The translations under genes were made by a program, and so were the position numbers. From contig CAYREQ010000002.1 of NCBI GenBank assembly GCA_964423445.1, positions 1 through 58,640 on the forward strand: a stretch of 58,640 nt of DNA, in the 5' to 3' direction. Positions 1-58,640 of this stretch are shown one piece after another. Every line of letters begins with the position of its first letter. Positions within the stretch are counted from its first letter, which is position 1. This DNA is from an uncultured Candidatus Saccharibacteria bacterium. GTDB lineage: Bacteria; Patescibacteriota; Minisyncoccia; Phycocordibacterales; UBA9973. The notes under the pieces were generated by a model, which ran no database searches, was not told the DNA's origin, and saw only the letters and a program-made list of their open reading frames with translations.

Positions 1-45
1 GTTCGGGCGGGTTGTGTTTTTTTAGAAAAGCATTACAATACAAAC

Positions 46-651
46 ATGGAAATTTTGGGTAAAATCTTTGGAAATGGAGCTCGAGTAAAAATAATGAGAT
101 TATTTTTACTTAATAAAGGTGACAGTTTTAAAAGTAAAGACGTCGCAAAAAGGAGTCGAGTAAATTCTAGTATTACGAGCAAAGAAATAAAGCTTCTTTC
201 TTCTGTAGATTTTATAAAAAAGCGTTCAAGTACATCTGCTGAATGGATTTTTAATCCTTTATTTAAATACACTAGAGAATTTGAAGATTTGCTTATAAGC
301 TCAGATAGCTTGAATAAGCAAACTGTATTGGATAACTTTAAAAAGGCAGGAAAAGCTAAACTTATCGTAGTCTCTGGAATTTTCATAAAAAATGAAGATA
401 GTAGGGTAGACCTTCTTATAGTTGGGGATAAAATGAAAAGAAATAAGATAGAAGAGGGTGTACGTAAGCTCGAGGCAGAAATAGGCACAGAGCTAGTATA
501 TGCAGTATTTGATACAAAGGAATTTATATATAGATTAAATATGTATGACAAGCTAGTACGAGACATTTTAGATTTTCCACATGAGGTTATCTTGCAAAGC
601 AAGGGGTTTTTGGAGTTATCCACACAAGGCCTTAAAAACACTATAAAATAG
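46..651 (+). CDS. hypothetical protein, possible winged-helix DNA-binding N-terminus
   Basis: 201-aa ORF. ATG lies 6 nt after TACAAT (34-39). N-terminus 'ARVKIMRLFLLNKGDSFKSKDVAKRS' looks wHTH-like, but no firm family assignment. Confidence 0.55.
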   Translation: MEILGKIFGNGARVKIMRLFLLNKGDSFKSKDVAKRSRVNSSITSKEIKLLSSVDFIKKRSSTSAEWIFNPLFKYTREFEDLLISSDSLNKQTVLDNFKKAGKAKLIVVSGIFIKNEDSRVDLLIVGDKMKRNKIEEGVRKLEAEIGTELVYAVFDTKEFIYRLNMYDKLVRDILDFPHEVILQSKGFLELSTQGLKNTIK

Positions 652-659
652 CTTATAAT
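616..659 (+). promoter_or_regulatory. TTATCCACA-N29-TATAAT promoter module upstream of 725..1420
   Basis: Perfect DnaA-box 9-mer at 616-624, exact 29-nt gap, TATAAT at 654-659 just after the stop of the preceding CDS. Same architecture at 21719 and 25279. Confidence 0.5.
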
Positions 660-724
660 GTATATATGACTTTTATAAGGTCGAAACTTAAAAGGTTCTT
701 TTATTAATTAATTAATTTTTTATT

Positions 725-1420
725 ATGAATAATATTTGGCTTACATGGGGTGAAGTTTTTAATGCATCACTTCAAGATTTGTGGTGGGGCTTGGTTCAAT
801 TTGCTCCAAAGCTTATAATAGCTATCGTTTTCTTTATAGTTGGTTGGGTTCTAGGTAATTTGATTGCTAAAGCTTTTGAACAAGTTTTCAGTACTTTAAA
901 AATAGACAGTCTATTAAAGACTATAGGTGCAGATGATTTCTTTAGAAAGGCTGGTATGAATCTAAATACTGGTCGTTTTATCGGACAAGTTGCAAAATGG
1001 TTTGTAATCATTGTTTTCCTTCTACCATCTCTAAATCTAGTAGGATTAACTGATATATCATCTTTCTTGCAATACAGCGTATTAGGTTTCTTACCTAGAG
1101 TTGTAGTAGCTGCATTTATATTGATAATTGCTACAGTTTTGTCTGAAGCTCTATCAAAAGCTGCGACAGCAGGAGCAAAATCTATGGGCTTGAGCTCTGC
1201 AAATATGCTCGGTGCTGTAACTAAGTACGTTATCTGGGTATTTGCCTTTATAATAGCACTTGGCCAGCTAGGAGTAGCAGAGTACTACATGAGTGTTCTT
1301 TTCACTGGAATAATAGCAATGCTTGCACTAGGTGGTGCTCTTGCTTTTGGTTTGGGTGGAAAAGACCATGCTTCTAGACTTATCTCAAAGATAGGAGGGG
1401 AGATGTCACAAAGAGATTAA
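725..1420 (+). CDS. membrane protein with repeated conserved TM helices (mechanosensitive-channel-like)
   Basis: 231-aa ORF with several hydrophobic helices in repeated pattern (e.g. 'VAKWFVIIVFLLPSLNLVG', 'VTKYVIWVFAFIIALGQLGV'). Followed by a strong hairpin. Confidence 0.6.
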   Translation: MNNIWLTWGEVFNASLQDLWWGLVQFAPKLIIAIVFFIVGWVLGNLIAKAFEQVFSTLKIDSLLKTIGADDFFRKAGMNLNTGRFIGQVAKWFVIIVFLLPSLNLVGLTDISSFLQYSVLGFLPRVVVAAFILIIATVLSEALSKAATAGAKSMGLSSANMLGAVTKYVIWVFAFIIALGQLGVAEYYMSVLFTGIIAMLALGGALAFGLGGKDHASRLISKIGGEMSQRD

Positions 1421-1436
1421 TTTTATTTAAAAGGAC

Positions 1437-1476
1437 AAAAACAGCCTCAAATCCACATGGATTTGAGGCTGTTTTC
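1437..1476. terminator. intrinsic terminator hairpin
   Basis: ACAGCCTCAAATCC / GGATTTGAGGCTGT inverted repeat (1441-1472), flanked by an A-run and a T-run. Confidence 0.8.
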
Positions 1477-1506
1477 CTTATTGTTGATCAAGGCCAATAT
1501 GCATAT

Positions 1507-1534
1507 TTGACAATGTTTTTTATTCTGTTAGTAT
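1507..1534 (+). promoter_or_regulatory. sigma70-like promoter for tuf
   Basis: TTGACA (1507-1512), 16-nt spacer, TAGTAT (1529-1534). About 145 nt upstream of the tuf ATG. Confidence 0.55.
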
Positions 1535-1679
1535 GTAAGTAACTGCACTTTTGGCAGTTTTTCTATTGTTTAATTGTGTTTAATTAATTATTAGTTATTT
1601 CCCGCTAAGCGGGGGCATTAGTAATTAAGCCTTAGCGACTGGTTGTCGTACGCTTAGTCTTAATTATTAAAACAAAAAT

Positions 1680-2873
1680 ATGGCAGAAGAATTTAAAAGA
1701 GATAAGCCACACGTAAATGTGGGAACAATCGGTCACGTTGACCACGGTAAGACTACTTTAACAGCTGCGATTTTGAACGTACTTAATTTGGCTGGTAAAA
1801 CAGTTCGAATGAAGGATGTTAGTCAGATCGACAATGCTCCAGAAGAAAAGGCTCGTGGAATTACAATTAACATTTCTCACAATGAGTATGCTACTGACGC
1901 TCGTCACTACGCTCACATTGATGCCCCAGGACACGCTGACTACATTAAAAACATGATCACAGGTGCCGCTCAAATGGACGGTGCTATTTTGGTGGTTGCT
2001 GCTCCAGATGGTCCAATGCCACAAACTCGTGAACACGTTCTTCTTGCAAAACAAGTTGGTGTTCCAAAGATTATCGTATTCCTAAACAAGTGCGACATGG
2101 TTGACGACAAAGACATGATTGACTTGGTTGAAGAAGAAATCCGTGAACTTCTAACAGCTCAAGGTTTTGATGGCGCAGGTGCTCCGGTTATCCGTGGTTC
2201 TGCTCTAAAAGCTCTTGAAGCTACATCAGCAGATGATGAATGGGCAAAGAAAATTCTTGAACTTACAAACGCTCTTGATACTTATATCCCAGTTCCTGAA
2301 AGAGATGTTACAAAGCCTTTCCTTATGCCTGTTGAAGACATATTCTCAATCGAAGGCCGAGGTACAGTGGTAACAGGAAAGATTGAAAGAGGAGTAGTAA
2401 AGGTTGGAGAAGAAGTAGAAATAGTTGGAATCAAAGACACTCAAAAGTCTGTGGTTACAGGTATTGAAATGTTTAACAAAAACCTACAAGAAGGTATGGC
2501 TGGAGACAACGCTGGTATCTTGCTACGAGGTCTTAAGAAAGAAGACATCACTCGTGGACAGGTTCTATGTAAGCCAGGTACTACAACTCCACACGACAAC
2601 TTTACTGCTGAGATTTATGTATTAAAGAAAGAAGAAGGTGGAAGACACACTCCTTTCTTTAAGGGATACAAGCCTCAATTCTACATCCGTACTACAGACG
2701 TTACAGGAGATGTGACATTAGCCGAAGGTACAGAGATGGTAATGCCTGGAGATACAGTAAAAATTACAGTTAAATTAGTTACTCCTGTCGCACTTGAAGA
2801 ATCACAGAGATTCGCAGTTCGTGAAGGAGGAAAGACTGTCGGAGCTGGAGTAGTTACTAAAATCATCGCTTAA
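1680..2873 (+). CDS. tuf: elongation factor Tu
   Basis: 397 aa with GTPase motifs [14 protein letters not shown] and NKCD. Full-length EF-Tu. Confidence 0.98.
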
Positions 2874-2903
2874 ATAGATAATTGAGTTAAAAAAAGTTCT
2901 TTC

Positions 2904-3323
2904 ATGAAAACAACAGAAACAAAAGTAAAAAAGCCAAAAGTGGCTAAACCTGCAGTACAAAAAATACCAAAGGTAGCCAAGACTAAAACTTCTAAAAAAG
3001 AGAAGGGTGCTTCCGACAATGTTGTATTACGTATTCGAGTACGCGCATATGAATCTAAAATCATAGACGCTTCTGTAAAACAAATCATGGATACAGCTAC
3101 TCGTTATGATGCGACTATTGTCGGACCAGTACCTCTACCTACTGAAATCAAAAAATACACAGTAAACCGTTCAGCTTTTATCTACAAAAACGCTAGAGAA
3201 CAATTTGAAATCAGAGTACACAAAAGACTGATTGATATTGTAAATCCTTCCCCAAAAACAATTGAGGCTCTTACTAATTTGTCACTTCCTTCTGGAGTTG
3301 ATATTGACGTAAAGATGCTATAA
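2904..3323 (+). CDS. rpsJ: 30S ribosomal protein S10 with Lys-rich N-terminal extension
   Basis: C-terminal ~100 aa are S10-like ('LRIRVRAYE', 'GPVPLPT'). Position is between tuf and rplC. About 37 extra N-terminal residues. Confidence 0.92.
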   Translation: MKTTETKVKKPKVAKPAVQKIPKVAKTKTSKKEKGASDNVVLRIRVRAYESKIIDASVKQIMDTATRYDATIVGPVPLPTEIKKYTVNRSAFIYKNAREQFEIRVHKRLIDIVNPSPKTIEALTNLSLPSGVDIDVKML

Positions 3324-3333
3324 AAATAATTTT

Positions 3334-3948
3334 ATGAAATTTATTTTAGGAACAAAAGAAAATATGACAGAATACTTCTCCGAAGACGGGGTAGTATTTC
3401 CTGTAACTATAGTTTCTGCTGGCCCAGTTGTGGTTTCTAGGGTTTTCACAAAAGATAAAGATGGTTATGATTCTGTGCAAGTTGGTTTTGGCACTCAAAA
3501 AGAAAGTAGAGTTACAAAGAGCCGAGCTGGAGCAATGAAAGGAGCTTTCTATAAACACTTAAAAGAATTTAGAATAAAAAACGGAGAAAAAGTAGATCTA
3601 AAAGAAGGAGACAGTATTGATGTATCTGCTTTTGAACCAGGAGATAAGATAGTCGTTTCTAGTGTTTCAAAAGGTAAGGGTTTTCAAGGTGTTGTAAAGC
3701 GCCATGGATTCTCTGGAGGTCCACGTACACACGGTCAAAAACACTCAGAGCGAGAGCCTGGAAGTATCGGTGGAGGACTTAGAACACACGTTCCAAAAGG
3801 AATGAGAATGGCAGGAAGAATGGGATCTGATCGTATAACACAAAAGAATTTGAAAGTTGTTTTTGTAGATAAAGAAAACAATATTATGCTTGTGAAAGGA
3901 GCGATCTCAGGCAGACGTGGAACTTTAGTTGAAATAACTGGTAAATAA
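3334..3948 (+). CDS. rplC: 50S ribosomal protein L3
   Basis: 204 aa with 'GKGFQGVVKRHGFSGGPRTHG'. S10-operon order. Confidence 0.95.
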   Translation: MKFILGTKENMTEYFSEDGVVFPVTIVSAGPVVVSRVFTKDKDGYDSVQVGFGTQKESRVTKSRAGAMKGAFYKHLKEFRIKNGEKVDLKEGDSIDVSAFEPGDKIVVSSVSKGKGFQGVVKRHGFSGGPRTHGQKHSEREPGSIGGGLRTHVPKGMRMAGRMGSDRITQKNLKVVFVDKENNIMLVKGAISGRRGTLVEITGK

Positions 3949-3952
3949 TAAT

Positions 3953-4612
3953 ATGCAAGCAAAAATATACAACCAAAAAGGAGACGTAGCTGGGAATATA
4001 GATTTACCTGCAAAAGTTTTTGGCGCAAAATGGCGTAGTGATTTGGTGCACCAAGTAGTAGAAGGGATGCGCTCAAACAAGCGTGCTGGTACTGCGGATA
4101 CAAAGACTCGTGGAGAAGTTCGTGGAGGAGGTAAAAAACCTTGGAAGCAAAAAGGTACAGGACGCGCTCGTCACGGATCATCTCGCAGTCCTATCTGGGT
4201 TGGTGGAGGAGTCACTCATGGACCACTTGCAGAAAAGAACTACAAGAGAAAAATTTCTAAAAAAATGCGTGCGCAAGCATTGTTCTCAGTACTTTCTCGT
4301 AAACTAAAAGATAATGAAATAATTTTTGTTGATACACTAGCACCTACAGATATAAAGACTAAGGCAGCTGTTGAAGTAGTAAAGAATTTGTCTAAAGCAA
4401 GTGGCTTTAAGACACTTTCAACTTCAAAGAAACCTAGAGCACTTACTGCTTTGTTTGGACGAAGTGAAAAGACAGAAAAGAGTTTTAGAAATATTCCATC
4501 TTTGGATATAGTATTTTTGAAGAATTTAAATCCTTTAGATGTATTAAATCGTAAATACCTTTTAATAGAAAACCCAGCAGAGGCTGTAAAATTCCTTGAA
4601 TCAAGAGGTTAA
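3953..4612 (+). CDS. rplD: 50S ribosomal protein L4
   Basis: 219 aa with 'RGGGKKPWKQKGTGRARHGS'. Operon order. Confidence 0.95.
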   Translation: MQAKIYNQKGDVAGNIDLPAKVFGAKWRSDLVHQVVEGMRSNKRAGTADTKTRGEVRGGGKKPWKQKGTGRARHGSSRSPIWVGGGVTHGPLAEKNYKRKISKKMRAQALFSVLSRKLKDNEIIFVDTLAPTDIKTKAAVEVVKNLSKASGFKTLSTSKKPRALTALFGRSEKTEKSFRNIPSLDIVFLKNLNPLDVLNRKYLLIENPAEAVKFLESRG

Positions 4613-4628
4613 TTTATAAAACAAAAAG

Positions 4629-4904
4629 ATGAAAAATTTACACATAATTAAAAATCCTAGAATTACTGAAAAAGCATCTGTAGCGATGGAGAGTAATTCT
4701 TATATCTTCAATGTCAGCGACGATGCAAATAAGACAGAAATAAAAAAGGCAATTTTTGCACTTTACAAAGTTCACCCAACAAAAGTAAACGTCTTACCTA
4801 TACCAAAGAAAGAAATTTTTTCTAGAGGTAAAAAAGGTGTACGTGGGGGAGGACGAAAAGCTGTCGTTTATTTAAAGGCTGGAGATAAAATAGAAATTAT
4901 TTAG
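4629..4904 (+). CDS. rplW: 50S ribosomal protein L23
   Basis: 91 aa with 'ITEKA', in the L23-like position between rplD and rplB. Confidence 0.92.
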   Translation: MKNLHIIKNPRITEKASVAMESNSYIFNVSDDANKTEIKKAIFALYKVHPTKVNVLPIPKKEIFSRGKKGVRGGGRKAVVYLKAGDKIEII

Positions 4905-4928
4905 TTATAAAAAGGAGTTTACAAAGAA

Positions 4929-5768
4929 ATGAAAAAATATAAACCTACAAGTAAATCAAGGAGACAAATGACGAATATCAATTACCGTGATATTTTGACT
5001 AAGACTACTCCTACAAAGTCACTGACTCATGGATTCAAGCGTTCTGTCGGACGAAACAGTGCTGGACGTATCACTATGCGACACAAAGGTGGTGGACACA
5101 AGCGTCTTTTCCGAGAGGTGGACTTTTTATATAACAAAAAAGATATTCCAGCAAAAATAAAATCTATAGAATACGACCCAAACCGTTCAGCATTTATCGG
5201 TCTTGCTGTATACAAAGATGGAGAAAAGAGATATGTGATATTACCACAGACAGTAAAACCAGGAGATGATTTTCTTGTATCTGAGAAAGCTCCACTTACA
5301 CCAGGAAACAGACTACCATTAAAAAATATTCCAGTTGGAACATTTATTTACAATATTGAATTAAAGCCAAATGGTGGTGCAAAAGTAGGACGAGGCGCAG
5401 GAGTATTTGCTCAAGTAGTAGCAAATGACAAAGGATATACAAATATAAAAATGCCTTCTTCTGAAGTTCGAAAGGTAAATGAAAAATGTTTTGCTTCTAT
5501 TGGCTCTGTGTCAAACGAAGAACACTTTTTGGAAAACTATGGTAAAGCTGGACGAAGTCGCTGGAAGGGTATACGTCCTACAGTCCGAGGTACAGCCATG
5601 AATCCTGTAGACCACCCATACGGAGGAGGTGAAGGACGACAAGGCCGAGGTACAAAGAGACCAAAGACTATGTGGGGTAAAGTGACTGGTGGCCGAAAGA
5701 CCAGAAGTCCAAAGAAATATTCAAACGTATTCATCGTTTCTCGCCGAAAGACAGGAAAGAATAAATAA
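4929..5768 (+). CDS. rplB: 50S ribosomal protein L2
   Basis: 279 aa with 'RHKGGGHKR' and 'MNPVDHPYGGGEG'. AGGAG lies upstream. Confidence 0.97.
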   Translation: MKKYKPTSKSRRQMTNINYRDILTKTTPTKSLTHGFKRSVGRNSAGRITMRHKGGGHKRLFREVDFLYNKKDIPAKIKSIEYDPNRSAFIGLAVYKDGEKRYVILPQTVKPGDDFLVSEKAPLTPGNRLPLKNIPVGTFIYNIELKPNGGAKVGRGAGVFAQVVANDKGYTNIKMPSSEVRKVNEKCFASIGSVSNEEHFLENYGKAGRSRWKGIRPTVRGTAMNPVDHPYGGGEGRQGRGTKRPKTMWGKVTGGRKTRSPKKYSNVFIVSRRKTGKNK

Positions 5769-5774
5769 AAAATT

Positions 5775-5807
5775 AAAAAACACAGAGCATACAAGCTCTG
5801 TGTTTTT
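5775..5807 (+). terminator. intrinsic terminator directly after rplB
   Basis: AAAAAACACAGAGC-ATACAA-GCTCTGTGTTTTT perfect hairpin plus T-run. Confidence 0.85.
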
Positions 5808-5809
5808 CG

Positions 5810-5837
5810 TTGTGTTATTTTATTTTTATGGTATAAA
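5810..5837 (+). promoter_or_regulatory. candidate promoter of small-ORF island
   Basis: TTGTGT, 16-nt spacer, TG-n-TATAAA (5832-5837). Confidence 0.4.
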
Positions 5838-5889
5838 TTTAAATGGATTGTAATTTAATCCCATCTTAAACTACTTAGGAGATAGTCGA

Positions 5890-6051
5890 ATGGCAAAACA
5901 GCACACTTCTTCGCATGTTGCGAGGAAGGCACACGAGCACGTTTCAAAAAGAAGGGAAAAATTCGAAAACTCGAAAGACGAATTTGCCGATGACCTTAAA
6001 AAGTCAAACCGCAGAGATCGAGGGGGAAAAAAGAAAAACAGAAGGTGGTAG
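5890..6051 (+). CDS. candidate small highly basic protein (53 aa)
   Basis: TAGGAG lies 8 nt upstream of the ATG. Translation MAKQHTSSHVARKAHEHVSKRREKF...KKKNRRW. Below the ORF-track size cutoff and overlaps a track ORF in another frame. Confidence 0.3.
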   Translation: MAKQHTSSHVARKAHEHVSKRREKFENSKDEFADDLKKSNRRDRGGKKKNRRW

Positions 6052-6055
6052 CAGG

Positions 6056-6160
6056 ATGAAAAAAGAAATTCCAGAAACGGACGCCGATACACGAAAAAAT
6101 CGGTCTAAAACAAATCTCCGGACTCCTCGCAAGAGACGTACCGGTCGCCCCAATCACTAA
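6056..6160 (+). CDS. candidate small basic peptide (34 aa)
   Basis: ATG lies 4 nt after the stop of the preceding small ORF, with GGTGG upstream. Translation MKKEIPETDADTRKNRSKTNLRTPRKRRTGRPNH. Terminator follows. Confidence 0.2.
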   Translation: MKKEIPETDADTRKNRSKTNLRTPRKRRTGRPNH

Positions 6161-6181
6161 TCTGGTTAATTAGCCAGAGAA

Positions 6182-6219
6182 AATAGCTCGTCGTATTCCG
6201 GCGGGCTATTACTATTTTT
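6182..6219 (+). terminator. intrinsic terminator of small-ORF island
   Basis: AATAGCTCG...CGGGCTATT stem (one G:U pair, so specific to the + strand) followed by a T-run. Confidence 0.6.
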
Positions 6220-6247
6220 ACTCGTTATTTTTTGGTATACTGTGCTT

Positions 6248-7030
6248 ATGACATGGGCATTTAAAAGACAGATTTCTTATGTGGCTATACTTATATTGTT
6301 TTTTGGAGCTTTCGGATTTTTGATAATCTATCCTAGGTTTAATGTAGCTCCTACTTGTACAGATAATAAACAAAATGGCCTAGAGACAGGTATAGATTGC
6401 GGAGGTATGTGTGCACGAGCTTGCATGAATCAAGTAGATCAAATATCAATAATTTGGTCTAGAATTTTCAAAGTTGTCCCTGGGCGTTATAATGCAGTGG
6501 CTTATCTAACTAATCACAATAAAAATACAGCTATAGAAAAAATAAGTTATAGGTTTCGTTTTGCAGATGAAAATAATATTTATATAGGTAAGCGTGAAGG
6601 TACTACTTATGTACCTCCGTCTGGAAATTTTGCAGTTTTTGAACCAGCGATAGATATGGGTAATTCTACTCCTGTGTATGTGTCTTTTGAATTTACTCAA
6701 AATCCAGTCTGGGTTTTTGTACCAGAAGAAAAAATGAATCAAGTAAAAATATTTGCTTCAAATATAAATTTATTTGACGCAGACACAAAGCCACGACTAT
6801 CTGCAGTTTTAAAAAATAATTCTCTGTTTTCTGTGCCCGATGTAAATGTCATAGCTATTTTATATGATTCTCTGGGTAATGCAGTATCAGCTAGCCGTAC
6901 TTATGTAGATGTTTTGAAAGCTGAAGAAAGTAAAGATTTAAATTTTACTTGGCCAGAACCTTTTGATAAGACTGTGGTGAAACAGGAAATAATTCCTATT
7001 TATAATATCTTCTCAGTAAAATTAAAATAA
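6248..7030 (+). CDS. membrane-anchored hypothetical protein with Cys-rich motif
   Basis: ATG lies 6 nt after TATACT (6236-6241). N-terminal TM helix, then 'CTDNKQNGLETGIDCGGMCARAC'. Confidence 0.7.
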   Translation: MTWAFKRQISYVAILILFFGAFGFLIIYPRFNVAPTCTDNKQNGLETGIDCGGMCARACMNQVDQISIIWSRIFKVVPGRYNAVAYLTNHNKNTAIEKISYRFRFADENNIYIGKREGTTYVPPSGNFAVFEPAIDMGNSTPVYVSFEFTQNPVWVFVPEEKMNQVKIFASNINLFDADTKPRLSAVLKNNSLFSVPDVNVIAILYDSLGNAVSASRTYVDVLKAEESKDLNFTWPEPFDKTVVKQEIIPIYNIFSVKLK

Positions 7031-8161
7031 ATGGCAGAAAAGGTAATAAAAAGAATAGATTGGCTTTTAGTTCTTTTTATACTTCCTATAATTTTAGCTG
7101 GACTAGTCACAATGAAGAGCTTTTCGGCTTTGGAGGGAGGTAGTGTTTTTTTTAATAAACAAATTATCTGGGTGGCTGTTTCTTTTTTGGTTTTCTTTGT
7201 GTGTTCTTTTATAGACTTTAGATTTTTAAAGAGAACAGATGTCCTCGTCTCTATTTTTCTTTTTGCTTCATTTATTTTGTTTTTATTATTTGTTTTGGGG
7301 CATGTATCAAATGGAGCAAAAAGCTGGTTTAACTTTAGCTATTTTTCTTTTCAACCAGTAGACATGATGAAATTGGTTTTGGTCTTAATTTTAGCCAAAT
7401 ATTTTTCTAGGCGTCACGTAGAGATAGGGGATATAAAACATATATTTATTTCTGGATTCTATGCTTTTGTTCCTTTAGTTTTAGTTTTACTACAGCCAGA
7501 TTTTGGTTCAGCGATGATTATCGGTTTTATATGGCTTGGTATGGTATTAGTCTCTGGCATTAGAAAGACACATCTTTTTTTAGTTTTTGCTGGAGGGTTA
7601 TTAGTCTTTTTATCACTTTGGTTTTTTGTTTTTGCGCCGTATCAAAAGGCTCGTATTATGAATTTTATAAACCCACTCGCTGATATGCATGGCACAGGGT
7701 ATAATGCTCTTCAGTCCACTATCGCTGTAGGCTCAGGTCAAATTTTTGGTAAAGGTCTTGGATTCGGTACACAATCAAGATTAAAGTTTTTACCAGAAGC
7801 ACAGACTGATTTCGTCTTTGCGGCTTTTTCTGAAGAGTGGGGTCTCATAGGTAGCCTACTAATACTAGTATTGTATTCTTTGGTAATTTGGAGAATTCTT
7901 TACAATACGACTCTGGGTTCTTCCAATTTTGAAATTCTTTTCGGCATGGGAATGGCTATATTTTTTATGAGTCAAATATTTATAAATGTGGGTATGAATA
8001 TAGGTATAATGCCTATCACTGGTATACCACTTCCTTTTATGAGCTATGGAGGTTCACACTTACTTACTGAGTTTGCCGGGCTAGGAATTTTGATGAGTAT
8101 GCGCAGATATTCTAGAATTGCTCATAGAGATCAAATGAAAAATGAATTTTTAGGTATTTAA
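7031..8161 (+). CDS. SEDS-family FtsW/RodA peptidoglycan glycosyltransferase
   Basis: 376 aa, polytopic, with 'PEAQTDFVFAAFSEEWGLIGS' and 'LPFMSYGGS'. Confidence 0.9.
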   Translation: MAEKVIKRIDWLLVLFILPIILAGLVTMKSFSALEGGSVFFNKQIIWVAVSFLVFFVCSFIDFRFLKRTDVLVSIFLFASFILFLLFVLGHVSNGAKSWFNFSYFSFQPVDMMKLVLVLILAKYFSRRHVEIGDIKHIFISGFYAFVPLVLVLLQPDFGSAMIIGFIWLGMVLVSGIRKTHLFLVFAGGLLVFLSLWFFVFAPYQKARIMNFINPLADMHGTGYNALQSTIAVGSGQIFGKGLGFGTQSRLKFLPEAQTDFVFAAFSEEWGLIGSLLILVLYSLVIWRILYNTTLGSSNFEILFGMGMAIFFMSQIFINVGMNIGIMPITGIPLPFMSYGGSHLLTEFAGLGILMSMRRYSRIAHRDQMKNEFLGI

Positions 8162-8177
8162 TTTTTAATATAAATTT

Positions 8178-9020
8178 ATGGAAATAATTGATGGGAAAAA
8201 ATTAAGAGAAGAAATTTTAGTTAAAATAAAAGACGAAGTCGCGTCATTGCCTTTTGTGCCTGTTTTTTGTGATGTATTAGTCGGTGATGATCCTGCATCT
8301 ATGCAATACGTAAAGATGAAAGGGAATACTGCAGTATCAGTGGGTATCAAATTTCACAGTGCAAATTTTCCAGCAACTATAAATACGGAAGAATTGGTAA
8401 AAGAAATAAAATTGTTAAACGAAATACCAAACATGTGTGGAATCATAGTACAGCTACCGCTACCAGCACATTTAGATAAACAAAAAGTTTTAGATGCTAT
8501 TGATACGCACTTAGACGTAGATTGTTTGGGTACAGTATCTAGTGGAAAATTTTATAATAATGAAAACCATATTGGCTTTCCTACAGCAGTAGCCTGTATG
8601 AATATACTAGATTCTATTAATTTGGATTTGAAAGAAAAGAACATAGTAGTCTTGGGGCAGGGGGCTCTCGTCGGTAAGCCTGTCACCGCATTACTAAAAT
8701 TTAGAGGACTCAACCCAGAGATAGTTACTCGTACTACACCAAACAAAGAAGAAATAATAAAAAATGCTGATATTATAATTTCTGGTATTGGTCAGGGTAA
8801 ATATATAAAAGGAGATATGGTAAAAAGGGGAGTAGTATTGATAGACGCCGGAACATCAGAAGAAAATACAGGCATGGGCGGAATAGTGGGGGATGTAGAT
8901 CAAGACTCAGTGAGAGATGTAGCTAGTTTCATTTCTCCTGTACCAGGTGGTGTAGGTCCAGTCACCGTAGCTGTGCTTTTACAAAATGTTTTACAGGTAG
9001 CAAAAAATTCAAATGAATAA
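8178..9020 (+). CDS. folD: bifunctional methylene-THF dehydrogenase/methenyl-THF cyclohydrolase
   Basis: 280 aa with 'MQYVKMK', 'GIIVQLPLP' and 'PVPGGVGPVTVA'. Confidence 0.92.
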   Translation: MEIIDGKKLREEILVKIKDEVASLPFVPVFCDVLVGDDPASMQYVKMKGNTAVSVGIKFHSANFPATINTEELVKEIKLLNEIPNMCGIIVQLPLPAHLDKQKVLDAIDTHLDVDCLGTVSSGKFYNNENHIGFPTAVACMNILDSINLDLKEKNIVVLGQGALVGKPVTALLKFRGLNPEIVTRTTPNKEEIIKNADIIISGIGQGKYIKGDMVKRGVVLIDAGTSEENTGMGGIVGDVDQDSVRDVASFISPVPGGVGPVTVAVLLQNVLQVAKNSNE

Positions 9021-9546
9021 CACAATTTTTTATTTTTTTTATAATTTAGCCCATCAGTCTTTATTTGTAGATAAGGCTATAGTTTTTTTTGCTGTATATT
9101 TTCCATATATAGTGATATTTTCAGCTGGAGTTTTTTTATTAATGCACCACGAAGTCTTTAAAGCTAAAAGCACTTTGCAAATACTTTTACAGAAAAAGAA
9201 AGAAATATTTGGAGCTTTTCTCACTGGAGCTTTTGCGTATTTATTGTCTTTTATTTTTAAATTATTTTTTCACACTGACAGACCTTTTGATTTGTTGGCT
9301 GGAGTCAAACCACTCTTCTTTCCGACAGATTATTCTTTCCCATCAGGGCATGCTACGTTTTTTTTCGGCTTAGCTTTCTCACTGTTCTTTAATCATAGGA
9401 ATATAGGAATTATATTTCTCATCTTTGCATTTTTAATAAGCATTGCGAGAGTAATGGCAGGGGTGCATTTTCCGGTAGATATATTGGGTGGTCTTTTCCT
9501 TGGTTTTATTGTAAGTTTTGTAATTAATTTTATAAATAAAAAATGA
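9013..9546 (+). CDS. PAP2-family phosphatase (BcrC-type undecaprenyl-diphosphatase-like)
   Basis: 177 aa with 'PSGHA' and 'RVMAGVHFPVDILGG' PAP2 motifs. Overlaps both folD and uppP. Confidence 0.85.
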   Translation: MNNTIFYFFYNLAHQSLFVDKAIVFFAVYFPYIVIFSAGVFLLMHHEVFKAKSTLQILLQKKKEIFGAFLTGAFAYLLSFIFKLFFHTDRPFDLLAGVKPLFFPTDYSFPSGHATFFFGLAFSLFFNHRNIGIIFLIFAFLISIARVMAGVHFPVDILGGLFLGFIVSFVINFINKK

Positions 9547-10322
9547 CTATAATACATACAATAATATTAGGTATAGTAGAAGGTTTGACTGAGTTTTTAC
9601 CTATTTCTTCTACGGCTCACTTAGAGATAGCTCAACGTTTCTTAGGGATAGCTACAAGTGATTTTGTGAAAAGTTTTGAGATAGCTATCCAGCTCGGGGC
9701 TATCTTGTCAGTAGTGTTTTTCTACAGAAGGGAATTATTTGGCGCGTCTTTTTTATATGTTAGAAATATAATAATTGCTTTTATTCCCACTGGAGTTATA
9801 GGCTTTTTATTATATAAAATTATTAAATCGTTTTTACTTGGAAATATTTTTATCGTAGCTACTACGCTTCTCCTTGGTGGTTTATTTATAGTCATTTATG
9901 AATACATTACAAGAAATAAAATTGAGGAAAATTTAGACAGAAAAATTGAAAATCTTTCAGTCAAAGAATTATTAATCTTGGGTTCTGCACAAGCCTTGGC
10001 AGCTATGCCGGGTGTTTCTCGCTCTGGTGCAGTAATAATTTCTGGACGCATATTGGGATTACCCAGAACACTAATAACAGAATTTTCTTTTTTATTGGCA
10101 ATCCCTACGATGTTTGCAGCTGTGTCATATGATTTATTAAAAACGGGAGTTTCTTTTACTGGGGGTAATTGGGCAAATATATTACTCGGTATGGTTGTTT
10201 CTTTTATAGTGGCTTTTGCAGTTATAAAATGGTTTTTGACATATATACAGAAACATTCCTTTGCTATTTTTGGTTGGTATAGAATAATTTTAGGACTTGC
10301 TTTATTGGCTATATTCTTATAG
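9543..10322 (+). CDS. uppP: undecaprenyl-diphosphate phosphatase (BacA/UppP)
   Basis: 259 aa with 'GIVEGLTEFLPISSTAHL' and 'PGVSRSG'. Confidence 0.93.
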   Translation: MTIIHTIILGIVEGLTEFLPISSTAHLEIAQRFLGIATSDFVKSFEIAIQLGAILSVVFFYRRELFGASFLYVRNIIIAFIPTGVIGFLLYKIIKSFLLGNIFIVATTLLLGGLFIVIYEYITRNKIEENLDRKIENLSVKELLILGSAQALAAMPGVSRSGAVIISGRILGLPRTLITEFSFLLAIPTMFAAVSYDLLKTGVSFTGGNWANILLGMVVSFIVAFAVIKWFLTYIQKHSFAIFGWYRIILGLALLAIFL

Positions 10323-10337
10323 AATGCCCTTATATTT

Positions 10338-11744
10338 ATGTGGAAAAAAGTAAAAAACATACTGACAAATAAACTCTTTAGAAAAGCTGTTCTAGCTCTT
10401 ATTATGCTTGGTCTCGGCATAGGCGTAGGTCTTTTTGTTTTTAAAACAGAGCCAAAATTAAACAAGAATTTTGAAAATCAAAAAGAATTTTTCAAAAAAC
10501 ATCCTTTTCGTTTAGGTTTAGATCTTTCTGGTGGTACTCATCTTATATACAATGCTGATGTCAGTGCTTTGCCTGCAGGTCAAGAAGGTGACTCTATGGA
10601 CGCACTTCGTGATATTATCGAACGACGTGTAAACCTTTTTGGTGTATCTGAGCCTGTAGTTCAAATACAACACGGCAGTATTATTTCTGGAGCAGGAGAG
10701 CAATTGATAGTGGATCTACCAGGGGTTACTGATGTGAAAAAAGCTACAGACATGATAGGTCAAACACCTCTTCTTGAATTTAAAATAGAAAGATCAAAAG
10801 ATGAACCAATCACTTTGACTCCAGGCAAAGATGGAAAGTTAGATTTGGGAAGTATAAGCTTGGATCAACAATTCGTAGCTACTGACCTTACTGGTAGATA
10901 TTTACAAAAAGCTACTTTGGAGTTTGATCCAAATACTCGTGAGCCAAGAGTAGGTTTGCAATTTGATGAAACTGGTACAAAACTTTTCGCTGATATTACA
11001 AAAGCAAATGTAGGTAAGAGGGTAGCCATTTATTTGGATGGTTTTTCTATTTCCTCACCTGTAGTAAGAGAAGAAATCAAAGATGGTAAAGCTGTAATTT
11101 CTGGACAATTTACACCAGTAGAAGCCAAGCAATTAGTAGGCCGTCTAAATTCTGGAGCATTACCTGTACCAATAACTCTACTATCTACACAAACAATAGG
11201 AGCTACGCTTGGCGACAGTGCAGTAAACGCTGGAGTCAAAGCCGCAATAATTGGATTTTTATTAGTAGCCCTATTCCTTATTCTTTGGTACCGCTTACCA
11301 GGACTAGTAGCTACATTATCACTTTGTATTTTCGTAGCTATAATACTAGCTTTGTTTAAACTTTTACCAGTCACTTTGACCGCTGCTGGTATTGCAGGAT
11401 TCATCATATCTATGGGAATAGCCGTGGACGCAAATGTTTTAATCTTTGAAAGAATAAAAGAAGAATTACGTTCTGGTCGTACTATAAATGATGCAGTAAA
11501 ATTCGGTTTTTCTAGAGCTTGGTTTTCTATTCGTGATTCTAATATTTCAAACTTCTTGACTGCAGTTATTTTATTCTGGTTTGGAACATCTTTGATAAAA
11601 GGTTTTGCACTTACACTAGGTATGGGAGTCATAGTGTCTATGTTTAGTGCTATTACTATCACACGAATTTTCTTATCAACGCTTGGTTTCATCGGAGAAG
11701 GTAAAGTAGCTAGATTTTTGTTTGGAAGTGGATTAAGTAAATAA
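10338..11744 (+). CDS. secD: protein translocase subunit SecD
   Basis: 468 aa with periplasmic domain plus C-terminal 6-TM bundle ('DANVLIFERIKEE'). Confidence 0.93.
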   Translation: MWKKVKNILTNKLFRKAVLALIMLGLGIGVGLFVFKTEPKLNKNFENQKEFFKKHPFRLGLDLSGGTHLIYNADVSALPAGQEGDSMDALRDIIERRVNLFGVSEPVVQIQHGSIISGAGEQLIVDLPGVTDVKKATDMIGQTPLLEFKIERSKDEPITLTPGKDGKLDLGSISLDQQFVATDLTGRYLQKATLEFDPNTREPRVGLQFDETGTKLFADITKANVGKRVAIYLDGFSISSPVVREEIKDGKAVISGQFTPVEAKQLVGRLNSGALPVPITLLSTQTIGATLGDSAVNAGVKAAIIGFLLVALFLILWYRLPGLVATLSLCIFVAIILALFKLLPVTLTAAGIAGFIISMGIAVDANVLIFERIKEELRSGRTINDAVKFGFSRAWFSIRDSNISNFLTAVILFWFGTSLIKGFALTLGMGVIVSMFSAITITRIFLSTLGFIGEGKVARFLFGSGLSK

Positions 11745-11751
11745 AAAAATT

Positions 11752-12654
11752 ATGTTTATAATAAAAAACAAAAAAATATTCATTATCATATCAATAGTAT
11801 TAGTGGCTCTATCTTTTTTATCTTTGGTAGTATTTGGTTTAAATGTAGGTATAGACTTTAAGGGTGGGGCTCTATCAGAAGTAGTGTATGAAAACACTCG
11901 ACCAATGCAAGAAGAGCTAAATGCTCCTTTGGAATCTTTGGGTTTTGGCCTTGTATTACTTCAACCTACAGGAGAAAAAGGTTACATTGTAAAGACTAGA
12001 GATTTGACTGACCCAGAGCACACTCTTTTACTAAAGACACTCTCAAACAACGATGAAAATGTTTTGACAGAAACAAGCTTTAATTCTATAGGGCCATCTG
12101 TAGGTCGCGAGCTTACTAGAAAAGCAATTATCGCTGTAATATTAATTTCTCTAGTTATAATTAGTTTCATAGCTTTTGCTTTTAGGGGAGTATCTAAGCA
12201 AGTTTCATCTTGGAAATACGGAGTGATAGCAATCATCACTCTCTTGCACGACGTCACTATACCTGTAGGAATATTTACTGTACTTACACATTTTTATGGA
12301 GGAGAGTTAGACACTCTTTTCATCGTAGCCATTTTGACCATTCTCGGTCTTTCTGTATCTGATACCATAGTTATCTTTGACAGAATAAGAGAGAACTTGA
12401 GAAACTTGCCATCTAATGCAAAAGTTCATTTTGACGAAATAGTAGGAAAAAGTTTAGAGCAGTCTTATGCTAGATCCATAGCTACTTCACTTACAGTAAT
12501 TTTAGTATTACTAGCTCTATTCTTCTTTGGTCCTGTAAGTACAAAATACTTTGCTCTTATGCTCACAGCAGGTATGTTTTTTGGAACATACTCTTCTATT
12601 TTCTTAGCCTCACCACTTCTAGTCTGGGTGGAAGAGTGGCAAAAGAAGAATTAA
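11752..12654 (+). CDS. secF: protein translocase subunit SecF
   Basis: 300 aa with 'GIDFKGG' and 'DTIVIFDRIREN'. Adjacent to secD. Confidence 0.93.
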   Translation: MFIIKNKKIFIIISIVLVALSFLSLVVFGLNVGIDFKGGALSEVVYENTRPMQEELNAPLESLGFGLVLLQPTGEKGYIVKTRDLTDPEHTLLLKTLSNNDENVLTETSFNSIGPSVGRELTRKAIIAVILISLVIISFIAFAFRGVSKQVSSWKYGVIAIITLLHDVTIPVGIFTVLTHFYGGELDTLFIVAILTILGLSVSDTIVIFDRIRENLRNLPSNAKVHFDEIVGKSLEQSYARSIATSLTVILVLLALFFFGPVSTKYFALMLTAGMFFGTYSSIFLASPLLVWVEEWQKKN

Positions 12655-12685
12655 TATTTTTGCCATTTAATGGTATAATAATAAT

Positions 12686-13240
12686 ATGATGTACATATTT
12701 ATAGGTATTCCGATACTTTTGGTTTTGTGGGTAGTATTTATTTATAATGGTTTTGTTACTTTAGTTAATCGTACTAAGGAAGCTTGGGCTGATATTGAAG
12801 TTCAACTAAAGCGTAGATATGATCTTATCCCAAATCTAGTAAACACTGTAAAAGGTTATGCTACTCACGAGTCTAGTGCTTTTGAAAATGTCACTAAGGC
12901 TCGCACTATGGCTATGGGGGCACAAGGACCTACAGGAGCTCATGCTGAAGCAGAGAATATGCTTACTGGAGCACTGAAGAGTGTATTTGCTATAGCTGAA
13001 GCCTACCCAGACTTAAAAGCAAATCAAAATTTCTTGGCTTTACAACAAGAGCTTTCTGACACAGAAAATAAAATTCAAGCTTCACGAAGATTTTACAATA
13101 CAAATGTACGTGACTTAAACATTAAAATGGAATCTTTCCCATCAAATATTTTAGCGAAAATGTTTAACTTCTCTAAGATGGAATTCTTTGATTTGGCAGA
13201 TAATGACGTTGCTCAAAATCCCGTAGAAGTAAAGTTCTAA
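12686..13240 (+). CDS. lemA: LemA family protein
   Basis: 184 aa, N-terminal TM, 'QLKRRYDLIPNLV' and 'RRFYN'. ATG lies 6 nt after TATAAT (12674-12679). Confidence 0.9.
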   Translation: MMYIFIGIPILLVLWVVFIYNGFVTLVNRTKEAWADIEVQLKRRYDLIPNLVNTVKGYATHESSAFENVTKARTMAMGAQGPTGAHAEAENMLTGALKSVFAIAEAYPDLKANQNFLALQQELSDTENKIQASRRFYNTNVRDLNIKMESFPSNILAKMFNFSKMEFFDLADNDVAQNPVEVKF

Positions 13241-14125
13241 ATGTCTAGCCTATATACACAACAATCTAAAAATGTCACAAAAACATGGTTACTCATGACT
13301 GTGTTTTTTGTCGTAGTAATTTTATTTGGTTGGTTTTTTTCCTTCTATTACGGTAATCCAAATATATTATACTTGTTTGTAATTTTCAGTATTTTGATGA
13401 ATGTATTTTCTTATTGGTTTTCAGATAAGATAGTGATAAAACTCGCTGGTGCAAAACCAGCAAAAAGGGAAGAGTATTTTGACTTATATACTAGTGTAGA
13501 GAATCTTTCTATTACTGCTGGGCTTCCTATGCCAAAAGTTTATGTCATAAAAGATGATGCACCAAATGCTTTTGCCACAGGTAGAGATAAAAACCACGCT
13601 GTAGTCTGTGCGACGACCGGACTTTTGGCAATCTTAGACAAGACTGAGCTCGAAGGAGTATTGGCGCATGAGCTTTCACATATTGGGAATAGAGATATGC
13701 TCTTATCTACTGTAGTAGTAGTCTTGGTTGGTTTCATTACTATTTTGGCTGATGTCTTTACTCGGTCTTTATTTTTTGGTGGAAACAGGGATAGTGATAA
13801 TAAAGGTGCAGGCGTACTCATGATTATAGGTATTATTCTTTCAATACTTGCTCCAATTTTTGCTATGCTTATACAATTAGCAATTTCAAGAAAAAGAGAA
13901 TTCTTGGCTGATGCTTCAGGTGCATTACTCACTCGTTACCCTGAAGGACTAGCAAATGCACTACGTAAAATTTCGCAATATAGTAAACCTATGAACCGTC
14001 AGTCAGGAGCGATAGCTCACCTATACATCTCAGACCCAAAAGGGTCAACAATGGGTAAAAAAGTGGCAGGACTTTTTGCGACTCATCCACCTACAGAGGA
14101 CAGAATAAAGGCTTTGATTGGGTAG
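13241..14125 (+). CDS. htpX: zinc metalloprotease HtpX (M48)
   Basis: 294 aa with 'HELSHIGNRD' HExxH motif and 4 TM helices. Classic lemA-htpX pairing. Confidence 0.9.
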   Translation: MSSLYTQQSKNVTKTWLLMTVFFVVVILFGWFFSFYYGNPNILYLFVIFSILMNVFSYWFSDKIVIKLAGAKPAKREEYFDLYTSVENLSITAGLPMPKVYVIKDDAPNAFATGRDKNHAVVCATTGLLAILDKTELEGVLAHELSHIGNRDMLLSTVVVVLVGFITILADVFTRSLFFGGNRDSDNKGAGVLMIIGIILSILAPIFAMLIQLAISRKREFLADASGALLTRYPEGLANALRKISQYSKPMNRQSGAIAHLYISDPKGSTMGKKVAGLFATHPPTEDRIKALIG

Positions 14126-14149
14126 TAAATTTAAGGTATACTCTCTTAT

Positions 14150-14425
14150 ATGGATATAAAAGATGTGGAAAAGCTAGCAGAGCTTGCCAGAATTGAACTA
14201 GGAGAAGAAGAGAAAAAAACCATGCTAAACGATATGCAGGGTATTTTGAATTATGTAAAAATTATTGAGAATATTGAGACAGATAATTCAGCTGTAGATT
14301 ATAAAACTTATAATGTATGGAGAGAAGATGAGGCAGATAAACGTGAGTTTTCTCCTGAAATTATTACAAAGCAATTTCCAGATTCACAGGATAATTTTTT
14401 GAAAGTTAAAAAAATATTAGGATGA
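14150..14425 (+). CDS. gatC: Asp/Glu-tRNA amidotransferase subunit C
   Basis: 91 aa with 'VEKLAELARIEL'. ATGA overlap with gatA. ATG lies 7 nt after TATACT. Confidence 0.88.
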   Translation: MDIKDVEKLAELARIELGEEEKKTMLNDMQGILNYVKIIENIETDNSAVDYKTYNVWREDEADKREFSPEIITKQFPDSQDNFLKVKKILG

Positions 14426-15846
14426 TTGATTTAAATACTTTAACAATTAAAAAAGCGAGGTTGTCACTAGATAACAAAGAATTCACTGCTACCCAATTAG
14501 CCCAAGCTTATTTGGACGAAATAAAAAAGAAAAATGGAGAGTTGAATGCTTATTTGGAAATTTTTGATGATGTTCTAGAACAGGCAAAGCAGGCTGATTT
14601 ATTACTGGCAAAAGGTGAGAGCTATCCTCTCCTCGGTATACCACTTGCGATAAAAGATGTAATTCTTATACAGGGTAGAAAAGTTTCTGCTTCTTCAAAA
14701 ATGCTAGAAAATTATGTAGCATCTTATGATGCCACAGTGATAAAAAAGTTAAGAAAACAAGGTGCAGTATTTTTAGGTAGGACAAATACTGATGAATTTG
14801 CGATGGGTGGATCTACAGAAAATTCAGCTTTTGGTGTAACAAAAAATCCGCATGATACAAATAGAGTAGCTGGTGGTTCATCAGGTGGCTCTGCTTCAGT
14901 AGTAGCAGGGAATTTAGCACTTGGAGCCTTAGGCTCTGACACTGGTGGCTCTGTGCGTCTTCCAGCTAGTTTTTGCGGTATCGTGGGGATGAAGCCTACT
15001 TATGGAAACACTTCTAGGTATGGTCTTATAGCCATGGGATCGTCTCTTGATTGTATTGGGCCAATTGCAAAAAACGCAGAAGATGCAGAAATAATATATA
15101 CAGCTATAACAGGCTATGACGAATTAGATAGCACTAGTATCACCGATGCTATATATCCAAAGACTAAAAAAACAGATATGACCATCGGTGTGCCTTGGAG
15201 TTTGGTAAATATGGATGGAGTACATAAAGAAGTCAAAGAAAATTTTACACAATCTATAAAAAATCTTGAAAAAATTGGTTATAAGATAAAAGATATTTCT
15301 ATAAAAAATTTAGAAATTGCTTTGGCTATTTATTATATTATTATGCCAGCAGAAGCATCTACAAACTTGGCTCGTTTTGATGGAGTGAGATATGGTCTAC
15401 ATAAAAATGGAAAAAATTTAATGGAAGATTATATGCAGACCCGTGCATCTGGTTTTGGCCCAGAGGTTCGTCGAAGAATACTACTTGGAACTTATGTATT
15501 ATCTGCTGGATACTATGATGCTTATTATGGTAAGGCTCAAGTAGCTCGCAATATGCTAAAGAAAGAATTTGATAAAGCTTTTGAAGATGTAGATATTATA
15601 GCTACTCCTACTTCTACATATGTAGCTTGGAAAATAGGGGAAAAGAGTGATCCCATATCTACTTACCTTGAAGATATTTTTACTGTTACAGCTAATATAG
15701 TAGGAGTACCTGCTATATCTATACCTTCTGGCTTTACAGAAGTAGAAGGAAAAAATTTACCACTAGGTATTCAGTTTATGGCACCAAATGGCAGAGAAGA
15801 CTTTATTTTTGATGTTAGTAAAAAATTTGAAAAGACTCGAGAATAG
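14422..15846 (+). CDS. gatA: Asp/Glu-tRNA amidotransferase subunit A
   Basis: 474 aa with amidase signature 'GGSSGGSASVVA' and 'GSDTGGSVR'. Confidence 0.95.
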   Translation: MIDLNTLTIKKARLSLDNKEFTATQLAQAYLDEIKKKNGELNAYLEIFDDVLEQAKQADLLLAKGESYPLLGIPLAIKDVILIQGRKVSASSKMLENYVASYDATVIKKLRKQGAVFLGRTNTDEFAMGGSTENSAFGVTKNPHDTNRVAGGSSGGSASVVAGNLALGALGSDTGGSVRLPASFCGIVGMKPTYGNTSRYGLIAMGSSLDCIGPIAKNAEDAEIIYTAITGYDELDSTSITDAIYPKTKKTDMTIGVPWSLVNMDGVHKEVKENFTQSIKNLEKIGYKIKDISIKNLEIALAIYYIIMPAEASTNLARFDGVRYGLHKNGKNLMEDYMQTRASGFGPEVRRRILLGTYVLSAGYYDAYYGKAQVARNMLKKEFDKAFEDVDIIATPTSTYVAWKIGEKSDPISTYLEDIFTVTANIVGVPAISIPSGFTEVEGKNLPLGIQFMAPNGREDFIFDVSKKFEKTRE

Positions 15847-15871
15847 TAAAATGATATAATATTTTATATTT

Positions 15872-16510
15872 ATGGAAACAGCAAACAATAGTATCACTGA
15901 GGGTACATTTCTAAGTTCTAAATATTTAGACCCTATATATTTATTTAATCATGGCTACGATTTTTTTCGAGACCTTTTTGCTTTTATAGTCGGAGCTTGG
16001 GGTGATATTTTGACTTTTTATTATTTTGCAGTTTTTTTCTTGGCGACTTTTTTCCTCTTTATAATTTTTTACTGCATTATTCGTCTTTTTGAAATTAGAA
16101 AAAAAGAACACGAGCATGTGCATCATGAGATTCATGAGTATGCACACTATATGGCAGAAAAAGAGAAAAAAGCTCAAGCAGGAGAGAGCGGCTCTTTAAA
16201 CCCAAGATGGACGGAGACACTGACTTATCTTTTTTCAAACAATGAAGGTGATTGGAAACTCGCGATAATAGAAGCCGACAGCATGCTCGATAGTCTTATG
16301 GAACAACTAGGTTTTAAAGGAGAAAGCTTGGGGGAAAAATTAAAGAGTGCAGACCAAGGAAATTTTCGTAATCTTACCACCGCTTGGGAAGTACACACTA
16401 TTAGAAATCGTATAGCTCACGAAGGCTCAGCTTATGTAATTTCACAGCATGAAGCAAAGAGAATAATAGCTCTTTATGAAAAGATTTTTCGTGAGTACGG
16501 ATATATATAG
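15872..16510 (+). CDS. hypothetical membrane protein
   Basis: 212-aa ORF with TM segment 'YYFAVFFLATFFLFIIFYCII', a His-rich linker and a soluble C-terminal domain. Confidence 0.7.
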   Translation: METANNSITEGTFLSSKYLDPIYLFNHGYDFFRDLFAFIVGAWGDILTFYYFAVFFLATFFLFIIFYCIIRLFEIRKKEHEHVHHEIHEYAHYMAEKEKKAQAGESGSLNPRWTETLTYLFSNNEGDWKLAIIEADSMLDSLMEQLGFKGESLGEKLKSADQGNFRNLTTAWEVHTIRNRIAHEGSAYVISQHEAKRIIALYEKIFREYGYI

Positions 16511-16595
16511 TAGATTTTTCAATACTTTTCTTGTTGCCAAGGGCAAACCATAAAGCCGAAATAAACGGTTCGTTTTAATAGATAGTAATTACTTG

Positions 16596-16666
16596 TTGCG
16601 GGAGGCCGAATCGAACGGCCGTCTTAAGGTTATGAGCCTTACGAGATACCTCTTCTCCATCCCGCT
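16596..16666 (-). tRNA. tRNA-Met(CAU), initiator-type
   Basis: Cloverleaf by hand, with T-loop TTCGATT and anticodon loop CTCATAA (CAT = comp. 16632-16634). A11:U24 pair, unpaired 1:72 (A x A), A73. No encoded CCA. Confidence 0.85.
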
Positions 16667-16766
16667 ATATTAGCTATATATTACCCCAATTTTTATTAAA
16701 AATCAAGCTTAATATAGTTTATATTTTGGTTTTGTTAAAATTTCACTAAAGGGTATAATATAAGAC

Positions 16767-17015
16767 ATGGAACAATTTTCACAAATGCAAATATTCTTTC
16801 TTATTTCATCAGTCGGCTTTGTAATTGTCTTTATTTTAGCATCTATTTTTTTATTCTATTTAATTACTACTATATATTCTTTGAGAAGAATAATTTTTAA
16901 AATAGAAAAAGGGATAGATAGAATAGGGGACACTACAAAAGATTTATTGGAAGATATGAGAGACAATATAATTTTTAAGTTTATTTTTGGTAGAAAGAAA
17001 CGTCGCAAAGATTAA
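16767..17015 (+). CDS. small membrane protein, hypothetical
   Basis: 82 aa with one TM helix. ATG lies 7 nt after TATAAT (16754-16759). Confidence 0.55.
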   Translation: MEQFSQMQIFFLISSVGFVIVFILASIFLFYLITTIYSLRRIIFKIEKGIDRIGDTTKDLLEDMRDNIIFKFIFGRKKRRKD

Positions 17016-17043
17016 TAATTAATAATTTATTTAATAAAATAAT

Positions 17044-17442
17044 ATGAAAAAACAAATGAAAAAAACTACAAAAAAAGGTATGTCTACAGGAAGCAAGGTG
17101 GCTATAGGAGGAGCAGTGGCAGCATTGAGTGCAGTGGGTGCAGGAGCTTATCTATTGTTTGGTCCAGATGGTAAGACAAATCAAAAAAAAGTAGTAGCGT
17201 TGGCTAATAAAATGAAAAAAGAAATAACTACTGAATATAAGAAAGCCAAGAAGGCTGGTGCTCCTGTGTACAACAAAGCTGTAGATATAATATCTAAAAA
17301 TTATGCAAAACAATACAAAGCTCACGAAAAGGATATAAATGCTATTGCAAAAAAGATAAAGAGTGAGTGGAAAGATGTAGAGAAGACAGTAAAAGCTACT
17401 ACAAAAAAAGTAGCAAAAGTAGCTAGCAAGAAGAGAGGTTAA
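17044..17442 (+). CDS. Lys-rich membrane-anchored hypothetical protein
   Basis: 132 aa with a Gly/Ala-rich TM segment 'VAIGGAVAALSAVGAGAYLLFG' followed by a Lys-rich helical region. Confidence 0.6.
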   Translation: MKKQMKKTTKKGMSTGSKVAIGGAVAALSAVGAGAYLLFGPDGKTNQKKVVALANKMKKEITTEYKKAKKAGAPVYNKAVDIISKNYAKQYKAHEKDINAIAKKIKSEWKDVEKTVKATTKKVAKVASKKRG

Positions 17443-17443
17443 T

Positions 17444-17854
17444 TTAAGAAATTACTACTATTTGAGCACAGTATGAGCATCTTTTAGCTTGTATTGGTAT
17501 TTCACTAATACATTCAGGACATTTTTTACTTGTAGGTTCTGCTACAGGTTCATTTTTCTTTGTCATTGCTATTAGTTTATTCATTGGTTTTACCACAAAG
17601 AAGAAAATAGTACTTGCGACTAAGATGAAAGATACTAGAGCATTTATAAAGTGTCCATACATAAATCGGCTATCGTTTATCGTAAAAGACATACCGCTAA
17701 AGTCTGGAACTTTTGCTATTGCAGCTATAAGGGGAGTGATAAGGTCTGCGACTAGAGCACTGACAATAGTGCCAAAAGACGCACCGATGACTACACCGAC
17801 AGCTAGGTCTACTACATTTCCTCGTAATAAAAATTGTTTAAATTCTTTTAACAT
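17444..17854 (-). CDS. mscL: large-conductance mechanosensitive channel MscL with C-terminal zinc ribbon
   Basis: 136 aa with 'RGNVVDLAVGVVIGASFG'. C-terminus has 'CPEC...CSYC'. Confidence 0.9.
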   Translation of the reverse strand: MLKEFKQFLLRGNVVDLAVGVVIGASFGTIVSALVADLITPLIAAIAKVPDFSGMSFTINDSRFMYGHFINALVSFILVASTIFFFVVKPMNKLIAMTKKNEPVAEPTSKKCPECISEIPIQAKRCSYCAQIVVIS

Positions 17855-17896
17855 AATATAAAATTTATTAATTAATAATAAGCATTTAATGCTTTG

Positions 17897-17983
17897 CGGA
17901 GCCGGTGAGATTCGAACTCACGGTCCCGATTAAGGGACGACGGTTTAGTAAACCGTTGATTTAAACCACTCATCCACGGCTCC
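17897..17983 (-). tRNA. class II tRNA-Ser; anticodon reads ACU
   Basis: Acceptor GGAGCCG/CGGCTCC, G73, D-stem GAT/ATC, long variable arm GTCCC..GGGAC, T-loop TTCGAAT. Anticodon loop TTACTAA (comp. 17945-17951). Confidence 0.75.
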
Positions 17984-18053
17984 GTTTGATAAGGAGATTA
18001 TAGCAGAAAAATGGAAAAAAGATAGAAATATGTTAGAGTAATAATGTTCTAAT

Positions 18054-18142
18054 GGAGCCGTGTCAGAGTGGTCTAACGTACCTCTTTGCTAAAGAGGCAG
18101 GGGCTTCAAAACCCCTCGACGGTTCGAATCCGTCCGGCTCCG
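18054..18142 (+). tRNA. class II tRNA-Ser(GCU)
   Basis: Same acceptor stem as the neighbouring tRNA, G73, anticodon loop TTGCTAA (GCT at 18088-18090), variable arm AGGGG..CCCCT, T-loop TTCGAAT. The D-stem pairs poorly by eye. Confidence 0.8.
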
Positions 18143-18163
18143 CAGGTATGCTATATTATTCTT

Positions 18164-18640
18164 ATGACATTTTTAGATAAAATAAAACAAAAGATTTGGC
18201 ATTTTATTTACAAGTTTTTTCCGACCGTGCAAAAGCTTTTTCTTCGTTTTCACGAAAAAGGCAGACAGAGATATCATATAGGATGGCTCGCAAAAGGTAA
18301 GACTTTAGCAGAATTAAAACATCACCTCCATATTAATTATGGTTTCGGCAATCACTTCGTAGCTTGGCCAGACGAGGGGCAAGTACTATCTTGGAGAAAA
18401 ATAAAAGATTTCAATCATCAATATCATTTGCGAGTTTTTTCTGATGGTGAAATAAGAGGGCACTATGAGTACACACCAGAAGGCCACCCGATAGAACATT
18501 TTGATGAAAAAGATGAGACTTTTCACAAAAAAGAATTTTTAAGATTTTTAGGAGAATTTGTGACAGACAAAAAACACAAAGTCCACCTGAAGATGGATCC
18601 TACAGCTTACAATCCTGAGTCAGAATTTAAAGATAAATAA
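18164..18640 (+). CDS. hypothetical His-rich protein
   Basis: First ATG after the tRNA; the track ORF start at 18086 overlaps the tRNA. 158 aa, no recognised motif. Confidence 0.6.
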   Translation: MTFLDKIKQKIWHFIYKFFPTVQKLFLRFHEKGRQRYHIGWLAKGKTLAELKHHLHINYGFGNHFVAWPDEGQVLSWRKIKDFNHQYHLRVFSDGEIRGHYEYTPEGHPIEHFDEKDETFHKKEFLRFLGEFVTDKKHKVHLKMDPTAYNPESEFKDK

Positions 18641-18642
18641 AA

Positions 18643-19827
18643 CTATATTTTTGATTCTGGTATTACCAAGTCCCAGAGTTTTCCGGCTACGTTTACTGGA
18701 GCACCAAAAAGAGGGTAGTGGTGTAAGTCTATAAAAGGTAGACTGTTGCATTCTATGATTCCGCAATGCTGTTCAGTCTTCCAAGATTTTGTGATGTCTT
18801 CCATTATAAAATCCACACCTACGAGTGGGTCATTTAAAAAATGACCTACGTGCTCGAGCATTTCAAGATTGTCAGGGTGTATGATTTCCGTCACTTCTGT
18901 GGTAGTGCCTCCCACACCTCGACTAGTCTTTTGAGAGAAAGTAATTATTTTCCCTTTTTCTATAACATCTTCAAGTTTTACTTTTTGTCTTTCTAGCTCT
19001 TCATTCGCTTCTTTATCTATTTTTATTTTATGAAATAATGGCCCAGCTCTTTCTGGTCTTTCATTTTCTTTATTTAGCAATTGTTGTAAGGTTTGTACTC
19101 CATCACCTATGACTTCTGGTTGATCCCGCTTTACTACTCCGACAAGTTTTTTATCTATAAGTGTTCCTCTAAATAAAAAGCCTTTTAATTCTTCTTCTAC
19201 TATTACAAGGGGAGAGAGTTTTTTTGCTTTTTTAAAACCTATCATGAGTAATTCTGGTGTGTCTATGTGAATCATCGTATGTCTACTGCGTGAACCCAAG
19301 TTTGGTTTTGTTATTACAGGCTTATCTACTCTGTTAAAAATCTTCATTGCGCCTCTTTTTGTAAAAGCCACTCCACCACGAGCCACAGGTAGGCCTTCTT
19401 TTTGGAATTTCTTTTTCATTATGCCTTTATTATCCATCCACATTAAGGCAGGGGAATTTTCTACAGCTGGTCTAGGCAACCCATCAAATTGTATTTTTTT
19501 ACCTTTAAATTCAGCTATAAAAGTATCGTGTACAGGACCGAGGTGGAATTGTTTCATTTTTATTCCACGACGATTGGCTTCTTCCCAAAAACATTTTGTA
19601 CGATAAGTGTCACTGTCTTCTGGTTTGTAAGTAAATCTGCCCAGACCTAAAAACACCATCAAATAAAAAAATGGCATAGACAATTGGTCGGCAATTTTAT
19701 CAGCCGTATTTTTAAATATATATTCCATGAATTTAAAAAATGGTTCATCTATCCATCCTAAAACTACAGAAGTATAAGCCACAAAGTGGCTTTCCTGTGC
19801 TGGTTCACAATCTTTACAATTTCTCAT
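18643..19827 (-). CDS. stand-alone ATP-grasp enzyme, cyanophycin-synthetase N-terminal-like
   Basis: 394 aa. 'VITKPNLGSRSRH', 'VIGDGVQTLQQLLNKEN' and 'SRGVGGTTTEVTEIIHP' resemble the CphA/RimK-type ATP-grasp. ATG lies 7 nt after TACAAT (comp. 19835-19840). Confidence 0.75.
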   Translation of the reverse strand: MRNCKDCEPAQESHFVAYTSVVLGWIDEPFFKFMEYIFKNTADKIADQLSMPFFYLMVFLGLGRFTYKPEDSDTYRTKCFWEEANRRGIKMKQFHLGPVHDTFIAEFKGKKIQFDGLPRPAVENSPALMWMDNKGIMKKKFQKEGLPVARGGVAFTKRGAMKIFNRVDKPVITKPNLGSRSRHTMIHIDTPELLMIGFKKAKKLSPLVIVEEELKGFLFRGTLIDKKLVGVVKRDQPEVIGDGVQTLQQLLNKENERPERAGPLFHKIKIDKEANEELERQKVKLEDVIEKGKIITFSQKTSRGVGGTTTEVTEIIHPDNLEMLEHVGHFLNDPLVGVDFIMEDITKSWKTEQHCGIIECNSLPFIDLHHYPLFGAPVNVAGKLWDLVIPESKI

Positions 19828-19869
19828 AGCTCTTATTGTATCAGGTTATTTATAATAATAAAAATCATT

Positions 19870-20532
19870 TTAATGAGCTACAGTAAAAGCTATTACTTTT
19901 CTTGCCCCAGCTTTTTTGAGGACTTTTTTGGCCTCAGTGAGCGTCGCTCCCGTGGTAAGAATATCATCTATTAAAATAATGTTTTTATTTTTTATCAGAT
20001 ATTCATTTTGTACAGAAAAAGAACCTATTATATTTTTCATACGTTCATTTCTATTTTTAATACGTGCTTGGTGTTCAGTTTCTTTTGGTTTTATCAATAT
20101 ATTTTCTTCTAGTTTAAAATTTGTATAATCGTCTAGTTTTACTAATTCTTTGCAAAATAATTCAGCTTGATTATATCCTCGCTCCCTATATCTTTTTCTA
20201 GATAGGGGAATAGGTATCAATATTATATTACTAAAATTTTCCATCAACTTATAATCAGCTATCTCTTCTGAAATTTTTCCATACAATACGCTAGCAAAAA
20301 TTTTTGCTAAATTTTTTCCATTTTTATATTTGAGTAGATGTAAAGCTTTTTTTATCGGAGGGTGTCTATAGTCAAAGATAGGGAAAATCCATTCGACGCT
20401 TTCACGCTCTGCTATAGGTGAAGATACAAGACAATCAAAACAGAACTGAGAACCCCTTTTCCCACAAGATAGACAATTCACAGGGAAAACCATGTTTAGG
20501 ACTTTGTTCACAATGGTGTTTAAAAATGGCAT
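19870..20532 (-). CDS. comF: ComF family competence protein (phosphoribosyltransferase fold)
   Basis: 220 aa with N-terminal Cys4 ('CLSCG...CFDC') and PRTase motif 'IILIDDILTTGATL'. Confidence 0.85.
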   Translation of the reverse strand: MPFLNTIVNKVLNMVFPVNCLSCGKRGSQFCFDCLVSSPIAERESVEWIFPIFDYRHPPIKKALHLLKYKNGKNLAKIFASVLYGKISEEIADYKLMENFSNIILIPIPLSRKRYRERGYNQAELFCKELVKLDDYTNFKLEENILIKPKETEHQARIKNRNERMKNIIGSFSVQNEYLIKNKNIILIDDILTTGATLTEAKKVLKKAGARKVIAFTVAH

Positions 20533-20556
20533 TTATGCTATAATATTATCACAAAA

Positions 20557-21684
20557 ATGGACAACCCCTTTTCAAATATCCTTGGTAGTATAGGAAAATT
20601 AGTAGGTGGAGCCACGGATAGCGCCGTAGGTATTGATATAGGTTCATCAGCCATAAAAATAGTAGAAATAAAGAAAAAGGGTAGCAAGGCTATCCTTGAG
20701 ACTTATGGAGCTATAGCCCTCGGACCTTATGACAATCAAGATGCAGGACGTGTCACCAACCTTCCAATAGATAAAATTTCTGAGGCATTAAAAGAAGTTT
20801 TAAATCAATCAAGCGTCAGTACAAAAGACGTAGCTTTATCTATTCCTATACAATCAAGTTTGATTTTCACTATTGATTTACCATCTTCAATAAAAGAAGG
20901 AGATATGTCAAATATAGTCTCTACTGAGGCTCGTAAATATATACCAGTACCTATAACTGAAGTTTCTGTGGATTATTTTATGTTGCCACAAAAAGAACCG
21001 TCCTTTGAAGAGATGAACAATGCTGAGCTTACGACCGAAAAAAATGACAAAAATAATATTCTGGTTGTAGCCACACAAAATGACGCCGTTTCAAAATACC
21101 GTTCCATAGTAGGAGAAGCCAAGCTGGCCTCATCTTTTTTTGAAATAGAAATATTTTCTTCAATTAGGTCAAATTTTGAACATGAATTATCTCCAATTTT
21201 ATTGATAGACTTTGGTGCATCACGGACCAAGCTCACTATTGTTGAATTTGGTATGGTAAAGAGTTACCACACCATAGAGCGTGGAGGAGCTGATATATCA
21301 GATGCTATTTCTAAATCTCTATCAATTCCTTTTTATGAAGCAGAAAAAATGAAAAAAGAATTTGGTCTTTTCGGTAACCCTACAGAAAAAAATCTTACTG
21401 ATATCATAAAGGTTCACACAGATTATATTTTTTCTGAGACAAACAATGTTCTGCTCGCTTATGAAAAAAAATATAATAGAATTATCAGTAAAGTCATATT
21501 TACTGGCGGGGGAGCTCTATTAAAGGGTCTTCCTGAAGTAGCAGCTACAAATTTTAGAGCTGAAATACAAATCGGCAGACCTTTTTCAAAAGTTGCTGCA
21601 CCAGAGTTTCTAGATAAAGTTTTAGAAACACTTGGTCCAGAGTTTGCCGTAGCTATCGGACTCGCTTTACGTAAATTGCAGTAA
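20557..21684 (+). CDS. pilM: type IV pilus assembly ATPase-fold protein PilM
   Basis: 375 aa, actin-like fold, with 'GIDIGSSAIKIVE' and 'FTGGGALLKGL'. Confidence 0.88.
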   Translation: MDNPFSNILGSIGKLVGGATDSAVGIDIGSSAIKIVEIKKKGSKAILETYGAIALGPYDNQDAGRVTNLPIDKISEALKEVLNQSSVSTKDVALSIPIQSSLIFTIDLPSSIKEGDMSNIVSTEARKYIPVPITEVSVDYFMLPQKEPSFEEMNNAELTTEKNDKNNILVVATQNDAVSKYRSIVGEAKLASSFFEIEIFSSIRSNFEHELSPILLIDFGASRTKLTIVEFGMVKSYHTIERGGADISDAISKSLSIPFYEAEKMKKEFGLFGNPTEKNLTDIIKVHTDYIFSETNNVLLAYEKKYNRIISKVIFTGGGALLKGLPEVAATNFRAEIQIGRPFSKVAAPEFLDKVLETLGPEFAVAIGLALRKLQ

Positions 21685-21718
21685 AGTTACTAGGAAAGAT
21701 TTTATAAACTAGGTAAAG

Positions 21719-21762
21719 TTATACACATTTTACTTCTTTTTAAGTTGTTTTTGTAATATAAT
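21719..21762 (+). promoter_or_regulatory. TTATACACA-N29-TATAAT promoter module upstream of pilN-like gene
   Basis: AAAGTTATACACA (one mismatch to the 25277 copy), exact 29-nt gap, TATAAT at 21757-21762, 10 nt before the ATG. Confidence 0.5.
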
Positions 21763-21772
21763 ATAAAGAACA

Positions 21773-22408
21773 ATGGAGCAAAATTTTCAAACATCTTTTA
21801 TACCTAAAAAACCTATGGTTAGAGAGTCAGCTACTGCTCCTCGCTCTGTGAATTTCTTTACGATTATTTCTCTTTTCATCTTATTCACTATCTTGCTTGT
21901 CACAGGTGGGCTCTATTTTTATAAGGGTATTATGGCCAAAGATGTTGTAGCAAAAAAAACAAATCTAACTTTGGCAAAAAATCGTTTTGAACCTTCCAAA
22001 ATACAAGAGCTCCAAGTCCTAGACAAGAGATTAAATGCTGCTAATGAAATTTTATCAAAACACATAGCTGTGACTCCTATTTTTCAAGCACTACAAGAGA
22101 CCACCATGAAGAGTGTCCGTTTTACAAAGTTTAGTTATTCTTTTGGTGAAGACGAAAAATCTAGGATAAATGTTAAAATGTCAGGAGTGACCCTAGGTTA
22201 CAGCTTCCTAGCTCTTCAGTCTGATCTTTTTGCAAAAAACAAAAATTTTATTGATCCGGTTTTTTCAAATCTATTATTAAATGAAAACGGAAACGTGGCT
22301 TTTGATTTAAACTTCTCAGTAAATCCATCTTTTGTTGATTATAAAGTACAGCTTTTAACAAACCAAAACGACAATAATGAAATTATAGAGCCAGCAATTG
22401 TAAATTAA
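21773..22408 (+). CDS. PilN-like pilus assembly protein
   Basis: 211 aa, single N-terminal TM plus coiled coil. Position immediately after pilM. Confidence 0.6.
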   Translation: MEQNFQTSFIPKKPMVRESATAPRSVNFFTIISLFILFTILLVTGGLYFYKGIMAKDVVAKKTNLTLAKNRFEPSKIQELQVLDKRLNAANEILSKHIAVTPIFQALQETTMKSVRFTKFSYSFGEDEKSRINVKMSGVTLGYSFLALQSDLFAKNKNFIDPVFSNLLLNENGNVAFDLNFSVNPSFVDYKVQLLTNQNDNNEIIEPAIVN

Positions 22409-22412
22409 ACAT

Positions 22413-23003
22413 ATGACTAGATTTATCTTACCAATTATTTTTATAGGAATTTCAATCGGAGGGTTTTTTATGTTTACAAACCCTATTTATCAGCAGATAC
22501 CTGTATTGAGAGCAGAAGTTGATTCTTATAATGAGGCCTTGAATAACTCAAAAGCACTAGAGAATGAAAGAGATAAATTGACCTCAAAATTTAATTCCAT
22601 AAATAAAGAAGATTTAGATAAATTAGAAAAGCTCCTACCAGACAATATTGATAACATACGTCTTATCCTAGAAATAGAAAAGATTGCTTCTCCTTATGGA
22701 ATGGTACTGAAAGACGTAAAGTATAATGCTGAAGAATCAGTAGAAGCAAAGCCAACCAATGCCAAACAAGCAGGGTCTGGGGCTAAATCAGCTACAAGTA
22801 AAGATTACAAAGTATTAAATATGGAATTCTCTGTTTCTGGTACTTATAATAATTTTATAAATTTCACTAAAGACTTAGAAAGTAATCTTAGAATAGTAGA
22901 TATTTCTTCCATATCATTTTCATCCGAAGTAGACTCCAAGACTAACCCTACGGGATTGTATAAATATAATTTTAAAATTAAAACTTATTGGTTAAAAAAT
23001 TAA
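22413..23003 (+). CDS. PilO-like pilus assembly protein
   Basis: 196 aa with N-terminal TM, a coiled coil and a C-terminal ferredoxin-like region. Gene order matches pilMNO. Confidence 0.6.
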   Translation: MTRFILPIIFIGISIGGFFMFTNPIYQQIPVLRAEVDSYNEALNNSKALENERDKLTSKFNSINKEDLDKLEKLLPDNIDNIRLILEIEKIASPYGMVLKDVKYNAEESVEAKPTNAKQAGSGAKSATSKDYKVLNMEFSVSGTYNNFINFTKDLESNLRIVDISSISFSSEVDSKTNPTGLYKYNFKIKTYWLKN

Positions 23004-23004
23004 T

Positions 23005-23478
23005 ATGACCCCTAAAATTAAAAACATTATAATATTTGCGTCTGTAGCTCTAATTCTAATTTTAGTTTATATTTTTTTCATAAGATCATCTCCTAAAGAA
23101 GATAATTTGGTCTCTACTACTAACAATGGTGCAAAAGTTGTCACTACGACAAGTAGTTCCAATTCAGACACATTGGCAAATAAAGATTTCTTAGCTATTT
23201 TACTTAGTGTAAAAAGTATAAAACTAGATGATAGTATTTTTGCTGACGCTGCTTTTACCACACTACATGATTCAAATGTAGTTCTTACACCAGATGGAAA
23301 CGAAGGTAGGCCAAATCCTTTTGCCCCAATCGGGTCTGATAGTTCTGTGCCTTCTTCCACTACTACAAGTACAACTCCAAAACCACCTACACAGACACAA
23401 CCTACCACCACACAAACACCTTCTGCTCCGCAACCCTCCACACTTCCACCAGCACCAACTACAATTCCAACAAATTAA
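23005..23478 (+). CDS. single-pass pilus-associated protein with 'RPNPF' motif and Pro/Thr-rich tail
   Basis: 157 aa, N-terminal TM, 'GRPNPFAP', C-terminal 'TTPKPPTQTQPTTTQTPSAPQP'. Function is inferred from context only. Confidence 0.5.
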   Translation: MTPKIKNIIIFASVALILILVYIFFIRSSPKEDNLVSTTNNGAKVVTTTSSSNSDTLANKDFLAILLSVKSIKLDDSIFADAAFTTLHDSNVVLTPDGNEGRPNPFAPIGSDSSVPSSTTTSTTPKPPTQTQPTTTQTPSAPQPSTLPPAPTTIPTN

Positions 23479-23480
23479 AA

Positions 23481-25232
23481 ATGAGTTTTTTAGAAGCATT
23501 AGTTAAAAAAAATATAATAAGTGAAAACCAGATTGGTGAAATCAAAGTTCGTGCCAATGAAAAATACAATGGTGACATATACAAAGCTTTGACTGATAGT
23601 GGTATTCCAGAAGATAAAATCCTTCAAGAAAAAGGGGAGTATTTAGGTATGCCAGTGGCTAAAGTAAATATCAAAGAAATGTCTTTTGATATTCTCAAAT
23701 ATATTTCTGAAGATTCAGCTTTGCATTATAATTTTGTACCAATATCTATCACAGATGGAGTTTTAAACGTCGGTGTTATTAATCCAGAAAATGTCCAAGC
23801 GATGGATGCTTTGCAATTTATTTCTTCCAAGGTAGGTATTCCTTTTAAAGTTTTTTTAATCTCTAAGACTGATTATGAAAATGTCCTTGATGTTTATAAA
23901 GGTATGTCTAATCAAGTCTCTGAAGCATTGGATAGCTTGGAAGAAGAAGAGGACAAGAAAGGACTCGCAGAAGAAAATTTAAGTAAAGAAATAAAAAATG
24001 TTAAAGCTGGAGAGGAGCAAAAGATAGTGGAAGATGCTCCAGTTATAAAAATAGTAGCTGTCATACTTAGAAATGCCATAGAGGGAGGTGCTTCAGATAT
24101 TCACATAGAACATACAGGTGAGAAAGTAAAAGTTCGTTTTAGAGTAGACGGGGCACTCTACACTTCTATTATACTTCCATTAAATGTTTACAATGGAGTA
24201 ATAGCACGTGTAAAGATTTTAGCAAAACTAAGATTAGACGAGAAAAGAAAACCTCAAGACGGAGCTTTTAGTGCAAACATAGACAATCACAAGATTGATT
24301 TTCGCGTATCTACAATGCCATCTTATTATGGCGAAAAAATAGTTATCAGAGTTTTGGATCCTGGAAATGGTGTAAAATCACTCGAGCAATTAAACTTATC
24401 TGAAGTAAATTTAAAGATGATAAGAGAAGCCCTCACTAGGCCATACGGAATGATTTTGATTACTGGTCCGACAGGTTCTGGAAAATCTACCACACTATAT
24501 TCCATGATGAATGAATTAGACAAAGACAAGAATAACGTCGTTTCCTTGGAAGACCCAGTAGAATATCATATGCCTGATGTTAATCAATCCCAAGTCATGC
24601 CTGAGATTGGTTATACATTTGCTGTGGGATTACGTTCTATAGTTCGACAAGACCCAGATGTGATAATGGTGGGAGAAATTCGAGATAAAGAAACAGCTCA
24701 ACTTGCGATACAAGCAGCACTTACAGGACACTTGGTCCTATCTACTTTACATACAAACAATGCTATCGGAGCTATTCCGCGTCTAGTAGATATGGGTATT
24801 GACCCATATCTTATTGCTCCGACTTTGATTTTATCTATTGCCCAGCGTCTGGCTCTGATGACTTGTCCATCTTCACGTAAGCTTGTAAATTTAGATGAAA
24901 GTGTTAAACTTCAACTTGAAGAACAAATGAAAGATTTACCAGAAGAACATAAAACAGAGATGAAAGAAATTATTGCTAAAAACCAAATGTATGAGACTGT
25001 ACCTTCTCCGGATTGTCCTTCTGGAGCTAGAGGTCGTATTGCTGTTTTTGAAATGTTTATGGTGGATAAGGAGATGCAAAATGTAATACTAAAAAGTCCT
25101 ACTAGTGGTGAGATTTATAAAGTAGCTAGAAGAAAAGGCATGAAAATGATGATAGAAGACGCAATGTTAAAATCCATACAAGGACTTATACCATTCAAAG
25201 AAGTTTATAATTTTAAGAATGAAAATGAATAA
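23481..25232 (+). CDS. pilB: type IV pilus assembly ATPase PilB (GspE family)
   Basis: 583 aa with Walker A 'GPTGSGKST', 'VGEIRD' and a tetracysteine-like region. Confidence 0.93.
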   Translation: MSFLEALVKKNIISENQIGEIKVRANEKYNGDIYKALTDSGIPEDKILQEKGEYLGMPVAKVNIKEMSFDILKYISEDSALHYNFVPISITDGVLNVGVINPENVQAMDALQFISSKVGIPFKVFLISKTDYENVLDVYKGMSNQVSEALDSLEEEEDKKGLAEENLSKEIKNVKAGEEQKIVEDAPVIKIVAVILRNAIEGGASDIHIEHTGEKVKVRFRVDGALYTSIILPLNVYNGVIARVKILAKLRLDEKRKPQDGAFSANIDNHKIDFRVSTMPSYYGEKIVIRVLDPGNGVKSLEQLNLSEVNLKMIREALTRPYGMILITGPTGSGKSTTLYSMMNELDKDKNNVVSLEDPVEYHMPDVNQSQVMPEIGYTFAVGLRSIVRQDPDVIMVGEIRDKETAQLAIQAALTGHLVLSTLHTNNAIGAIPRLVDMGIDPYLIAPTLILSIAQRLALMTCPSSRKLVNLDESVKLQLEEQMKDLPEEHKTEMKEIIAKNQMYETVPSPDCPSGARGRIAVFEMFMVDKEMQNVILKSPTSGEIYKVARRKGMKMMIEDAMLKSIQGLIPFKEVYNFKNENE

Positions 25233-25240
25233 TATAAGAT

Positions 25241-25274
25241 AAAGCCCCAAATTGTATTTACAATTTGGGGCTTT
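25241..25274 (+). terminator. perfect 14-bp hairpin after pilB
   Basis: AAAGCCCCAAATTG-TATTTA-CAATTTGGGGCTTT, with only a short T-tail. Confidence 0.6.
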
Positions 25275-25278
25275 AAAG

Positions 25279-25322
25279 TTATCCACAGGTCAGCCTTTTA
25301 TAAGTAATTTTAATAGTACAAT
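25279..25322 (+). promoter_or_regulatory. TTATCCACA-N29-TACAAT promoter module upstream of receiver gene
   Basis: Perfect DnaA-box 9-mer at 25279-25287, 29-nt gap, TACAAT at 25317-25322, 7 nt before ATG 25330. Confidence 0.55.
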
Positions 25323-25329
25323 TAATCAT

Positions 25330-25728
25330 ATGGAAGGAGAAAAGAAAAAAATTTTAATAGTAGATGACGATAATTTCCTTTTGGACATGTATGCCCTAAA
25401 ATTTAGCCAAAGTAATTTTGAGGTGTATACAGCGCCAGGAGGGGTAGAAGCCATAGAAAAACTCAAAGGAGGTCTTTCTCCCGATTTGATTTTGATGGAT
25501 ATAATAATGCCAGAAATGGATGGTTTTGAAATGCTAGAAAAGATAAACAAAGAAAATCTATCTAGTAAATCTATAAAAATTATTTTATCTAATAAAAGTG
25601 AGCAACAAGATATAGATAGAGGGCATGAGCTAGGTGTCGCAGGATACATAGTAAAAGCAAACTCTACTCCAAGAGAGGTAATTGAGCAGGTAAACAATAT
25701 CTTGTCACAAAAAGCTGCTGCTATATAA
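25330..25728 (+). CDS. stand-alone response-regulator receiver (CheY/PilH-like)
   Basis: 132 aa from the internal ATG: 'KILIVDDD', phospho-acceptor 'LILMDIIMPEMDG', 'GYIVKA'. The upstream part of the track ORF covers the terminator and promoter. Confidence 0.88.
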   Translation: MEGEKKKILIVDDDNFLLDMYALKFSQSNFEVYTAPGGVEAIEKLKGGLSPDLILMDIIMPEMDGFEMLEKINKENLSSKSIKIILSNKSEQQDIDRGHELGVAGYIVKANSTPREVIEQVNNILSQKAAAI

Positions 25729-25814
25729 AATTATCAACTATACCGTTAGCATAAACGCAAAAAGCGGGTTATAATAGTTAGGTATTATTAATTTAGTTTA
25801 ATATTTTCTAATAG

Positions 25815-26873
25815 ATGGACTATAAAAAATTATTTGAAGAACTTATATTAAATGTAATCCATGAAGGTGGATCTGATTTGCATTTAGGTACAGGACGAGT
25901 CCCAGCTCTTCGTGTTTCTGGTGAATTGATATTTCTTGTAAAGCACCAGCCTTTCACTAAAGAAGACATGCTAGGAATTCTTGGTGAAATTTTAGATAAA
26001 ACAAAAATAGAAAAATTTATACAAGACCAAGAGATAGATTTTTCTTATGATTTTCGGGGAGAAGCTAGGCTTCGTGGTAATGGATTTTTTCAAAAAGGTT
26101 TAATGAATATTGTTTTTAGATTAGTTCCAAAAGTTAAAACTTTAAAGGAATTACACTTACCTCCAATTCTTGCAGAAATAGCTCGCAAAAAACAAGGTTT
26201 CTTTTTGGTGGTTGGACCTGTCGGTCAAGGTAAATCTACTACACTTTCTGCGATGGTAAATCTTATAAACAATGAACAGGCTCGTCATATAGTGACCATC
26301 GAAGACCCTATAGAGTATGTATATATTCAAAATAAATCTATAATAAATCAAAGAGAGGTAGGTATAGATACAAGAGATCCACAGACTGCTCTAAAGTCTG
26401 TATTTCGTGAAGACGTAAATGTAATATTAATAGGGGAGATGAGAAATCCAGAGACTATAGCTACTGCTGTGACTGCTGCTGAGACAGGACACTTAGTATT
26501 CTCTACTTTACATACAAATAATGCCTCACAGACTATAGATAGAATAATTGATTCTTTCCCAGGAACTCAACAAGACCAAATTCGTTCTCAGCTTTCTTCT
26601 AGCTTATTGGGTATTCTCTCACAAAGATTAATACCTAGAATTACTGGGGGGCTTATTCCGGCATATGAACTTTTGTTAAATAATAACGCTGTAGCAAATT
26701 TGATTCGTGAAAAAAGAACTCATGAGATTGATGTCGTTATTGAGACAGGTATGGAGTCTGGCATGGTGGACCTAAACCATTCACTACTTGAATTAGTAAG
26801 AGCTGGTGAAATTTCTATAGAAAATGCACGAGAATATTCACTCAATCCAAAAGGTTTGGAACGCATGATTTAG
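25815..26873 (+). CDS. pilT: twitching-motility retraction ATPase PilT
   Basis: 352 aa with 'GPVGQGKSTT', 'IGEMRN' and 'GHLVFSTLHTN'. Confidence 0.93.
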   Translation: MDYKKLFEELILNVIHEGGSDLHLGTGRVPALRVSGELIFLVKHQPFTKEDMLGILGEILDKTKIEKFIQDQEIDFSYDFRGEARLRGNGFFQKGLMNIVFRLVPKVKTLKELHLPPILAEIARKKQGFFLVVGPVGQGKSTTLSAMVNLINNEQARHIVTIEDPIEYVYIQNKSIINQREVGIDTRDPQTALKSVFREDVNVILIGEMRNPETIATAVTAAETGHLVFSTLHTNNASQTIDRIIDSFPGTQQDQIRSQLSSSLLGILSQRLIPRITGGLIPAYELLLNNNAVANLIREKRTHEIDVVIETGMESGMVDLNHSLLELVRAGEISIENAREYSLNPKGLERMI

Positions 26874-26900
26874 CAATTATAAATTAAATTTAGTACTTGA

Positions 26901-28109
26901 ATGTTATTTAAATACAAAGCAGTAGATCAAAGTGGAGCAAGTAAAGAAGGTGAAATTGATGCACCAAATCGCGACATGGCGATAAGTGGTCTTCAACATC
27001 GTGGCTTTGTAATTCTTTCTATAGTTGGTGAAGACGAAAAAAAATCTATCTTTGAAATTTCTTTTTTTGATAAAGTATCTACAAAAGATATAGTGATACT
27101 CTCTAGACAAATTTCTATTTTGTTTGAAGCACAAGTCTCTGCTTTGAAAGCTTTTACTATGCTTGCAAACAATACTGAGAAAAAGCTTTTAAGTAAAAAA
27201 CTTACCCAGATTGGTGACGATCTTCAAGCCGGAGTATCTATATCAGGAGCTTTGTCTCGTCACCCAGATGTTTTTTCAGATTTTTATATAAACATGGTTA
27301 CAGTGGGAGAAGAAACAGGAAAATTAAACCAAGTTTTCTTGCACTTGGCTGAGTATTTAGATCGTCAGTACTCTCTTACTTCTAAGACTAGAAATGCTCT
27401 TATCTATCCTATTTTCGTCATCACTACTTTTTTTATAGTTATGACACTGATGTTTACTGTGGTCATACCAAAACTCTCAGCTATCATCTTGGACTCAGGA
27501 CAACAAGTGCCTTTTTATACCAAAATCATAATAAGCATCTCAGATATTTTCGTTAACTATGGTTTTATAGTTTTAATTTTTCTTGTATTGGCAGGTATTT
27601 GGATATGGAGATTGTCTGTCACTGAGAAAGGAAAAATTTATTTAGACAATGTTCGACTATCTGTGCCAGCAGTAGGTGACTTGTATAAAAAATTATATCT
27701 TTCCAGAATAGCTGACAACATGGACACAATGCTTTCATCAGGTGTCCCAATTCTTAGAGTCATAGAAATTACTTCAAAAGTTGTCGGTAGTCGCGTGTAT
27801 AAAACTTTACTAGAGCAAGTATCTGACAACGTAAAAGCTGGTCTATCTATATCTGCTTCTTTTGAAAAACACCCAAATGAAATACCAGGTATTATGGTGC
27901 AAATGATAAAAGTAGGAGAGGAGACAGGTTCACTGGGTACAATATTGAAAACTTTAACTGATTTCTATAAACGTGAAGTGGATGGAGCCATAGATACTCT
28001 AGTAGGATTGATTGAGCCTATAATGATAGTAGTTCTCGGTCTCGGCGTCGGAATATTACTAGTGTCTGTACTAGTACCTATATACAATCTTGCTGGTGGA
28101 ATCAGCTAA
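26901..28109 (+). CDS. pilC: type IV pilus platform protein PilC (GspF family)
   Basis: 402 aa with two GspF repeats ('GEETGKL', 'GEETGSL'). Confidence 0.92.
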   Translation: MLFKYKAVDQSGASKEGEIDAPNRDMAISGLQHRGFVILSIVGEDEKKSIFEISFFDKVSTKDIVILSRQISILFEAQVSALKAFTMLANNTEKKLLSKKLTQIGDDLQAGVSISGALSRHPDVFSDFYINMVTVGEETGKLNQVFLHLAEYLDRQYSLTSKTRNALIYPIFVITTFFIVMTLMFTVVIPKLSAIILDSGQQVPFYTKIIISISDIFVNYGFIVLIFLVLAGIWIWRLSVTEKGKIYLDNVRLSVPAVGDLYKKLYLSRIADNMDTMLSSGVPILRVIEITSKVVGSRVYKTLLEQVSDNVKAGLSISASFEKHPNEIPGIMVQMIKVGEETGSLGTILKTLTDFYKREVDGAIDTLVGLIEPIMIVVLGLGVGILLVSVLVPIYNLAGGIS

Positions 28110-28115
28110 AATAGC

Positions 28116-28161
28116 TGTGGATAACTCGTTTGCACTTGAACAGTTTTGTATATGTTATAAT
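28116..28161 (+). promoter_or_regulatory. inverted DnaA-box-like site plus extended -10 upstream of major pilin
   Basis: CTGTGGATAACT (the 12-mer reverse complement of the 25277 site) at 28115-28126. TG-n-TATAAT at 28156-28161, 31 nt downstream. Confidence 0.45.
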
Positions 28162-28246
28162 TAATCTATTAAAAACAAGTCGATTTAGAATCACTGCCTG
28201 AGAGGGTAGTAAATTATAAGTAATTATTAGTAAGTTTATATTTATT

Positions 28247-28684
28247 ATGAAAAATACATTTAAAAAGGGTTTTACATTGATTGAACTTTTGGTTGTTGTG
28301 GCTATCATAGGTATCTTGGCTTCAGTTGTTTTGGCTTCACTTAACACAGCTCGTTCAAAAGGTGCTGATGCTGCAGTAAAAGCAAACCTAGCAAACGTTA
28401 GAGCACAAGCTGAATTAGTTTATGATAGTGATAATGACTACGATGCTGTTTGTGGAGCAAACAGTGTTACACAGAATACTACTGTTGCTGCTGCTATTAC
28501 AGCTGCAAACACTGCTTCAGGAGGTACAGCTGTTTGTGGTAAGCCAGCTTCAGGTGCTGCTAGTGCTTGGGCTATATCTTCACCACTTAAGTCTTCTGGA
28601 CAATGGTGCGTAGATTCAACAGGTGCTTCTCATGGAATTGCTTCAGCAATATCTGCTACAACTGTTGTTTGTCCAGCTTCATAA
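28247..28684 (+). CDS. type IV pilin (major pilin candidate 1)
   Basis: 145 aa with prepilin signal 'KKGFTLIELLVVVAIIGILA' (G/FTLIE) and paired Cys in the C-terminal half. Confidence 0.9.
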   Translation: MKNTFKKGFTLIELLVVVAIIGILASVVLASLNTARSKGADAAVKANLANVRAQAELVYDSDNDYDAVCGANSVTQNTTVAAAITAANTASGGTAVCGKPASGAASAWAISSPLKSSGQWCVDSTGASHGIASAISATTVVCPAS

Positions 28685-28703
28685 TTCTATTAGTTCTAAA
28701 TTT

Positions 28704-28742
28704 AAAGACCACCCAGGGCAACCTAGGTGGTCTTTATTTTTG
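28704..28742 (+). terminator. intrinsic terminator after pilin 1
   Basis: AAAGACCACCCAGG-GCAA-CCTAGGTGGTCTTT followed by a T-run. Confidence 0.8.
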
Positions 28743-28786
28743 TGTTTGCTATAATATATATAGCTTAAAATTAAAATTTATATATC

Positions 28787-29272
28787 ATGACTATATTAAA
28801 AAGAGAAAGAGGTTTTACTTTATTAGAACTTATGGTCGTAGTTGGTCTTGTCGCTATCTTGGCTAGTTTGGTCATGGTGGCACTCGGTACTGCACGAGGC
28901 AAGGGAGGAGATGCTGGTGTAAAAAGTAATTTACACACCATAGCAAATCAAGCTGAACTTTTTATGACAGCAAATAATTCTTATTTACCTGCTGGCGGTT
29001 CTACTTTTTCTATCGCTACTTGTCCTACTTATAATGGAGCAGGTACAAATATGCTTTCAAAGGATAAAGTCATCGCTGATTCTATAGCACAAGCAGTGAG
29101 TAATGGAGGAAATGGTAGCTCTTGTTATAATTCTTCTTCCGCTTGGGCTGTAGCCGTAGGCTTGAAATCTAGCCCATCTCTTTCTTGGTGTATTGATAAT
29201 TCTGGTGCATCTAAACAAGTATCTTCTGCTCCTGCTAGTGCGATTAATGCTACGACGTTTCTCTGTAATTAG
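28787..29272 (+). CDS. type IV pilin (pilin candidate 2)
   Basis: 161 aa with 'RERGFTLLELMVVVGLVAILA'. Own TATAAT at 28750-28755. Confidence 0.88.
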   Translation: MTILKRERGFTLLELMVVVGLVAILASLVMVALGTARGKGGDAGVKSNLHTIANQAELFMTANNSYLPAGGSTFSIATCPTYNGAGTNMLSKDKVIADSIAQAVSNGGNGSSCYNSSSAWAVAVGLKSSPSLSWCIDNSGASKQVSSAPASAINATTFLCN

Positions 29273-29280
29273 TTTTATAT

Positions 29281-30090
29281 ATGATTATTACATTTACTCA
29301 TTTACTTACAATAATTTTCTTCACACTAGGTATTATAATAGGTAGTTTTTTAAACGTTGTTATTTGCAGGATGAATACATCACGATCACTCGGAGGTAGG
29401 AGTGCTTGTATGTCTTGTAAAAATCAACTTTGCTGGTATGAGCTTGTGCCTGTAGTTAGTTTTATGGGCTTAAAGGGCAGATGCAGAGTTTGTAAAAGCA
29501 AAATTTCTTTACAGTATCCACTCGTAGAATTAATCTCAGGTATAATTTTTGCTACTGTTTTTTATAAGTTGCAAGATGTTTTTTTTGTAAATATTCCTGT
29601 TTTTTCAGCCACCTATCTCTACTACGTAGTAATGTTTGCAATACTATTAGTGATAGTCGTATATGATATCAAGCATAAGATAATTCCAGACAATCTATCT
29701 CTTATGTTTGGGAGTCTAGCTTTTATTGGGTTGTTTTTTATAGATTGTAGTAGTTTTTCAAGTTTTTATTTCCATATTCCATCTATATTACAATTATTAT
29801 CTGGTGTATTTGTAGCTTTGCCATTTTTCTTACTTTGGCTAGTATCTCGTGGTAGATGGATGGGGCTAGGTGATGCAAAGCTGGCACTAGGACTGGGATG
29901 GTTTCTTGGTCTATCTGCGGCTTTCTCTGCGCTAGCATTGTCATTTTGGATTGGAACTATAGTAGGATTAATTTTAATTTTCTTTAAAGGTTATGGTATG
30001 AAAAGCGAGATTCCTTTTGCACCATACTTAGCATTGGGAACATTCATAGCGTTTGTTTTTCAATTAAATATTTTTCAAATTTATTTTTAA
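29281..30090 (+). CDS. pilD: prepilin peptidase/N-methyltransferase PilD (A24)
   Basis: 269 aa with Cys4 'CMSC...CRVC', polytopic, 'GLGDAKL'. Confidence 0.92.
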   Translation: MIITFTHLLTIIFFTLGIIIGSFLNVVICRMNTSRSLGGRSACMSCKNQLCWYELVPVVSFMGLKGRCRVCKSKISLQYPLVELISGIIFATVFYKLQDVFFVNIPVFSATYLYYVVMFAILLVIVVYDIKHKIIPDNLSLMFGSLAFIGLFFIDCSSFSSFYFHIPSILQLLSGVFVALPFFLLWLVSRGRWMGLGDAKLALGLGWFLGLSAAFSALALSFWIGTIVGLILIFFKGYGMKSEIPFAPYLALGTFIAFVFQLNIFQIYF

Positions 30091-30095
30091 ATTAT

Positions 30096-30737
30096 ATGTT
30101 ATTAAACACTAAAAAATATTATCAAATAAATAAAAAATCAGGAATGAGCTACATTGAGCTAATCGTGGTGTTGAGTATTTTCTCAGTGTTATCTGGTGTA
30201 GTTTTATATAATTACGGAGATTTTCAAAGTAAAGTAGATATAAAAAATTTATCTAGTCAAATTGCTTTAAAAATAGTAGAAGCACAAAAATCTTCTCTTT
30301 CTGGATTATTACCACAATTAAGTGTTTCTCCTACATGGAAACCTTCCTATGGAGTATATTTCAATTTTAATGATAAGGGACTTTCACAAACCAATTTTAT
30401 TTATTTTACTGACTTAGATTCAGATGGTTTTTTTGATGGAGATGATTGTACCGGAGAGTGTTTAGAAAAGGTAACTATAGGCAAAGGCAATACCATATCT
30501 GCTATGAAGGTTTTCTATGCAAGTGGTCAAGTAAAAAGAACGGGCATGGAAGAAGCAAAAGGAACACCTATTGAGGATTTGACCGTTTCTTTTTCTAGAC
30601 CTAGCTCTGGAGCAATTTTGAATACAAGTGCTGGTTTTACCTCTACTGTTTCATTTGTTCAAATTATTGTAACTTCACCGAAGTCTACAAATTCAACAAT
30701 TAATGTCTATCCTTCAGGTAGAATTGAAGTAATTTAG
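30096..30737 (+). CDS. minor pilin/pseudopilin
   Basis: 213 aa with 'KKSGMSYIELIVVLSIF' prepilin-type N-terminus. Confidence 0.75.
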   Translation: MLLNTKKYYQINKKSGMSYIELIVVLSIFSVLSGVVLYNYGDFQSKVDIKNLSSQIALKIVEAQKSSLSGLLPQLSVSPTWKPSYGVYFNFNDKGLSQTNFIYFTDLDSDGFFDGDDCTGECLEKVTIGKGNTISAMKVFYASGQVKRTGMEEAKGTPIEDLTVSFSRPSSGAILNTSAGFTSTVSFVQIIVTSPKSTNSTINVYPSGRIEVI

Positions 30738-30738
30738 T

Positions 30739-31377
30739 ATGAAAATAAATAATAACAAAAATGGATACACTATAATTGAAACCATGATTGCGGTTTCTCT
30801 TTTTTTGGTTATTACTATGGCTGGAATGGCTGCTCTATTGAATGCAAATTTACTTCAAAGAAAATCACAAAACATGCGTTCCATTATGGATAATTTGAAT
30901 TTTATCATGGAGGATATGTCTAGAAATATAAGAGTTGGTTATAATTATAGATGTTATGATAGTGGTACTTGGAGTGAGTCTTTTATTGCTCCAAATCCTG
31001 ATTTAAATACTCCGCAAGATTGTACAGGGGGAGGAGTGATTGTTTTTGAAGAAGCTCATGGTCACACACCCTCAAGTATAAATTCACCAGACCCAGATGC
31101 AAATGATCAATGGGCATACAAAATTGAAAGTCCAGATGGTTTTTTGCCTTACAATATATATAAATCTATAGATGGTGGTTCATCTTGGGTTCAATTAAAC
31201 CCAGACGAAGTCACCCTCGACCCATCTTCTTCTTTTGTGGTAACTGGATCTGAACCTACACCAAATATGGAGCAACCATATGTAACTATAAAATTAGTGG
31301 GTGAAATAACTTATAAAAATGTTGTGACTCCTTTTATTTTGCAAACATCAGTATCGCAGAGAATAATTGATATATAA
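30739..31377 (+). CDS. minor pilin/pseudopilin
   Basis: 212 aa with 'NKNGYTIIETMIAVSLF'. Confidence 0.75.
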   Translation: MKINNNKNGYTIIETMIAVSLFLVITMAGMAALLNANLLQRKSQNMRSIMDNLNFIMEDMSRNIRVGYNYRCYDSGTWSESFIAPNPDLNTPQDCTGGGVIVFEEAHGHTPSSINSPDPDANDQWAYKIESPDGFLPYNIYKSIDGGSSWVQLNPDEVTLDPSSSFVVTGSEPTPNMEQPYVTIKLVGEITYKNVVTPFILQTSVSQRIIDI

Positions 31378-31378
31378 T

Positions 31379-31813
31379 ATGAAAAATATTTTTATAAAAC
31401 AAAATAAAGGTTTTACTCTTGTAGAGACTCTGGTAGGTTTACTTATTTTTACGTTGACGATTATGGCTTCTATGTCTGTATTGGGTTCAAGTATCTCTAG
31501 TACAAATTATGCAAAACAAAAAATAGTAGCAGAGTATTTAGCCCAAGAGGGTATAGAATATGTGAGAAATCAACGTGATAACTATATTTTATTTGTTAGC
31601 GATGGGAGCGGACTTTCATGGGATCAATTTAGGGATGCTAAGACAGCTTTGATATCACCACCTCAACCTGAAGACACTACTTTTTCTAGATCAATTCAAA
31701 AAATTGTAGTAGATGCAGATCAAATAAAAATCATTTCTTCTGTTTCATGGATGCAAGGTTCTGGTTTAAAAACTGTTACTTTTTCAGAAAATTTATTTAA
31801 TTGGGTAGAGTAA
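31379..31813 (+). CDS. minor pilin/pseudopilin
   Basis: ATG lies 1 nt after the previous stop. 'KQNKGFTLVETLVGLLIF'. Confidence 0.75.
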   Translation: MKNIFIKQNKGFTLVETLVGLLIFTLTIMASMSVLGSSISSTNYAKQKIVAEYLAQEGIEYVRNQRDNYILFVSDGSGLSWDQFRDAKTALISPPQPEDTTFSRSIQKIVVDADQIKIISSVSWMQGSGLKTVTFSENLFNWVE

Positions 31814-31815
31814 TT

Positions 31816-32241
31816 ATGATAAAAATATTTAAAAAAAATAAAGGTTTTGCAATTCTTTTTGCAGTGACGCTCTCAAGTATATTGTTGGCAATTACTTTGG
31901 GTGTTACAGAGATAGCTTTTAGAGAAATAAAATTTAGTACTTCAGCTACAGCTACAAATGAAGCTTTTTTTGCAGCAGACACAGGCACAGAATTAGTCCT
32001 TTTTAATGACAAGACGGATACCTATCCTGCTGTTATTGGAAGTATAGAGTCTTGGGGTCCAATTATTATTTCAAATATAGGTGGGCAGAATTCTAGTTGT
32101 GCAATTGTGACTATAACCAAAGATTATACTGGACCTTCTATGATTACTACGATTGTGTCAAAAGGTTATAACCTTGGTGATGCTATGTGTGAATCTACAA
32201 ACCCAAATAGAATTGAACGTGAAATTGAAACTAGATATTAA
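31816..32241 (+). CDS. pilin-like protein lacking Glu5 (PilX/ComGG-like)
   Basis: ATG at 31816. 'KKNKGFAILFAVTLSSILLA' has a hydrophobic N-terminus but no E5. Confidence 0.6.
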   Translation: MIKIFKKNKGFAILFAVTLSSILLAITLGVTEIAFREIKFSTSATATNEAFFAADTGTELVLFNDKTDTYPAVIGSIESWGPIIISNIGGQNSSCAIVTITKDYTGPSMITTIVSKGYNLGDAMCESTNPNRIEREIETRY

Positions 32242-34325
32242 TGTTTGGTATGGGTAAGCTAGAAGATAAAAAAAGAATACAGAATCTAAGGCAAGAAATT
32301 CAAAGATTGCGTGATCTTTATCATGTACAAGATGCCCCAGATGTCACAGATGATGTGTATGATTCTTTAACACGAGAATTAAAAGAACTTATAAAAAAGT
32401 ATCCAGAGTTTGATGATCCAAATTCACCAGAGAATAGAGTCGGTGGTCGTCCACTAGAGAAATTTGTTAAAGTCAGTCATCAGACTAGAATGCTCTCATT
32501 GAATGATGCTTTCTCATATGAAGAGCTTTACGAATGGGAGAAGAGAATTAAAAAACTTTTGACTACAAATTCTAAATTAAATTATTTTTGCGAGATTAAA
32601 TTTGATGGCTTGGCAGCATCGCTCATATATGAAAATGGTGTTTTTACAAGAGGAGCTACAAGAGGTGATGGATTTATCGGTGAAGATATTACTCAGAATT
32701 TGAAAACAATAAAATCAATACCACTAAAATTAAAATCTCCTTATCCTAGTTTTGTGGAAGTTCGCGGGGAGGCACTTGTCAGTAAAAAAATGTTGGTAAA
32801 ATTAAACTCTATTAATGAAAAATTAGGTAAACCACTTTTTGCAAACACTAGAAATGTAGCTGCTGGTAGTCTAAGGCAATTAGACCCAAAACTAGCGTCA
32901 GAAAGGAATTTAGATTTTTTTGCTTATGACATAATAGACAAAAAATCTAATTTAAAAAATCACTCAGAAGAACATAAATTTCTTAAAGATTTAGGATTCC
33001 AAGTTGAAAAGATAGAAGCTAAATGCAAAGACCTAGAAGAGGTAATAGACTTTATTAAAAAATTTGAAAAAATTAGACCAGATTTTCCATATGGTACTGA
33101 TGGTATAGTGATATCTGTAGACGACTTAAAATCTCAAGAAGTTTTAGGTATAGTGGGTAAAGCTCCACGTTATATGGTGGCTTTTAAATATCCTGCTGAG
33201 AAAGCGACCACTATAGTAAAAGATATAAAAGTAAACGTAGGACGCACTGGAGTGCTCACTCCACTAGCTCTTTTTGAGCCGACAAGAGTAGCAGGTTCAT
33301 TGGTCTCAAAAGCTACTCTGCATAATATGGATCAGATAGAGAGATTGGGTCTGCGTATAGGGGATACTGTAGTGATAGAAAAAGCTGGAGATGTAATTCC
33401 AAAAGTAGTGGAAGTTTTGTTAAAAATGAGGACAGGCAAAGAGAAGAAATTTAAAATGCCGATAAATTGTCCAGTATGTGAGACTTTAGTTGAAAAAAAA
33501 GGCGTGAAAACAGAGTCGATAAAAAATTCTGCCGCTTTACCCGCAAGCGGGCTCCGACACGGACAAAATTTTTCACCGACTCTGTTTTCAGTAGCTTATT
33601 ACTGTAAGAATCCTAAATGCCCTGCTAAAAATGAGAGATATTTAGATCACTTTGTATCCGTTTTTGATATATATGAACTTGGACCAAAAGTATTGAGACG
33701 CTTCAAAGACGAAGGCCTTATCACAGATGCGGGAGATATATTTACTTTAGAAAAAGAAGATATAGCTACACTCGAAAGATTTGGAGAAAAATCAGCAGAG
33801 AACATAATCAAAGAAATAGAAGAAAAAAAGAAAATTCCACTCTCAAAGTTTTTGTGGGCTTTGGGCATACTGCACGTAGGGGAGGAGACAGCTAGAGATC
33901 TAGCGACGCATTTTGGAACTTTAGATAAACTAATATTATCAGTCAAAGATGATAAAGATGAAGTAGACAGCATAGAGAACATAGGTCCGGCTGTATTAAA
34001 AAGTCTACATGATTTTTTCAATGATAAAAATAATTTAAATTTTATAAAAAAATTACAAGGAAACGGTGTAGTCATAGAAAAAGCTGAAAAGAGAAAAGCT
34101 GGGAAATTTACAGGTAAGAGTTTTGTTTTGACCGGCACATTGTCTACCATGTCTCGTGAAATAGCCAAAGAGCGTATTGTCACTCTTAGTGGAAAGGTAG
34201 TGGGTTCGGTATCAAAAAATACTACTTATGTAGTAGCAGGCGTAGAGCCGGGCTCTAAATTAAAAACAGCAGAAAAACTCGGAGTAAAAATATTAAATGA
34301 GAAAGAATTTCTCAGCATGCTATAA
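32241..34325 (+). CDS. ligA: NAD-dependent DNA ligase LigA (with 29-aa insertion in the Zn finger)
   Basis: 694 aa with adenylation motif 'CEIKFDGLA', Zn finger CPVC...CKNPKC, and HhH and BRCT regions. Confidence 0.95.
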   Translation: MFGMGKLEDKKRIQNLRQEIQRLRDLYHVQDAPDVTDDVYDSLTRELKELIKKYPEFDDPNSPENRVGGRPLEKFVKVSHQTRMLSLNDAFSYEELYEWEKRIKKLLTTNSKLNYFCEIKFDGLAASLIYENGVFTRGATRGDGFIGEDITQNLKTIKSIPLKLKSPYPSFVEVRGEALVSKKMLVKLNSINEKLGKPLFANTRNVAAGSLRQLDPKLASERNLDFFAYDIIDKKSNLKNHSEEHKFLKDLGFQVEKIEAKCKDLEEVIDFIKKFEKIRPDFPYGTDGIVISVDDLKSQEVLGIVGKAPRYMVAFKYPAEKATTIVKDIKVNVGRTGVLTPLALFEPTRVAGSLVSKATLHNMDQIERLGLRIGDTVVIEKAGDVIPKVVEVLLKMRTGKEKKFKMPINCPVCETLVEKKGVKTESIKNSAALPASGLRHGQNFSPTLFSVAYYCKNPKCPAKNERYLDHFVSVFDIYELGPKVLRRFKDEGLITDAGDIFTLEKEDIATLERFGEKSAENIIKEIEEKKKIPLSKFLWALGILHVGEETARDLATHFGTLDKLILSVKDDKDEVDSIENIGPAVLKSLHDFFNDKNNLNFIKKLQGNGVVIEKAEKRKAGKFTGKSFVLTGTLSTMSREIAKERIVTLSGKVVGSVSKNTTYVVAGVEPGSKLKTAEKLGVKILNEKEFLSML
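33505..33590 (+). repeat. in-frame palindromic insertion element, copy 1 (in ligA)
   Basis: Perfect 14-bp arms TGAAAACAGAGTCG (33505-33518) / CGACTCTGTTTTCA (33577-33590) enclose a 56-nt core shared with pheT. Confidence 0.85.
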
Positions 34326-35054
34326 ATTTATTTTATTTACAGCTTCAAAGAAATTTTTAAATATTGGTTCGAGTTCACCATTTTCATATACTTCAGGATG
34401 AAACTGTACACCAAGACAAAAGTAATTTGGGTCTATATGCTCTATGGATTCCACGACTCCGAGAGGAGACATAGCTCCTATTTTTAAATCCGTACCAATC
34501 TTTTCTATACACTGATGGTGACCACAAGGCACTGTCACTTGTGACTTTTCTAGTATTTTTTCTAATTTACTTTCTTTTTCAATATTTATTATATGGGCAC
34601 AGTTAGCACCTCTCAGATCGTCATAATTTCCACCTTCACTCAAACCATGTTTTTCATCTGGAAATTTATCAGGTAAGTGCTGGGTAAGCGTACCACCTTG
34701 GGATACATTTAACACTTGCAAACCACGGCATATACCAAGAAAAGGTTTTTTGTCAGCTACAGCCCACTTGGCAATTTCCAATTCCACCTCATCTCTCTTT
34801 GGAACTTCTATATTTGTTTTATTTTCAATTTCTTTACCATAATAAGATGGGTTTATGTCTCCACCACCCATAAGAAGCACACCACTACAATTCTCGTAGT
34901 ATTTTTTTACTATATTTATGGGTAATGTAGTAGGCAAAAGAATAGGCTCAATATTATAAGAAATCAATTTCCTTAAATAAGAATCACGAATTCCGTGGGT
35001 GGGAAAATATTTTTTATCATCAAATATAGCTAGTGGAACAAGTATTTTCAACAT
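34320..35054 (-). CDS. class I glutamine amidotransferase-like hydrolase (peptidase C26 / PuuD family)
   Basis: 244 aa with nucleophile elbow 'GICRGLQVLN' and 'QFHPE'. Its 3' end overlaps the ligA stop. Confidence 0.85.
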   Translation of the reverse strand: MLKILVPLAIFDDKKYFPTHGIRDSYLRKLISYNIEPILLPTTLPINIVKKYYENCSGVLLMGGGDINPSYYGKEIENKTNIEVPKRDEVELEIAKWAVADKKPFLGICRGLQVLNVSQGGTLTQHLPDKFPDEKHGLSEGGNYDDLRGANCAHIINIEKESKLEKILEKSQVTVPCGHHQCIEKIGTDLKIGAMSPLGVVESIEHIDPNYFCLGVQFHPEVYENGELEPIFKNFFEAVNKINL

Positions 35055-35077
35055 AAATATATTATAACAAAAATATG

Positions 35078-35162
35078 CGGAGGCGGAGAGATTCGAACTC
35101 TCGATACCTTTCGGTATGCCACCTTTCCAAGGTGGTGGAATAAACCGCTATCCGACGCCTCC
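35078..35162 (-). tRNA. class II tRNA-Ser(GGA)
   Basis: Acceptor GGAGGCG/CGCCTCC, G73, anticodon loop TTGGAAA, variable arm CATACC..GGTATC, T-loop TTCGAAT. Confidence 0.9.
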
Positions 35163-35204
35163 CTGTTTATAATCTACACTATTTTTCTTAAAATAAAAGC
35201 ATAT

Positions 35205-35975
35205 GTGCTATATTTAGATATTGTGAAAAAAAACATAATTCTAAATAAAAAAGAAGGAGAGACTCCATTAGTGGCCTTAGAGGTCTTTAGATCTAAAAAT
35301 AAACTGTATAAAAATACAAAAATGACTTATGCAGGTAGATTAGACCCTATGGCGAGTGGGCTACTAATAGTCCTTGCGGGTGAAGAAACTAAAAATAAAG
35401 AAAAATACTTAGCTTTTGATAAAGAATATGAATTTGAAATCTTATTTGGCTTCGCGACTGATACATATGATATTTTAGGTAAAATCTTAAAATTCTCTTC
35501 ATTTAATCAAGATAAAAAAGAATTAGAAAAATTGGTTAAAAAAAATATAAAAAATTTTACCGGTAAATTTGTTCAAAAATATCCAATATATTCTTCAAAG
35601 ACTGTAAAAGGAAAACAACTGTTTACCTATGCTAGGAGCGGGGAAGAGGTGGAGATTCCTACAAGAGAAGTAAATGTAAAATTACTTAAATTAATAAACA
35701 CACGCACTATATCTAGTAAAAAACTTTTAGAAAATATAAATAAAAGAATTGATAAAGTACAGGGTGATTTTCGTCAAAAAGAAATTCTCAAACTATGGGA
35801 TAAATATTTGTGTACTAATACGACTAAATACACAGTGATGAGCTTTAAAATAAAATGCAGTAGTGGTACATATGTCCGTGGTATTGCAAACAGCTTAGGA
35901 GAAAATATAGGTATACCAGCATTAGCGTTTTCTATAAAAAGGACAAAAATTGGCAAATGGAGCAAAGCCAAATAA
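35205..35975 (+). CDS. truB: tRNA pseudouridine(55) synthase TruB-like
   Basis: 256 aa with 'AGRLDPMASGLL' catalytic-Asp motif. GTG start is uncertain. Confidence 0.82.
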   Translation: MLYLDIVKKNIILNKKEGETPLVALEVFRSKNKLYKNTKMTYAGRLDPMASGLLIVLAGEETKNKEKYLAFDKEYEFEILFGFATDTYDILGKILKFSSFNQDKKELEKLVKKNIKNFTGKFVQKYPIYSSKTVKGKQLFTYARSGEEVEIPTREVNVKLLKLINTRTISSKKLLENINKRIDKVQGDFRQKEILKLWDKYLCTNTTKYTVMSFKIKCSSGTYVRGIANSLGENIGIPALAFSIKRTKIGKWSKAK

Positions 35976-35992
35976 AGTGCTAAAATATTAGT

Positions 35993-38980
35993 ATGAACAA
36001 TACTGAGGAATTTAATAAAGAGTATAAAAAGCTAAATAAGGCTCAAAAAGAGGCCGTAGATACCCTTGAGGGACCAGTGATGGTAGTAGCAGGACCTGGC
36101 ACAGGAAAGACTCAGATATTGGCTCTGCGCATAGGAAATATATTGAAAAAGGGGCTCGCTTCTCCTGATGGCATTTTGTGCCTTACTTTTACTCGTTCTG
36201 GAGTAAAAGCTATGAAAAATAGACTAGAGGATTATATTGGGGCGGATGCTAACAATGTCCAAATATCTACATTTCACTCTTTTGCAAATGAACTTATTGA
36301 AAAGTATCATCATCTTTTAGATTTTAAAACCATACCAAAATTATTAGAAGAAGATGAGGCTGTATTTTTAGTGGATGAGATAATGCAAAACAATATTTGG
36401 GAGTATTTGCGTCCTCGTTCAAACCCTACACTGTATTTTAATGACTTGAAACAATTAATCTCAATTTTAAAACGTGAACGGCTGAGTCCAGAAGAATTTT
36501 TATCGTATGTAGAAGAAGATATTAAAAGTTTAAAAAATGATCCTGATAGTATATCTAGTCGAGGGGAGAGTAAAGGAAAATTAAAAAAAGAAATTGAGAA
36601 GAAAATAGAATCCTTAGAGAGGACTCGTGAGGTAGTAGAATTTTATAGAATATATGAAGAGAAAAAGAAAGAAAATGCTCTCATGGATTATGACGATGTC
36701 TTAGAGTATGCAGTAAAATTAGTAGAAGATTTTGAAGATGTGAGAGCTGATATTTATGAGGAATTTTTATATTTATTAGTGGATGAACATCAAGACAGTA
36801 GTGGGGTACAAAATAATTTTATAAAGGCAGTATGGAAAGACACCGAACAGCCAAATATATTTGTAGTTGGTGACGACAGACAATTGATCTATGCTTTCTC
36901 TGGAGCAAAGCTCTCATACTTTGAGGAATTTGCACACTTTTTCGGCAAAGCTAAACTCATTACTTTGACTGAGAATTATCGCTCCACCGCTAATATATTA
37001 GACTTAGCAGACAATTTACTTTCCAGTTCTGTGGCAAAAGAAAAACTTCACTCAAATACAAAAGGCAAAGAAAAGATTTTATTAGAAGAATACAGTTATC
37101 CCAGGGATGAGATTATTGGCGCTGGGCTATATTTTAAAGAAAAAATCGACAAAGGTTGCAACCCCGAAGATTGTGCTATTTTATTGCCAAAGAATTTTCA
37201 TGTTCGTACAGCCATACAAATACTTTTAGATATGGGCCTGCCTGTATCTACCGGCAAGAGCGTTTCACTATTTAGCTTAAAAGAGACAAAATCTTTTTTA
37301 CGAATTTTAAATATAATAAATGATCCTTTTAATTCCACTCTTATTTCTGAGTCATTATTAGACAGTAAAAATGGAGTAAAATCTTTTGAAGCGCATAAGT
37401 TTTTAAAGAATAATAAGACCTATAATTTAACCTTAGAAGATTTGATAAAAAATGGCATAAGTGATGGACTCTTTGCAGAAGAAAATGAAATCTCAAAATG
37501 GGGTAATACCTTAAAAAATTGGGTAGAATTGCAAAATAGTAATTTGTCTCAAATAGTAAGTAAAATAGGAAATGACTTCTTGATTAAAAATTCAAAAGGT
37601 CACGAAGAGCTCTTGAGGAGTGTAGAAATAGTGCGTAGTTTTATTCATGCGTCTAGCATGTTTGAACAAAAGAATCCAAATGCAAGCTTAAAAGACTTTT
37701 TGGAATATTTTAAAAGATTAGAGAATTATGGAAATCATGTCAGCATAGCTACTTTCGGTAGTGAAAAAGGTATTGCTGTGATGACACTACACAAATCAAA
37801 AGGACTGGAATATAAAAATGTGTGGATAGGGCATATGAATGAAGAAGTACTAAACTCTGGGAAAAAGAATAGCTTTACTTTACCAGAGAAAGTAAAAGAA
37901 CATATACATCAAAGAGATATAGAAAACGCAAAAAGAGAGTTATACGTGTCTATAACTCGAGCAAAAGAAAATTGTGTCATATCTTATGCTGGTGAAAATT
38001 ATAATGGGGCAGAAATGGAGCTGGCACAGATAATCCGTATTTTACCAGAGGTACATTTCATCAAAAAAAATAGAGAAGAGACTGAACAAAAAATCATGGA
38101 AAGTGAAAATGGAGTAAAATCTTTTGTGAGTTACAAAGATGTGATAGATATAGACACCTTAGAAGATATAAAAAAATTCGTAAGACAAAATTATACAGAT
38201 ACAAAGGTCTCCGTATCATTGCTCAATAATTTTTTTGAATGTCCTTGGAAGTGGTATTTTAGAAATTTTCTTAAATTACCAGAAGTAAAAGGCACCTCAC
38301 TTGCACTCGGTTCTGCGGTGCACTCTGTAATAGAATTTATTTTAAAGAGTAAAGGGAAGCCAAAAGAAGAGGAAATAAAAGATAAAATTATTTTTGAGCT
38401 GAAAAGAGAGGGGCTACAAGATCAAAAAGAAATAAACAGGATTTCAAAGGAAGCAAAAAAAGCTGTAGATAATTGGCTTCTAAATTATTATGAAAAATTA
38501 GAAAAAGACTATGAGTCTGAGAGGTCTATACAGTTTAGGGATTCCAGCTATAAAAATTTATTGATGTATGGAAAATTAGACCTCACAGAGAGAGATGTAG
38601 AAGGGAATATAATTATTACTGATTTTAAAACAGGTAAGCCTAAGACAAAAGGCGAGATAGAAAAATTGGATGAAGAAAATAGACTTTCTTCCTATATGCG
38701 CCAGCTAGCTATGTATTCTTATCTAGTAGCTGGAGCAGAGAAAGGTAAACAGGTAGCATTTTCTAGGTTGATGTTTTTAGAAGGAGATGTGAAAGATAAA
38801 AATTCTCTATACTCTACACATATAGATAAAGAAAAAATAGATTTGTTAAAGAAAGATATAAATGATTATATGGAGAATTTAGAGAGTGGGGAATGGGTAA
38901 ATCTCACTTGCCACTATAAATCTTGGGGTTCAAACAAAGATGAATGCGAATACTGCATTTTAAAGTCTAGAATTATTTAA
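35993..38980 (+). CDS. UvrD/PcrA-type helicase fused to RecB/AddB-type PD-(D/E)XK nuclease
   Basis: 995 aa with 'AGPGTGKTQ', 'LVDEHQD' and 'TLHKSKGLEY'. C-terminus has 'ITDFKTGK', 'QLAMYSY' and Cys at 'ECPW' plus 'C-x12-C-x2-C'. Confidence 0.88.
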   Translation: MNNTEEFNKEYKKLNKAQKEAVDTLEGPVMVVAGPGTGKTQILALRIGNILKKGLASPDGILCLTFTRSGVKAMKNRLEDYIGADANNVQISTFHSFANELIEKYHHLLDFKTIPKLLEEDEAVFLVDEIMQNNIWEYLRPRSNPTLYFNDLKQLISILKRERLSPEEFLSYVEEDIKSLKNDPDSISSRGESKGKLKKEIEKKIESLERTREVVEFYRIYEEKKKENALMDYDDVLEYAVKLVEDFEDVRADIYEEFLYLLVDEHQDSSGVQNNFIKAVWKDTEQPNIFVVGDDRQLIYAFSGAKLSYFEEFAHFFGKAKLITLTENYRSTANILDLADNLLSSSVAKEKLHSNTKGKEKILLEEYSYPRDEIIGAGLYFKEKIDKGCNPEDCAILLPKNFHVRTAIQILLDMGLPVSTGKSVSLFSLKETKSFLRILNIINDPFNSTLISESLLDSKNGVKSFEAHKFLKNNKTYNLTLEDLIKNGISDGLFAEENEISKWGNTLKNWVELQNSNLSQIVSKIGNDFLIKNSKGHEELLRSVEIVRSFIHASSMFEQKNPNASLKDFLEYFKRLENYGNHVSIATFGSEKGIAVMTLHKSKGLEYKNVWIGHMNEEVLNSGKKNSFTLPEKVKEHIHQRDIENAKRELYVSITRAKENCVISYAGENYNGAEMELAQIIRILPEVHFIKKNREETEQKIMESENGVKSFVSYKDVIDIDTLEDIKKFVRQNYTDTKVSVSLLNNFFECPWKWYFRNFLKLPEVKGTSLALGSAVHSVIEFILKSKGKPKEEEIKDKIIFELKREGLQDQKEINRISKEAKKAVDNWLLNYYEKLEKDYESERSIQFRDSSYKNLLMYGKLDLTERDVEGNIIITDFKTGKPKTKGEIEKLDEENRLSSYMRQLAMYSYLVAGAEKGKQVAFSRLMFLEGDVKDKNSLYSTHIDKEKIDLLKKDINDYMENLESGEWVNLTCHYKSWGSNKDECEYCILKSRII

Positions 38981-39075
38981 AAAATATTAGAGCCATTGTC
39001 TAACCAGCCTAGGTAAAAACCAATCAGCAAAAAGCTGATTAATAGGATGATTAAAACTAAGTAAACCTTTTTCAT
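38977..39075 (-). CDS. candidate 32-aa hydrophobic peptide (leaderless)
   Basis: MKKVYLVLIILLISFLLIGFYLGWLDNGSNIF. ATG lies 6 nt after TACAAT (comp. 39082-39087). Below the track cutoff. Confidence 0.3.
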   Translation of the reverse strand: MKKVYLVLIILLISFLLIGFYLGWLDNGSNIF

Positions 39076-39142
39076 ATATAAATTGTAGCATATATAAAAT
39101 GTGCTTGTAATTTTAGGTTTTTGGCTATAAGATGGTTTATAT

Positions 39143-40186
39143 ATGTTTAAGAAGGTAAATACAAAATCTAAAGAAGAGCTTTTAAATGACCTGCAAAATG
39201 AGACTTTTAACAGAAAGACCTTATCTTTTTATCGCTATGTAAAGATAGCCAATCCCAAAGAAATGCGTGATATGCTTTTCGATAAATTTTCTGAGCTTGG
39301 ATGTTTGGGGAGAATATATATTGCTAGTGAGGGAATAAATGCACAGATGAATGTGCCAGAACACAATTGGACTCAATTTGATAATTTTATTCAAAGTATT
39401 CCTGAATTCTCTGGTGTGCCTTACAAGCTTGCTGTGGAGGAAAAAGGCAAAGGAACATTTTCTAGTTTTATAAAATTGATAGTAAAAGTACGCCCCAAAA
39501 TTGTGGCAGATGGGTTAGATGATTCTACTTTTGATCCTTCTAATACTGGAGATTATGCTACTGCTGAAGATGTAAATAGTATGATTGAAAGAGGAGTGAC
39601 TGTGATAGATATGCGTAATTTTTACGAAGCGATGATAGGGCATTTTAAAGGTGCAAAGATAATGGAAGTGGATACTTTTCGAGAACAGTTGAAAAAAGTC
39701 CATGACATGTTTCGTGATAAAAAAGATGAAGAAGTATTGCTGTATTGCACAGGTGGTATCCGTTGCGAAAAGGCTTCTGCTTGGATGAAGCATAATGGTT
39801 TTAAAAATGTAAAACATATCAAAGGAGGTATTATAGAATATGCTCACCAGGTCAGAGAGAAAGGACTACAAAATAAATTTCTTGGAAAGAACTTTGTTTT
39901 TGATGAACGAATGGGAGAGAAAATAGGAGATGAAATAATCTCATTTTGTCAGGTATGTGAAAAAGAAAAATGCGATAATTATATTCACTGTAAAAATAAA
40001 TCTTGCCATGTATTATTTCTTTGTTGTGAATCTTGTGAGAGTAAATTACGAGGGTATTGCTCAAAAGTATGTAATATCTGTGATAAATTTCCTAGAAAAA
40101 TTAATAAATTTATTGTAGGAGCAGATAAGCAGAACCATAAAAATCAGTATAAAAAGAATTATAAAAGACCAAAAATACAAATATAG
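39143..40186 (+). CDS. trhO: rhodanese-domain tRNA uridine(34) hydroxylase TrhO (YceA/UPF0176)
   Basis: 347 aa with 'YIASEGINAQ', rhodanese loop 'YCTGGIRCEKA' and a Cys-rich C-terminus. Confidence 0.85.
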   Translation: MFKKVNTKSKEELLNDLQNETFNRKTLSFYRYVKIANPKEMRDMLFDKFSELGCLGRIYIASEGINAQMNVPEHNWTQFDNFIQSIPEFSGVPYKLAVEEKGKGTFSSFIKLIVKVRPKIVADGLDDSTFDPSNTGDYATAEDVNSMIERGVTVIDMRNFYEAMIGHFKGAKIMEVDTFREQLKKVHDMFRDKKDEEVLLYCTGGIRCEKASAWMKHNGFKNVKHIKGGIIEYAHQVREKGLQNKFLGKNFVFDERMGEKIGDEIISFCQVCEKEKCDNYIHCKNKSCHVLFLCCESCESKLRGYCSKVCNICDKFPRKINKFIVGADKQNHKNQYKKNYKRPKIQI

Positions 40187-40253
40187 ATAAATTAGCCGAG
40201 TTTTAGGTAATTTGGTATAGTTATATATTATAAGTTTAATTATTTTAAACAAT

Positions 40254-40526
40254 ATGCCGATAATAGAAATACATGGTAAACAAGTTCATATTCCAGGGGA
40301 TAGTGACTCTGCAAAGTTTGCTGCAGAATATTTAGAAAAATATAAAGAAAATGCTGAAGATATATTTCAAGCAGCTCGTCACGACCGTATAAATGGTGTC
40401 ACTCATTTTCAGACTCACAAGCCAGCTGGATATCATGGAGCTACAGAGTTTACAGTAGTTCATAATAAAAATCATGAAGGTGGATATGAATTTGAATTAC
40501 GAAAAAAAGGACACCACATAATGTAA
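40254..40526 (+). CDS. hypothetical protein abutting pheS
   Basis: 90 aa, His-rich. Its TAA stop is immediately followed by the pheS ATG. Confidence 0.55.
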   Translation: MPIIEIHGKQVHIPGDSDSAKFAAEYLEKYKENAEDIFQAARHDRINGVTHFQTHKPAGYHGATEFTVVHNKNHEGGYEFELRKKGHHIM

Positions 40527-41243
40527 ATGAGTGAAGAAAATAAAAAAGGAACAATACACCCACTAAATTTATTAGCCCAAGAGGCTTATAAAGTTTTTTC
40601 TGATATGGGTTTTGAAATTGCAAATGGTAGAGAGCTGGAGAGTGAATGGTATAACTTTGATGTTTTAAATGTTCCCAAAGATCACCCTGCACGAGACATG
40701 CAAGACACTTTTTGGATAAAAGAAAAAGATGGTGTACAGAAAAATGTTTTACGTACACACACCACATCAGTGACTGCAAGAGCAATAGAGCAAGCAGGTA
40801 AAGAAGGTAGGATGCCTTGTGCTTTTATTTCCATTGGAAAAGTTTTTAGAAATGAAGCTACTGACGCTACTCATGAAATGCAATTTTTCCAGATAGATGG
40901 ATCTATGATTGGTGAAAATATTTCTGTAGCAAATTTGAAAGGCGTACTTACAGAATTTTATAAAAAAATGCTAGGAGAAGATGTGGAGATAGAATTTAGA
41001 CCGAGCTTTTTTCCTTTCACTGAGCCTTCTTTTGAAATATTTGCCAAGTTCAATGGTAAGTGGCTCGAGATGATGGGTGGTGGAATGTTGCACCCAAATG
41101 TACTACGTAACATAGGGCTAGACGGAGATAAGGTCCAAGGTTTTGCTTTTGGTGGAGGACTAGACCGTATAGCAATGATAAAGTGGAATATTCCAGATGT
41201 CCGTCTTTTTTATCAAGGAGATTTACGCTTAAATCAATTTTAA
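40527..41243 (+). CDS. pheS: phenylalanine-tRNA ligase alpha subunit (catalytic core only)
   Basis: 238 aa with 'PKDHPARDMQDTF', 'LRTHTT' and 'GFAFGGGLDRIAM'. Lacks the N-terminal coiled-coil arm. Confidence 0.93.
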   Translation: MSEENKKGTIHPLNLLAQEAYKVFSDMGFEIANGRELESEWYNFDVLNVPKDHPARDMQDTFWIKEKDGVQKNVLRTHTTSVTARAIEQAGKEGRMPCAFISIGKVFRNEATDATHEMQFFQIDGSMIGENISVANLKGVLTEFYKKMLGEDVEIEFRPSFFPFTEPSFEIFAKFNGKWLEMMGGGMLHPNVLRNIGLDGDKVQGFAFGGGLDRIAMIKWNIPDVRLFYQGDLRLNQF

Positions 41244-41247
41244 TAAA

Positions 41248-43050
41248 ATGAAAGTATCTTACAATTGGCTAAAATGGTATATACCCGACGCGCCTGAGGC
41301 ACACAAGCTTGCAGATATTTTCAACTACCATCTTTGTGAAGTTGAGACTGTAGAAGAAAAAGATGGCGACTTTATATTAGATATGAAGATTTTGCCAAAT
41401 CGAGCGCATGACCTACTTTCTCATATGGGAATAGCACGTGAGGTATCTTCACTTTTAAATATAAAATACGTAGATCCTACACCTAAATATAAAATTCCAG
41501 AATCTAAACCTACAAATTTAAAAATAAATATTACTACAAATAAAGACAGGAGGCATGTGGGCAGAATAGTCCGTAATGTAAAAGTAGGCCCTAGTCCAGA
41601 ATGGGTGGTAAAACACTTGGCTTCAATAGGGCAGAGAAGTATAAACAATATAGTAGATGCGACAAACCTGACTATGTTTGATTGTGGACAGCCTACACAT
41701 GCTTTTGATTTAAATAAAGTTGAGGGCGGGGAGCTAAATATAAGAGATGCAAAAAATGGAGAAAAAGTAACCCTGTTAACTGGTGAAGAAAAAGAACTAA
41801 AAGAGGGTATGATAGCAATATGTGATGGTGAAGGTAATATTTTAGATACAGGTATAAAAGGTGGAAAACACGCAGAGATAACTACAGCTACCACAGACCT
41901 GATTTTAGAAGCTGACAACTTTGACCCAGTATTTGCTCGTAAAACAGGGCAAGCTTTAAATATTTTCACAGATGCTAGAAAGCGTTTTGAAAATGATCTG
42001 TCTCCAGAGCTCGCACCTTTTGCTATGATGGAGCTTTCAGCTCTAATAGCAGAGATGTGCCCTGAGGCGACTTTTGAAGAAATAGTAGATACTTACCCAC
42101 AAAAACAGACAGAAAAAAAACTTTCTTTTTCAACTGAAAAAATTTCAAAGATTTTAGGTGTACCAGTTTCTGTAATTGAAATAGGTAATATTTTAGAGAG
42201 ATATAAAATTGGATATAAAAATGAAGGGGATAAGTTTGAGATAGTCGTGCCACCAATGCGTATGGATTTGGAAATACAAGAAGATATGGCAGAAGAAATT
42301 GGCAGAATTATGGGCTATGACAAAGTAAAAGGAACTATACCAAAGATAGATTTTAAACCAAAAGTAAATGAAACTTATGAAAAAATCGTCTGGGCTAGAA
42401 ATAAACTCATGAGTGATGGTTATAGTGAAGTCATGACTTACACTTTTAGAAATACTGGTGAAGTGGAAGTCATGCAGAGTGCATCTGATAAAAAGTTTTT
42501 GCGTACAAATTTGAGTGATGGATTAAAAGATAGTTTGAAATTGAATAAAATAAATGCTCCATTATTAGGAACTAGTGAGATAAAAATTTTTGAAATTGGA
42601 ACTGTATGGTGCCCTGGGGAAGAAATGCATATTGCCTATGGAAACAAGAAAGAAGTAAAAGAAATGAAACTTGAAAATTTTATTTCACAAGAAGAGAAAA
42701 ATTTCGTCGCTTTACCCGCTAGCGGGCTCCGACACGAGCAAAATTTTTCTCTTCTTGCTCCATTTAAAATGTGGTCACTTTTTCCATTTGTCGCACGTGA
42801 TGTGGCTGTGTGGGTGCCAGAATCTACTAGTAGCGATGAAGTGGCTAAACTTATAAAAGAAAACATGGGGGATTTAGTGGTAAAAGGTCCAGATTTGTTT
42901 GACTCATTTACAAAAGAAAATCGCACTTCTTATGCTTTCAAGCTAGTTTTTCAGTCTTTTGAACGAACTCTCACAGATGCTGAGGTAAACGAGGTAATGG
43001 CCAAAATAGCTGAAAAAATAAAGGATAATCAGGATTGGCAGGTCAGATAA
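41248..43050 (+). CDS. pheT: phenylalanine-tRNA ligase beta subunit (short form, with insertion)
   Basis: 600 aa with 'MKVSYNWLKWYI', the B3/4 and B5 regions, and C-terminal 'FPFVARDVAVWV'. No OB-fold B2 domain is visible. Confidence 0.93.
   Translation: MKVSYNWLKWYIPDAPEAHKLADIFNYHLCEVETVEEKDGDFILDMKILPNRAHDLLSHMGIAREVSSLLNIKYVDPTPKYKIPESKPTNLKINITTNKDRRHVGRIVRNVKVGPSPEWVVKHLASIGQRSINNIVDATNLTMFDCGQPTHAFDLNKVEGGELNIRDAKNGEKVTLLTGEEKELKEGMIAICDGEGNILDTGIKGGKHAEITTATTDLILEADNFDPVFARKTGQALNIFTDARKRFENDLSPELAPFAMMELSALIAEMCPEATFEEIVDTYPQKQTEKKLSFSTEKISKILGVPVSVIEIGNILERYKIGYKNEGDKFEIVVPPMRMDLEIQEDMAEEIGRIMGYDKVKGTIPKIDFKPKVNETYEKIVWARNKLMSDGYSEVMTYTFRNTGEVEVMQSASDKKFLRTNLSDGLKDSLKLNKINAPLLGTSEIKIFEIGTVWCPGEEMHIAYGNKKEVKEMKLENFISQEEKNFVALPASGLRHEQNFSLLAPFKMWSLFPFVARDVAVWVPESTSSDEVAKLIKENMGDLVVKGPDLFDSFTKENRTSYAFKLVFQSFERTLTDAEVNEVMAKIAEKIKDNQDWQVR
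42688..42757 (+). repeat. in-frame palindromic insertion element, copy 2 (in pheT)
   Basis: Perfect 17-bp arms CAAGAAGAGAAAAATTT (42688-42704) / AAATTTTTCTCTTCTTG (42741-42757) around the core shared with ligA. Confidence 0.85.
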
Positions 43051-43056
43051 GTATAT

Positions 43057-43085
43057 TTGCATTAAAATTCTAGACGTGTTATAAT
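43057..43085 (+). promoter_or_regulatory. near-consensus promoter at start of pheT-gyrB island
   Basis: TTGCAT (43057-43062), 17-nt spacer, TG-n-TATAAT (43080-43085). Confidence 0.6.
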
Positions 43086-43213
43086 AAAAGAGTAAAAATG
43101 AGATCTATTCTATAGGTTTCTCACGTGACCCCAAAAGGGCCATTTTGTTCTTTATTGCTATTCTAGGGGAATAGCCAAGCACCAGGGTTTCTGGTAAATA
43201 GGAGAAAACGCCA

Positions 43214-43399
43214 ATGCATAATTCGAGTGGGGAAGCTCAGGCCCGAGCCTTGAGTAAAAATGAAGTTAAGCAAGGTGTCGTTGACATTATCGACGACGAA
43301 ACAAAGCCATCACCTGTATCGTTTCCCAACGACAGGGAAAAAGATAACGGGCATTATTGCTCATCAATAAACAGATGGGGAGCACCTGGATTGCTTTAA
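43214..43399 (+). CDS. small-ORF cassette 1 (61 aa, acidic)
   Basis: TAGGAG lies 10 nt upstream. '...KQGVVDIIDDETKPSP...REKDN...' resembles cassette 3. A +strand-specific terminator follows. Confidence 0.4.
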   Translation: MHNSSGEAQARALSKNEVKQGVVDIIDDETKPSPVSFPNDREKDNGHYCSSINRWGAPGLL

Positions 43400-43420
43400 T
43401 TCTCCAAAACATCTTGATAA

Positions 43421-43460
43421 GGGTCGTCGCGAAATATTCGTGGCGGCCCTTTTACTTTTT
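43421..43460 (+). terminator. +strand-specific intrinsic terminator
   Basis: 12-bp stem GGGTCGTCGCGA/TCGTGGCGGCCC containing three G:U pairs (would be C:A on the other strand), then TTTTACTTTTT. Confidence 0.75.
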
Positions 43461-43547
43461 CCACATTATATTTGTATATTTTTTCATATGTGTTATATTA
43501 AAAATATGAGTAGAAACGCCCAAATAAATAAAAGTTCAATTTGTTTT

Positions 43548-43661
43548 AAGCAAATTATTTGCTCTTCATTCTAGAAGACTGATATTTGCGCTGTAAAAAA
43601 ATTCAAAAGTTACAACCTAAATACCAGCCTTCTAGAAATAGAAGTCTGGTATTGTTCTTTA
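43548..43661 (+). repeat. repeated leader unit A (promoter-like region plus terminator hairpin)
   Basis: Aligns by eye with 44056-44166 with few substitutions and three 1-nt indels. Ends with hairpin ATACCAGCCTTCTA..TAGAAGTCTGGTAT plus TTGTTCTTTA. Confidence 0.8.
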
Positions 43662-43751
43662 TAGAGTTTGCTGTTTAAACTCTTTTCATCGGAAACTCCA
43701 CCTAGGAGTAAACAATGTTCCAGAAATATTCTGGAGAGGAGAAAAAAAGCA

Positions 43752-43934
43752 ATGTGTTTTTTGTCAGAAGATGACGACTGCCCCGAGCGTCGTAAAGACT
43801 GGGAAGCTCAAAAAAGGGCTTCGGTTCTAGCATCTCAAATTGCTCACAGATCAAAAGTTGTAAGCGAACCTGAAATTCAGCTTCAACAACGTGAAACAGA
43901 TCAATCGTCTAAAGAATCAGACGAAACAATCTAG
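43752..43934 (+). CDS. small-ORF cassette 2 (60 aa, acidic)
   Basis: MCFLSEDDDCPERRKDW... from an internal ATG with GGAGAGGAG upstream. A 19-codon SD-led uORF (43715-43774) precedes it in the -1 frame. Confidence 0.35.
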   Translation: MCFLSEDDDCPERRKDWEAQKRASVLASQIAHRSKVVSEPEIQLQQRETDQSSKESDETI

Positions 43935-44055
43935 CAATAGACATCAAGGGGAAAATCAAATTACGGGCTGTGCGAGATTCGTCACAGCCCAAAAATTCAA
44001 ACTTAAATTTAAAATGAAACAAAATATAAATACAAATAAAAATTTTACATTTACA

Positions 44056-44166
44056 AAGCAAATTTGTTGCTCTTCATTTAGAAGGCTGATATTTGTGCTG
44101 TAAAAATTTTCAAAAGTTACAACCTAAATACCAGTCTTCTAAAAAAGACTGGTATTTTGTTCTTTA
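44056..44166 (+). repeat. repeated leader unit B
   Basis: Second copy of 43548-43661. Hairpin ATACCAGTC..GACTGGTAT plus TTTTGTTCTTTA, then TAGGAG. Confidence 0.8.
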
Positions 44167-44181
44167 CTAGGAGTGTGAATT

Positions 44182-44352
44182 ATGTGTGATATGGATTATC
44201 CTTGGCCAGATATGACCAAGAAAGAAGTCGTGGTAGGGGTGGATGACACAGATTGTCCACCTAAAGAATTATCAAGTTCGGAGCCTGAAGAAAAAGACAA
44301 CAAACGAAAACCCGTCTCGGGTAAAAGAGAAAAACCGTACTTTGTGCGGTAA
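44182..44352 (+). CDS. small-ORF cassette 3 (56 aa, acidic then basic)
   Basis: TAGGAG lies 8 nt upstream. MCDMDYPWPDMTKKEVVVGVDDTDCPPKELSSSEPEEKDNKRKPVSGKREKPYFVR. A strong terminator follows. Below the track cutoff. Confidence 0.45.
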   Translation: MCDMDYPWPDMTKKEVVVGVDDTDCPPKELSSSEPEEKDNKRKPVSGKREKPYFVR

Positions 44353-44360
44353 ATCAAATT

Positions 44361-44394
44361 TGGGCTAGTGCTATGCACATGGCCCATTTTTTTT
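44361..44394 (+). terminator. intrinsic terminator after cassette 3
   Basis: TGGGC...GCCCA stem with an inner GTGC/GCAC pairing, followed by T8. Confidence 0.7.
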
Positions 44395-44453
44395 ACAAAT
44401 TTAGCCATAAAACCTATAAAATACAAGGTAAAATTGACTAGCTTATGCTATAA

Positions 44454-46547
<2,094 letters not shown>

Positions 46548-46580
46548 AAAACTTCTGAATTTAATTTTAAAATAGAGTTG

Positions 46581-47105
46581 TTACTTTATTTGCAAAAGGT
46601 CACAAATTCTTTTCGTGGTCATGAGTACTGTTTCATTTGAGGTGTCTAGTACAGACCATCTTTTCTCTTTGTTTAATCTTTCTGTAAACATGTCATGTAA
46701 GTCTAACGCTCTTTTGCCAAGCTGGAATTCTTTACTTCGTAATCCATCTCTATGTTTTAACGTATTCTTTGAGGGTAATAATAAAACAATTTTTACTTCA
46801 GCACCTTTTAATTCTTTTAAGTATAAATCTAATCTTGATTTTTTTATCACTACATCTTCAATAATAACTGTATATTTTGATTTTAGGAAATTTTTTGCCA
46901 ATACGGATGTATTTTTTGTAGCAAGTAGTAATTCTGCCTCACCACCTTTTTCCCATGGTTTTATATGACTCATTTTTACCATATCTCTGAGCTTATCGGT
47001 TTCTATGACTACACTTCGTTTAAACTTTTTAGCTAGTTCTTTGCAGATAGTAGACTTTCCCGCACCGGCAGGACCCAAGATTAAGATGACAGAATTTTTA
47101 GACAT
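46581..47105 (-). CDS. P-loop kinase-like ATPase (AAA_33-like)
   Basis: 174 aa with Walker A 'GPAGAGKST'. Lies 2 nt downstream of thrS on the same strand. Confidence 0.75.
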   Translation of the reverse strand: MSKNSVILILGPAGAGKSTICKELAKKFKRSVVIETDKLRDMVKMSHIKPWEKGGEAELLLATKNTSVLAKNFLKSKYTVIIEDVVIKKSRLDLYLKELKGAEVKIVLLLPSKNTLKHRDGLRSKEFQLGKRALDLHDMFTERLNKEKRWSVLDTSNETVLMTTKRICDLLQIK

Positions 47106-47107
47106 TA

Positions 47108-48862
47108 TTATCTTTTATTCTTAATTTCTTCAAGAAGTTTTTTGAGTAAATCTTCTTTAGATATTTGGCCTAAGTTTCCTGCGTCACGAGATTCTAGAGT
47201 GATAACTCCAGCTTCTATTTCTTTATCACCGATTACTATCCAATAAGGCATTTTATTGTTTTTCGCATCACGCACCTTTCCACCTAGATTTTCATCTTTA
47301 TCGTCTAGTTCTACACGAATATTATTTTCGCGAAGCATTTCATAAATTTCTTTTGCATATTCAGTATGATTTGTACGTACAGGGATAATCTTTACTTGTG
47401 TAGGTGATAGCCAGAGAGGGAAGTTTCCTCCAAAATGTTCTATCAAGAATCCTATAAATCTTTCGTGTGTTCCAAGCGGTGCACGATGAATTATAAATGG
47501 TGTTTTTCTAGAGCCGTCTTTGTCTGTGTATTCCAATCCAAATCTTTTACCCATGTACAAATCTAATTGATTTGTAGAAGCAGTAAATGATCTACCAATA
47601 GAAGAATATATTTGAAAATCCATTTTTGGTCCATAGAAAGCTGCACCCTCGTGAACTACTTTAAAAGGCACACCAGATTGCTCCATTGCTTTCATTGTCA
47701 TTTCTTCTGCCATTTTCCACTGTGATTCTTCTCCATGGTATTTGTCTAGTTTCTTTGGGTCTCGCAAGGAAAGCTCCATCTCGTACTTTTCAATACCTAA
47801 AATTTTATAGTAATACTCGTGAAGCTTTATTACATCCACGAATTCTTTTATTGCTTGTTCTGGGGTCACGTATATATGAGCATCGTTCATTTGCATGCCA
47901 CGAACTCTCATCAAACCAAAAAGACTTCCAGAATCTTCGTATCGATGACACCAGCCATATTCTGCTAAGCGAAGAGGAAGTTCTTTGTATGTTCTTGGAA
48001 GCGCAGAAAAAACTTTATGATGAAAAGGACAGTTCATAGGTTTTATATAATAGTTTTCATCCTCTATAGAAATAGGGGCATACATACTTTCTTTGTATAA
48101 AGGTAAGTGACCAGAAGTATAAAATAGATTTTCCTTCGTTATTATTGGGGTGGTTACTCTTTGATAGTTCCATTTTTTTTCAGTTTCTTTTGCCCAGTTC
48201 TCTAGTTCTTCTTTTATTATATTTCCTTTTGGTAGCCAAATTGGTAGTCCTTTTCCTATTTCTTCGTCAAAAGTGAAAAGTTCCAATTTTTTCCCGAGCT
48301 CACGATGATCTCTCTTTTCAGCTTCTGCTCTTTGCTCTAGGTGCGCATCTAGCTCTACTTTTGTTTTAAATGCGAGTCCATATATGCGAGTAAGCATTTT
48401 ATTTTTCTCATCTCCGCGCCAATATGCTCCGGCCACACGGTCGAGCTTGAATGCTAGAGGATCTATTTCATTTACAGGATGCTCTAGGTGTCCACCGCGA
48501 CACAAATCTGTAAATCCACCACAAGTATAAGTAGTAATTTTTTCTCCACGGTCTGTTATTTCATTTATCAGTTCTTGTTTGTATTCATTTTTGAAAAAAG
48601 CCAAGGCTTCATCTTTACTGATTTCTTTATGAGTAAATTCTGTCCATTTTGGTAAGAGTTTTCTCATCTTATCTTCGATTTTTTGTAGGTCAGTGTCGGC
48701 TACTTTTTCTTCACCAAAATCTATATCATAGTAGAATCCATTTTCTATAGCTGGACCAAGAGTTAGCTTCACTTTATCAAATTTATATATTTCGCCTACA
48801 GCTGCAGCTAGTAAGTGGGCGAGGGTATGTCTCAAATGCTCTATATTCTCTTCTTTTTCCAT
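47108..48862 (-). CDS. thrS: threonine-tRNA ligase (no TGS domain)
   Basis: 584 aa. Starts at the editing-domain 'HTLAHLL' motif. Class II core 'RVRGMQMNDAH' and 'HRAPLGTHERF'. Confidence 0.96.
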   Translation of the reverse strand: MEKEENIEHLRHTLAHLLAAAVGEIYKFDKVKLTLGPAIENGFYYDIDFGEEKVADTDLQKIEDKMRKLLPKWTEFTHKEISKDEALAFFKNEYKQELINEITDRGEKITTYTCGGFTDLCRGGHLEHPVNEIDPLAFKLDRVAGAYWRGDEKNKMLTRIYGLAFKTKVELDAHLEQRAEAEKRDHRELGKKLELFTFDEEIGKGLPIWLPKGNIIKEELENWAKETEKKWNYQRVTTPIITKENLFYTSGHLPLYKESMYAPISIEDENYYIKPMNCPFHHKVFSALPRTYKELPLRLAEYGWCHRYEDSGSLFGLMRVRGMQMNDAHIYVTPEQAIKEFVDVIKLHEYYYKILGIEKYEMELSLRDPKKLDKYHGEESQWKMAEEMTMKAMEQSGVPFKVVHEGAAFYGPKMDFQIYSSIGRSFTASTNQLDLYMGKRFGLEYTDKDGSRKTPFIIHRAPLGTHERFIGFLIEHFGGNFPLWLSPTQVKIIPVRTNHTEYAKEIYEMLRENNIRVELDDKDENLGGKVRDAKNNKMPYWIVIGDKEIEAGVITLESRDAGNLGQISKEDLLKKLLEEIKNKR

Positions 48863-48935
48863 AATTTCTATAGTAGCACATTGTTTTACGTTTGAAAATT
48901 GCTTTTTACTAATAATATGTTAATGTATATACATT

Positions 48936-49166
48936 ATGGTTATACGAATGAGGCATACAAAATCGCATACTAAGAACAGGCGTTCTCACCACGCCCTTAC
49001 AAGTACGAGCTTTGCTAAATGTACAAATTGTAAGGCTTTAAAGAGACGTCACACAGTTTGTTCTGGTTGTGGTTTTTATAGAGGTAAAAAAGTTCTAAAC
49101 TTAGTTGCAAAGCTAGAAAAAAAGCAAAAGAAGGCTAAAGCAAAAGCTGCGGAAGTAAATAAATAG
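48936..49166 (+). CDS. rpmF: 50S ribosomal protein L32
   Basis: 76 aa with 'RHTKSHTKNRRSHHAL' and Zn ribbon 'CTNC...CSGC'. An alternative ATG exists at 48948. Confidence 0.88.
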   Translation: MVIRMRHTKSHTKNRRSHHALTSTSFAKCTNCKALKRRHTVCSGCGFYRGKKVLNLVAKLEKKQKKAKAKAAEVNK

Positions 49167-49230
49167 CATTAGGTCCTGAGCCTTAGGCTCTAATTTTAAA
49201 GCCCTAGCCTCAAGTCCTAAAGTCAAAAAA

Positions 49231-50166
49231 ATGGCAAATAGGCACCTTTCAAGATCAATAGTACTCCAGACTCTTTTTGAGTGGGATTTTCTTCCTGCAG
49301 AAAAAAAGAATGATAGTTCTATAAATGAATATATAAAAGAAGCTTCAAAGAGAAATTTGAAAGAATTTGCTCCTGGTTTAGAGGATGACAATTTTGTACT
49401 TTCTCTCGTAAATGAAATACTAAAAAACCATAAGGTCATAGACGAAATAATAGAAAAAGCTGCACCAGATTGGCCTATAGATAAAATCTCAATAGTAGAT
49501 AGAAATATATTAAGACTTGGTCTATACGAGCTTCTTTTTGGTGACCGAGCGCAAGTACCACCAAAGGTTGCTATCAATGAAGCAATTGAACTCGCAAAGA
49601 CTTTTGGTGGAGAAAATTCTAGTAAATTCGTAAACGGAGTGTTGGGGGCAGTGTATAAAGAAATAGGTGAGCCAGGAAAGGAGCAGAAGAGTAAAATAAA
49701 TAAAAATAAAAAGAATGACGAACCTGTAGATATCTCAAAGTTACAAATAGAAAATCTTGGTGGTGCTTTAGTTTACACTAAAAAAGTAGATGAAATATTG
49801 TTTGCTTTTGTACATGACGTTTTTGGTTACTGGACTTTATCAAAAGGAAAAATCACTGAAGGGGAAACACTGGAAGAAGGTACAAAGAGAGCTATAAAAA
49901 AAGAAATAAACTTAGACATAGAAATAGAAGAAAAGTTAGGAGAAAATGAATATGTAGCTTCACATCCCACCACAGGAAAGAGCTTGAAAAAGGTGACTTA
50001 TTTCCTAGGGAAGAGTGAATATAAAGAATTGGAATTGGAGCAATCTGGTGGGCTCGATGGAGCTCGCTGGTTTCCATTATCTCAAATTGCCGAGCTTCGT
50101 ATTTATAGCGACATGATACCTATAATAGAGAAAGCAATAAAAATCATTACAAATACTAAATCTTAA
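49231..50166 (+). CDS. nusB: NusB antitermination factor fused to a Nudix-fold domain
   Basis: 311 aa. The N-terminal ~145 aa are NusB-like ('[13 protein letters not shown]', '[26 protein letters not shown]'). The C-terminus has a Nudix-like box '[23 protein letters not shown]'. Confidence 0.85.
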
Positions 50167-50170
50167 AAAC

Positions 50171-50866
50171 ATGATAAATTTTGGAGAGTTTGAAGAAAAA
50201 ACAAAAATATTTTTTAAAGACAAAAACTTACTAAAGCAAGCTTTTATTCACCGTTCATATATAAATGAAAATAATAATACAGGACTATCACACAATGAAC
50301 GATTGGAATTTTTAGGTGATGCAGTGCTCGAGCTCATCGTCACAGATTTTCTTTATAAAAAATATCCAAATTATGCAGAAGGAGAATTGACTTCAATTCG
50401 TTCAGCTCTAGTAAACGCAATAATAATTTCTGATGTTGCTTTGAAGGCAGGGATGAATGATTTCCTTTTACTCTCTCGCGGAGAAGCTAAAGACCACGGT
50501 AAAGCAAGACAATATATTTTGGCAAATACATACGAGGCATATATTGGTGCACTTTACTTAGACCAAGGGTATGATGTAGTAGATAAATTTTTGCACGAAA
50601 ACTTACTTCCAAAAACTGATGAAATAGTAAAAAAGAAACTTTGGCGAGACGCAAAAAGCTTGGTACAAGAGAAGGCTCAGGAATTTGTGCAAGTCACTCC
50701 ACAATATAAAGTCTTAAGTGAGTCTGGTCCAGACCATGACAAGCATTTTACCGTCGGTATTTTCTTTGGACCAAATCAAATAGCTGAAGGTAAAGGAAAA
50801 TCTAAACAAGAAGCCGAAGTAAAAGCAGCTGAAGGAGCTTTAAAAGTAAAAAACTGGCTAGACTAA
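50171..50866 (+). CDS. rnc: ribonuclease III
   Basis: 231 aa with 'NERLEFLGDAVLELIV' and a C-terminal dsRBD. Confidence 0.94.
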   Translation: MINFGEFEEKTKIFFKDKNLLKQAFIHRSYINENNNTGLSHNERLEFLGDAVLELIVTDFLYKKYPNYAEGELTSIRSALVNAIIISDVALKAGMNDFLLLSRGEAKDHGKARQYILANTYEAYIGALYLDQGYDVVDKFLHENLLPKTDEIVKKKLWRDAKSLVQEKAQEFVQVTPQYKVLSESGPDHDKHFTVGIFFGPNQIAEGKGKSKQEAEVKAAEGALKVKNWLD

Positions 50867-50901
50867 AGACATAGGTATATTAAATGGTATAATATCTACT
50901 T

Positions 50902-53142
50902 ATGCGACTAAAAACTTTAGAAATAAATGGATTTAAATCTTTCGCTCACAAGAGCGTTTTAGAATTTAGTAGTCCTATTATTTGTATTGTTGGACCAAAT
51001 GGTTCTGGAAAATCTAACGTAGTAGAATCTTTCCGTTATGTATTAGGAGAGCAGTCTATGAAGTCCATGCGTGGAAAGTCTGGCTCTGACATGATATTTA
51101 AAGGTTCAAAGAGTTTAGCTAAAGGTACACGGGCTACAGTCACCGTATATTTTGATAACTCTGATAAAGTTTTTAAATTTACAAATGATGTAGGTGATAG
51201 TGTAGATTTGAATTTTGACACTGTCAGTATCTCTAGGCAGGTTTTTCCAGACGGACTCAATAAATATATTTTAAATAATTCAGATGTAAGACTAAAAGAC
51301 ATACACCAGCTTTTATCATCAGTAAATATTGGTTCAAGTGGTCACCACATAATTTCTCAGGGTGAAGCAGATAGAATTTTGAATGCAAACCCAAAAGAGA
51401 GGAGAGAGATGGTAGAGGATGCACTTGGACTCAAAGTATATCAATACAGAATAAAAGAATCTGAGAGAAAATTAGAGCGTACAAATGAAAACATGAAGGA
51501 GGTGACTATGCTTCGCCGTGAAAATGCTCCACACTTAAACTTTCTAAAGAAACAAGTAGAAAAATTTGAAAAAGCTAAAGAGATGCAAGTCGATTTGGCT
51601 ACTCTGTATAGAGAATATTTAAAACGAGAAGATATATACATAGAACAAGAAAAGTTAAAATTAAAAGAAGAAAAGAATAAAATCTCTATAGAGTTAGAAA
51701 ATGTTACTGGTAAGATTTCTACTACAGAAGAAGAAAATTCTACACAAGGCAGTAAAAAAATTGAAGAACTTCGCAGTGCTGAGAAAAAAGTAAATGAAGT
51801 TCGCAGTATAAAAAGTGAGATGGAGCGCAAGCTCGGTCGCATAGAGGGAATGATAGAGATGGATGAACACAGGAAAAGAGAAGCTCCCGAGGCTGTGGTC
51901 ATGTCTGAGGTGGAGGTAAAAAGTATATTAAATGAAGTAAATAGCTCTATAGATGAAGCAATCTCCAAGCAAGATATGGCTGAGATTCGACCTATATTAG
52001 AGCGAATAAAAATAATTTTAAATAGATTTAATAAGAACAAAGAAGTAAAAGATACTTTTTCCGAGAATTTAGATCTTAAAAAGAATAAACAAGAAATCTT
52101 GATAGAATTGGAAAAGATAGAAGATGAAGAAAGAAAAATGATAGATTTTGTATCTGGTCTTCGAAAAGAAATAGATAAAGAGATGGAGGCTCTACGAGAT
52201 TTGGAAAGAGAGAAATTTACTTGGAAAGTGCGCCACCAAGAGCTTTCTTCTGCTCTCGAGCTTGTTCACATCAAAGAGGCTAGCCTTAGAAATAGGTTAG
52301 AGAATTTTGAAAATGAAATTAAAGAGGGTGTGGCTCTTATTGGTCAAGAGATATTGGCATATAGAAATTTTGAAATACAAAGTGAGACTGAGCAAAATTC
52401 ACAAGAAGATTTGAAAAAGAAAATTGAGCGTATAAAAATAAAATTAGAAGACGCAGGTCTCGGCAACGGTGCTGAAATAATGAGAGAATACACTGAAGTG
52501 AGTGAACGAGATAATTTCCTTTCTAAAGAGATGGAAGACCTAGCAAAGAGTATAGAATCCCTACAGCAACTCATCGTAGATTTGAAAGAAAAAATAGATA
52601 TAGAATTTAAAGAAGGAGTAAAGAAAATAAATATAGAATTCCAGGAATTTTTCTCACTTATGTTTGGTGGGGGAACAGGTGCATTATCTATAGTCACACC
52701 TAAGTTGCGAAAAAAGCGTGATGAAGACATAGATGATGAAGACGAAGAAGAGGGATTTACAGAAGAAGATAATGAAGAAAAAATACAACAAGGTATAGAG
52801 ATAAATGTTTCTTTACCACATAAAAAAGTAAAAGAACTTCAAGCACTTTCAGGAGGAGAGAGATCTCTCACTTCTATCGCTATATTGTTTGCTATGTCAC
52901 AAGTAAACCCACCACCATTTTTGGTATTAGATGAGACAGATGCTGCACTCGACGAAGCAAATTCTAGAAAATATGGAGATATGCTAGAAAAACTCTCAAA
53001 GCATTCACAGCTCGTAGTCGTCACTCACAACAGAGAGACCATGTCTCGTGCAGGAGTATTATATGGGGTGACAGTAGGAGCAGATGGAGCATCAAAACTC
53101 CTCTCAGTAAAATTTGAGGAAGCTACTCAAATTGCTAAATAA
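50902..53142 (+). CDS. smc: SMC-family chromosome-partition ATPase, short form
   Basis: 746 aa. N-terminal head has 'INGFKSFA' and 'GPNGSGKSN'. C-terminal head has 'LSGGERSLTSIAILFA' and 'LVLDETDAALD'. About 440 aa of coiled coil lies between them. Confidence 0.85.
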   Translation: MRLKTLEINGFKSFAHKSVLEFSSPIICIVGPNGSGKSNVVESFRYVLGEQSMKSMRGKSGSDMIFKGSKSLAKGTRATVTVYFDNSDKVFKFTNDVGDSVDLNFDTVSISRQVFPDGLNKYILNNSDVRLKDIHQLLSSVNIGSSGHHIISQGEADRILNANPKERREMVEDALGLKVYQYRIKESERKLERTNENMKEVTMLRRENAPHLNFLKKQVEKFEKAKEMQVDLATLYREYLKREDIYIEQEKLKLKEEKNKISIELENVTGKISTTEEENSTQGSKKIEELRSAEKKVNEVRSIKSEMERKLGRIEGMIEMDEHRKREAPEAVVMSEVEVKSILNEVNSSIDEAISKQDMAEIRPILERIKIILNRFNKNKEVKDTFSENLDLKKNKQEILIELEKIEDEERKMIDFVSGLRKEIDKEMEALRDLEREKFTWKVRHQELSSALELVHIKEASLRNRLENFENEIKEGVALIGQEILAYRNFEIQSETEQNSQEDLKKKIERIKIKLEDAGLGNGAEIMREYTEVSERDNFLSKEMEDLAKSIESLQQLIVDLKEKIDIEFKEGVKKINIEFQEFFSLMFGGGTGALSIVTPKLRKKRDEDIDDEDEEEGFTEEDNEEKIQQGIEINVSLPHKKVKELQALSGGERSLTSIAILFAMSQVNPPPFLVLDETDAALDEANSRKYGDMLEKLSKHSQLVVVTHNRETMSRAGVLYGVTVGADGASKLLSVKFEEATQIAK

Positions 53143-53144
53143 AA

Positions 53145-55067
53145 CTAAGTTTTAGGAGTTTCTACAGGTTTTATTACCTGAAATTTTACTTTTTCTTCTT
53201 TACCTTTTATTACAGTTTCTGGTTTAAATGCCTTACTTAGTTTTACTGTATCTTTTCGTACACTCATACTGCCGTCTCTATTTAATTTTACATATAAGAG
53301 CATACCTTGCATTGTATTTGTGCTGAACGCTTGGTCAAAAATAAGGTTGCCGAGAGAGTAAGCGATATAACTATTTTTATAAACTTCAGTATCTTGTACT
53401 ACGTGTGGATGAGCACCAATTACTAGCTTGGCTCCATTGTCTACAGCTCGGTGAGCCAAAGATTCTTGTCTTGCGTTGTGTTTAGTTTTATATTCTTCGC
53501 CAAAATGGAAAGACACTATAAGATAGTCTACTTGCTTTGAAGCATTGTTTATTATTTCTTCAAAACGTGGGTTACTTGCGAGCAACAATCCAGCTTTATC
53601 AGGTTCTGCTTTCATATCGTTTGGTCCGACATCAGAGAATGCGATAAATCCAATTTTCATTCCATATTTTTCAATTATTGCAGGCATTTCAGCTTCAGCG
53701 CTATTGTTTCCTCCGCCAGCATAAAGTATTTCATTTTCTTTTAATCGAGAAAGTGTATCTATGTATGCGAGGCGTCCCCAGTCTCCGACGTGATTATTGG
53801 CTACAGATAATACATTAAATCCAGCTCCCTTTAAAGCTGGCACTACAGCAGGGTCCATTCTAAAAGAATATAGATTTTTCTTATCTACTCCTTGGTCTGA
53901 AGCTGTTCCTTCTAAGTTTGCAAAAGATATATCAGTTTTTTTGAAAGTATCTAATTTTTCAAAAAGTGAAGAATAGTCATTGTTGAAATTCTTTATTACA
54001 GAATTTCTCACTCCACGATCTAGCATTATATCTCCACCAAAAGCCAAAGTGACAAAATCAGGGTCTTTAATTTCAGGAGTTGCCATAATTCTTTCTCCGA
54101 CCCAGTTTGTATTTGCATCTGCTGGTCCACCATAATAAATATTTTTCTTTAAATATTTTAAAATATTTTCTACGTCTTTATATCTATCAGCACTGCCGAG
54201 TAGGGTAATAGCGATAGGGCGAAGACCAGTTTTCCCTAGTGGTAAATCAAACATTGATACCACGGTCTGCCTAGCTTGGCTGGTATAACCAGATTTCCCA
54301 CCAAGATAATTTTCCTTACTTAAAAATTGTGAAATATTTGACCAGCTATGTTTTTTATTACTAAAGCTTCTTTTGGTTGTAATTGAAAGCAAATCTTGTT
54401 TTTGATTTCTCAAATAACCTACCAATCTAAACATATCTGATGCGGTAGATTTATTATTTGCAGATAATCCACTCGGGTCTTCAAAAGAAGTAGAAGACAT
54501 TTTTAGACTCTGTGCCTCTGTATTCATTTTTGAAATAAAAGTACTTCGTCCAAAGTGCTCTGCCAATACTTCAGCTGCATCATTACTAGACTCTAGCAAA
54601 AGAGGGTAGATTAATTCTGTAGTTTTTATTTTTTCACCAACTTTTAAATTACCATTTGTGCCTTGAGTAGTGAGAGCTTTCTTGCTGACTTGGGCTATAT
54701 CATTTGTGTTTGAAATTTCTTTTGCTACGAGTGCTGTCATGAGCTTTGACATTGAAGCAATAGGTAATTTTTCATCTGGTTTTTTTGATAAGATTACCTC
54801 ACCTGTATTTAAATCTCCTACTATATATGAAAGAGCAGATATTTTTGGCGGAGCTGAGGTTTTGTTTATATAAAAATATTTTCTATCTATAGTAGCTCCA
54901 TCTTCAGCATTGTATTGCACTACAGATGCCATGTTGCCCATGGGTAAGACATCTCCCTTTTTAAAGAATATAAAAAATGAGTACACAGATATTATGCCAA
55001 ATGAGATACATAATATTATCCCTAAGATAAGCTTTGTTTTTGGTGTTGTATTTAAAAAGTTAATCAT
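53145..55067 (-). CDS. S11 DD-carboxypeptidase (PBP5-like) fused to CapA/PGA_cap metallophosphatase-like domain
   Basis: 640 aa with an N-terminal TM. Penicillin-binding motifs 'ASMSKLM' (SxxK), 'SSND' and 'KSGYT'. C-terminal half has 'AFGGDIMLDRG', 'FANLEG', 'SVANNHVGDWG' and 'GAHPHVVQ'. Confidence 0.85.
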   Translation of the reverse strand: MINFLNTTPKTKLILGIILCISFGIISVYSFFIFFKKGDVLPMGNMASVVQYNAEDGATIDRKYFYINKTSAPPKISALSYIVGDLNTGEVILSKKPDEKLPIASMSKLMTALVAKEISNTNDIAQVSKKALTTQGTNGNLKVGEKIKTTELIYPLLLESSNDAAEVLAEHFGRSTFISKMNTEAQSLKMSSTSFEDPSGLSANNKSTASDMFRLVGYLRNQKQDLLSITTKRSFSNKKHSWSNISQFLSKENYLGGKSGYTSQARQTVVSMFDLPLGKTGLRPIAITLLGSADRYKDVENILKYLKKNIYYGGPADANTNWVGERIMATPEIKDPDFVTLAFGGDIMLDRGVRNSVIKNFNNDYSSLFEKLDTFKKTDISFANLEGTASDQGVDKKNLYSFRMDPAVVPALKGAGFNVLSVANNHVGDWGRLAYIDTLSRLKENEILYAGGGNNSAEAEMPAIIEKYGMKIGFIAFSDVGPNDMKAEPDKAGLLLASNPRFEEIINNASKQVDYLIVSFHFGEEYKTKHNARQESLAHRAVDNGAKLVIGAHPHVVQDTEVYKNSYIAYSLGNLIFDQAFSTNTMQGMLLYVKLNRDGSMSVRKDTVKLSKAFKPETVIKGKEEKVKFQVIKPVETPKT

Positions 55068-57034
55068 ACTAAAATATAATCTATTGTTTTTCTCTCAAGA
55101 TCAACTCCGCGCACTTTTATTTTAACACGATCTCCGAGGCTGTATCTGTGTTTCTTTTTTTGTCCTACCAGTTCAAATTTTTTCTCATTGAAAACATAAA
55201 AATCATCTTTCATGTCTCGGACGCGTACTAAGCCTTCGCATTTTGTCTCTACTTCTTCTACATATATACCCCATTCTGTAATTCCACTGATTACTCCATC
55301 AAATTTTTCTCCTGTACGCTTACTCATGTATTCTACTTGTTTGTATTTTATAGAAGAGCGTTCAGCATCTGTGGCACGTTTTTCTTGCTCAGAAGACACT
55401 CTAGCTAATTTTTCATACTCAAATAAATTTTCTTTCTTTACTTTTTTATGATCCAAGAAATCTTGGAGTAATCTGTGCACGATGATATCAGGGTATCTTC
55501 TAATTGGTGAAGTAAAATGAGTATAGTAGGGGAAAGCTAGTCCATAGTGACCAATATTTTTTGTGGAATATATAGCTTTGGCCATAGACTTTATTACCGC
55601 ACGATTTACAGCATCAGCTTCAGGTTTGCCTTCAAGGCTTTTTAATAATTTATTTATTTCATTTGTCGGTATCATACCATCCACTAGAGATACTTTGTGT
55701 CCCAAATTACGCAAGAAAAATGCGAGGTCAGTCATCTTTTCTTTACTCGGTAGGTCGTGTACTCGGTATATAGAAATGTTTTCATTTTTCTTTTCCCCAG
55801 AGATTAATTTTGCCACTTTTTTATTTGCGAGTAGCATAAATTCTTCTATTAATCTATTTGAATTACCTCGTTCTTTTTTTATGATGTCTATCGGTACGCC
55901 ATACATATTGAGTACGAATTTTACTTCTTCTTGTTCTAGTGAGATAGCACCATCTTTAAATCTTTGTATTGTTAGTTTTTTTGCTAAGTCATTTAATATA
56001 GATAATTCTTTATGGAGTGGTTTCTTTGGGTTTTTTATAGACTCCTCAGCTTCCTCATAAGTAAATCTTTTCTTTGAATGTATTACCGTGCGTCCATACC
56101 ATTCACTTTTTATATGTGCATTTTTATCTATTACAAAAACTGCACTCATAGTGAGTCTGTCTTTGTTTGGCACTAAACTACATAAATCGTTTGAGAGAAT
56201 TTCTGGTAGCATGGGGATAGTCCTATCTACTAGATATACCGAAGTACCACGAGAGCGCGCCTCTTTGTCTAGTTCACTATCAATTTTTACATAATGACTG
56301 ACATCGGCTATGTGTATGCCGACTTCGTAGTCTACATCTTTACCATTTTTTATTTCTACAAATGATATAGCATCATCAAAATCTTTTGCATCACTAGGAT
56401 CTATGGTAAATGTGAGAATTTTTCTAAAGTCACGACGCCCCACACAATCACTCTCTTTTATACCAGATGCTTTTATTTCTCTCGCTTCGTCTTCTACGTT
56501 TTTTGGAAGTTCGGCATTAAAACCTTTTTCCATGGCTATGGCATGCATCTCTGTGTCATTGTCTCCGGGTGTGCCTAGTATCTTTACTACGCGACCGAGT
56601 GGAGCTTTGCGAGCATCAGCCCAAGATGTTATCTCCACAAAAACTTTTTGACCCAATTTCGCACCATTTAAATTTTCTTTTGGTATCAAAATATCAGTGT
56701 ACATTTTTGTATCGTCTGGTTTTAGGAAAAGCATAGAGTCTTGTTTTTCCAAGACACCAGTGAAATTCATTTTTGCTCGTGAGATGACTTTTGAAACTTC
56801 TGCTGTTTGTCTACGACTTCCTTTTTTGGGATGAAATATTATTTCTACTGTGTCTCCATGTAGAGCAGTTTTTAGATGCTTAAAATCAACTTCTGGGTCT
56901 TCGCCCATGTTTTTATTTTCACCAATGGCTACGTAGCCTGTACCCCTCGAAGATATAGAGATAATTCCAGTAGTTTTAGACATGTGGGGGACTGGATTCT
57001 TCTTATTTGTATGTTTTTTAGGTTTATTTTTCAC
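55064..57034 (-). CDS. rnr: ribonuclease R
   Basis: 656 aa with RNB domain ('TIDPSDAKDFDDA', 'HYGLAFPYYTHFTSPIRRYPD') and a C-terminal S1 domain. Confidence 0.93.
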   Translation of the reverse strand: MKNKPKKHTNKKNPVPHMSKTTGIISISSRGTGYVAIGENKNMGEDPEVDFKHLKTALHGDTVEIIFHPKKGSRRQTAEVSKVISRAKMNFTGVLEKQDSMLFLKPDDTKMYTDILIPKENLNGAKLGQKVFVEITSWADARKAPLGRVVKILGTPGDNDTEMHAIAMEKGFNAELPKNVEDEAREIKASGIKESDCVGRRDFRKILTFTIDPSDAKDFDDAISFVEIKNGKDVDYEVGIHIADVSHYVKIDSELDKEARSRGTSVYLVDRTIPMLPEILSNDLCSLVPNKDRLTMSAVFVIDKNAHIKSEWYGRTVIHSKKRFTYEEAEESIKNPKKPLHKELSILNDLAKKLTIQRFKDGAISLEQEEVKFVLNMYGVPIDIIKKERGNSNRLIEEFMLLANKKVAKLISGEKKNENISIYRVHDLPSKEKMTDLAFFLRNLGHKVSLVDGMIPTNEINKLLKSLEGKPEADAVNRAVIKSMAKAIYSTKNIGHYGLAFPYYTHFTSPIRRYPDIIVHRLLQDFLDHKKVKKENLFEYEKLARVSSEQEKRATDAERSSIKYKQVEYMSKRTGEKFDGVISGITEWGIYVEEVETKCEGLVRVRDMKDDFYVFNEKKFELVGQKKKHRYSLGDRVKIKVRGVDLERKTIDYILV

Positions 57035-57072
57035 CCTTTAAATATAACATAAATTAGACCATAAAGCCTTAT

Positions 57073-57101
57073 TTGACAATAAGACAAAAACGTGTTAAAC
57101 T
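57073..57101 (+). promoter_or_regulatory. consensus -35 promoter upstream of small membrane ORF
   Basis: TTGACA (57073-57078), 17-nt spacer, TG-n-TAAACT (57096-57101). Confidence 0.55.
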
Positions 57102-57176
57102 ATAAGGGTATAGTACAAAAAGGGCGTTCAGTCCTTTCTCCACCTTGGAGATAAAATAAAAGCACGGAGAAAGACA

Positions 57177-57413
57177 ATGATAAACTTGAATAGGTTTGAC
57201 ATAGATCGCGTCTCCGCCAAGGGCGGAGAAAGGAAGGCCCCGAAAGAGGTCGAGAAGGTTGTGAAGCTAGGACGCTTTAGAGCTTTCATGGAAAAATACG
57301 TTATTGTGGAGAACCCTAAGGGCTCAAAGCCGGTATGGTTTTCTGCAAAAGTCGCATTTTGGTCAACAGTGGGCATAGGTCTGCTAATGATCGTTTGGTA
57401 TCTTCTTAAGTAG
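57177..57413 (+). CDS. small tail-anchored membrane protein, hypothetical
   Basis: 78 aa with GGAG 7 nt upstream and C-terminal TM 'VAFWSTVGIGLLMIVWYLL'. Terminator follows. Locally G+C-richer. Confidence 0.5.
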   Translation: MINLNRFDIDRVSAKGGERKAPKEVEKVVKLGRFRAFMEKYVIVENPKGSKPVWFSAKVAFWSTVGIGLLMIVWYLLK

Positions 57414-57438
57414 ATTCATTCTACTTTCATCTTAAATT

Positions 57439-57484
57439 GGCGTTGTTTGTGGACCATTCCATAGACAACGCCTCTTTCGTTTTA
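57439..57484 (+). terminator. intrinsic terminator
   Basis: GGCGTTGT...ACAACGCC stem followed by TCTTTCGTTTT. Confidence 0.65.
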
Positions 57485-57485
57485 T

Positions 57486-57513
57486 TTGCCTTTTTTATAA
57501 ATTGTGTTAAACT
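57486..57513 (+). promoter_or_regulatory. rpsP promoter (leaderless spacing)
   Basis: TTGCCT, 16-nt spacer, TG-n-TAAACT (57508-57513), 6 nt before ATG 57520. Confidence 0.55.
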
Positions 57514-57519
57514 AAAAAA

Positions 57520-57828
57520 ATGTTAAAAATAAGATTACAACGAATAGGAAGAAAGAATGACCCGTCATTTCGCGTGGTTTTGACTGACTCAAAGAACAGT
57601 ACAAAGAGTGGAAAGTTCTTGGAAATACTAGGTAATTACAACCCAAAGATGGGAGTAAAAACTTTAAACGGAGACAGGATAAAGCACTGGATGAAACAAG
57701 GTGCACAGTGTTCAGATACTATGCATAATTTCTTGGTTCATGACAAAATAGTAGAAGGAAAGAAGAAAAATGTCCTTCCAAAAAAGAAACCAACTATAAA
57801 AAGAAAAGAGTTGAAAGCGAAAAAATAA
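57520..57828 (+). CDS. rpsP: 30S ribosomal protein S16
   Basis: 102 aa with 'MLKIRLQRIGRKNDPSFRVV' and a Lys-rich C-terminal tail. Confidence 0.93.
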   Translation: MLKIRLQRIGRKNDPSFRVVLTDSKNSTKSGKFLEILGNYNPKMGVKTLNGDRIKHWMKQGAQCSDTMHNFLVHDKIVEGKKKNVLPKKKPTIKRKELKAKK

Positions 57829-57901
57829 TTTTATATACTTAAAGAGACGCAGTTTGTTCGTCGCAATACTGCAGAATTAAAAGATTAATAACTTTAAAAA
57901 T

Positions 57902-58258
57902 ATGGAAGAAGCAGACAAGATATTTCTAGAATACGTAGTAAAGGCTCTAGTAGACAATCCGAATGATGTAAAAATTGATAGGACTGTAGACGAAATGGGT
58001 GTACTTATATCACTTACTGTAAACCCTGCAGACATGGGTAAAATCATCGGCCGAATGGGTAATACAGCAAAAGCAATCCGTACATTGCTAAGAATCATCG
58101 GTATGAAGAATAATGCTCGCGTAAATTTGAAAATCAACGAGCCAGAAGGTAGTACTAGACCAGTAGACAATTATGTACCACCTGCTCCAGGACACGGCGC
58201 GACACCTACTTCATTTAAGACAGTAGATCAAGCGATGGAAGACCTAAAAGGACTATAA
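57902..58258 (+). CDS. KH-domain RNA-binding protein (KhpA/YlqC-like) with C-terminal extension
   Basis: 118 aa with 'GKIIGRMGNTAKAIRTLL' GxxG KH motif. Canonical position after rpsP. Confidence 0.88.
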   Translation: MEEADKIFLEYVVKALVDNPNDVKIDRTVDEMGVLISLTVNPADMGKIIGRMGNTAKAIRTLLRIIGMKNNARVNLKINEPEGSTRPVDNYVPPAPGHGATPTSFKTVDQAMEDLKGL

Positions 58259-58273
58259 AATAAATTTTAAATA

Positions 58274-58307
58274 AAAAAACACCCCAATGGGGTGTTTTTT
58301 TATTTTT
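58274..58307 (+). terminator. intrinsic terminator
   Basis: AAAAAACACCCC-AAT-GGGGTGTTTTTTT. Confidence 0.85.
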
Positions 58308-58378
58308 GTGGTATATATGTTATTGGTACTAGTTCGACTCTTTTTGAGTCTTTGAGAATATGTTGGTGGAGTAACAAT

Positions 58379-58640
58379 ATGAAAAAAGTTCTTTTGGTTT
58401 TAGCGTGCATTTTTTTGGCTCAAGCGGATTATTTTTTGGCTCAGAGATTAAATCGTTCGGTCGTGAAGTTTTATGATTTTTCACTTGCCGGCGTCACAAA
58501 CTGGGCTATAAAAACTTTTCTTTTATGGATAATCTTGTCCTTTTTTGTTCATTTCGTTTATATGCAACAAAGTAAAAGAGACAAGGCTATCTCGGTCGGG
58601 CTCACAGCATTGTTGGTAACTTTCCTGGTTCCAATAATCA
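58379..58640 (+). CDS. partial membrane/secreted hypothetical protein (runs off window end)
   Basis: ATG followed by an open frame to the window edge. 'MKKVLLVLACIFLAQA' is signal-like, with further TM segments. Not in the ORF track because it is incomplete. Confidence 0.5.
   Translation, partial: MKKVLLVLACIFLAQADYFLAQRLNRSVVKFYDFSLAGVTNWAIKTFLLWIILSFFVHFVYMQQSKRDKAISVGLTALLVTFLVPII

Follow-up and report, generated by a model that had tools for sequence, protein, structure and literature searches.

Translated hairpin elements of CPR bacteria resemble Rickettsia palindromic elements

The ligA and pheT genes in the window (the whole stretch of 58,640 nt that was analysed) each carry a translated copy of a hairpin element resembling the palindromic elements (RPEs) of Rickettsia. 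The family is dispersed across many unrelated genes and is present or absent among related genomes. Its insertions are found mainly in a small set of permissive surface loops that many hairpin families occupy in turn. Its arms change quickly yet remain complementary through paired changes, and the centre is conserved far beyond neighbouring synonymous sites. From this we infer the behaviour of selfish DNA of the Rickettsia palindromic element type. The elements are probably non-autonomous translated hairpin repeats that form a large selfish superfamily of the RPE kind in one CPR lineage, with stems kept by templated conversion or compensation. No description of such elements for CPR was found in the literature.

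The two copies in the window

The ligA segment 33521-33576 and the pheT segment 42696-42751 were aligned without gaps, with 48 of 56 positions identical. Both are read in the same frame, as the preliminary description had reported, lie in phase 0 of their host ORFs and encode the peptides KNSAALPASGLRHGQNFS and KNFVALPASGLRHEQNFS; the ORFs are uninterrupted and the reading frame passes through each element (Table 1). The 28-nt core GCTTTACCCGC[A/T]AGCGGGCTCCGACACG has exactly 2 matches within the window (0.00 expected from 100 shuffles), and an nhmmer search with the family profile recovered the same two copies and no others. G+C content is 68% in the core and 35% in the window. In the ligA copy the core is made up of GCTTTAC, the apical stem-loop CCCG-CAAG-CGGG (33540-33551) and CTCCGACACG, which together form an asymmetric internal loop and an apical hairpin. 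The apical loop of the pheT core is CTAG.

Each copy has its own perfect inverted repeat, again as first described. In ligA, the 14-nt TGAAAACAGAGTCG (33505-33518) pairs with CGACTCTGTTTTCA (33577-33590), and the pairing extends to 27-nt arms that are 89% complementary; the outer 14 nt of the 5′ arm are perfectly paired and its inner AAAAAATTCTG is common to the family. The outermost TTTTCA of the 3′ arm overlaps the codons FS of FSVAYYC, which are present also in the empty ortholog L116. In pheT, a perfect 17-nt pair is formed between 42688-42704 and 42741-42757. Folding energies of the ligA copy are -34.8 kcal/mol (top strand) and -51.3 kcal/mol (bottom strand), with z-scores of -5.6 and -8.5; those of the pheT copy are -27.8 and -37.4 kcal/mol, respectively. 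The z-scores against shuffles ranged from -5.2 to -8.5 for both segments.

Table 1. Positions of the element copies, their parts and their host genes in the window.
Feature	Position	Strand	Basis
ligA copy, complete hairpin element	33505..33590	+	Fold, structure comparison, ortholog without insert
ligA copy, 5′ arm	33505..33531	+	Inverted-repeat pairing, 27-nt arms
ligA copy, 3′ arm	33564..33590	+	Inverted-repeat pairing, 27-nt arms
ligA copy, conserved G+C-rich core	33534..33561	+	Exact pattern match
pheT copy, complete hairpin element, SQEEKNFVALPASGLRHEQNFSLLA	42688..42757	+	17-nt perfect arms, fold
pheT copy, conserved core	42709..42736	+	Exact pattern match
Host ligA, NAD-dependent DNA ligase, 694 aa	32241..34325	+	Pfam adenylation, OB, HhH, BRCT
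Host pheT, PheRS beta chain, 600 aa	41248..43050	+	Pfam B3_4, B5, tRNA_synthFbeta, FDX-ACB

At the LigA and PheT sites, the two that were examined, the insertion points fit the protein fold as surface loops. With the ligA element, the zinc finger gains about 29-31 codons (VKTES...PTLFS) between its two Cys pairs. Compared with Thermus filiformis LigA (1DGS), 31 residues replace 2 (418-419) at the zinc-finger tip, and the closest LigA ortholog, L116, is without the insert. Pfam did not report a zinc-finger domain for the window LigA, whose zinc finger is split by the insert. The pheT element is located within the linker that joins the core domain of PheT to its C-terminal FDX-ACB domain; the Pfam domains stop at residue 458 and resume at 510. 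The same site holds this element family in L036, L042-L044, L049 and L084. In L046, L051, L052, L061, L063, L080 and L082 it is short and without structure.

Dispersal, reading frames and loop occupancy

Further copies were found in number. An exact 24-mer search of GTDB species genomes gave 35 loci, all CPR, and a 22-mer search of metagenomes gave 66. The two sets together comprise 78 distinct copies, which are not independent counts because many of them are orthologous. Among everything searched, the core is known from CPR (Paceibacteria/Nomurabacteria-like) assemblies alone. Of these copies, 62 (about 80%) lie inside long ORFs, and all 62 keep the host frame and contain no stop codons; about 16 are intergenic or within short ORFs. 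The intragenic copies, being always in frame, are therefore translated as extra loop residues.

The sense frame reads ALPASGLRH in 47 copies and LYPQAGSD in 10, and five antisense copies read RVGARLRVKR (sense:antisense 57:5). At least 12 host gene families were identified, including PheT, LigA (two sites) and MnmA-like, LeuRS-, IleRS-, PheS-, CCA-adding-, Tgt-, GatB- and UvrD-like proteins. In the mnmA loop, five copies are in frame +1, that of L225 is in frame 0 and that of L205 is antisense; the LeuRS loop holds it in sense in L029, L201 and L249 and in antisense in L024 and L235. As three reading frames or orientations are in use, the unit is DNA, as opposed to a peptide or protein motif. 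The proposal of in-frame palindromic selfish DNA of the RPE type, made from two copies, thus gained support from many copies, mostly intragenic and in frame, in several frames and orientations. The elements are about 70-90 nt long, with total lengths of up to 100 nt, and have arms of 17-33 nt, terminal inverted repeats and no transposase-coding capacity. Copies from one and the same genome never had their outer arms in common, and a recent burst is thus not indicated.

Occupancy of the host loops was compared among relatives. The LigA zinc-finger loop is empty in 41 of 82 orthologs and filled in 41, the filled ones falling into 22 sequence clusters. Filled PheT loops (MFE -28 or lower) number 52 and hold at least 10 families. 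Relatives with empty sites, by which the preliminary description proposed to recognise an insertion, thus exist at both loci. Nearest-neighbour hosts often differ at the LigA loop (L121 and L131, 85% identity), and L184 and L187, which are 90% identical, carry different hairpin families there. Occupancy at the LigA and PheT loops does not track host relatedness; the comparison of relatives yielded no two near-identical genomes of which one is filled and the other empty at a site, and the element boundaries given here are therefore provisional. Of the 76 strong hairpins in the 82 LigA genes, 65 sit in four loops, with about one strong hairpin per gene in the lineage examined.

Other hairpin families are also dispersed, some reaching about 130 nt, and their filled LigA and PheT sites are likewise in frame and free of stop codons. 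Only L253, an 82% identical ligA relative, departs from the rule; it has the same insert as the window ligA, with the 3′ arm degraded, and its contig is short, of low quality and different by one base. The cores are mutated in L036 and L084. These core mutations and the degraded arm represent decay, as expected for non-essential DNA. The earlier account is refined in this respect: many hairpin families, this one among them, occupy the same few protein loops.

Stem pairing, conserved centre and strand asymmetry

Stem cells are paired in 83.8% of cases, compared with 67.2% in shuffles. Double changes occur at 19 of 24 stem pairs, and the number of doubly changed cells is 142, compared with 39 in shuffles. 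Values as high as those observed did not arise in any of 500 shuffles, and slid controls were 30-49% paired. This strong covariation of the arms bears out the earlier suggestion that the hairpin structure is maintained or regenerated. The related claim that the arms share no sequence holds for the two window copies but not across the family, where a weak consensus (CTTCG-CAGATnCAG-rAAAATT) is seen with paired divergence.

Core columns are invariant in 30 aligned copies, an invariance that the exact-word search overstates; divergent copies keep the two loop motifs and have the apical stem swapped. Among orthologous pheT copies the 57-nt centre is 74-95% identical, whereas the flanking pheT DNA is 60-83% identical and third codon positions, near saturation, are 37-70% identical. 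The window pheT centre is 95% identical to that of L044 (flanks 68%) and 89% identical to that of the closest relative, L036 (flanks 83%).

At variable stem positions the top strand of the element has 37 A.C mismatches against 5 G.U, in addition to two invariant A.C positions, and hence the bottom strand folds better (33 of 37 copies). In the antisense copies L015, L024 and L191 this asymmetry goes with the element, not with the host gene. The two invariant wobble positions, on one strand, flank the internal loop. CTTCG-like pentamers flank many copies but are missing from some, the ligA copy of the window being one of these; within copies, the variants at the left and right are uncorrelated. 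The flanking CTTCG...CTTCG could be a duplication or a part of the element.

A Pfam scan of the 50 window ORFs detected no transposase, integrase or HUH domain and no other candidate for a mobilising gene, in agreement with the earlier statement that transposase, RAYT and IS200/IS605 genes are missing from the window. No parent IS was seen in the window. With IS200 TnpA and RAYT queries, tblastn gave no Y1/RAYT match at E<0.1 in 1.48 Mb of related-locus fragments. In Rfam 15 the element fell below every gathering threshold, with only sub-threshold matches to miRNA-precursor models (generic hairpins); the matches above threshold in the window were three tRNAs only. RNase III and a type IV pilus/competence-like apparatus are encoded in the window.

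Known systems and possible origins

RPE-1 to RPE-10 are several families of short dispersed palindromic repeats located in frame in unrelated housekeeping genes, translated, fold-compatible and with no associated transposase (PMC10969869). The CPR elements are alike in all these described features. They differ in that the host belongs to a different phylum-level group, the element is shorter (70-90 nt, other CPR families up to about 130, against about 100-150 nt), and one CPR loop is re-used by more than 20 families in differing frames and orientations. RPEs are reported to lose repeat identity over time (PMC6649704), whereas CPR stems are long and near-perfect, and paired changes preserve them.

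In the selfish, RPE-like explanation that we favour, the element would spread or be copied between sites through a single-stranded hairpin intermediate, and a putative trans-acting protein would recognise the conserved asymmetric loop (GCTTTAC / CTCCGACAC). Selection would spare only in-frame, stop-free insertions in tolerant loops. Either intramolecular templated correction, by template switching or hairpin mismatch repair, or compensatory selection may maintain a perfect stem, so that each copy would have its own inverted repeat. In time copies would decay or be deleted, and the loop would then be re-occupied.

Several other systems share part of these features. MITEs (Coxiella QMITE, intragenic ERIC, cyanobacterial MITEs) are small and non-autonomous with inverted-repeat ends, and in-frame fusions with host ORFs are described for intragenic ones (PMC10969869; PMC5896051). 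However, MITEs are mostly intergenic, with a parent IS bearing matching terminal repeats and a defined target duplication, whereas about 80% of CPR copies are intragenic, and a parent IS was not found in the window or, for Y1 enzymes, in 1.48 Mb of related-locus fragments. Coding palindromes of Nematomorpha mitochondria are likewise long, near-perfect inverted repeats in translated genes with dynamic gain and loss; their arm identity is seemingly actively maintained, and template switching or conversion has been proposed (PMC6649704). There the arms encode conserved protein parts and no dispersed family exists, whereas in CPR the entire hairpin is an extra loop that is not conserved and whose core is shared.

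The CPR copies also resemble the attC sites of integrons. The latter are 57-141-nt imperfect palindromes of conserved structure and variable arms, in which the bottom strand is the functional hairpin. However, attC sites lie between gene cassettes, next to an integrase, and have RYYYAAC/GTTRRRY boxes. They were rejected because the consensus ends are without AAC/GTT boxes, copies reside in housekeeping genes, essential ones among them, and the window has no integrase.

A possible but doubtful alternative is that the hairpins are cassettes of a CPR-specific, structure-directed insertion or replacement system. A putative strand-specific enzyme would read the asymmetric loop of the bottom strand, the cassettes would home into a few loops or resident hairpins, and active conversion would keep the stems. 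If true, mobile DNA of a new class would be at hand, or else a domesticated system that diversifies loops, beyond another RPE-like repeat.

Host function could instead account for the conserved centre, the maintained stems, the loop re-use and the 57:5 sense bias. The element would then be a nucleic-acid signal kept by selection, such as a site for RNase III or other RNA processing, for a DNA-binding protein, for uptake or for segregation, and its intragenic position would merely follow from the near lack of intergenic space in these genomes. The high conservation of the centre over nearby synonymous sites, the paired stem changes, the invariant wobble positions beside the internal loop on one strand, the repeated occupation of the same loops, and the encoded RNase III and competence-like apparatus speak for such a signal. 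We consider it unlikely, given its erratic presence among close relatives, half of the LigA orthologs being empty at the site, the replacement of one another by more than 20 unrelated-looking families in one loop, the visible decay of some copies and the occurrence of both orientations at one site. Moreover, 2 copies per 58 kb is far below the density of uptake-signal-type repeats.

A subtype of the selfish explanation, also improbable, is a REP/REPIN- or IS200/IS605-type element mobilised as single-stranded DNA by an HUH (Y1) transposase. Such elements are imperfect hairpins that fold better on one strand and have a conserved unpaired motif likely read by a protein. The strand asymmetry that follows the CPR element, its loop resembling a protein recognition site and the similar pentamer CTTCG at the left flank and right end agree with this. 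However, the asymmetry may be mere inheritance from a consensus, and in the host genes, mostly co-oriented, the strand that folds better is the template. The IS608 paradigm would predict the opposite strand. The IS200 TnpA/RAYT queries found no match in the 1.48 Mb of related-locus fragments, and the window holds no such gene. REPs are 20-40 nt, extragenic and marked by a GTAG or CGTC tag (PMC3733652). The CPR element has a CTTCG flank consensus and neither tag, and REP/REPIN membership was rejected on tag, size and intragenic location. Thus, of the REP/MITE-like, hairpin-mobilised alternative raised at the outset, the MITE-like inverted repeats and size stand and the REP/RAYT and IS200/IS605 part has so far gained no support.

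It is very unlikely that the hairpin is removed from the mRNA like an intron, or bypassed in translation between flanking TCG codons, leaving proteins without the extra residues. The long stem would juxtapose both flanks, direct CTTCG repeats lie beside many copies, and a precedent exists in Magnusiomyces mitochondria, whose mobile palindromic elements are reported to be bypassed (cited in PMC6649704). Removal, however, would free the frame, and about two thirds of the copies would be expected out of frame; the frame was kept without stops in 62 of 62 intragenic copies and at the filled LigA and PheT sites of all other families, with L253 as the sole exception, and a bypass element or intron was rejected. 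Ordinary divergence of host loops (which are hypervariable in length), a shared peptide motif and an assembly or chimera artefact are refuted by the unrelated peptides that the same DNA yields in three frames and orientations, a nucleotide match far above chance, covarying stems and recurrence in about 100 independent contigs from many studies, the dozens of independent assemblies excluding the artefact that the preliminary description had allowed for.

A large part of bacterial diversity belongs to the CPR/Patescibacteria, whose mobile DNA is, to our knowledge, poorly known. In these organisms, essential genes (DNA ligase, aminoacyl-tRNA synthetases, tRNA-modification enzymes) routinely hold translated hairpin inserts of dozens of families, and many of the lineage-specific insertions seen in CPR proteins, as well as many broken domain hits, are explained by such inserts. 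They provide a natural experiment on the tolerance of proteins to random loop insertions, and markers for strain-level population studies. How expression survives perfect 25-35 bp stems within the mRNAs of an organism that encodes RNase III is a testable question. Palindromes whose arms co-evolve around a nearly fixed centre are rare in bacteria, and the present case points to a putative conversion process or recognition machinery.

The ligA and pheT copies

Segments 33521-33576 of ligA and 42696-42751 of pheT match at 48 of 56 positions without gaps, and both lie in phase 0 of their ORFs, giving KNSAALPASGLRHGQNFS and KNFVALPASGLRHEQNFS in the same frame, as had been described. The 58.6-kb window contains exactly two occurrences of a 28-nt core (0.00 expected from shuffles), and a family profile search found no third copy there. 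The G+C content of the core is 68% compared to 35% for the window. By Pfam, the hosts are an NAD-dependent DNA ligase and the PheRS beta chain. The 14 perfect bp of the ligA inverted repeat belong to a longer version with 27-nt arms, 89% complementary, and the 17 perfect bp in pheT were confirmed. The preliminary description had claimed that each copy carries its own perfect inverted repeat and that the arms are unrelated; the first part held, while the arms proved to be diverged forms of one family consensus. Predicted folding energies for the gene strand and its complement were -34.8 and -51.3 kcal/mol in the ligA region and -27.8 and -37.4 kcal/mol in pheT, with z-scores of -5.2 to -8.5 against shuffles for both regions. 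The observation in ligA and pheT is real.

In an alignment of window LigA with ligases of known structure, the stretch preceding the insert corresponded to Thermus filiformis LigA 377-417 and the stretch following it to 420-469; at the Cys4 zinc-finger tip the insert provides 31 residues, against two in the solved enzyme. In PheT, Pfam places the insert between the end of the core domain (residue 458) and the start of the C-terminal FDX-ACB domain (residue 510). From these positions, the entire hairpin with both arms is an addition to a surface loop or linker. For LigA (32241-34325), Pfam returned adenylation, OB, HhH and BRCT domains but no zinc finger, presumably as a result of its interruption by the element. 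The case illustrates how hairpin inserts can harm automatic annotation.

Hairpins and other features of the window
Feature	Position	Remark
ligA copy, arms	33505-33531 with 33564-33590	inverted-repeat search
pheT copy, arms	42688-42704 with 42741-42757	inverted-repeat search
Short-loop hairpins	1438-1475, 25240-25275, 28698-28741, 58269-58305	stems 17-20 nt
pheT-gyrB spacer modules	43526-43660 and 44034-44170	508 nt apart
RNase III gene	50171-50866	
Type IV pilus cluster	20557-31813	upstream of ligA

The four short-loop hairpins, three perfect and one 85% complementary, three of them directly after gene ends, probably act as intrinsic terminators and differ from the hairpins with long loops inside genes. 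The 1.4-kb pheT-gyrB spacer holds a module of ~110-135 nt twice (76-91% identical), each with its own hairpin (27-28-nt arms) and each upstream of a small ORF; these modules show no sequence relationship to the ligA/pheT element and gave no Rfam match, only sub-threshold miRNA-like ones. The pilus cluster encodes PilM, PilO, two T2SSE-family secretion ATPases (PilB/PilT-like), PilC, a prepilin peptidase and several prepilin-like ORFs bearing N-terminal methylation motifs.

Distribution, reading frames and structure of the family

The element is dispersed. The exact 24-nt core word, searched in one genome per prokaryotic species, was found at 35 loci, all in assemblies of the candidate phyla radiation (CPR/Patescibacteria) labelled Paceibacterota, Nomurabacteria, 'Patescibacteria group' or 'uncultured Saccharibacteria', and a 22-nt word at 66 metagenome loci; de-duplication left 78 distinct copies. 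Viral contigs, phage records and plasmid records held none. Recurrence in independent assemblies rules out the assembly artefact that the preliminary description had considered. The Saccharibacteria label on those third-party assemblies is probably unreliable, since records so labelled (e.g. L036) hold the closest PheT to that of the window (88% identity); PheT of 'Nomurabacteria'/'Paceibacterota' records is 50-79% identical. The window itself most likely derives from a Paceibacteria genome of Nomurabacteria-like type.

Forty-seven copies lie in long ORFs in sense orientation in the ALPASGLRH frame, 10 in sense with a one-base shift (LYPQAGSD) and 5 in antisense (RVGARLRVKR); about 16 are intergenic or in short ORFs, some of the intergenic ones (as at locus L020) with a terminator-like appearance. 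Hosts are PheT, LigA (two sites) and MnmA-like, LeuRS-, IleRS-, PheS-, CCA-adding-, Tgt-, GatB- and UvrD-like proteins. As one DNA is read as three unrelated peptides, the conserved unit is the nucleic acid, and a protein motif is refuted. Every intragenic copy among the 78 keeps the host frame. Because frame and freedom from stops are always kept, the segment must, judging from sequence, be translated rather than removed; excision, translational bypass or an intron is contradicted, as under excision or bypass two thirds of the copies would fall out of frame.

A tandem probe of two element peptides gave 3 candidates and 0 matches in a protein homology search, and the 30-residue insert had only 4 matches among 1.84 billion representatives, each in 4-7 separate stretches and uninformative. 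A relaxed regular expression for the loop motif yielded nothing useful across the retrieved loci. Rfam scans of the window (gathering threshold) and of the element (permissive) found no family, the element giving only generic miRNA-precursor-like hairpin matches far below threshold.

The consensus reads (G/A)CTTCG-CAGATnCAG-rAAAATTyCGCC-GCTTTAC-CCCG-CAAG-CGGG-CTCCGACAC-GGACnnAATTTTyCT-nnATCTG-CTTCGC; CTTCG...CTTCG flanks many copies and may represent either a target duplication or part of the element. In the predicted fold, a basal stem of ~20 bp is followed by a bulge of one base and a 4-bp helix with an asymmetric internal loop; a tetraloop caps the apical stem of 4-5 bp. Over 30 copies, 83.8% of stem cells were paired compared to 67.2% in shuffles (none of 500 as high) and 30-49% in slid-register controls. 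Both sides had changed at 19 of 24 basal pairs, with 142 doubly changed cells observed against 39 expected. The stems are thus maintained by paired changes. Many positions show all four Watson-Crick pair types, and G-U intermediates changed on one side only are nearly absent; DNA-level copying from arm to arm agrees with this pattern no less well than compensatory selection of the RNA type. Copies sharing one genome differ in their outer arms. Orthologous pheT copies have a common left junction with perfectly compensated arm changes, indicating that at least part of the co-evolution took place in situ.

Divergent copies (locus L191 and the second copy in L007) retain GCTTTAC and CTCCGACAC with a different apical stem, and inserts of related families (e.g. 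'LLQPSAGTFR' and 'GLTLPGVPGGTH') have GC(A/T)TTAC or GCTTGAC on the 5' side and CCTTCCG(C/T)C or CCCACAC on the 3' side. No feature is therefore more conserved than the asymmetric loop, which is likely to be the recognition site. By inspection of the predicted fold, the internal loop is off the kink-turn consensus. There are also hints that arms may be inverted copies of the local target, though the orthologs compared are highly divergent: in the window TTTTCA pairs with TGAAAA, a similar sign is seen in L121 compared with its neighbour L131, and the palindromes of L197 and L257 reach over the right-hand TCCGC.

The two strands of the element differ. Variable stem positions of the top strand carry 37 A.C and 5 G.U mismatches, and two more A.C positions adjoining the internal loop are invariant; these A.C mismatches are wobble pairs on the bottom strand, which folds better in 33 of 37 copies (mean -49.0 versus -40.6 kcal/mol), counts that are not independent, being partly inherited from subfamily consensus sequences. 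The bottom strand is still the better folder in inverted copies (L015, L024, L191), so the asymmetry is a property of the element rather than an mRNA adaptation. As it follows the inverted element, selection against stable mRNA hairpins is an unlikely cause. The wobble bias is not general across hairpin families. Replication direction as the source of the sense-orientation bias is unsupported, the antisense copy in L024 lying in a gene co-oriented with its neighbours.

Loop occupancy and probable turnover

Orthologous loci were compared for 80 PheT and 80 LigA. Empty sites, sought in relatives as proposed earlier, were found for both proteins. In some genomes the PheT loop is short and unstructured (78-87 nt, MFE -6 to -15 kcal/mol); in 52 it holds a strong hairpin (MFE -28 kcal/mol or lower), down to -66 kcal/mol, from at least 10 sequence families including that of the window. 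The LigA zinc-finger loop is empty in 41 of 82 genes, including L116, the closest relative of the window, and filled in the other 41 by 22 sequence clusters; a metagenome search with the window flanks for an empty ligA allele gave 0 matches. Presence/absence among relatives and re-use of the same loops are thus established. Occupancy of the zinc-finger loop does not follow host similarity: L121 is filled and its nearest neighbour L131 (85% identity) empty, L184 and L187 (90% identical) hold different families, and the distant LigA of L010 carries the family of the window. In L119 and L135, two hairpin elements adjoin in one zinc-finger loop; the double site reaches 258-300 nt and an MFE of about -100 kcal/mol with the frame still open, and the two hairpins of L119 are oppositely oriented.

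Across 82 LigA genes, four loops hold 65 of 76 strong hairpins, at about one hairpin per gene. Such hot spots could reflect either targeting (e.g. of a conserved hexamer or resident hairpins) or selection alone. Three further LigA loops (window residues ~165-180, 225-240 and 330-345), empty in the window, have strong hairpins in relatives, the 225-240 site being occupied by the window's family in L214 and L216 (after DFFAYD). A PheS loop (window 40527-41243, around IKEKDGVQKNVLRTHTT), also empty in the window, is filled by this family in L021, L248 and L256, reading IKDA...ALPASGLRH...LVLRTHTT. Copies of other families ~500-600 nt upstream of the pheT start in L045, L047, L053, L055 and L056 probably sit in pheS. 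Several other hairpin families also have copies in further genes.

In the mnmA loop the window's family occurs in frame +1 in five genomes, in frame 0 in L225 and in antisense in L205; in the LeuRS loop it is sense in three genomes and antisense in two. Such differences exclude a single inherited insertion, and would reflect either independent insertions or replacement or flipping of the element in place.

Seven pheT copies were found through protein homology and are therefore free of core-search bias. Their 57-nt centre is 74-95% identical (82-95% without the decaying L084), compared to 60-83% for flanking pheT DNA and 37-70% for third codon positions; the window and L044 share 95% in the centre and 68% in the flanks, and the window and its nearest relative L036 89% and 83%. 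The centre is thus conserved, and some copies, with mutated cores in L036 and L084, are decaying. Fresh-looking copies beside decaying ones at one site fit turnover, by re-insertion or by conversion from other copies, and do not fit a single ancient constrained insertion. In the metagenome contig Ga0138256_10313741 (L253, element near 465), a ligA 82% identical to that of the window carries the same insert, but its 3' arm is degraded and one base differs (CACGGAC versus CACGAC), which moves the frame inside the element from ALPASGLRH to LYPQAGSD. The difference may stem from a sequencing error, mark a pseudogene or be a genuine variant.

Proposed propagation and alternative explanations

We propose that the element is selfish, non-autonomous DNA propagated via a hairpin intermediate, which a putative trans-acting protein would recognise at the asymmetric loop. 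Selection would pass only in-frame, stop-free insertions tolerated by the loop, and the arms may be homogenised through template switching or hairpin mismatch correction, a process put forward for the coding palindromes of Nematomorpha mitochondria (PMC6649704). The main alternative is a host function, the element serving as a binding or processing site. Conservation of the centre and the maintained stems would agree with this, but occupancy is erratic, families are interchangeable, copies decay and copy number is low. A possible sub-case of selfish DNA is a mechanism of REP/RAYT or IS200/IS605 type, though it fails those defining tests that could be run: the elements are 70-90 nt long, about 80% are intragenic, and there is no GTAG or CGTC tag. 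As stated earlier, the window has no transposase (none among 50 ORFs scanned for domains), and Y1 transposase/RAYT queries gave no match in the 1.48 Mb of related DNA searched. An uptake signal is rejected by the low copy number (2 in 58 kb), and an integron attC site by consensus ends without AAC/GTT boxes, copies inside housekeeping genes and the lack of an integrase in the window.

The closest known system is that of the Rickettsia palindromic elements (RPEs), which likewise comprise several families, lie in-frame in unrelated genes, are translated and have no transposase (PMC10969869). RPEs are hosted by Rickettsia, whereas the hosts here are CPR bacteria. Repeat identity in RPEs is reported to be lost (PMC6649704); the present stems, by contrast, are long and under active maintenance. 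A third difference is that many families, in several frames and orientations, make intensive repeated use of the same loops here. Full-text searches of the literature outside subscription journals turned up no account of elements like these in CPR bacteria. Stems of 25-35 bp within mRNAs would be expected RNase III substrates, which raises the question of how the ligA and pheT transcripts escape cleavage. The earlier reading as in-frame palindromic selfish DNA is supported, here in a major, poorly studied bacterial radiation.

Follow-up and report, generated by a model that had tools for sequence, protein, structure and literature searches.

The window, i.e., the whole 58.6-kb stretch of DNA analyzed here, carries two copies of a family of short hairpin-forming sequences, one in ligA and the other ~9 kb away in pheT. 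The features on which the analysis bears are listed below by position.

32241-34325, + strand: ligA, NAD-dependent DNA ligase, 694 aa, host of the insert (open reading frame, Pfam, and match to Escherichia coli LigA)
33468-33479, + strand: putative zinc ligands Cys410 and Cys413 (CPVC; sequence, aligned with the CPxC of LigA relatives)
33504-33590, + strand: ligA copy of the hairpin element, 87 nt, 29 codons, residues 422-450 (inverted repeat, fold, covariance model)
33505-33531, + strand: 5' arm of the outer stem, 27 nt, 89% complementary, including the perfect 13-mer 33506-33518
33522-33574, + strand: family core, 89% identical to 42697-42749 in pheT
33534-33539, 33540-33551, and 33552-33560, + strand: parts of the core, namely, junction GCTTTA, inner hairpin CCCGCAAGCGGG, and junction CTCCGACAC
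33564-33590, + strand: 3' arm of the outer stem, 27 nt, 89% complementary, including the perfect 13-mer 33577-33589
33603-33620, + strand: putative zinc ligands Cys455 and Cys460 (C-KNPK-C; sequence, AlphaFold2 strand 452-455 opposite 416-420)
41248-43050, + strand: pheT, phenylalanyl-tRNA synthetase beta subunit, host of the second copy (open reading frame; Pfam B3_4, B5, and FDX-ACB; PDB matches)
42679-42765, + strand: pheT copy of the element, codon aligned, peptide FISQEEKNFVALPASGLRHEQNFSLLAPF (extent from the family alignment)

The ligA insert and its second copy in pheT

The ligA product matched the Pfam models DNA_ligase_aden, DNA_ligase_OB, HHH_2, HHH_5, and BRCT and aligned with E. 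coli LigA (2OWO) at E = 5e-160, with an interruption of the alignment at query 419/459 versus chain 417/431. Its four Cys ligands, encoded at 33468-33470 (C410), 33477-33479 (C413), 33603-33605 (C455), and 33618-33620 (C460), are arranged as C-x2-C ... C-x4/5-C in the stretch from the OB to the HhH domain; of the 150 best LigA representatives, about 134 have the CPxC...C-x(4-5)-C pattern with which these ligands align. Judged by sequence, the window LigA keeps the ligand pattern of a Cys4 zinc finger of the PF03119 type, zinc binding itself being putative. The short zinc-binding-domain model PF03119 gave no match to the window LigA in the Pfam scan because the insert splits this domain. The first-pass annotation had described the finger as CPVC-(41 aa)-C followed by C-x5-C; the sequence bears out the first part, including the spacing of 41 residues, while the last pair actually reads C-x4-C.

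These 41 residues separate C413 from C455, i.e., the second and third ligands. Among the 150 best representatives (about 134 with the Cys pattern), this spacing is 14 in 108 and 12 to 13 in 10, in agreement with the canonical range of roughly 12 to 15 given beforehand, and it reaches 19 to 21 in a few. The closest empty site belongs to the P0001/L065 LigA, 71% identical to the window LigA and with a spacing of 13. As annotated, the extra codons (28 to 29) lie between Cys413 and Cys455 and split the finger; a palindromic block of 87 nt (29 codons) does span 33504-33590, but the net gain relative to the closest empty site is 28 codons (84 nt). One boundary codon may therefore be native, the boundaries being good to ~1 codon. 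Across the 83 LigA genes of the lineage, the spacing ranges from 12 to 64 (16 to 24 in 23 of them), and a single reading frame is kept across the insert site in all 83. The long versions are hairpins, and the orthologs do not share a uniform loop of similar length devoid of a palindrome.

The block encodes VKTESIKNSAALPASGLRHGQNFSPTLFS and contains a perfect 13-bp inverted repeat (33506-33518 / 33577-33589) within the longer arms, both of which lie inside the block as initially proposed. Its RNA fold reaches -37.0 kcal/mol versus -19.4 +/- 3.1 for shuffled sequences (z = -5.77), none of the 200 shuffles being as good, and the covariance model R1 of the family scores it at 89.6 bits (E = 2e-21). 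A 21-mer of the core occurs twice in the window, where no occurrence is expected. The pheT copy, read in the same frame as the ligA copy, has a perfect 17-bp stem (42688-42704 / 42741-42757), a fold with an MFE of -31.6 (z = -4.4), and an R1 score of 86.6 bits; it sits in the linker just ahead of the FDX-ACB domain (residue 510 onward), and the same site is occupied in four related genomes as well. Other hairpins of the window (1425-1487, 5757-5825, 25236-25280, 28691-28747, 58263-58310, and others) were rejected as family members, being intergenic and terminator-like.

That the LigA zinc finger simply acquired a lineage-specific extension in place, with an incidental palindrome, might be suggested by the somewhat longer hairpins that CPR LigA proteins often have here, as in the 23 of 83 genes with spacings of 16 to 24, and by the tolerance of the site to length variation. 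This explanation is already refuted by the second copy and the dispersed family and is extremely improbable: the 53-nt core of the block is found again 9 kb away in pheT and, in other genomes, within unrelated genes, and the fold energy of the block is 5.8 SD past the shuffles. The proposal that the block is foreign to the gene is instead supported, the 71%-identical LigA being uninterrupted, most relatives having canonical spacing, and the core recurring in pheT and in ~40 places of related genomes.

Predicted structure of LigA with the insert

Structure prediction of LigA with its block in place (AlphaFold2; mean pLDDT of 90 and pTM of 0.72) yielded only one segment with pLDDT below 50, residues 425-448, flanked by strands 416-420 and 452-455, so that the beta-hairpin of the zinc finger is kept. 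As shown by this prediction, the insert would form a disordered loop rich in Ser, Pro, Gly, Ala, Asn, and Gln at the turn of the beta-hairpin, between Cys2 and Cys3, in an otherwise intact Cys4 finger. In LigA as in the pheT linker, the insert is thus predicted to occupy a surface or loop location compatible with the host fold.

A dispersed family in Patescibacteria

A scan of genome contigs with the exact core retrieved 38 places in low-GC Patescibacteria assemblies, with 2 to 5 per individual related assembly, and the covariance model added further divergent copies; we estimate from these sequence searches a family of about 40 copies across related Patescibacteria genomes. Matches in high-GC genomes (Microbacterium, Streptomyces, and similar) were rejected as chance, since they agree with the family in just the 19 specified bases and not in the flanks, and the viral contigs scanned for the core gave no match, i.e., no sign of a phage vector. 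The hosts belong to Patescibacteria (CPR) labelled Paceibacteria or Nomurabacteria, and the genes hit encode LigA, PheT, PheS, LeuRS, an IleRS-like protein, UvrA/B/C, MnmA, the CCA-adding enzyme, DnaB, PurH, a TypA-like GTPase, a NifS-like protein, and others.

Assemblies made independently (NCBI MAGs, JGI, and ENA) show the element at identical codon-aligned sites. Amplification-based metagenomes can yield inverted chimeras, and the palindrome could in principle be such an assembly or amplification artefact; this independent recurrence, always in frame and with compensated divergence, already refutes that reading, whose probability is negligible.

Several sites were found filled in one genome and empty in another: PheS (filled in L035; empty in the window, L003, L050, and L031), UvrB (filled in L024; empty in three relatives), UvrC (filled in L005 and L030; empty in L061), and a methyltransferase (filled in L015; empty in L047). 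In every case, the net increase in length, 63 to 87 nt, is divisible by 3. No target-site duplication was seen in these comparisons or in that of LigA. Other sites are occupied in several orthologs that are 62 to 73% identical, with a near-identical core (PheT in 5 genomes, the CCA-adding enzyme in 4, and MnmA in 3). About 1 copy in 8 is intergenic, a share that roughly fits the non-coding fraction of compact genomes if this is taken as ~10%, an assumed value not measured here.

All 35 within-gene copies lie in long open reading frames and are open and stop-free in the host frame. By comparison, among the frames across the element, those open in at least one copy are open in only 50 to 78% of copies, and one antisense frame is closed in all. 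Depending on the copy, the core is read as ALPASGLRH, as LYPQAGSDT, in the third sense frame (FSRLTLPRV in a variant), or in antisense as VGARLRVKR; since three sense frames and one antisense frame are in use, conservation acts at the nucleotide and not at the peptide level, and whichever frame happens to be open serves. Within genes, about 34 canonical copies are in sense orientation versus 3 in antisense (L028, L040, and L117), and two antisense frames of the core are open despite the rarity of antisense copies. Peptide-level selection, an insertion bias, or an RNA-level role could explain this sense skew. Both orientations can be met at one site, as for LeuRS (antisense in L040 versus L047) and LigA (antisense in L117 versus the window), and the LigA site of the 83 lineage genes holds hairpin inserts of about 15 sequence clusters.

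Anatomy of the element

The element consists of a long outer stem, whose sequence varies among copies yet remains complementary, a proximal stem (AAAAATTCT / AGAATTTTT), and a conserved center that is not itself palindromic and comprises the junction GCTTTA(C), a short GC-rich inner hairpin, and the junction CTCCGACAC. Because the genome scan relied on an exact match to a 19-base core, the core looks more conserved in its copies than it is; nevertheless, all 36 aligned copies have CTTTA, and 35 of them a G before it, upstream of the bases used as the search pattern, to which neither belongs, and variants with a changed inner hairpin retain the junctions (L012, L030, L117, L072, and L075).

In these 36 copies, 82.6% of the stem cells are paired, versus 60% in shuffles and 31 to 46% with slid partners, and double changes amount to 270 cells versus 85 in shuffles, which reveals covariation. 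The distal arms are variable, with 4 to 5 standard pair types per column, and the center is invariant. Stem pairs comprise 710 Watson-Crick pairs, 47 A·C, and 8 G·U; where the reading is ALPASGLRH, 25 of 38 A·C pairs place their C at codon position 2, which converts Phe, Leu, Ile, and Val codons to Ser, Pro, Thr, and Ala codons, so that hydrophobic residues are avoided. In many copies, the 5-nt sequence CT(T/A/C)CG is directly repeated, in the same frame, at the two ends; the window ligA copy has no CTNCG ends. Identical CTNCG end repeats occur at different sites and are therefore part of the element rather than a target duplication; no conserved terminal repeat was found across copies.

Two other origins of the arms were considered and rejected. 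The distal arms are not a property of the site with the core alone being mobile, since different genes share the distal consensus CTTCGCAGAT... / ...ATCTGCTTCG and since the arms at the LigA site differ among relatives. Nor were the arms copied from host flanks, the entire palindrome being extra in PheS, UvrB, and LigA when filled and empty sites are compared (the methyltransferase is ambiguous).

Origin and maintenance of the inserts

Altogether, we consider it probable that the ligA block is one copy of a dispersed ~87-nt palindromic insertion element which is translated, tolerated, and akin to the Rickettsia palindromic elements (RPEs). Copies land throughout the genome; those seen in genes are all stop-free and a whole number of codons long, at places where a flexible loop of 25 to 30 residues seems harmless, selection being the presumed cause. 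The mobility of the element is inferred only from its distribution; no transposase or autonomous parent IS was noticed in the loci read. Arm complementarity is most likely upheld at the DNA level, by intrastrand template switching or by arm-to-arm quasi-palindrome correction, and selection on an mRNA hairpin is unlikely, as A·C rather than G·U mismatches disfavor it.

Whether the segment reaches the protein was left open by the first-pass annotation, which envisaged either a tolerated loop or removal after transcription. Removal could take the form of intron-like excision from the mRNA or of ribosomal bypassing between the CTNCG end repeats, and the stable hairpin, whose base juxtaposes exon-like ends, the presence of CT(T/A/C)CG in the same frame at both ends of many copies, and the canonical spacing of 12 to 13 residues that precise loss would give back are compatible with it. 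Such removal is nevertheless quite improbable: a multiple-of-three, stop-free segment would be needless, yet 35 of 35 gene copies and 83 of 83 LigA genes keep the frame, the mismatch pattern tracks codon position, and antisense copies cannot share an RNA-level signal. Moreover, no group I/II intron or ribozyme match was obtained, 87 nt being far too small for those; the window ligA copy is devoid of the end repeats; and, unlike in known bypass elements, no stop codon follows the take-off site. Nothing, including the Rfam comparison, came out in support of removal. In-frame, stop-free copies and codon-position mismatches favor translation over removal, and the beta-hairpin kept in the AlphaFold2 model makes tolerance of the loop the better supported option; the element, as read from its sequences, is thus most likely translated.

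The element could also be a functional structured nucleic acid under selection, either a protein recognition site (e.g., for a hairpin-specific ssDNA enzyme) or a signal for transcript processing, stability, or translation pausing. Its fold-like architecture, with two covarying or replaced helices joined by the conserved single-stranded junctions GCTTTAC and CTCCGACAC, its strong sense-strand bias, and the near-identical cores at the shared PheT, CCA-adding enzyme, and MnmA sites all fit such a function. We find it unlikely, however, because many close relatives lack copies with no sign of compensation, the mismatches are A·C and not G·U, opposite to what selection on a sense-strand RNA helix would leave, and antisense and sense copies occupy the same sites in LeuRS and LigA. 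Furthermore, the element is interchangeable at the LigA site with about 14 unrelated hairpin clusters, it has no Rfam family, and the conservation of its core partly reflects ascertainment through the search pattern. A tolerated selfish element is most likely.

The central junctions are more conserved than expected of a decaying selfish insert, which hints at a recognition function, ongoing homogenization, or recent spread. A bolder and rather doubtful hypothesis would be that GCTTTAC and CTCCGACAC are the recognition site of a dedicated enzyme copying or exchanging hairpin cores in either orientation, or that the hairpins are kept for an action in transcripts or ssDNA. Core exchange by a dedicated enzyme would account for the tip of LigA and the LeuRS site, with their different clusters and both orientations. 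If true, this would represent a new structure-guided mobility system writing peptide loops into essential genes of ultra-small bacteria.

Relation to known elements

RPEs are short palindromes scattered as repeats across a small genome and found in frame within unrelated housekeeping genes, their translated extra peptide being thought to be compatible with the protein fold; they also occur outside genes and have no identified transposase (PMC10969869). The present element shares each of these traits of dispersal, palindromy, in-frame position in housekeeping genes, extragenic copies, and lack of an identified transposase. It differs by its hosts (Patescibacteria versus Alphaproteobacteria), by its length (~87 nt versus about 150 bp as first reported), by a conserved center with arms that diverge with compensation, by the use of several frames and both orientations, and by the LigA tip with its about 15 insert clusters. 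We liken it to RPEs in kind only and do not assign it to RPE-1 to RPE-10, sequence homology being unlikely, judged by phylum and length. It is thus an apparently unreported counterpart of RPEs in Patescibacteria: our literature search, whose incomplete coverage leaves novelty unproven, returned no description of such elements in CPR/Patescibacteria.

Bacterial MITEs (Correia/NEMIS, ERIC, Coxiella QMITE, and others) are likewise small, non-coding, hairpin forming, and dispersed, and some of them (such as QMITE and ERIC) form in-frame fusions with host open reading frames (PMC10969869; see also PMC5896051). However, the defining marks of a MITE are target-site duplications and terminal inverted repeats that are conserved and correspond to those of a parent IS, whereas here the termini are variable, duplication is not visible, and no parent IS was found in the loci read. 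REP/BIME sequences with their RAYT and the hairpin ends of IS200/IS605 (HUH) resemble the element in their short GC-rich hairpin with conserved unpaired flanks and in structure-dependent recognition. They differ in that REPs are extragenic and 20 to 40 nt long and offer no counterpart to the long outer stem. The TTAC of the junction presumably resembles the IS608 target; no Y1/HUH gene was seen adjoining any copy.

Bypass elements, i.e., the gap of phage T4 gene 60 and the "byp" of Magnusiomyces mitochondria, are hairpin inserts of coding sequences with matching codons at their bounds and intragenomic spread. Like the present element, they are hairpins within coding sequence, but they break the frame, through a stop codon or a length indivisible by three, and must be skipped, whereas the present elements never break it. 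Inteins and self-splicing introns are also foreign segments at conserved sites of essential genes; a block of 29 codons is, however, far below the size of an intein and contains no splicing motifs. A permissive Rfam 15 scan of the region gave only generic hairpin matches, none above 25 bits and all far short of the gathering scores, and the whole window gave none at the gathering threshold.

The best-documented selfish repeats translated within essential proteins are those of Rickettsia; sporadic in-frame MITEs are known from other bacteria, e.g., Coxiella. That an unrelated family behaves likewise in Patescibacteria, which are also reduced and host dependent, suggests a general outcome: with almost no non-coding DNA left, hairpin repeats may survive as protein loops. 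On the practical side, such inserts break short domain models, as for the LigA zinc-binding model lost here, inflate the apparent protein divergence in CPR genomes, and could pass for lineage-specific functional loops. The LigA site, with about 15 clusters in 83 genes, constitutes a natural experiment both on the tolerance of a metal-binding module and on the gain, correction, and loss of palindromes. In a further relative (P0146), the spacing in LigA reaches 74 residues.

An in-frame insertion in the zinc finger of LigA

The ligA ORF encodes a 694-aa NAD-dependent DNA ligase with adenylation, OB, HhH, and BRCT domains (Pfam) and a match to E. coli LigA (2OWO) at E = 5e-160. Its zinc ligands are C410 and C413 (CPVC) and C455 and C460 (C-KNPK-C). 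The first-pass annotation had counted 41 residues between the second and third cysteines, as we confirmed, but had read the last pair as C-x5-C where the sequence gives C-x4-C.

Coding sequences and element copies in the window
32241-34325 (+): ligA
33504-33590 (+): block inserted in ligA
33506-33518 / 33577-33589: perfect 13-bp inverted repeat of the block
41248-43050 (+): pheT
42679-42765 (+): second in-frame copy, in the PheRS beta linker that precedes the FDX-ACB domain

The alignment with E. coli LigA breaks exactly at the block (query 419/459 versus chain 417/431). In a search of 1.84 billion representative proteins, 108 of the 150 best LigA matches have a Cys2-Cys3 spacing of 14, and 10 have one of 12 to 13. 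P0001, at 71% identity the closest representative, has the sequence CPTCGGKIEKKELVAYYCVNPKC and a spacing of 13, and its DNA (locus L065) shows an uninterrupted site in which GAGAAAAAAGAATTG directly abuts GTTGCTTATTAT. The spacing in relatives and this empty site thus establish a real insertion of 28 to 29 codons, and the main reading of the first-pass annotation, a foreign block whose removal restores canonical spacing, was right. The arms of the block extend to 27 nt with 89% complementarity, and 33504-33590 folds at -37 kcal/mol, 5.8 SD beyond dinucleotide shuffles, a value equaled by 0 of 200 shuffles.

A dispersed family with a conserved center and variable arms

The central 53 nt of the ligA block recur in pheT at 42697-42749 (89% identity), again in frame and encoding the same peptide, ALPASGLRH(G/E)QNF; the window has two occurrences of the 21-mer core versus 0 expected. 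The perfect 17-bp stem of the pheT copy differs in sequence from the ligA stem. By a covariance model of the family (R1), these are the only two copies in the window. The other hairpins of the window were rejected as family members, being intergenic terminators.

Searching the core pattern CCCGCNNGCGGGCTCCGACAC in one genome per species (185,579 species) returned 64 loci. High-GC matches were rejected because they share nothing outside the pattern. The 38 matches in low-GC Patescibacteria assemblies all carry the flanks ...AAAATTYYGCCGCTTTA[core]GGAC..AATTTTT... inside a long stem. Their records are labeled Paceibacterota, Nomurabacteria, "Saccharibacteria," or Patescibacteria group; since host proteins are 60 to 92% identical between carrier genomes and to the window proteins, the carriers form one fairly narrow lineage despite these labels. 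Nothing in Rfam resembles the element, and the core had 0 matches in viral contigs.

Thirty-six copies align gap-free over 95 columns, in which the center CTTTA-CCCGC..GCGGG-CTCCGACAC is invariant and a G precedes CTTTA in 35 of 36; the invariance of CTTTA is unbiased, as this motif lies outside the search pattern. The outer stem has 29 pairs and one bulge and is 82.6% paired, versus 60% in column shuffles and 31 to 46% with slid partners, with 270 double-change cells versus 85 in shuffles and four pair types in most columns. The element is built of a conserved center and variable arms. Divergent copies detected by R1 (L012:4898-4999, L030:4474-4576, and L117:1891-1988; L numbers denote DNA loci from related genomes or metagenomes) keep the junctions and change the inner hairpin.

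Host genes and insertion polymorphism

Thirty-five copies lie within long ORFs, and Pfam confirmed most hosts. Another five or six are intergenic, most of them flanked by convergent genes, a fraction roughly equal to the non-coding share that we assume for such compact genomes.

Host genes of the element
LigA: window and L019, same site
PheT: window and four related genomes (L003, L031, L035, L050), same site
PheS, LeuRS, UvrA, UvrB, UvrC, PurH, TypA-like GTPase, XerC-like, MutY-like, ELP3-like radical SAM protein, methyltransferase
IleRS-like gene: identified by motif only
CCA-adding enzyme: four genomes
MnmA: three genomes
FAD oxidase: copies at two different sites
ORF running into dnaB: one copy, upstream of the DnaB domains
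NifS-like aminotransferase (L058, 6545-7915): two copies in different frames, LYPQAGSDA at 7102-7194 and ALPASGLRH at 7720-7814

Presence is polymorphic among relatives, with empty sites in LigA, PheS (window included), UvrB, UvrC, the methyltransferase, and one FAD-oxidase site. Filled sites are longer than empty ones by 63 to 87 nt net, always a multiple of three.

In UvrA, the element lies between LNFILEK and MGVEWD in L030 and L061, while the 92% identical UvrA of L005 has another small palindrome there, about as long overall (AAGAAGAATTCT-19 nt-AGAATTCTTCTT), so this site turns over quickly. The window PheS (40527-41240; peptide IKEKDGVQKNVLRT) is empty where the L035 PheS carries the element; compared with three other relatives it has 3 additional residues there, with the ending QKN as in the 5' part of the element, and this may be the footprint of a lost copy.

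The LigA zinc finger as an insertion hotspot

We compared 83 LigA genes in all, including 80 relatives (45 to 74% identity) from metagenomes (L066-L145). All 83 hold one frame through the zinc-finger site, at which the Cys2-Cys3 spacing ranges from 12 to 64 (up to 15 in 23 genes, 16 to 24 in 23, and 25 to 64 in 37). Long inserts are strong hairpins (-0.36 kcal/mol per nt versus -0.10 at short sites) and group by sequence into about 15 clusters. The hairpin tip of the LigA zinc finger is an insertion hotspot.

Some of the clusters of hairpin inserts at the LigA site
Present family: window and L019 (sense), L117 (antisense)
Close variant, clustered with the present family: L072, core ...TTAC-hairpin-ACCTTCCG...
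L075: layout of the L072 type, in another cluster with L080
Sister cluster: L071, L107, and L137, core ...TTGAC-hairpin-ACTTACGCG...
Large unrelated cluster: encodes ...SKGPR(F/I)SG..PGQTISQRTL...

The TTGAC-core type also occurs in UvrC of L030. Some loops of 17 to 21 residues may be leftovers of lost elements, for example KKGVETKNSS in L081 versus KKGVKTESIKNS in the window. The LigA fragment P0146 (75% identity over matched stretches) has a spacing of 74 with two KNS...NS-type modules, which looks like nested or tandem hairpin elements at this site. Both orientations (ALPASGLRH in sense versus VGARLRVKR in antisense) are found at one protein site in LeuRS (L047 versus L040) and in LigA (window and L019 versus L117), which could reflect independent insertions or inversion between the arms.

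Probable translation of the inserted block

The first-pass annotation had left two outcomes, a tolerated loop or removal after transcription. Every within-gene copy is open in the host frame, whereas one antisense frame is closed in all copies, and the frames that can be open across the element are so in only 50 to 78% of them. Host genes use three sense frames of the element (ALPASGLRH, LYPQAGSDT, and, in a variant, FSRLTLPRV) and, in XerC, LeuRS, and one LigA, the antisense reading VGARLRVKR; there is no conserved peptide, and any open frame serves. Removal at the RNA level is very improbable: a removal signal could not function in both orientations, and the in-frame rule would be unnecessary.

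Stem cells comprise 710 Watson-Crick pairs, and A·C mismatches (47) far outnumber G·U pairs (8). For 25 of 38 A·C pairs in ALPASGLRH-frame copies, the C occupies codon position 2, an indicative count given that copies are partly kin, and there swaps Phe/Leu/Ile/Val codons for Ser/Pro/Thr/Ala codons. As the mismatched C falls mostly at this position, coding constraints appear to override pairing, as translation predicts, whereas the reverse would be expected if selection favored a sense-strand RNA helix. AlphaFold2 (62-sequence alignment) modeled LigA with a mean pLDDT of 90 and a pTM of 0.72, only residues 425-448 scoring below 50, and with strands 416-420 and 452-455 paired on either side. 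The insert is thus predicted to project from the tip of the zinc-finger beta-hairpin as a disordered loop. The ligA block is most likely translated.

Proposed mechanism and known systems

The hairpin repeat is dispersed, conserved at its center, polymorphic among relatives, and always ORF-preserving. We propose that insertion is roughly random and that selection would retain only in-frame, stop-free copies in permissive loops. Quasi-palindrome correction by template switching is known from E. coli and T4; acting within a strand at the DNA level, it probably keeps the arms complementary. Such correction makes double "compensatory" changes in a single event, and it would explain why G·U pairs are scarce. 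Copies show a sense-strand bias. Possible reasons for the strong junction conservation are recent spread, homogenization between copies, and a role in recognition.

No target-site duplication, conserved termini, or transposase was seen at the loci examined, and the element differs from classical MITEs, defined by conserved terminal repeats and target-site duplication, as well as from introns, ribozymes, and translational bypass elements. Among known systems, it comes closest to the Rickettsia palindromic element (RPE), a palindromic repeat found in frame in many unrelated genes, with peptides considered fold-compatible (PMC10969869). Our element is likewise dispersed, palindromic, in frame, and fold-compatible; the likeness is one of kind, sequence homology to the RPE families themselves being unlikely. 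The literature searched contains no description of comparable elements from CPR/Patescibacteria, and the ligA block is an RPE-like in-frame hairpin element that is apparently unreported. It is noteworthy for a lineage unrelated to RPE hosts, its conserved-center and variable-arm architecture, and a multicluster hotspot within a metal-binding module.

Other features of the window

A positive GC skew across nearly all of positions 1-56000 makes it probable that the + strand, which carries ligA, pheT, and the copy of the element in each, is the leading strand. Between pheT and gyrB, a gene-poor 1.4 kb (43051-44477) contains a direct repeat of about 110 nt in two copies spaced 508 nt apart, without an Rfam match; a small acidic ORF lies downstream of each copy (about 43750-43934 and 44182-44352).

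Repeats and tRNA genes
43526-43570 / 44034-44078: preceding repeat part, 45 nt, 76% identity
43572-43638 / 44079-44145: repeat part, 67 nt, 91% identity
17896-17983 (-): tRNA-Ser with the unusual anticodon ACT (ARAGORN), back to back with tRNA-Ser(GCT) at 18054-18143
35077-35162 (-): tRNA-Ser(GGA) (ARAGORN), missed by Rfam at gathering score

Directly upstream of ligA (30739-32241, +), three short ORFs with the prepilin-like N-termini GYTIIE, GFTLVE, and GFAILF resemble, by these motifs only, a cluster of type IV pilin or pseudopilin genes.
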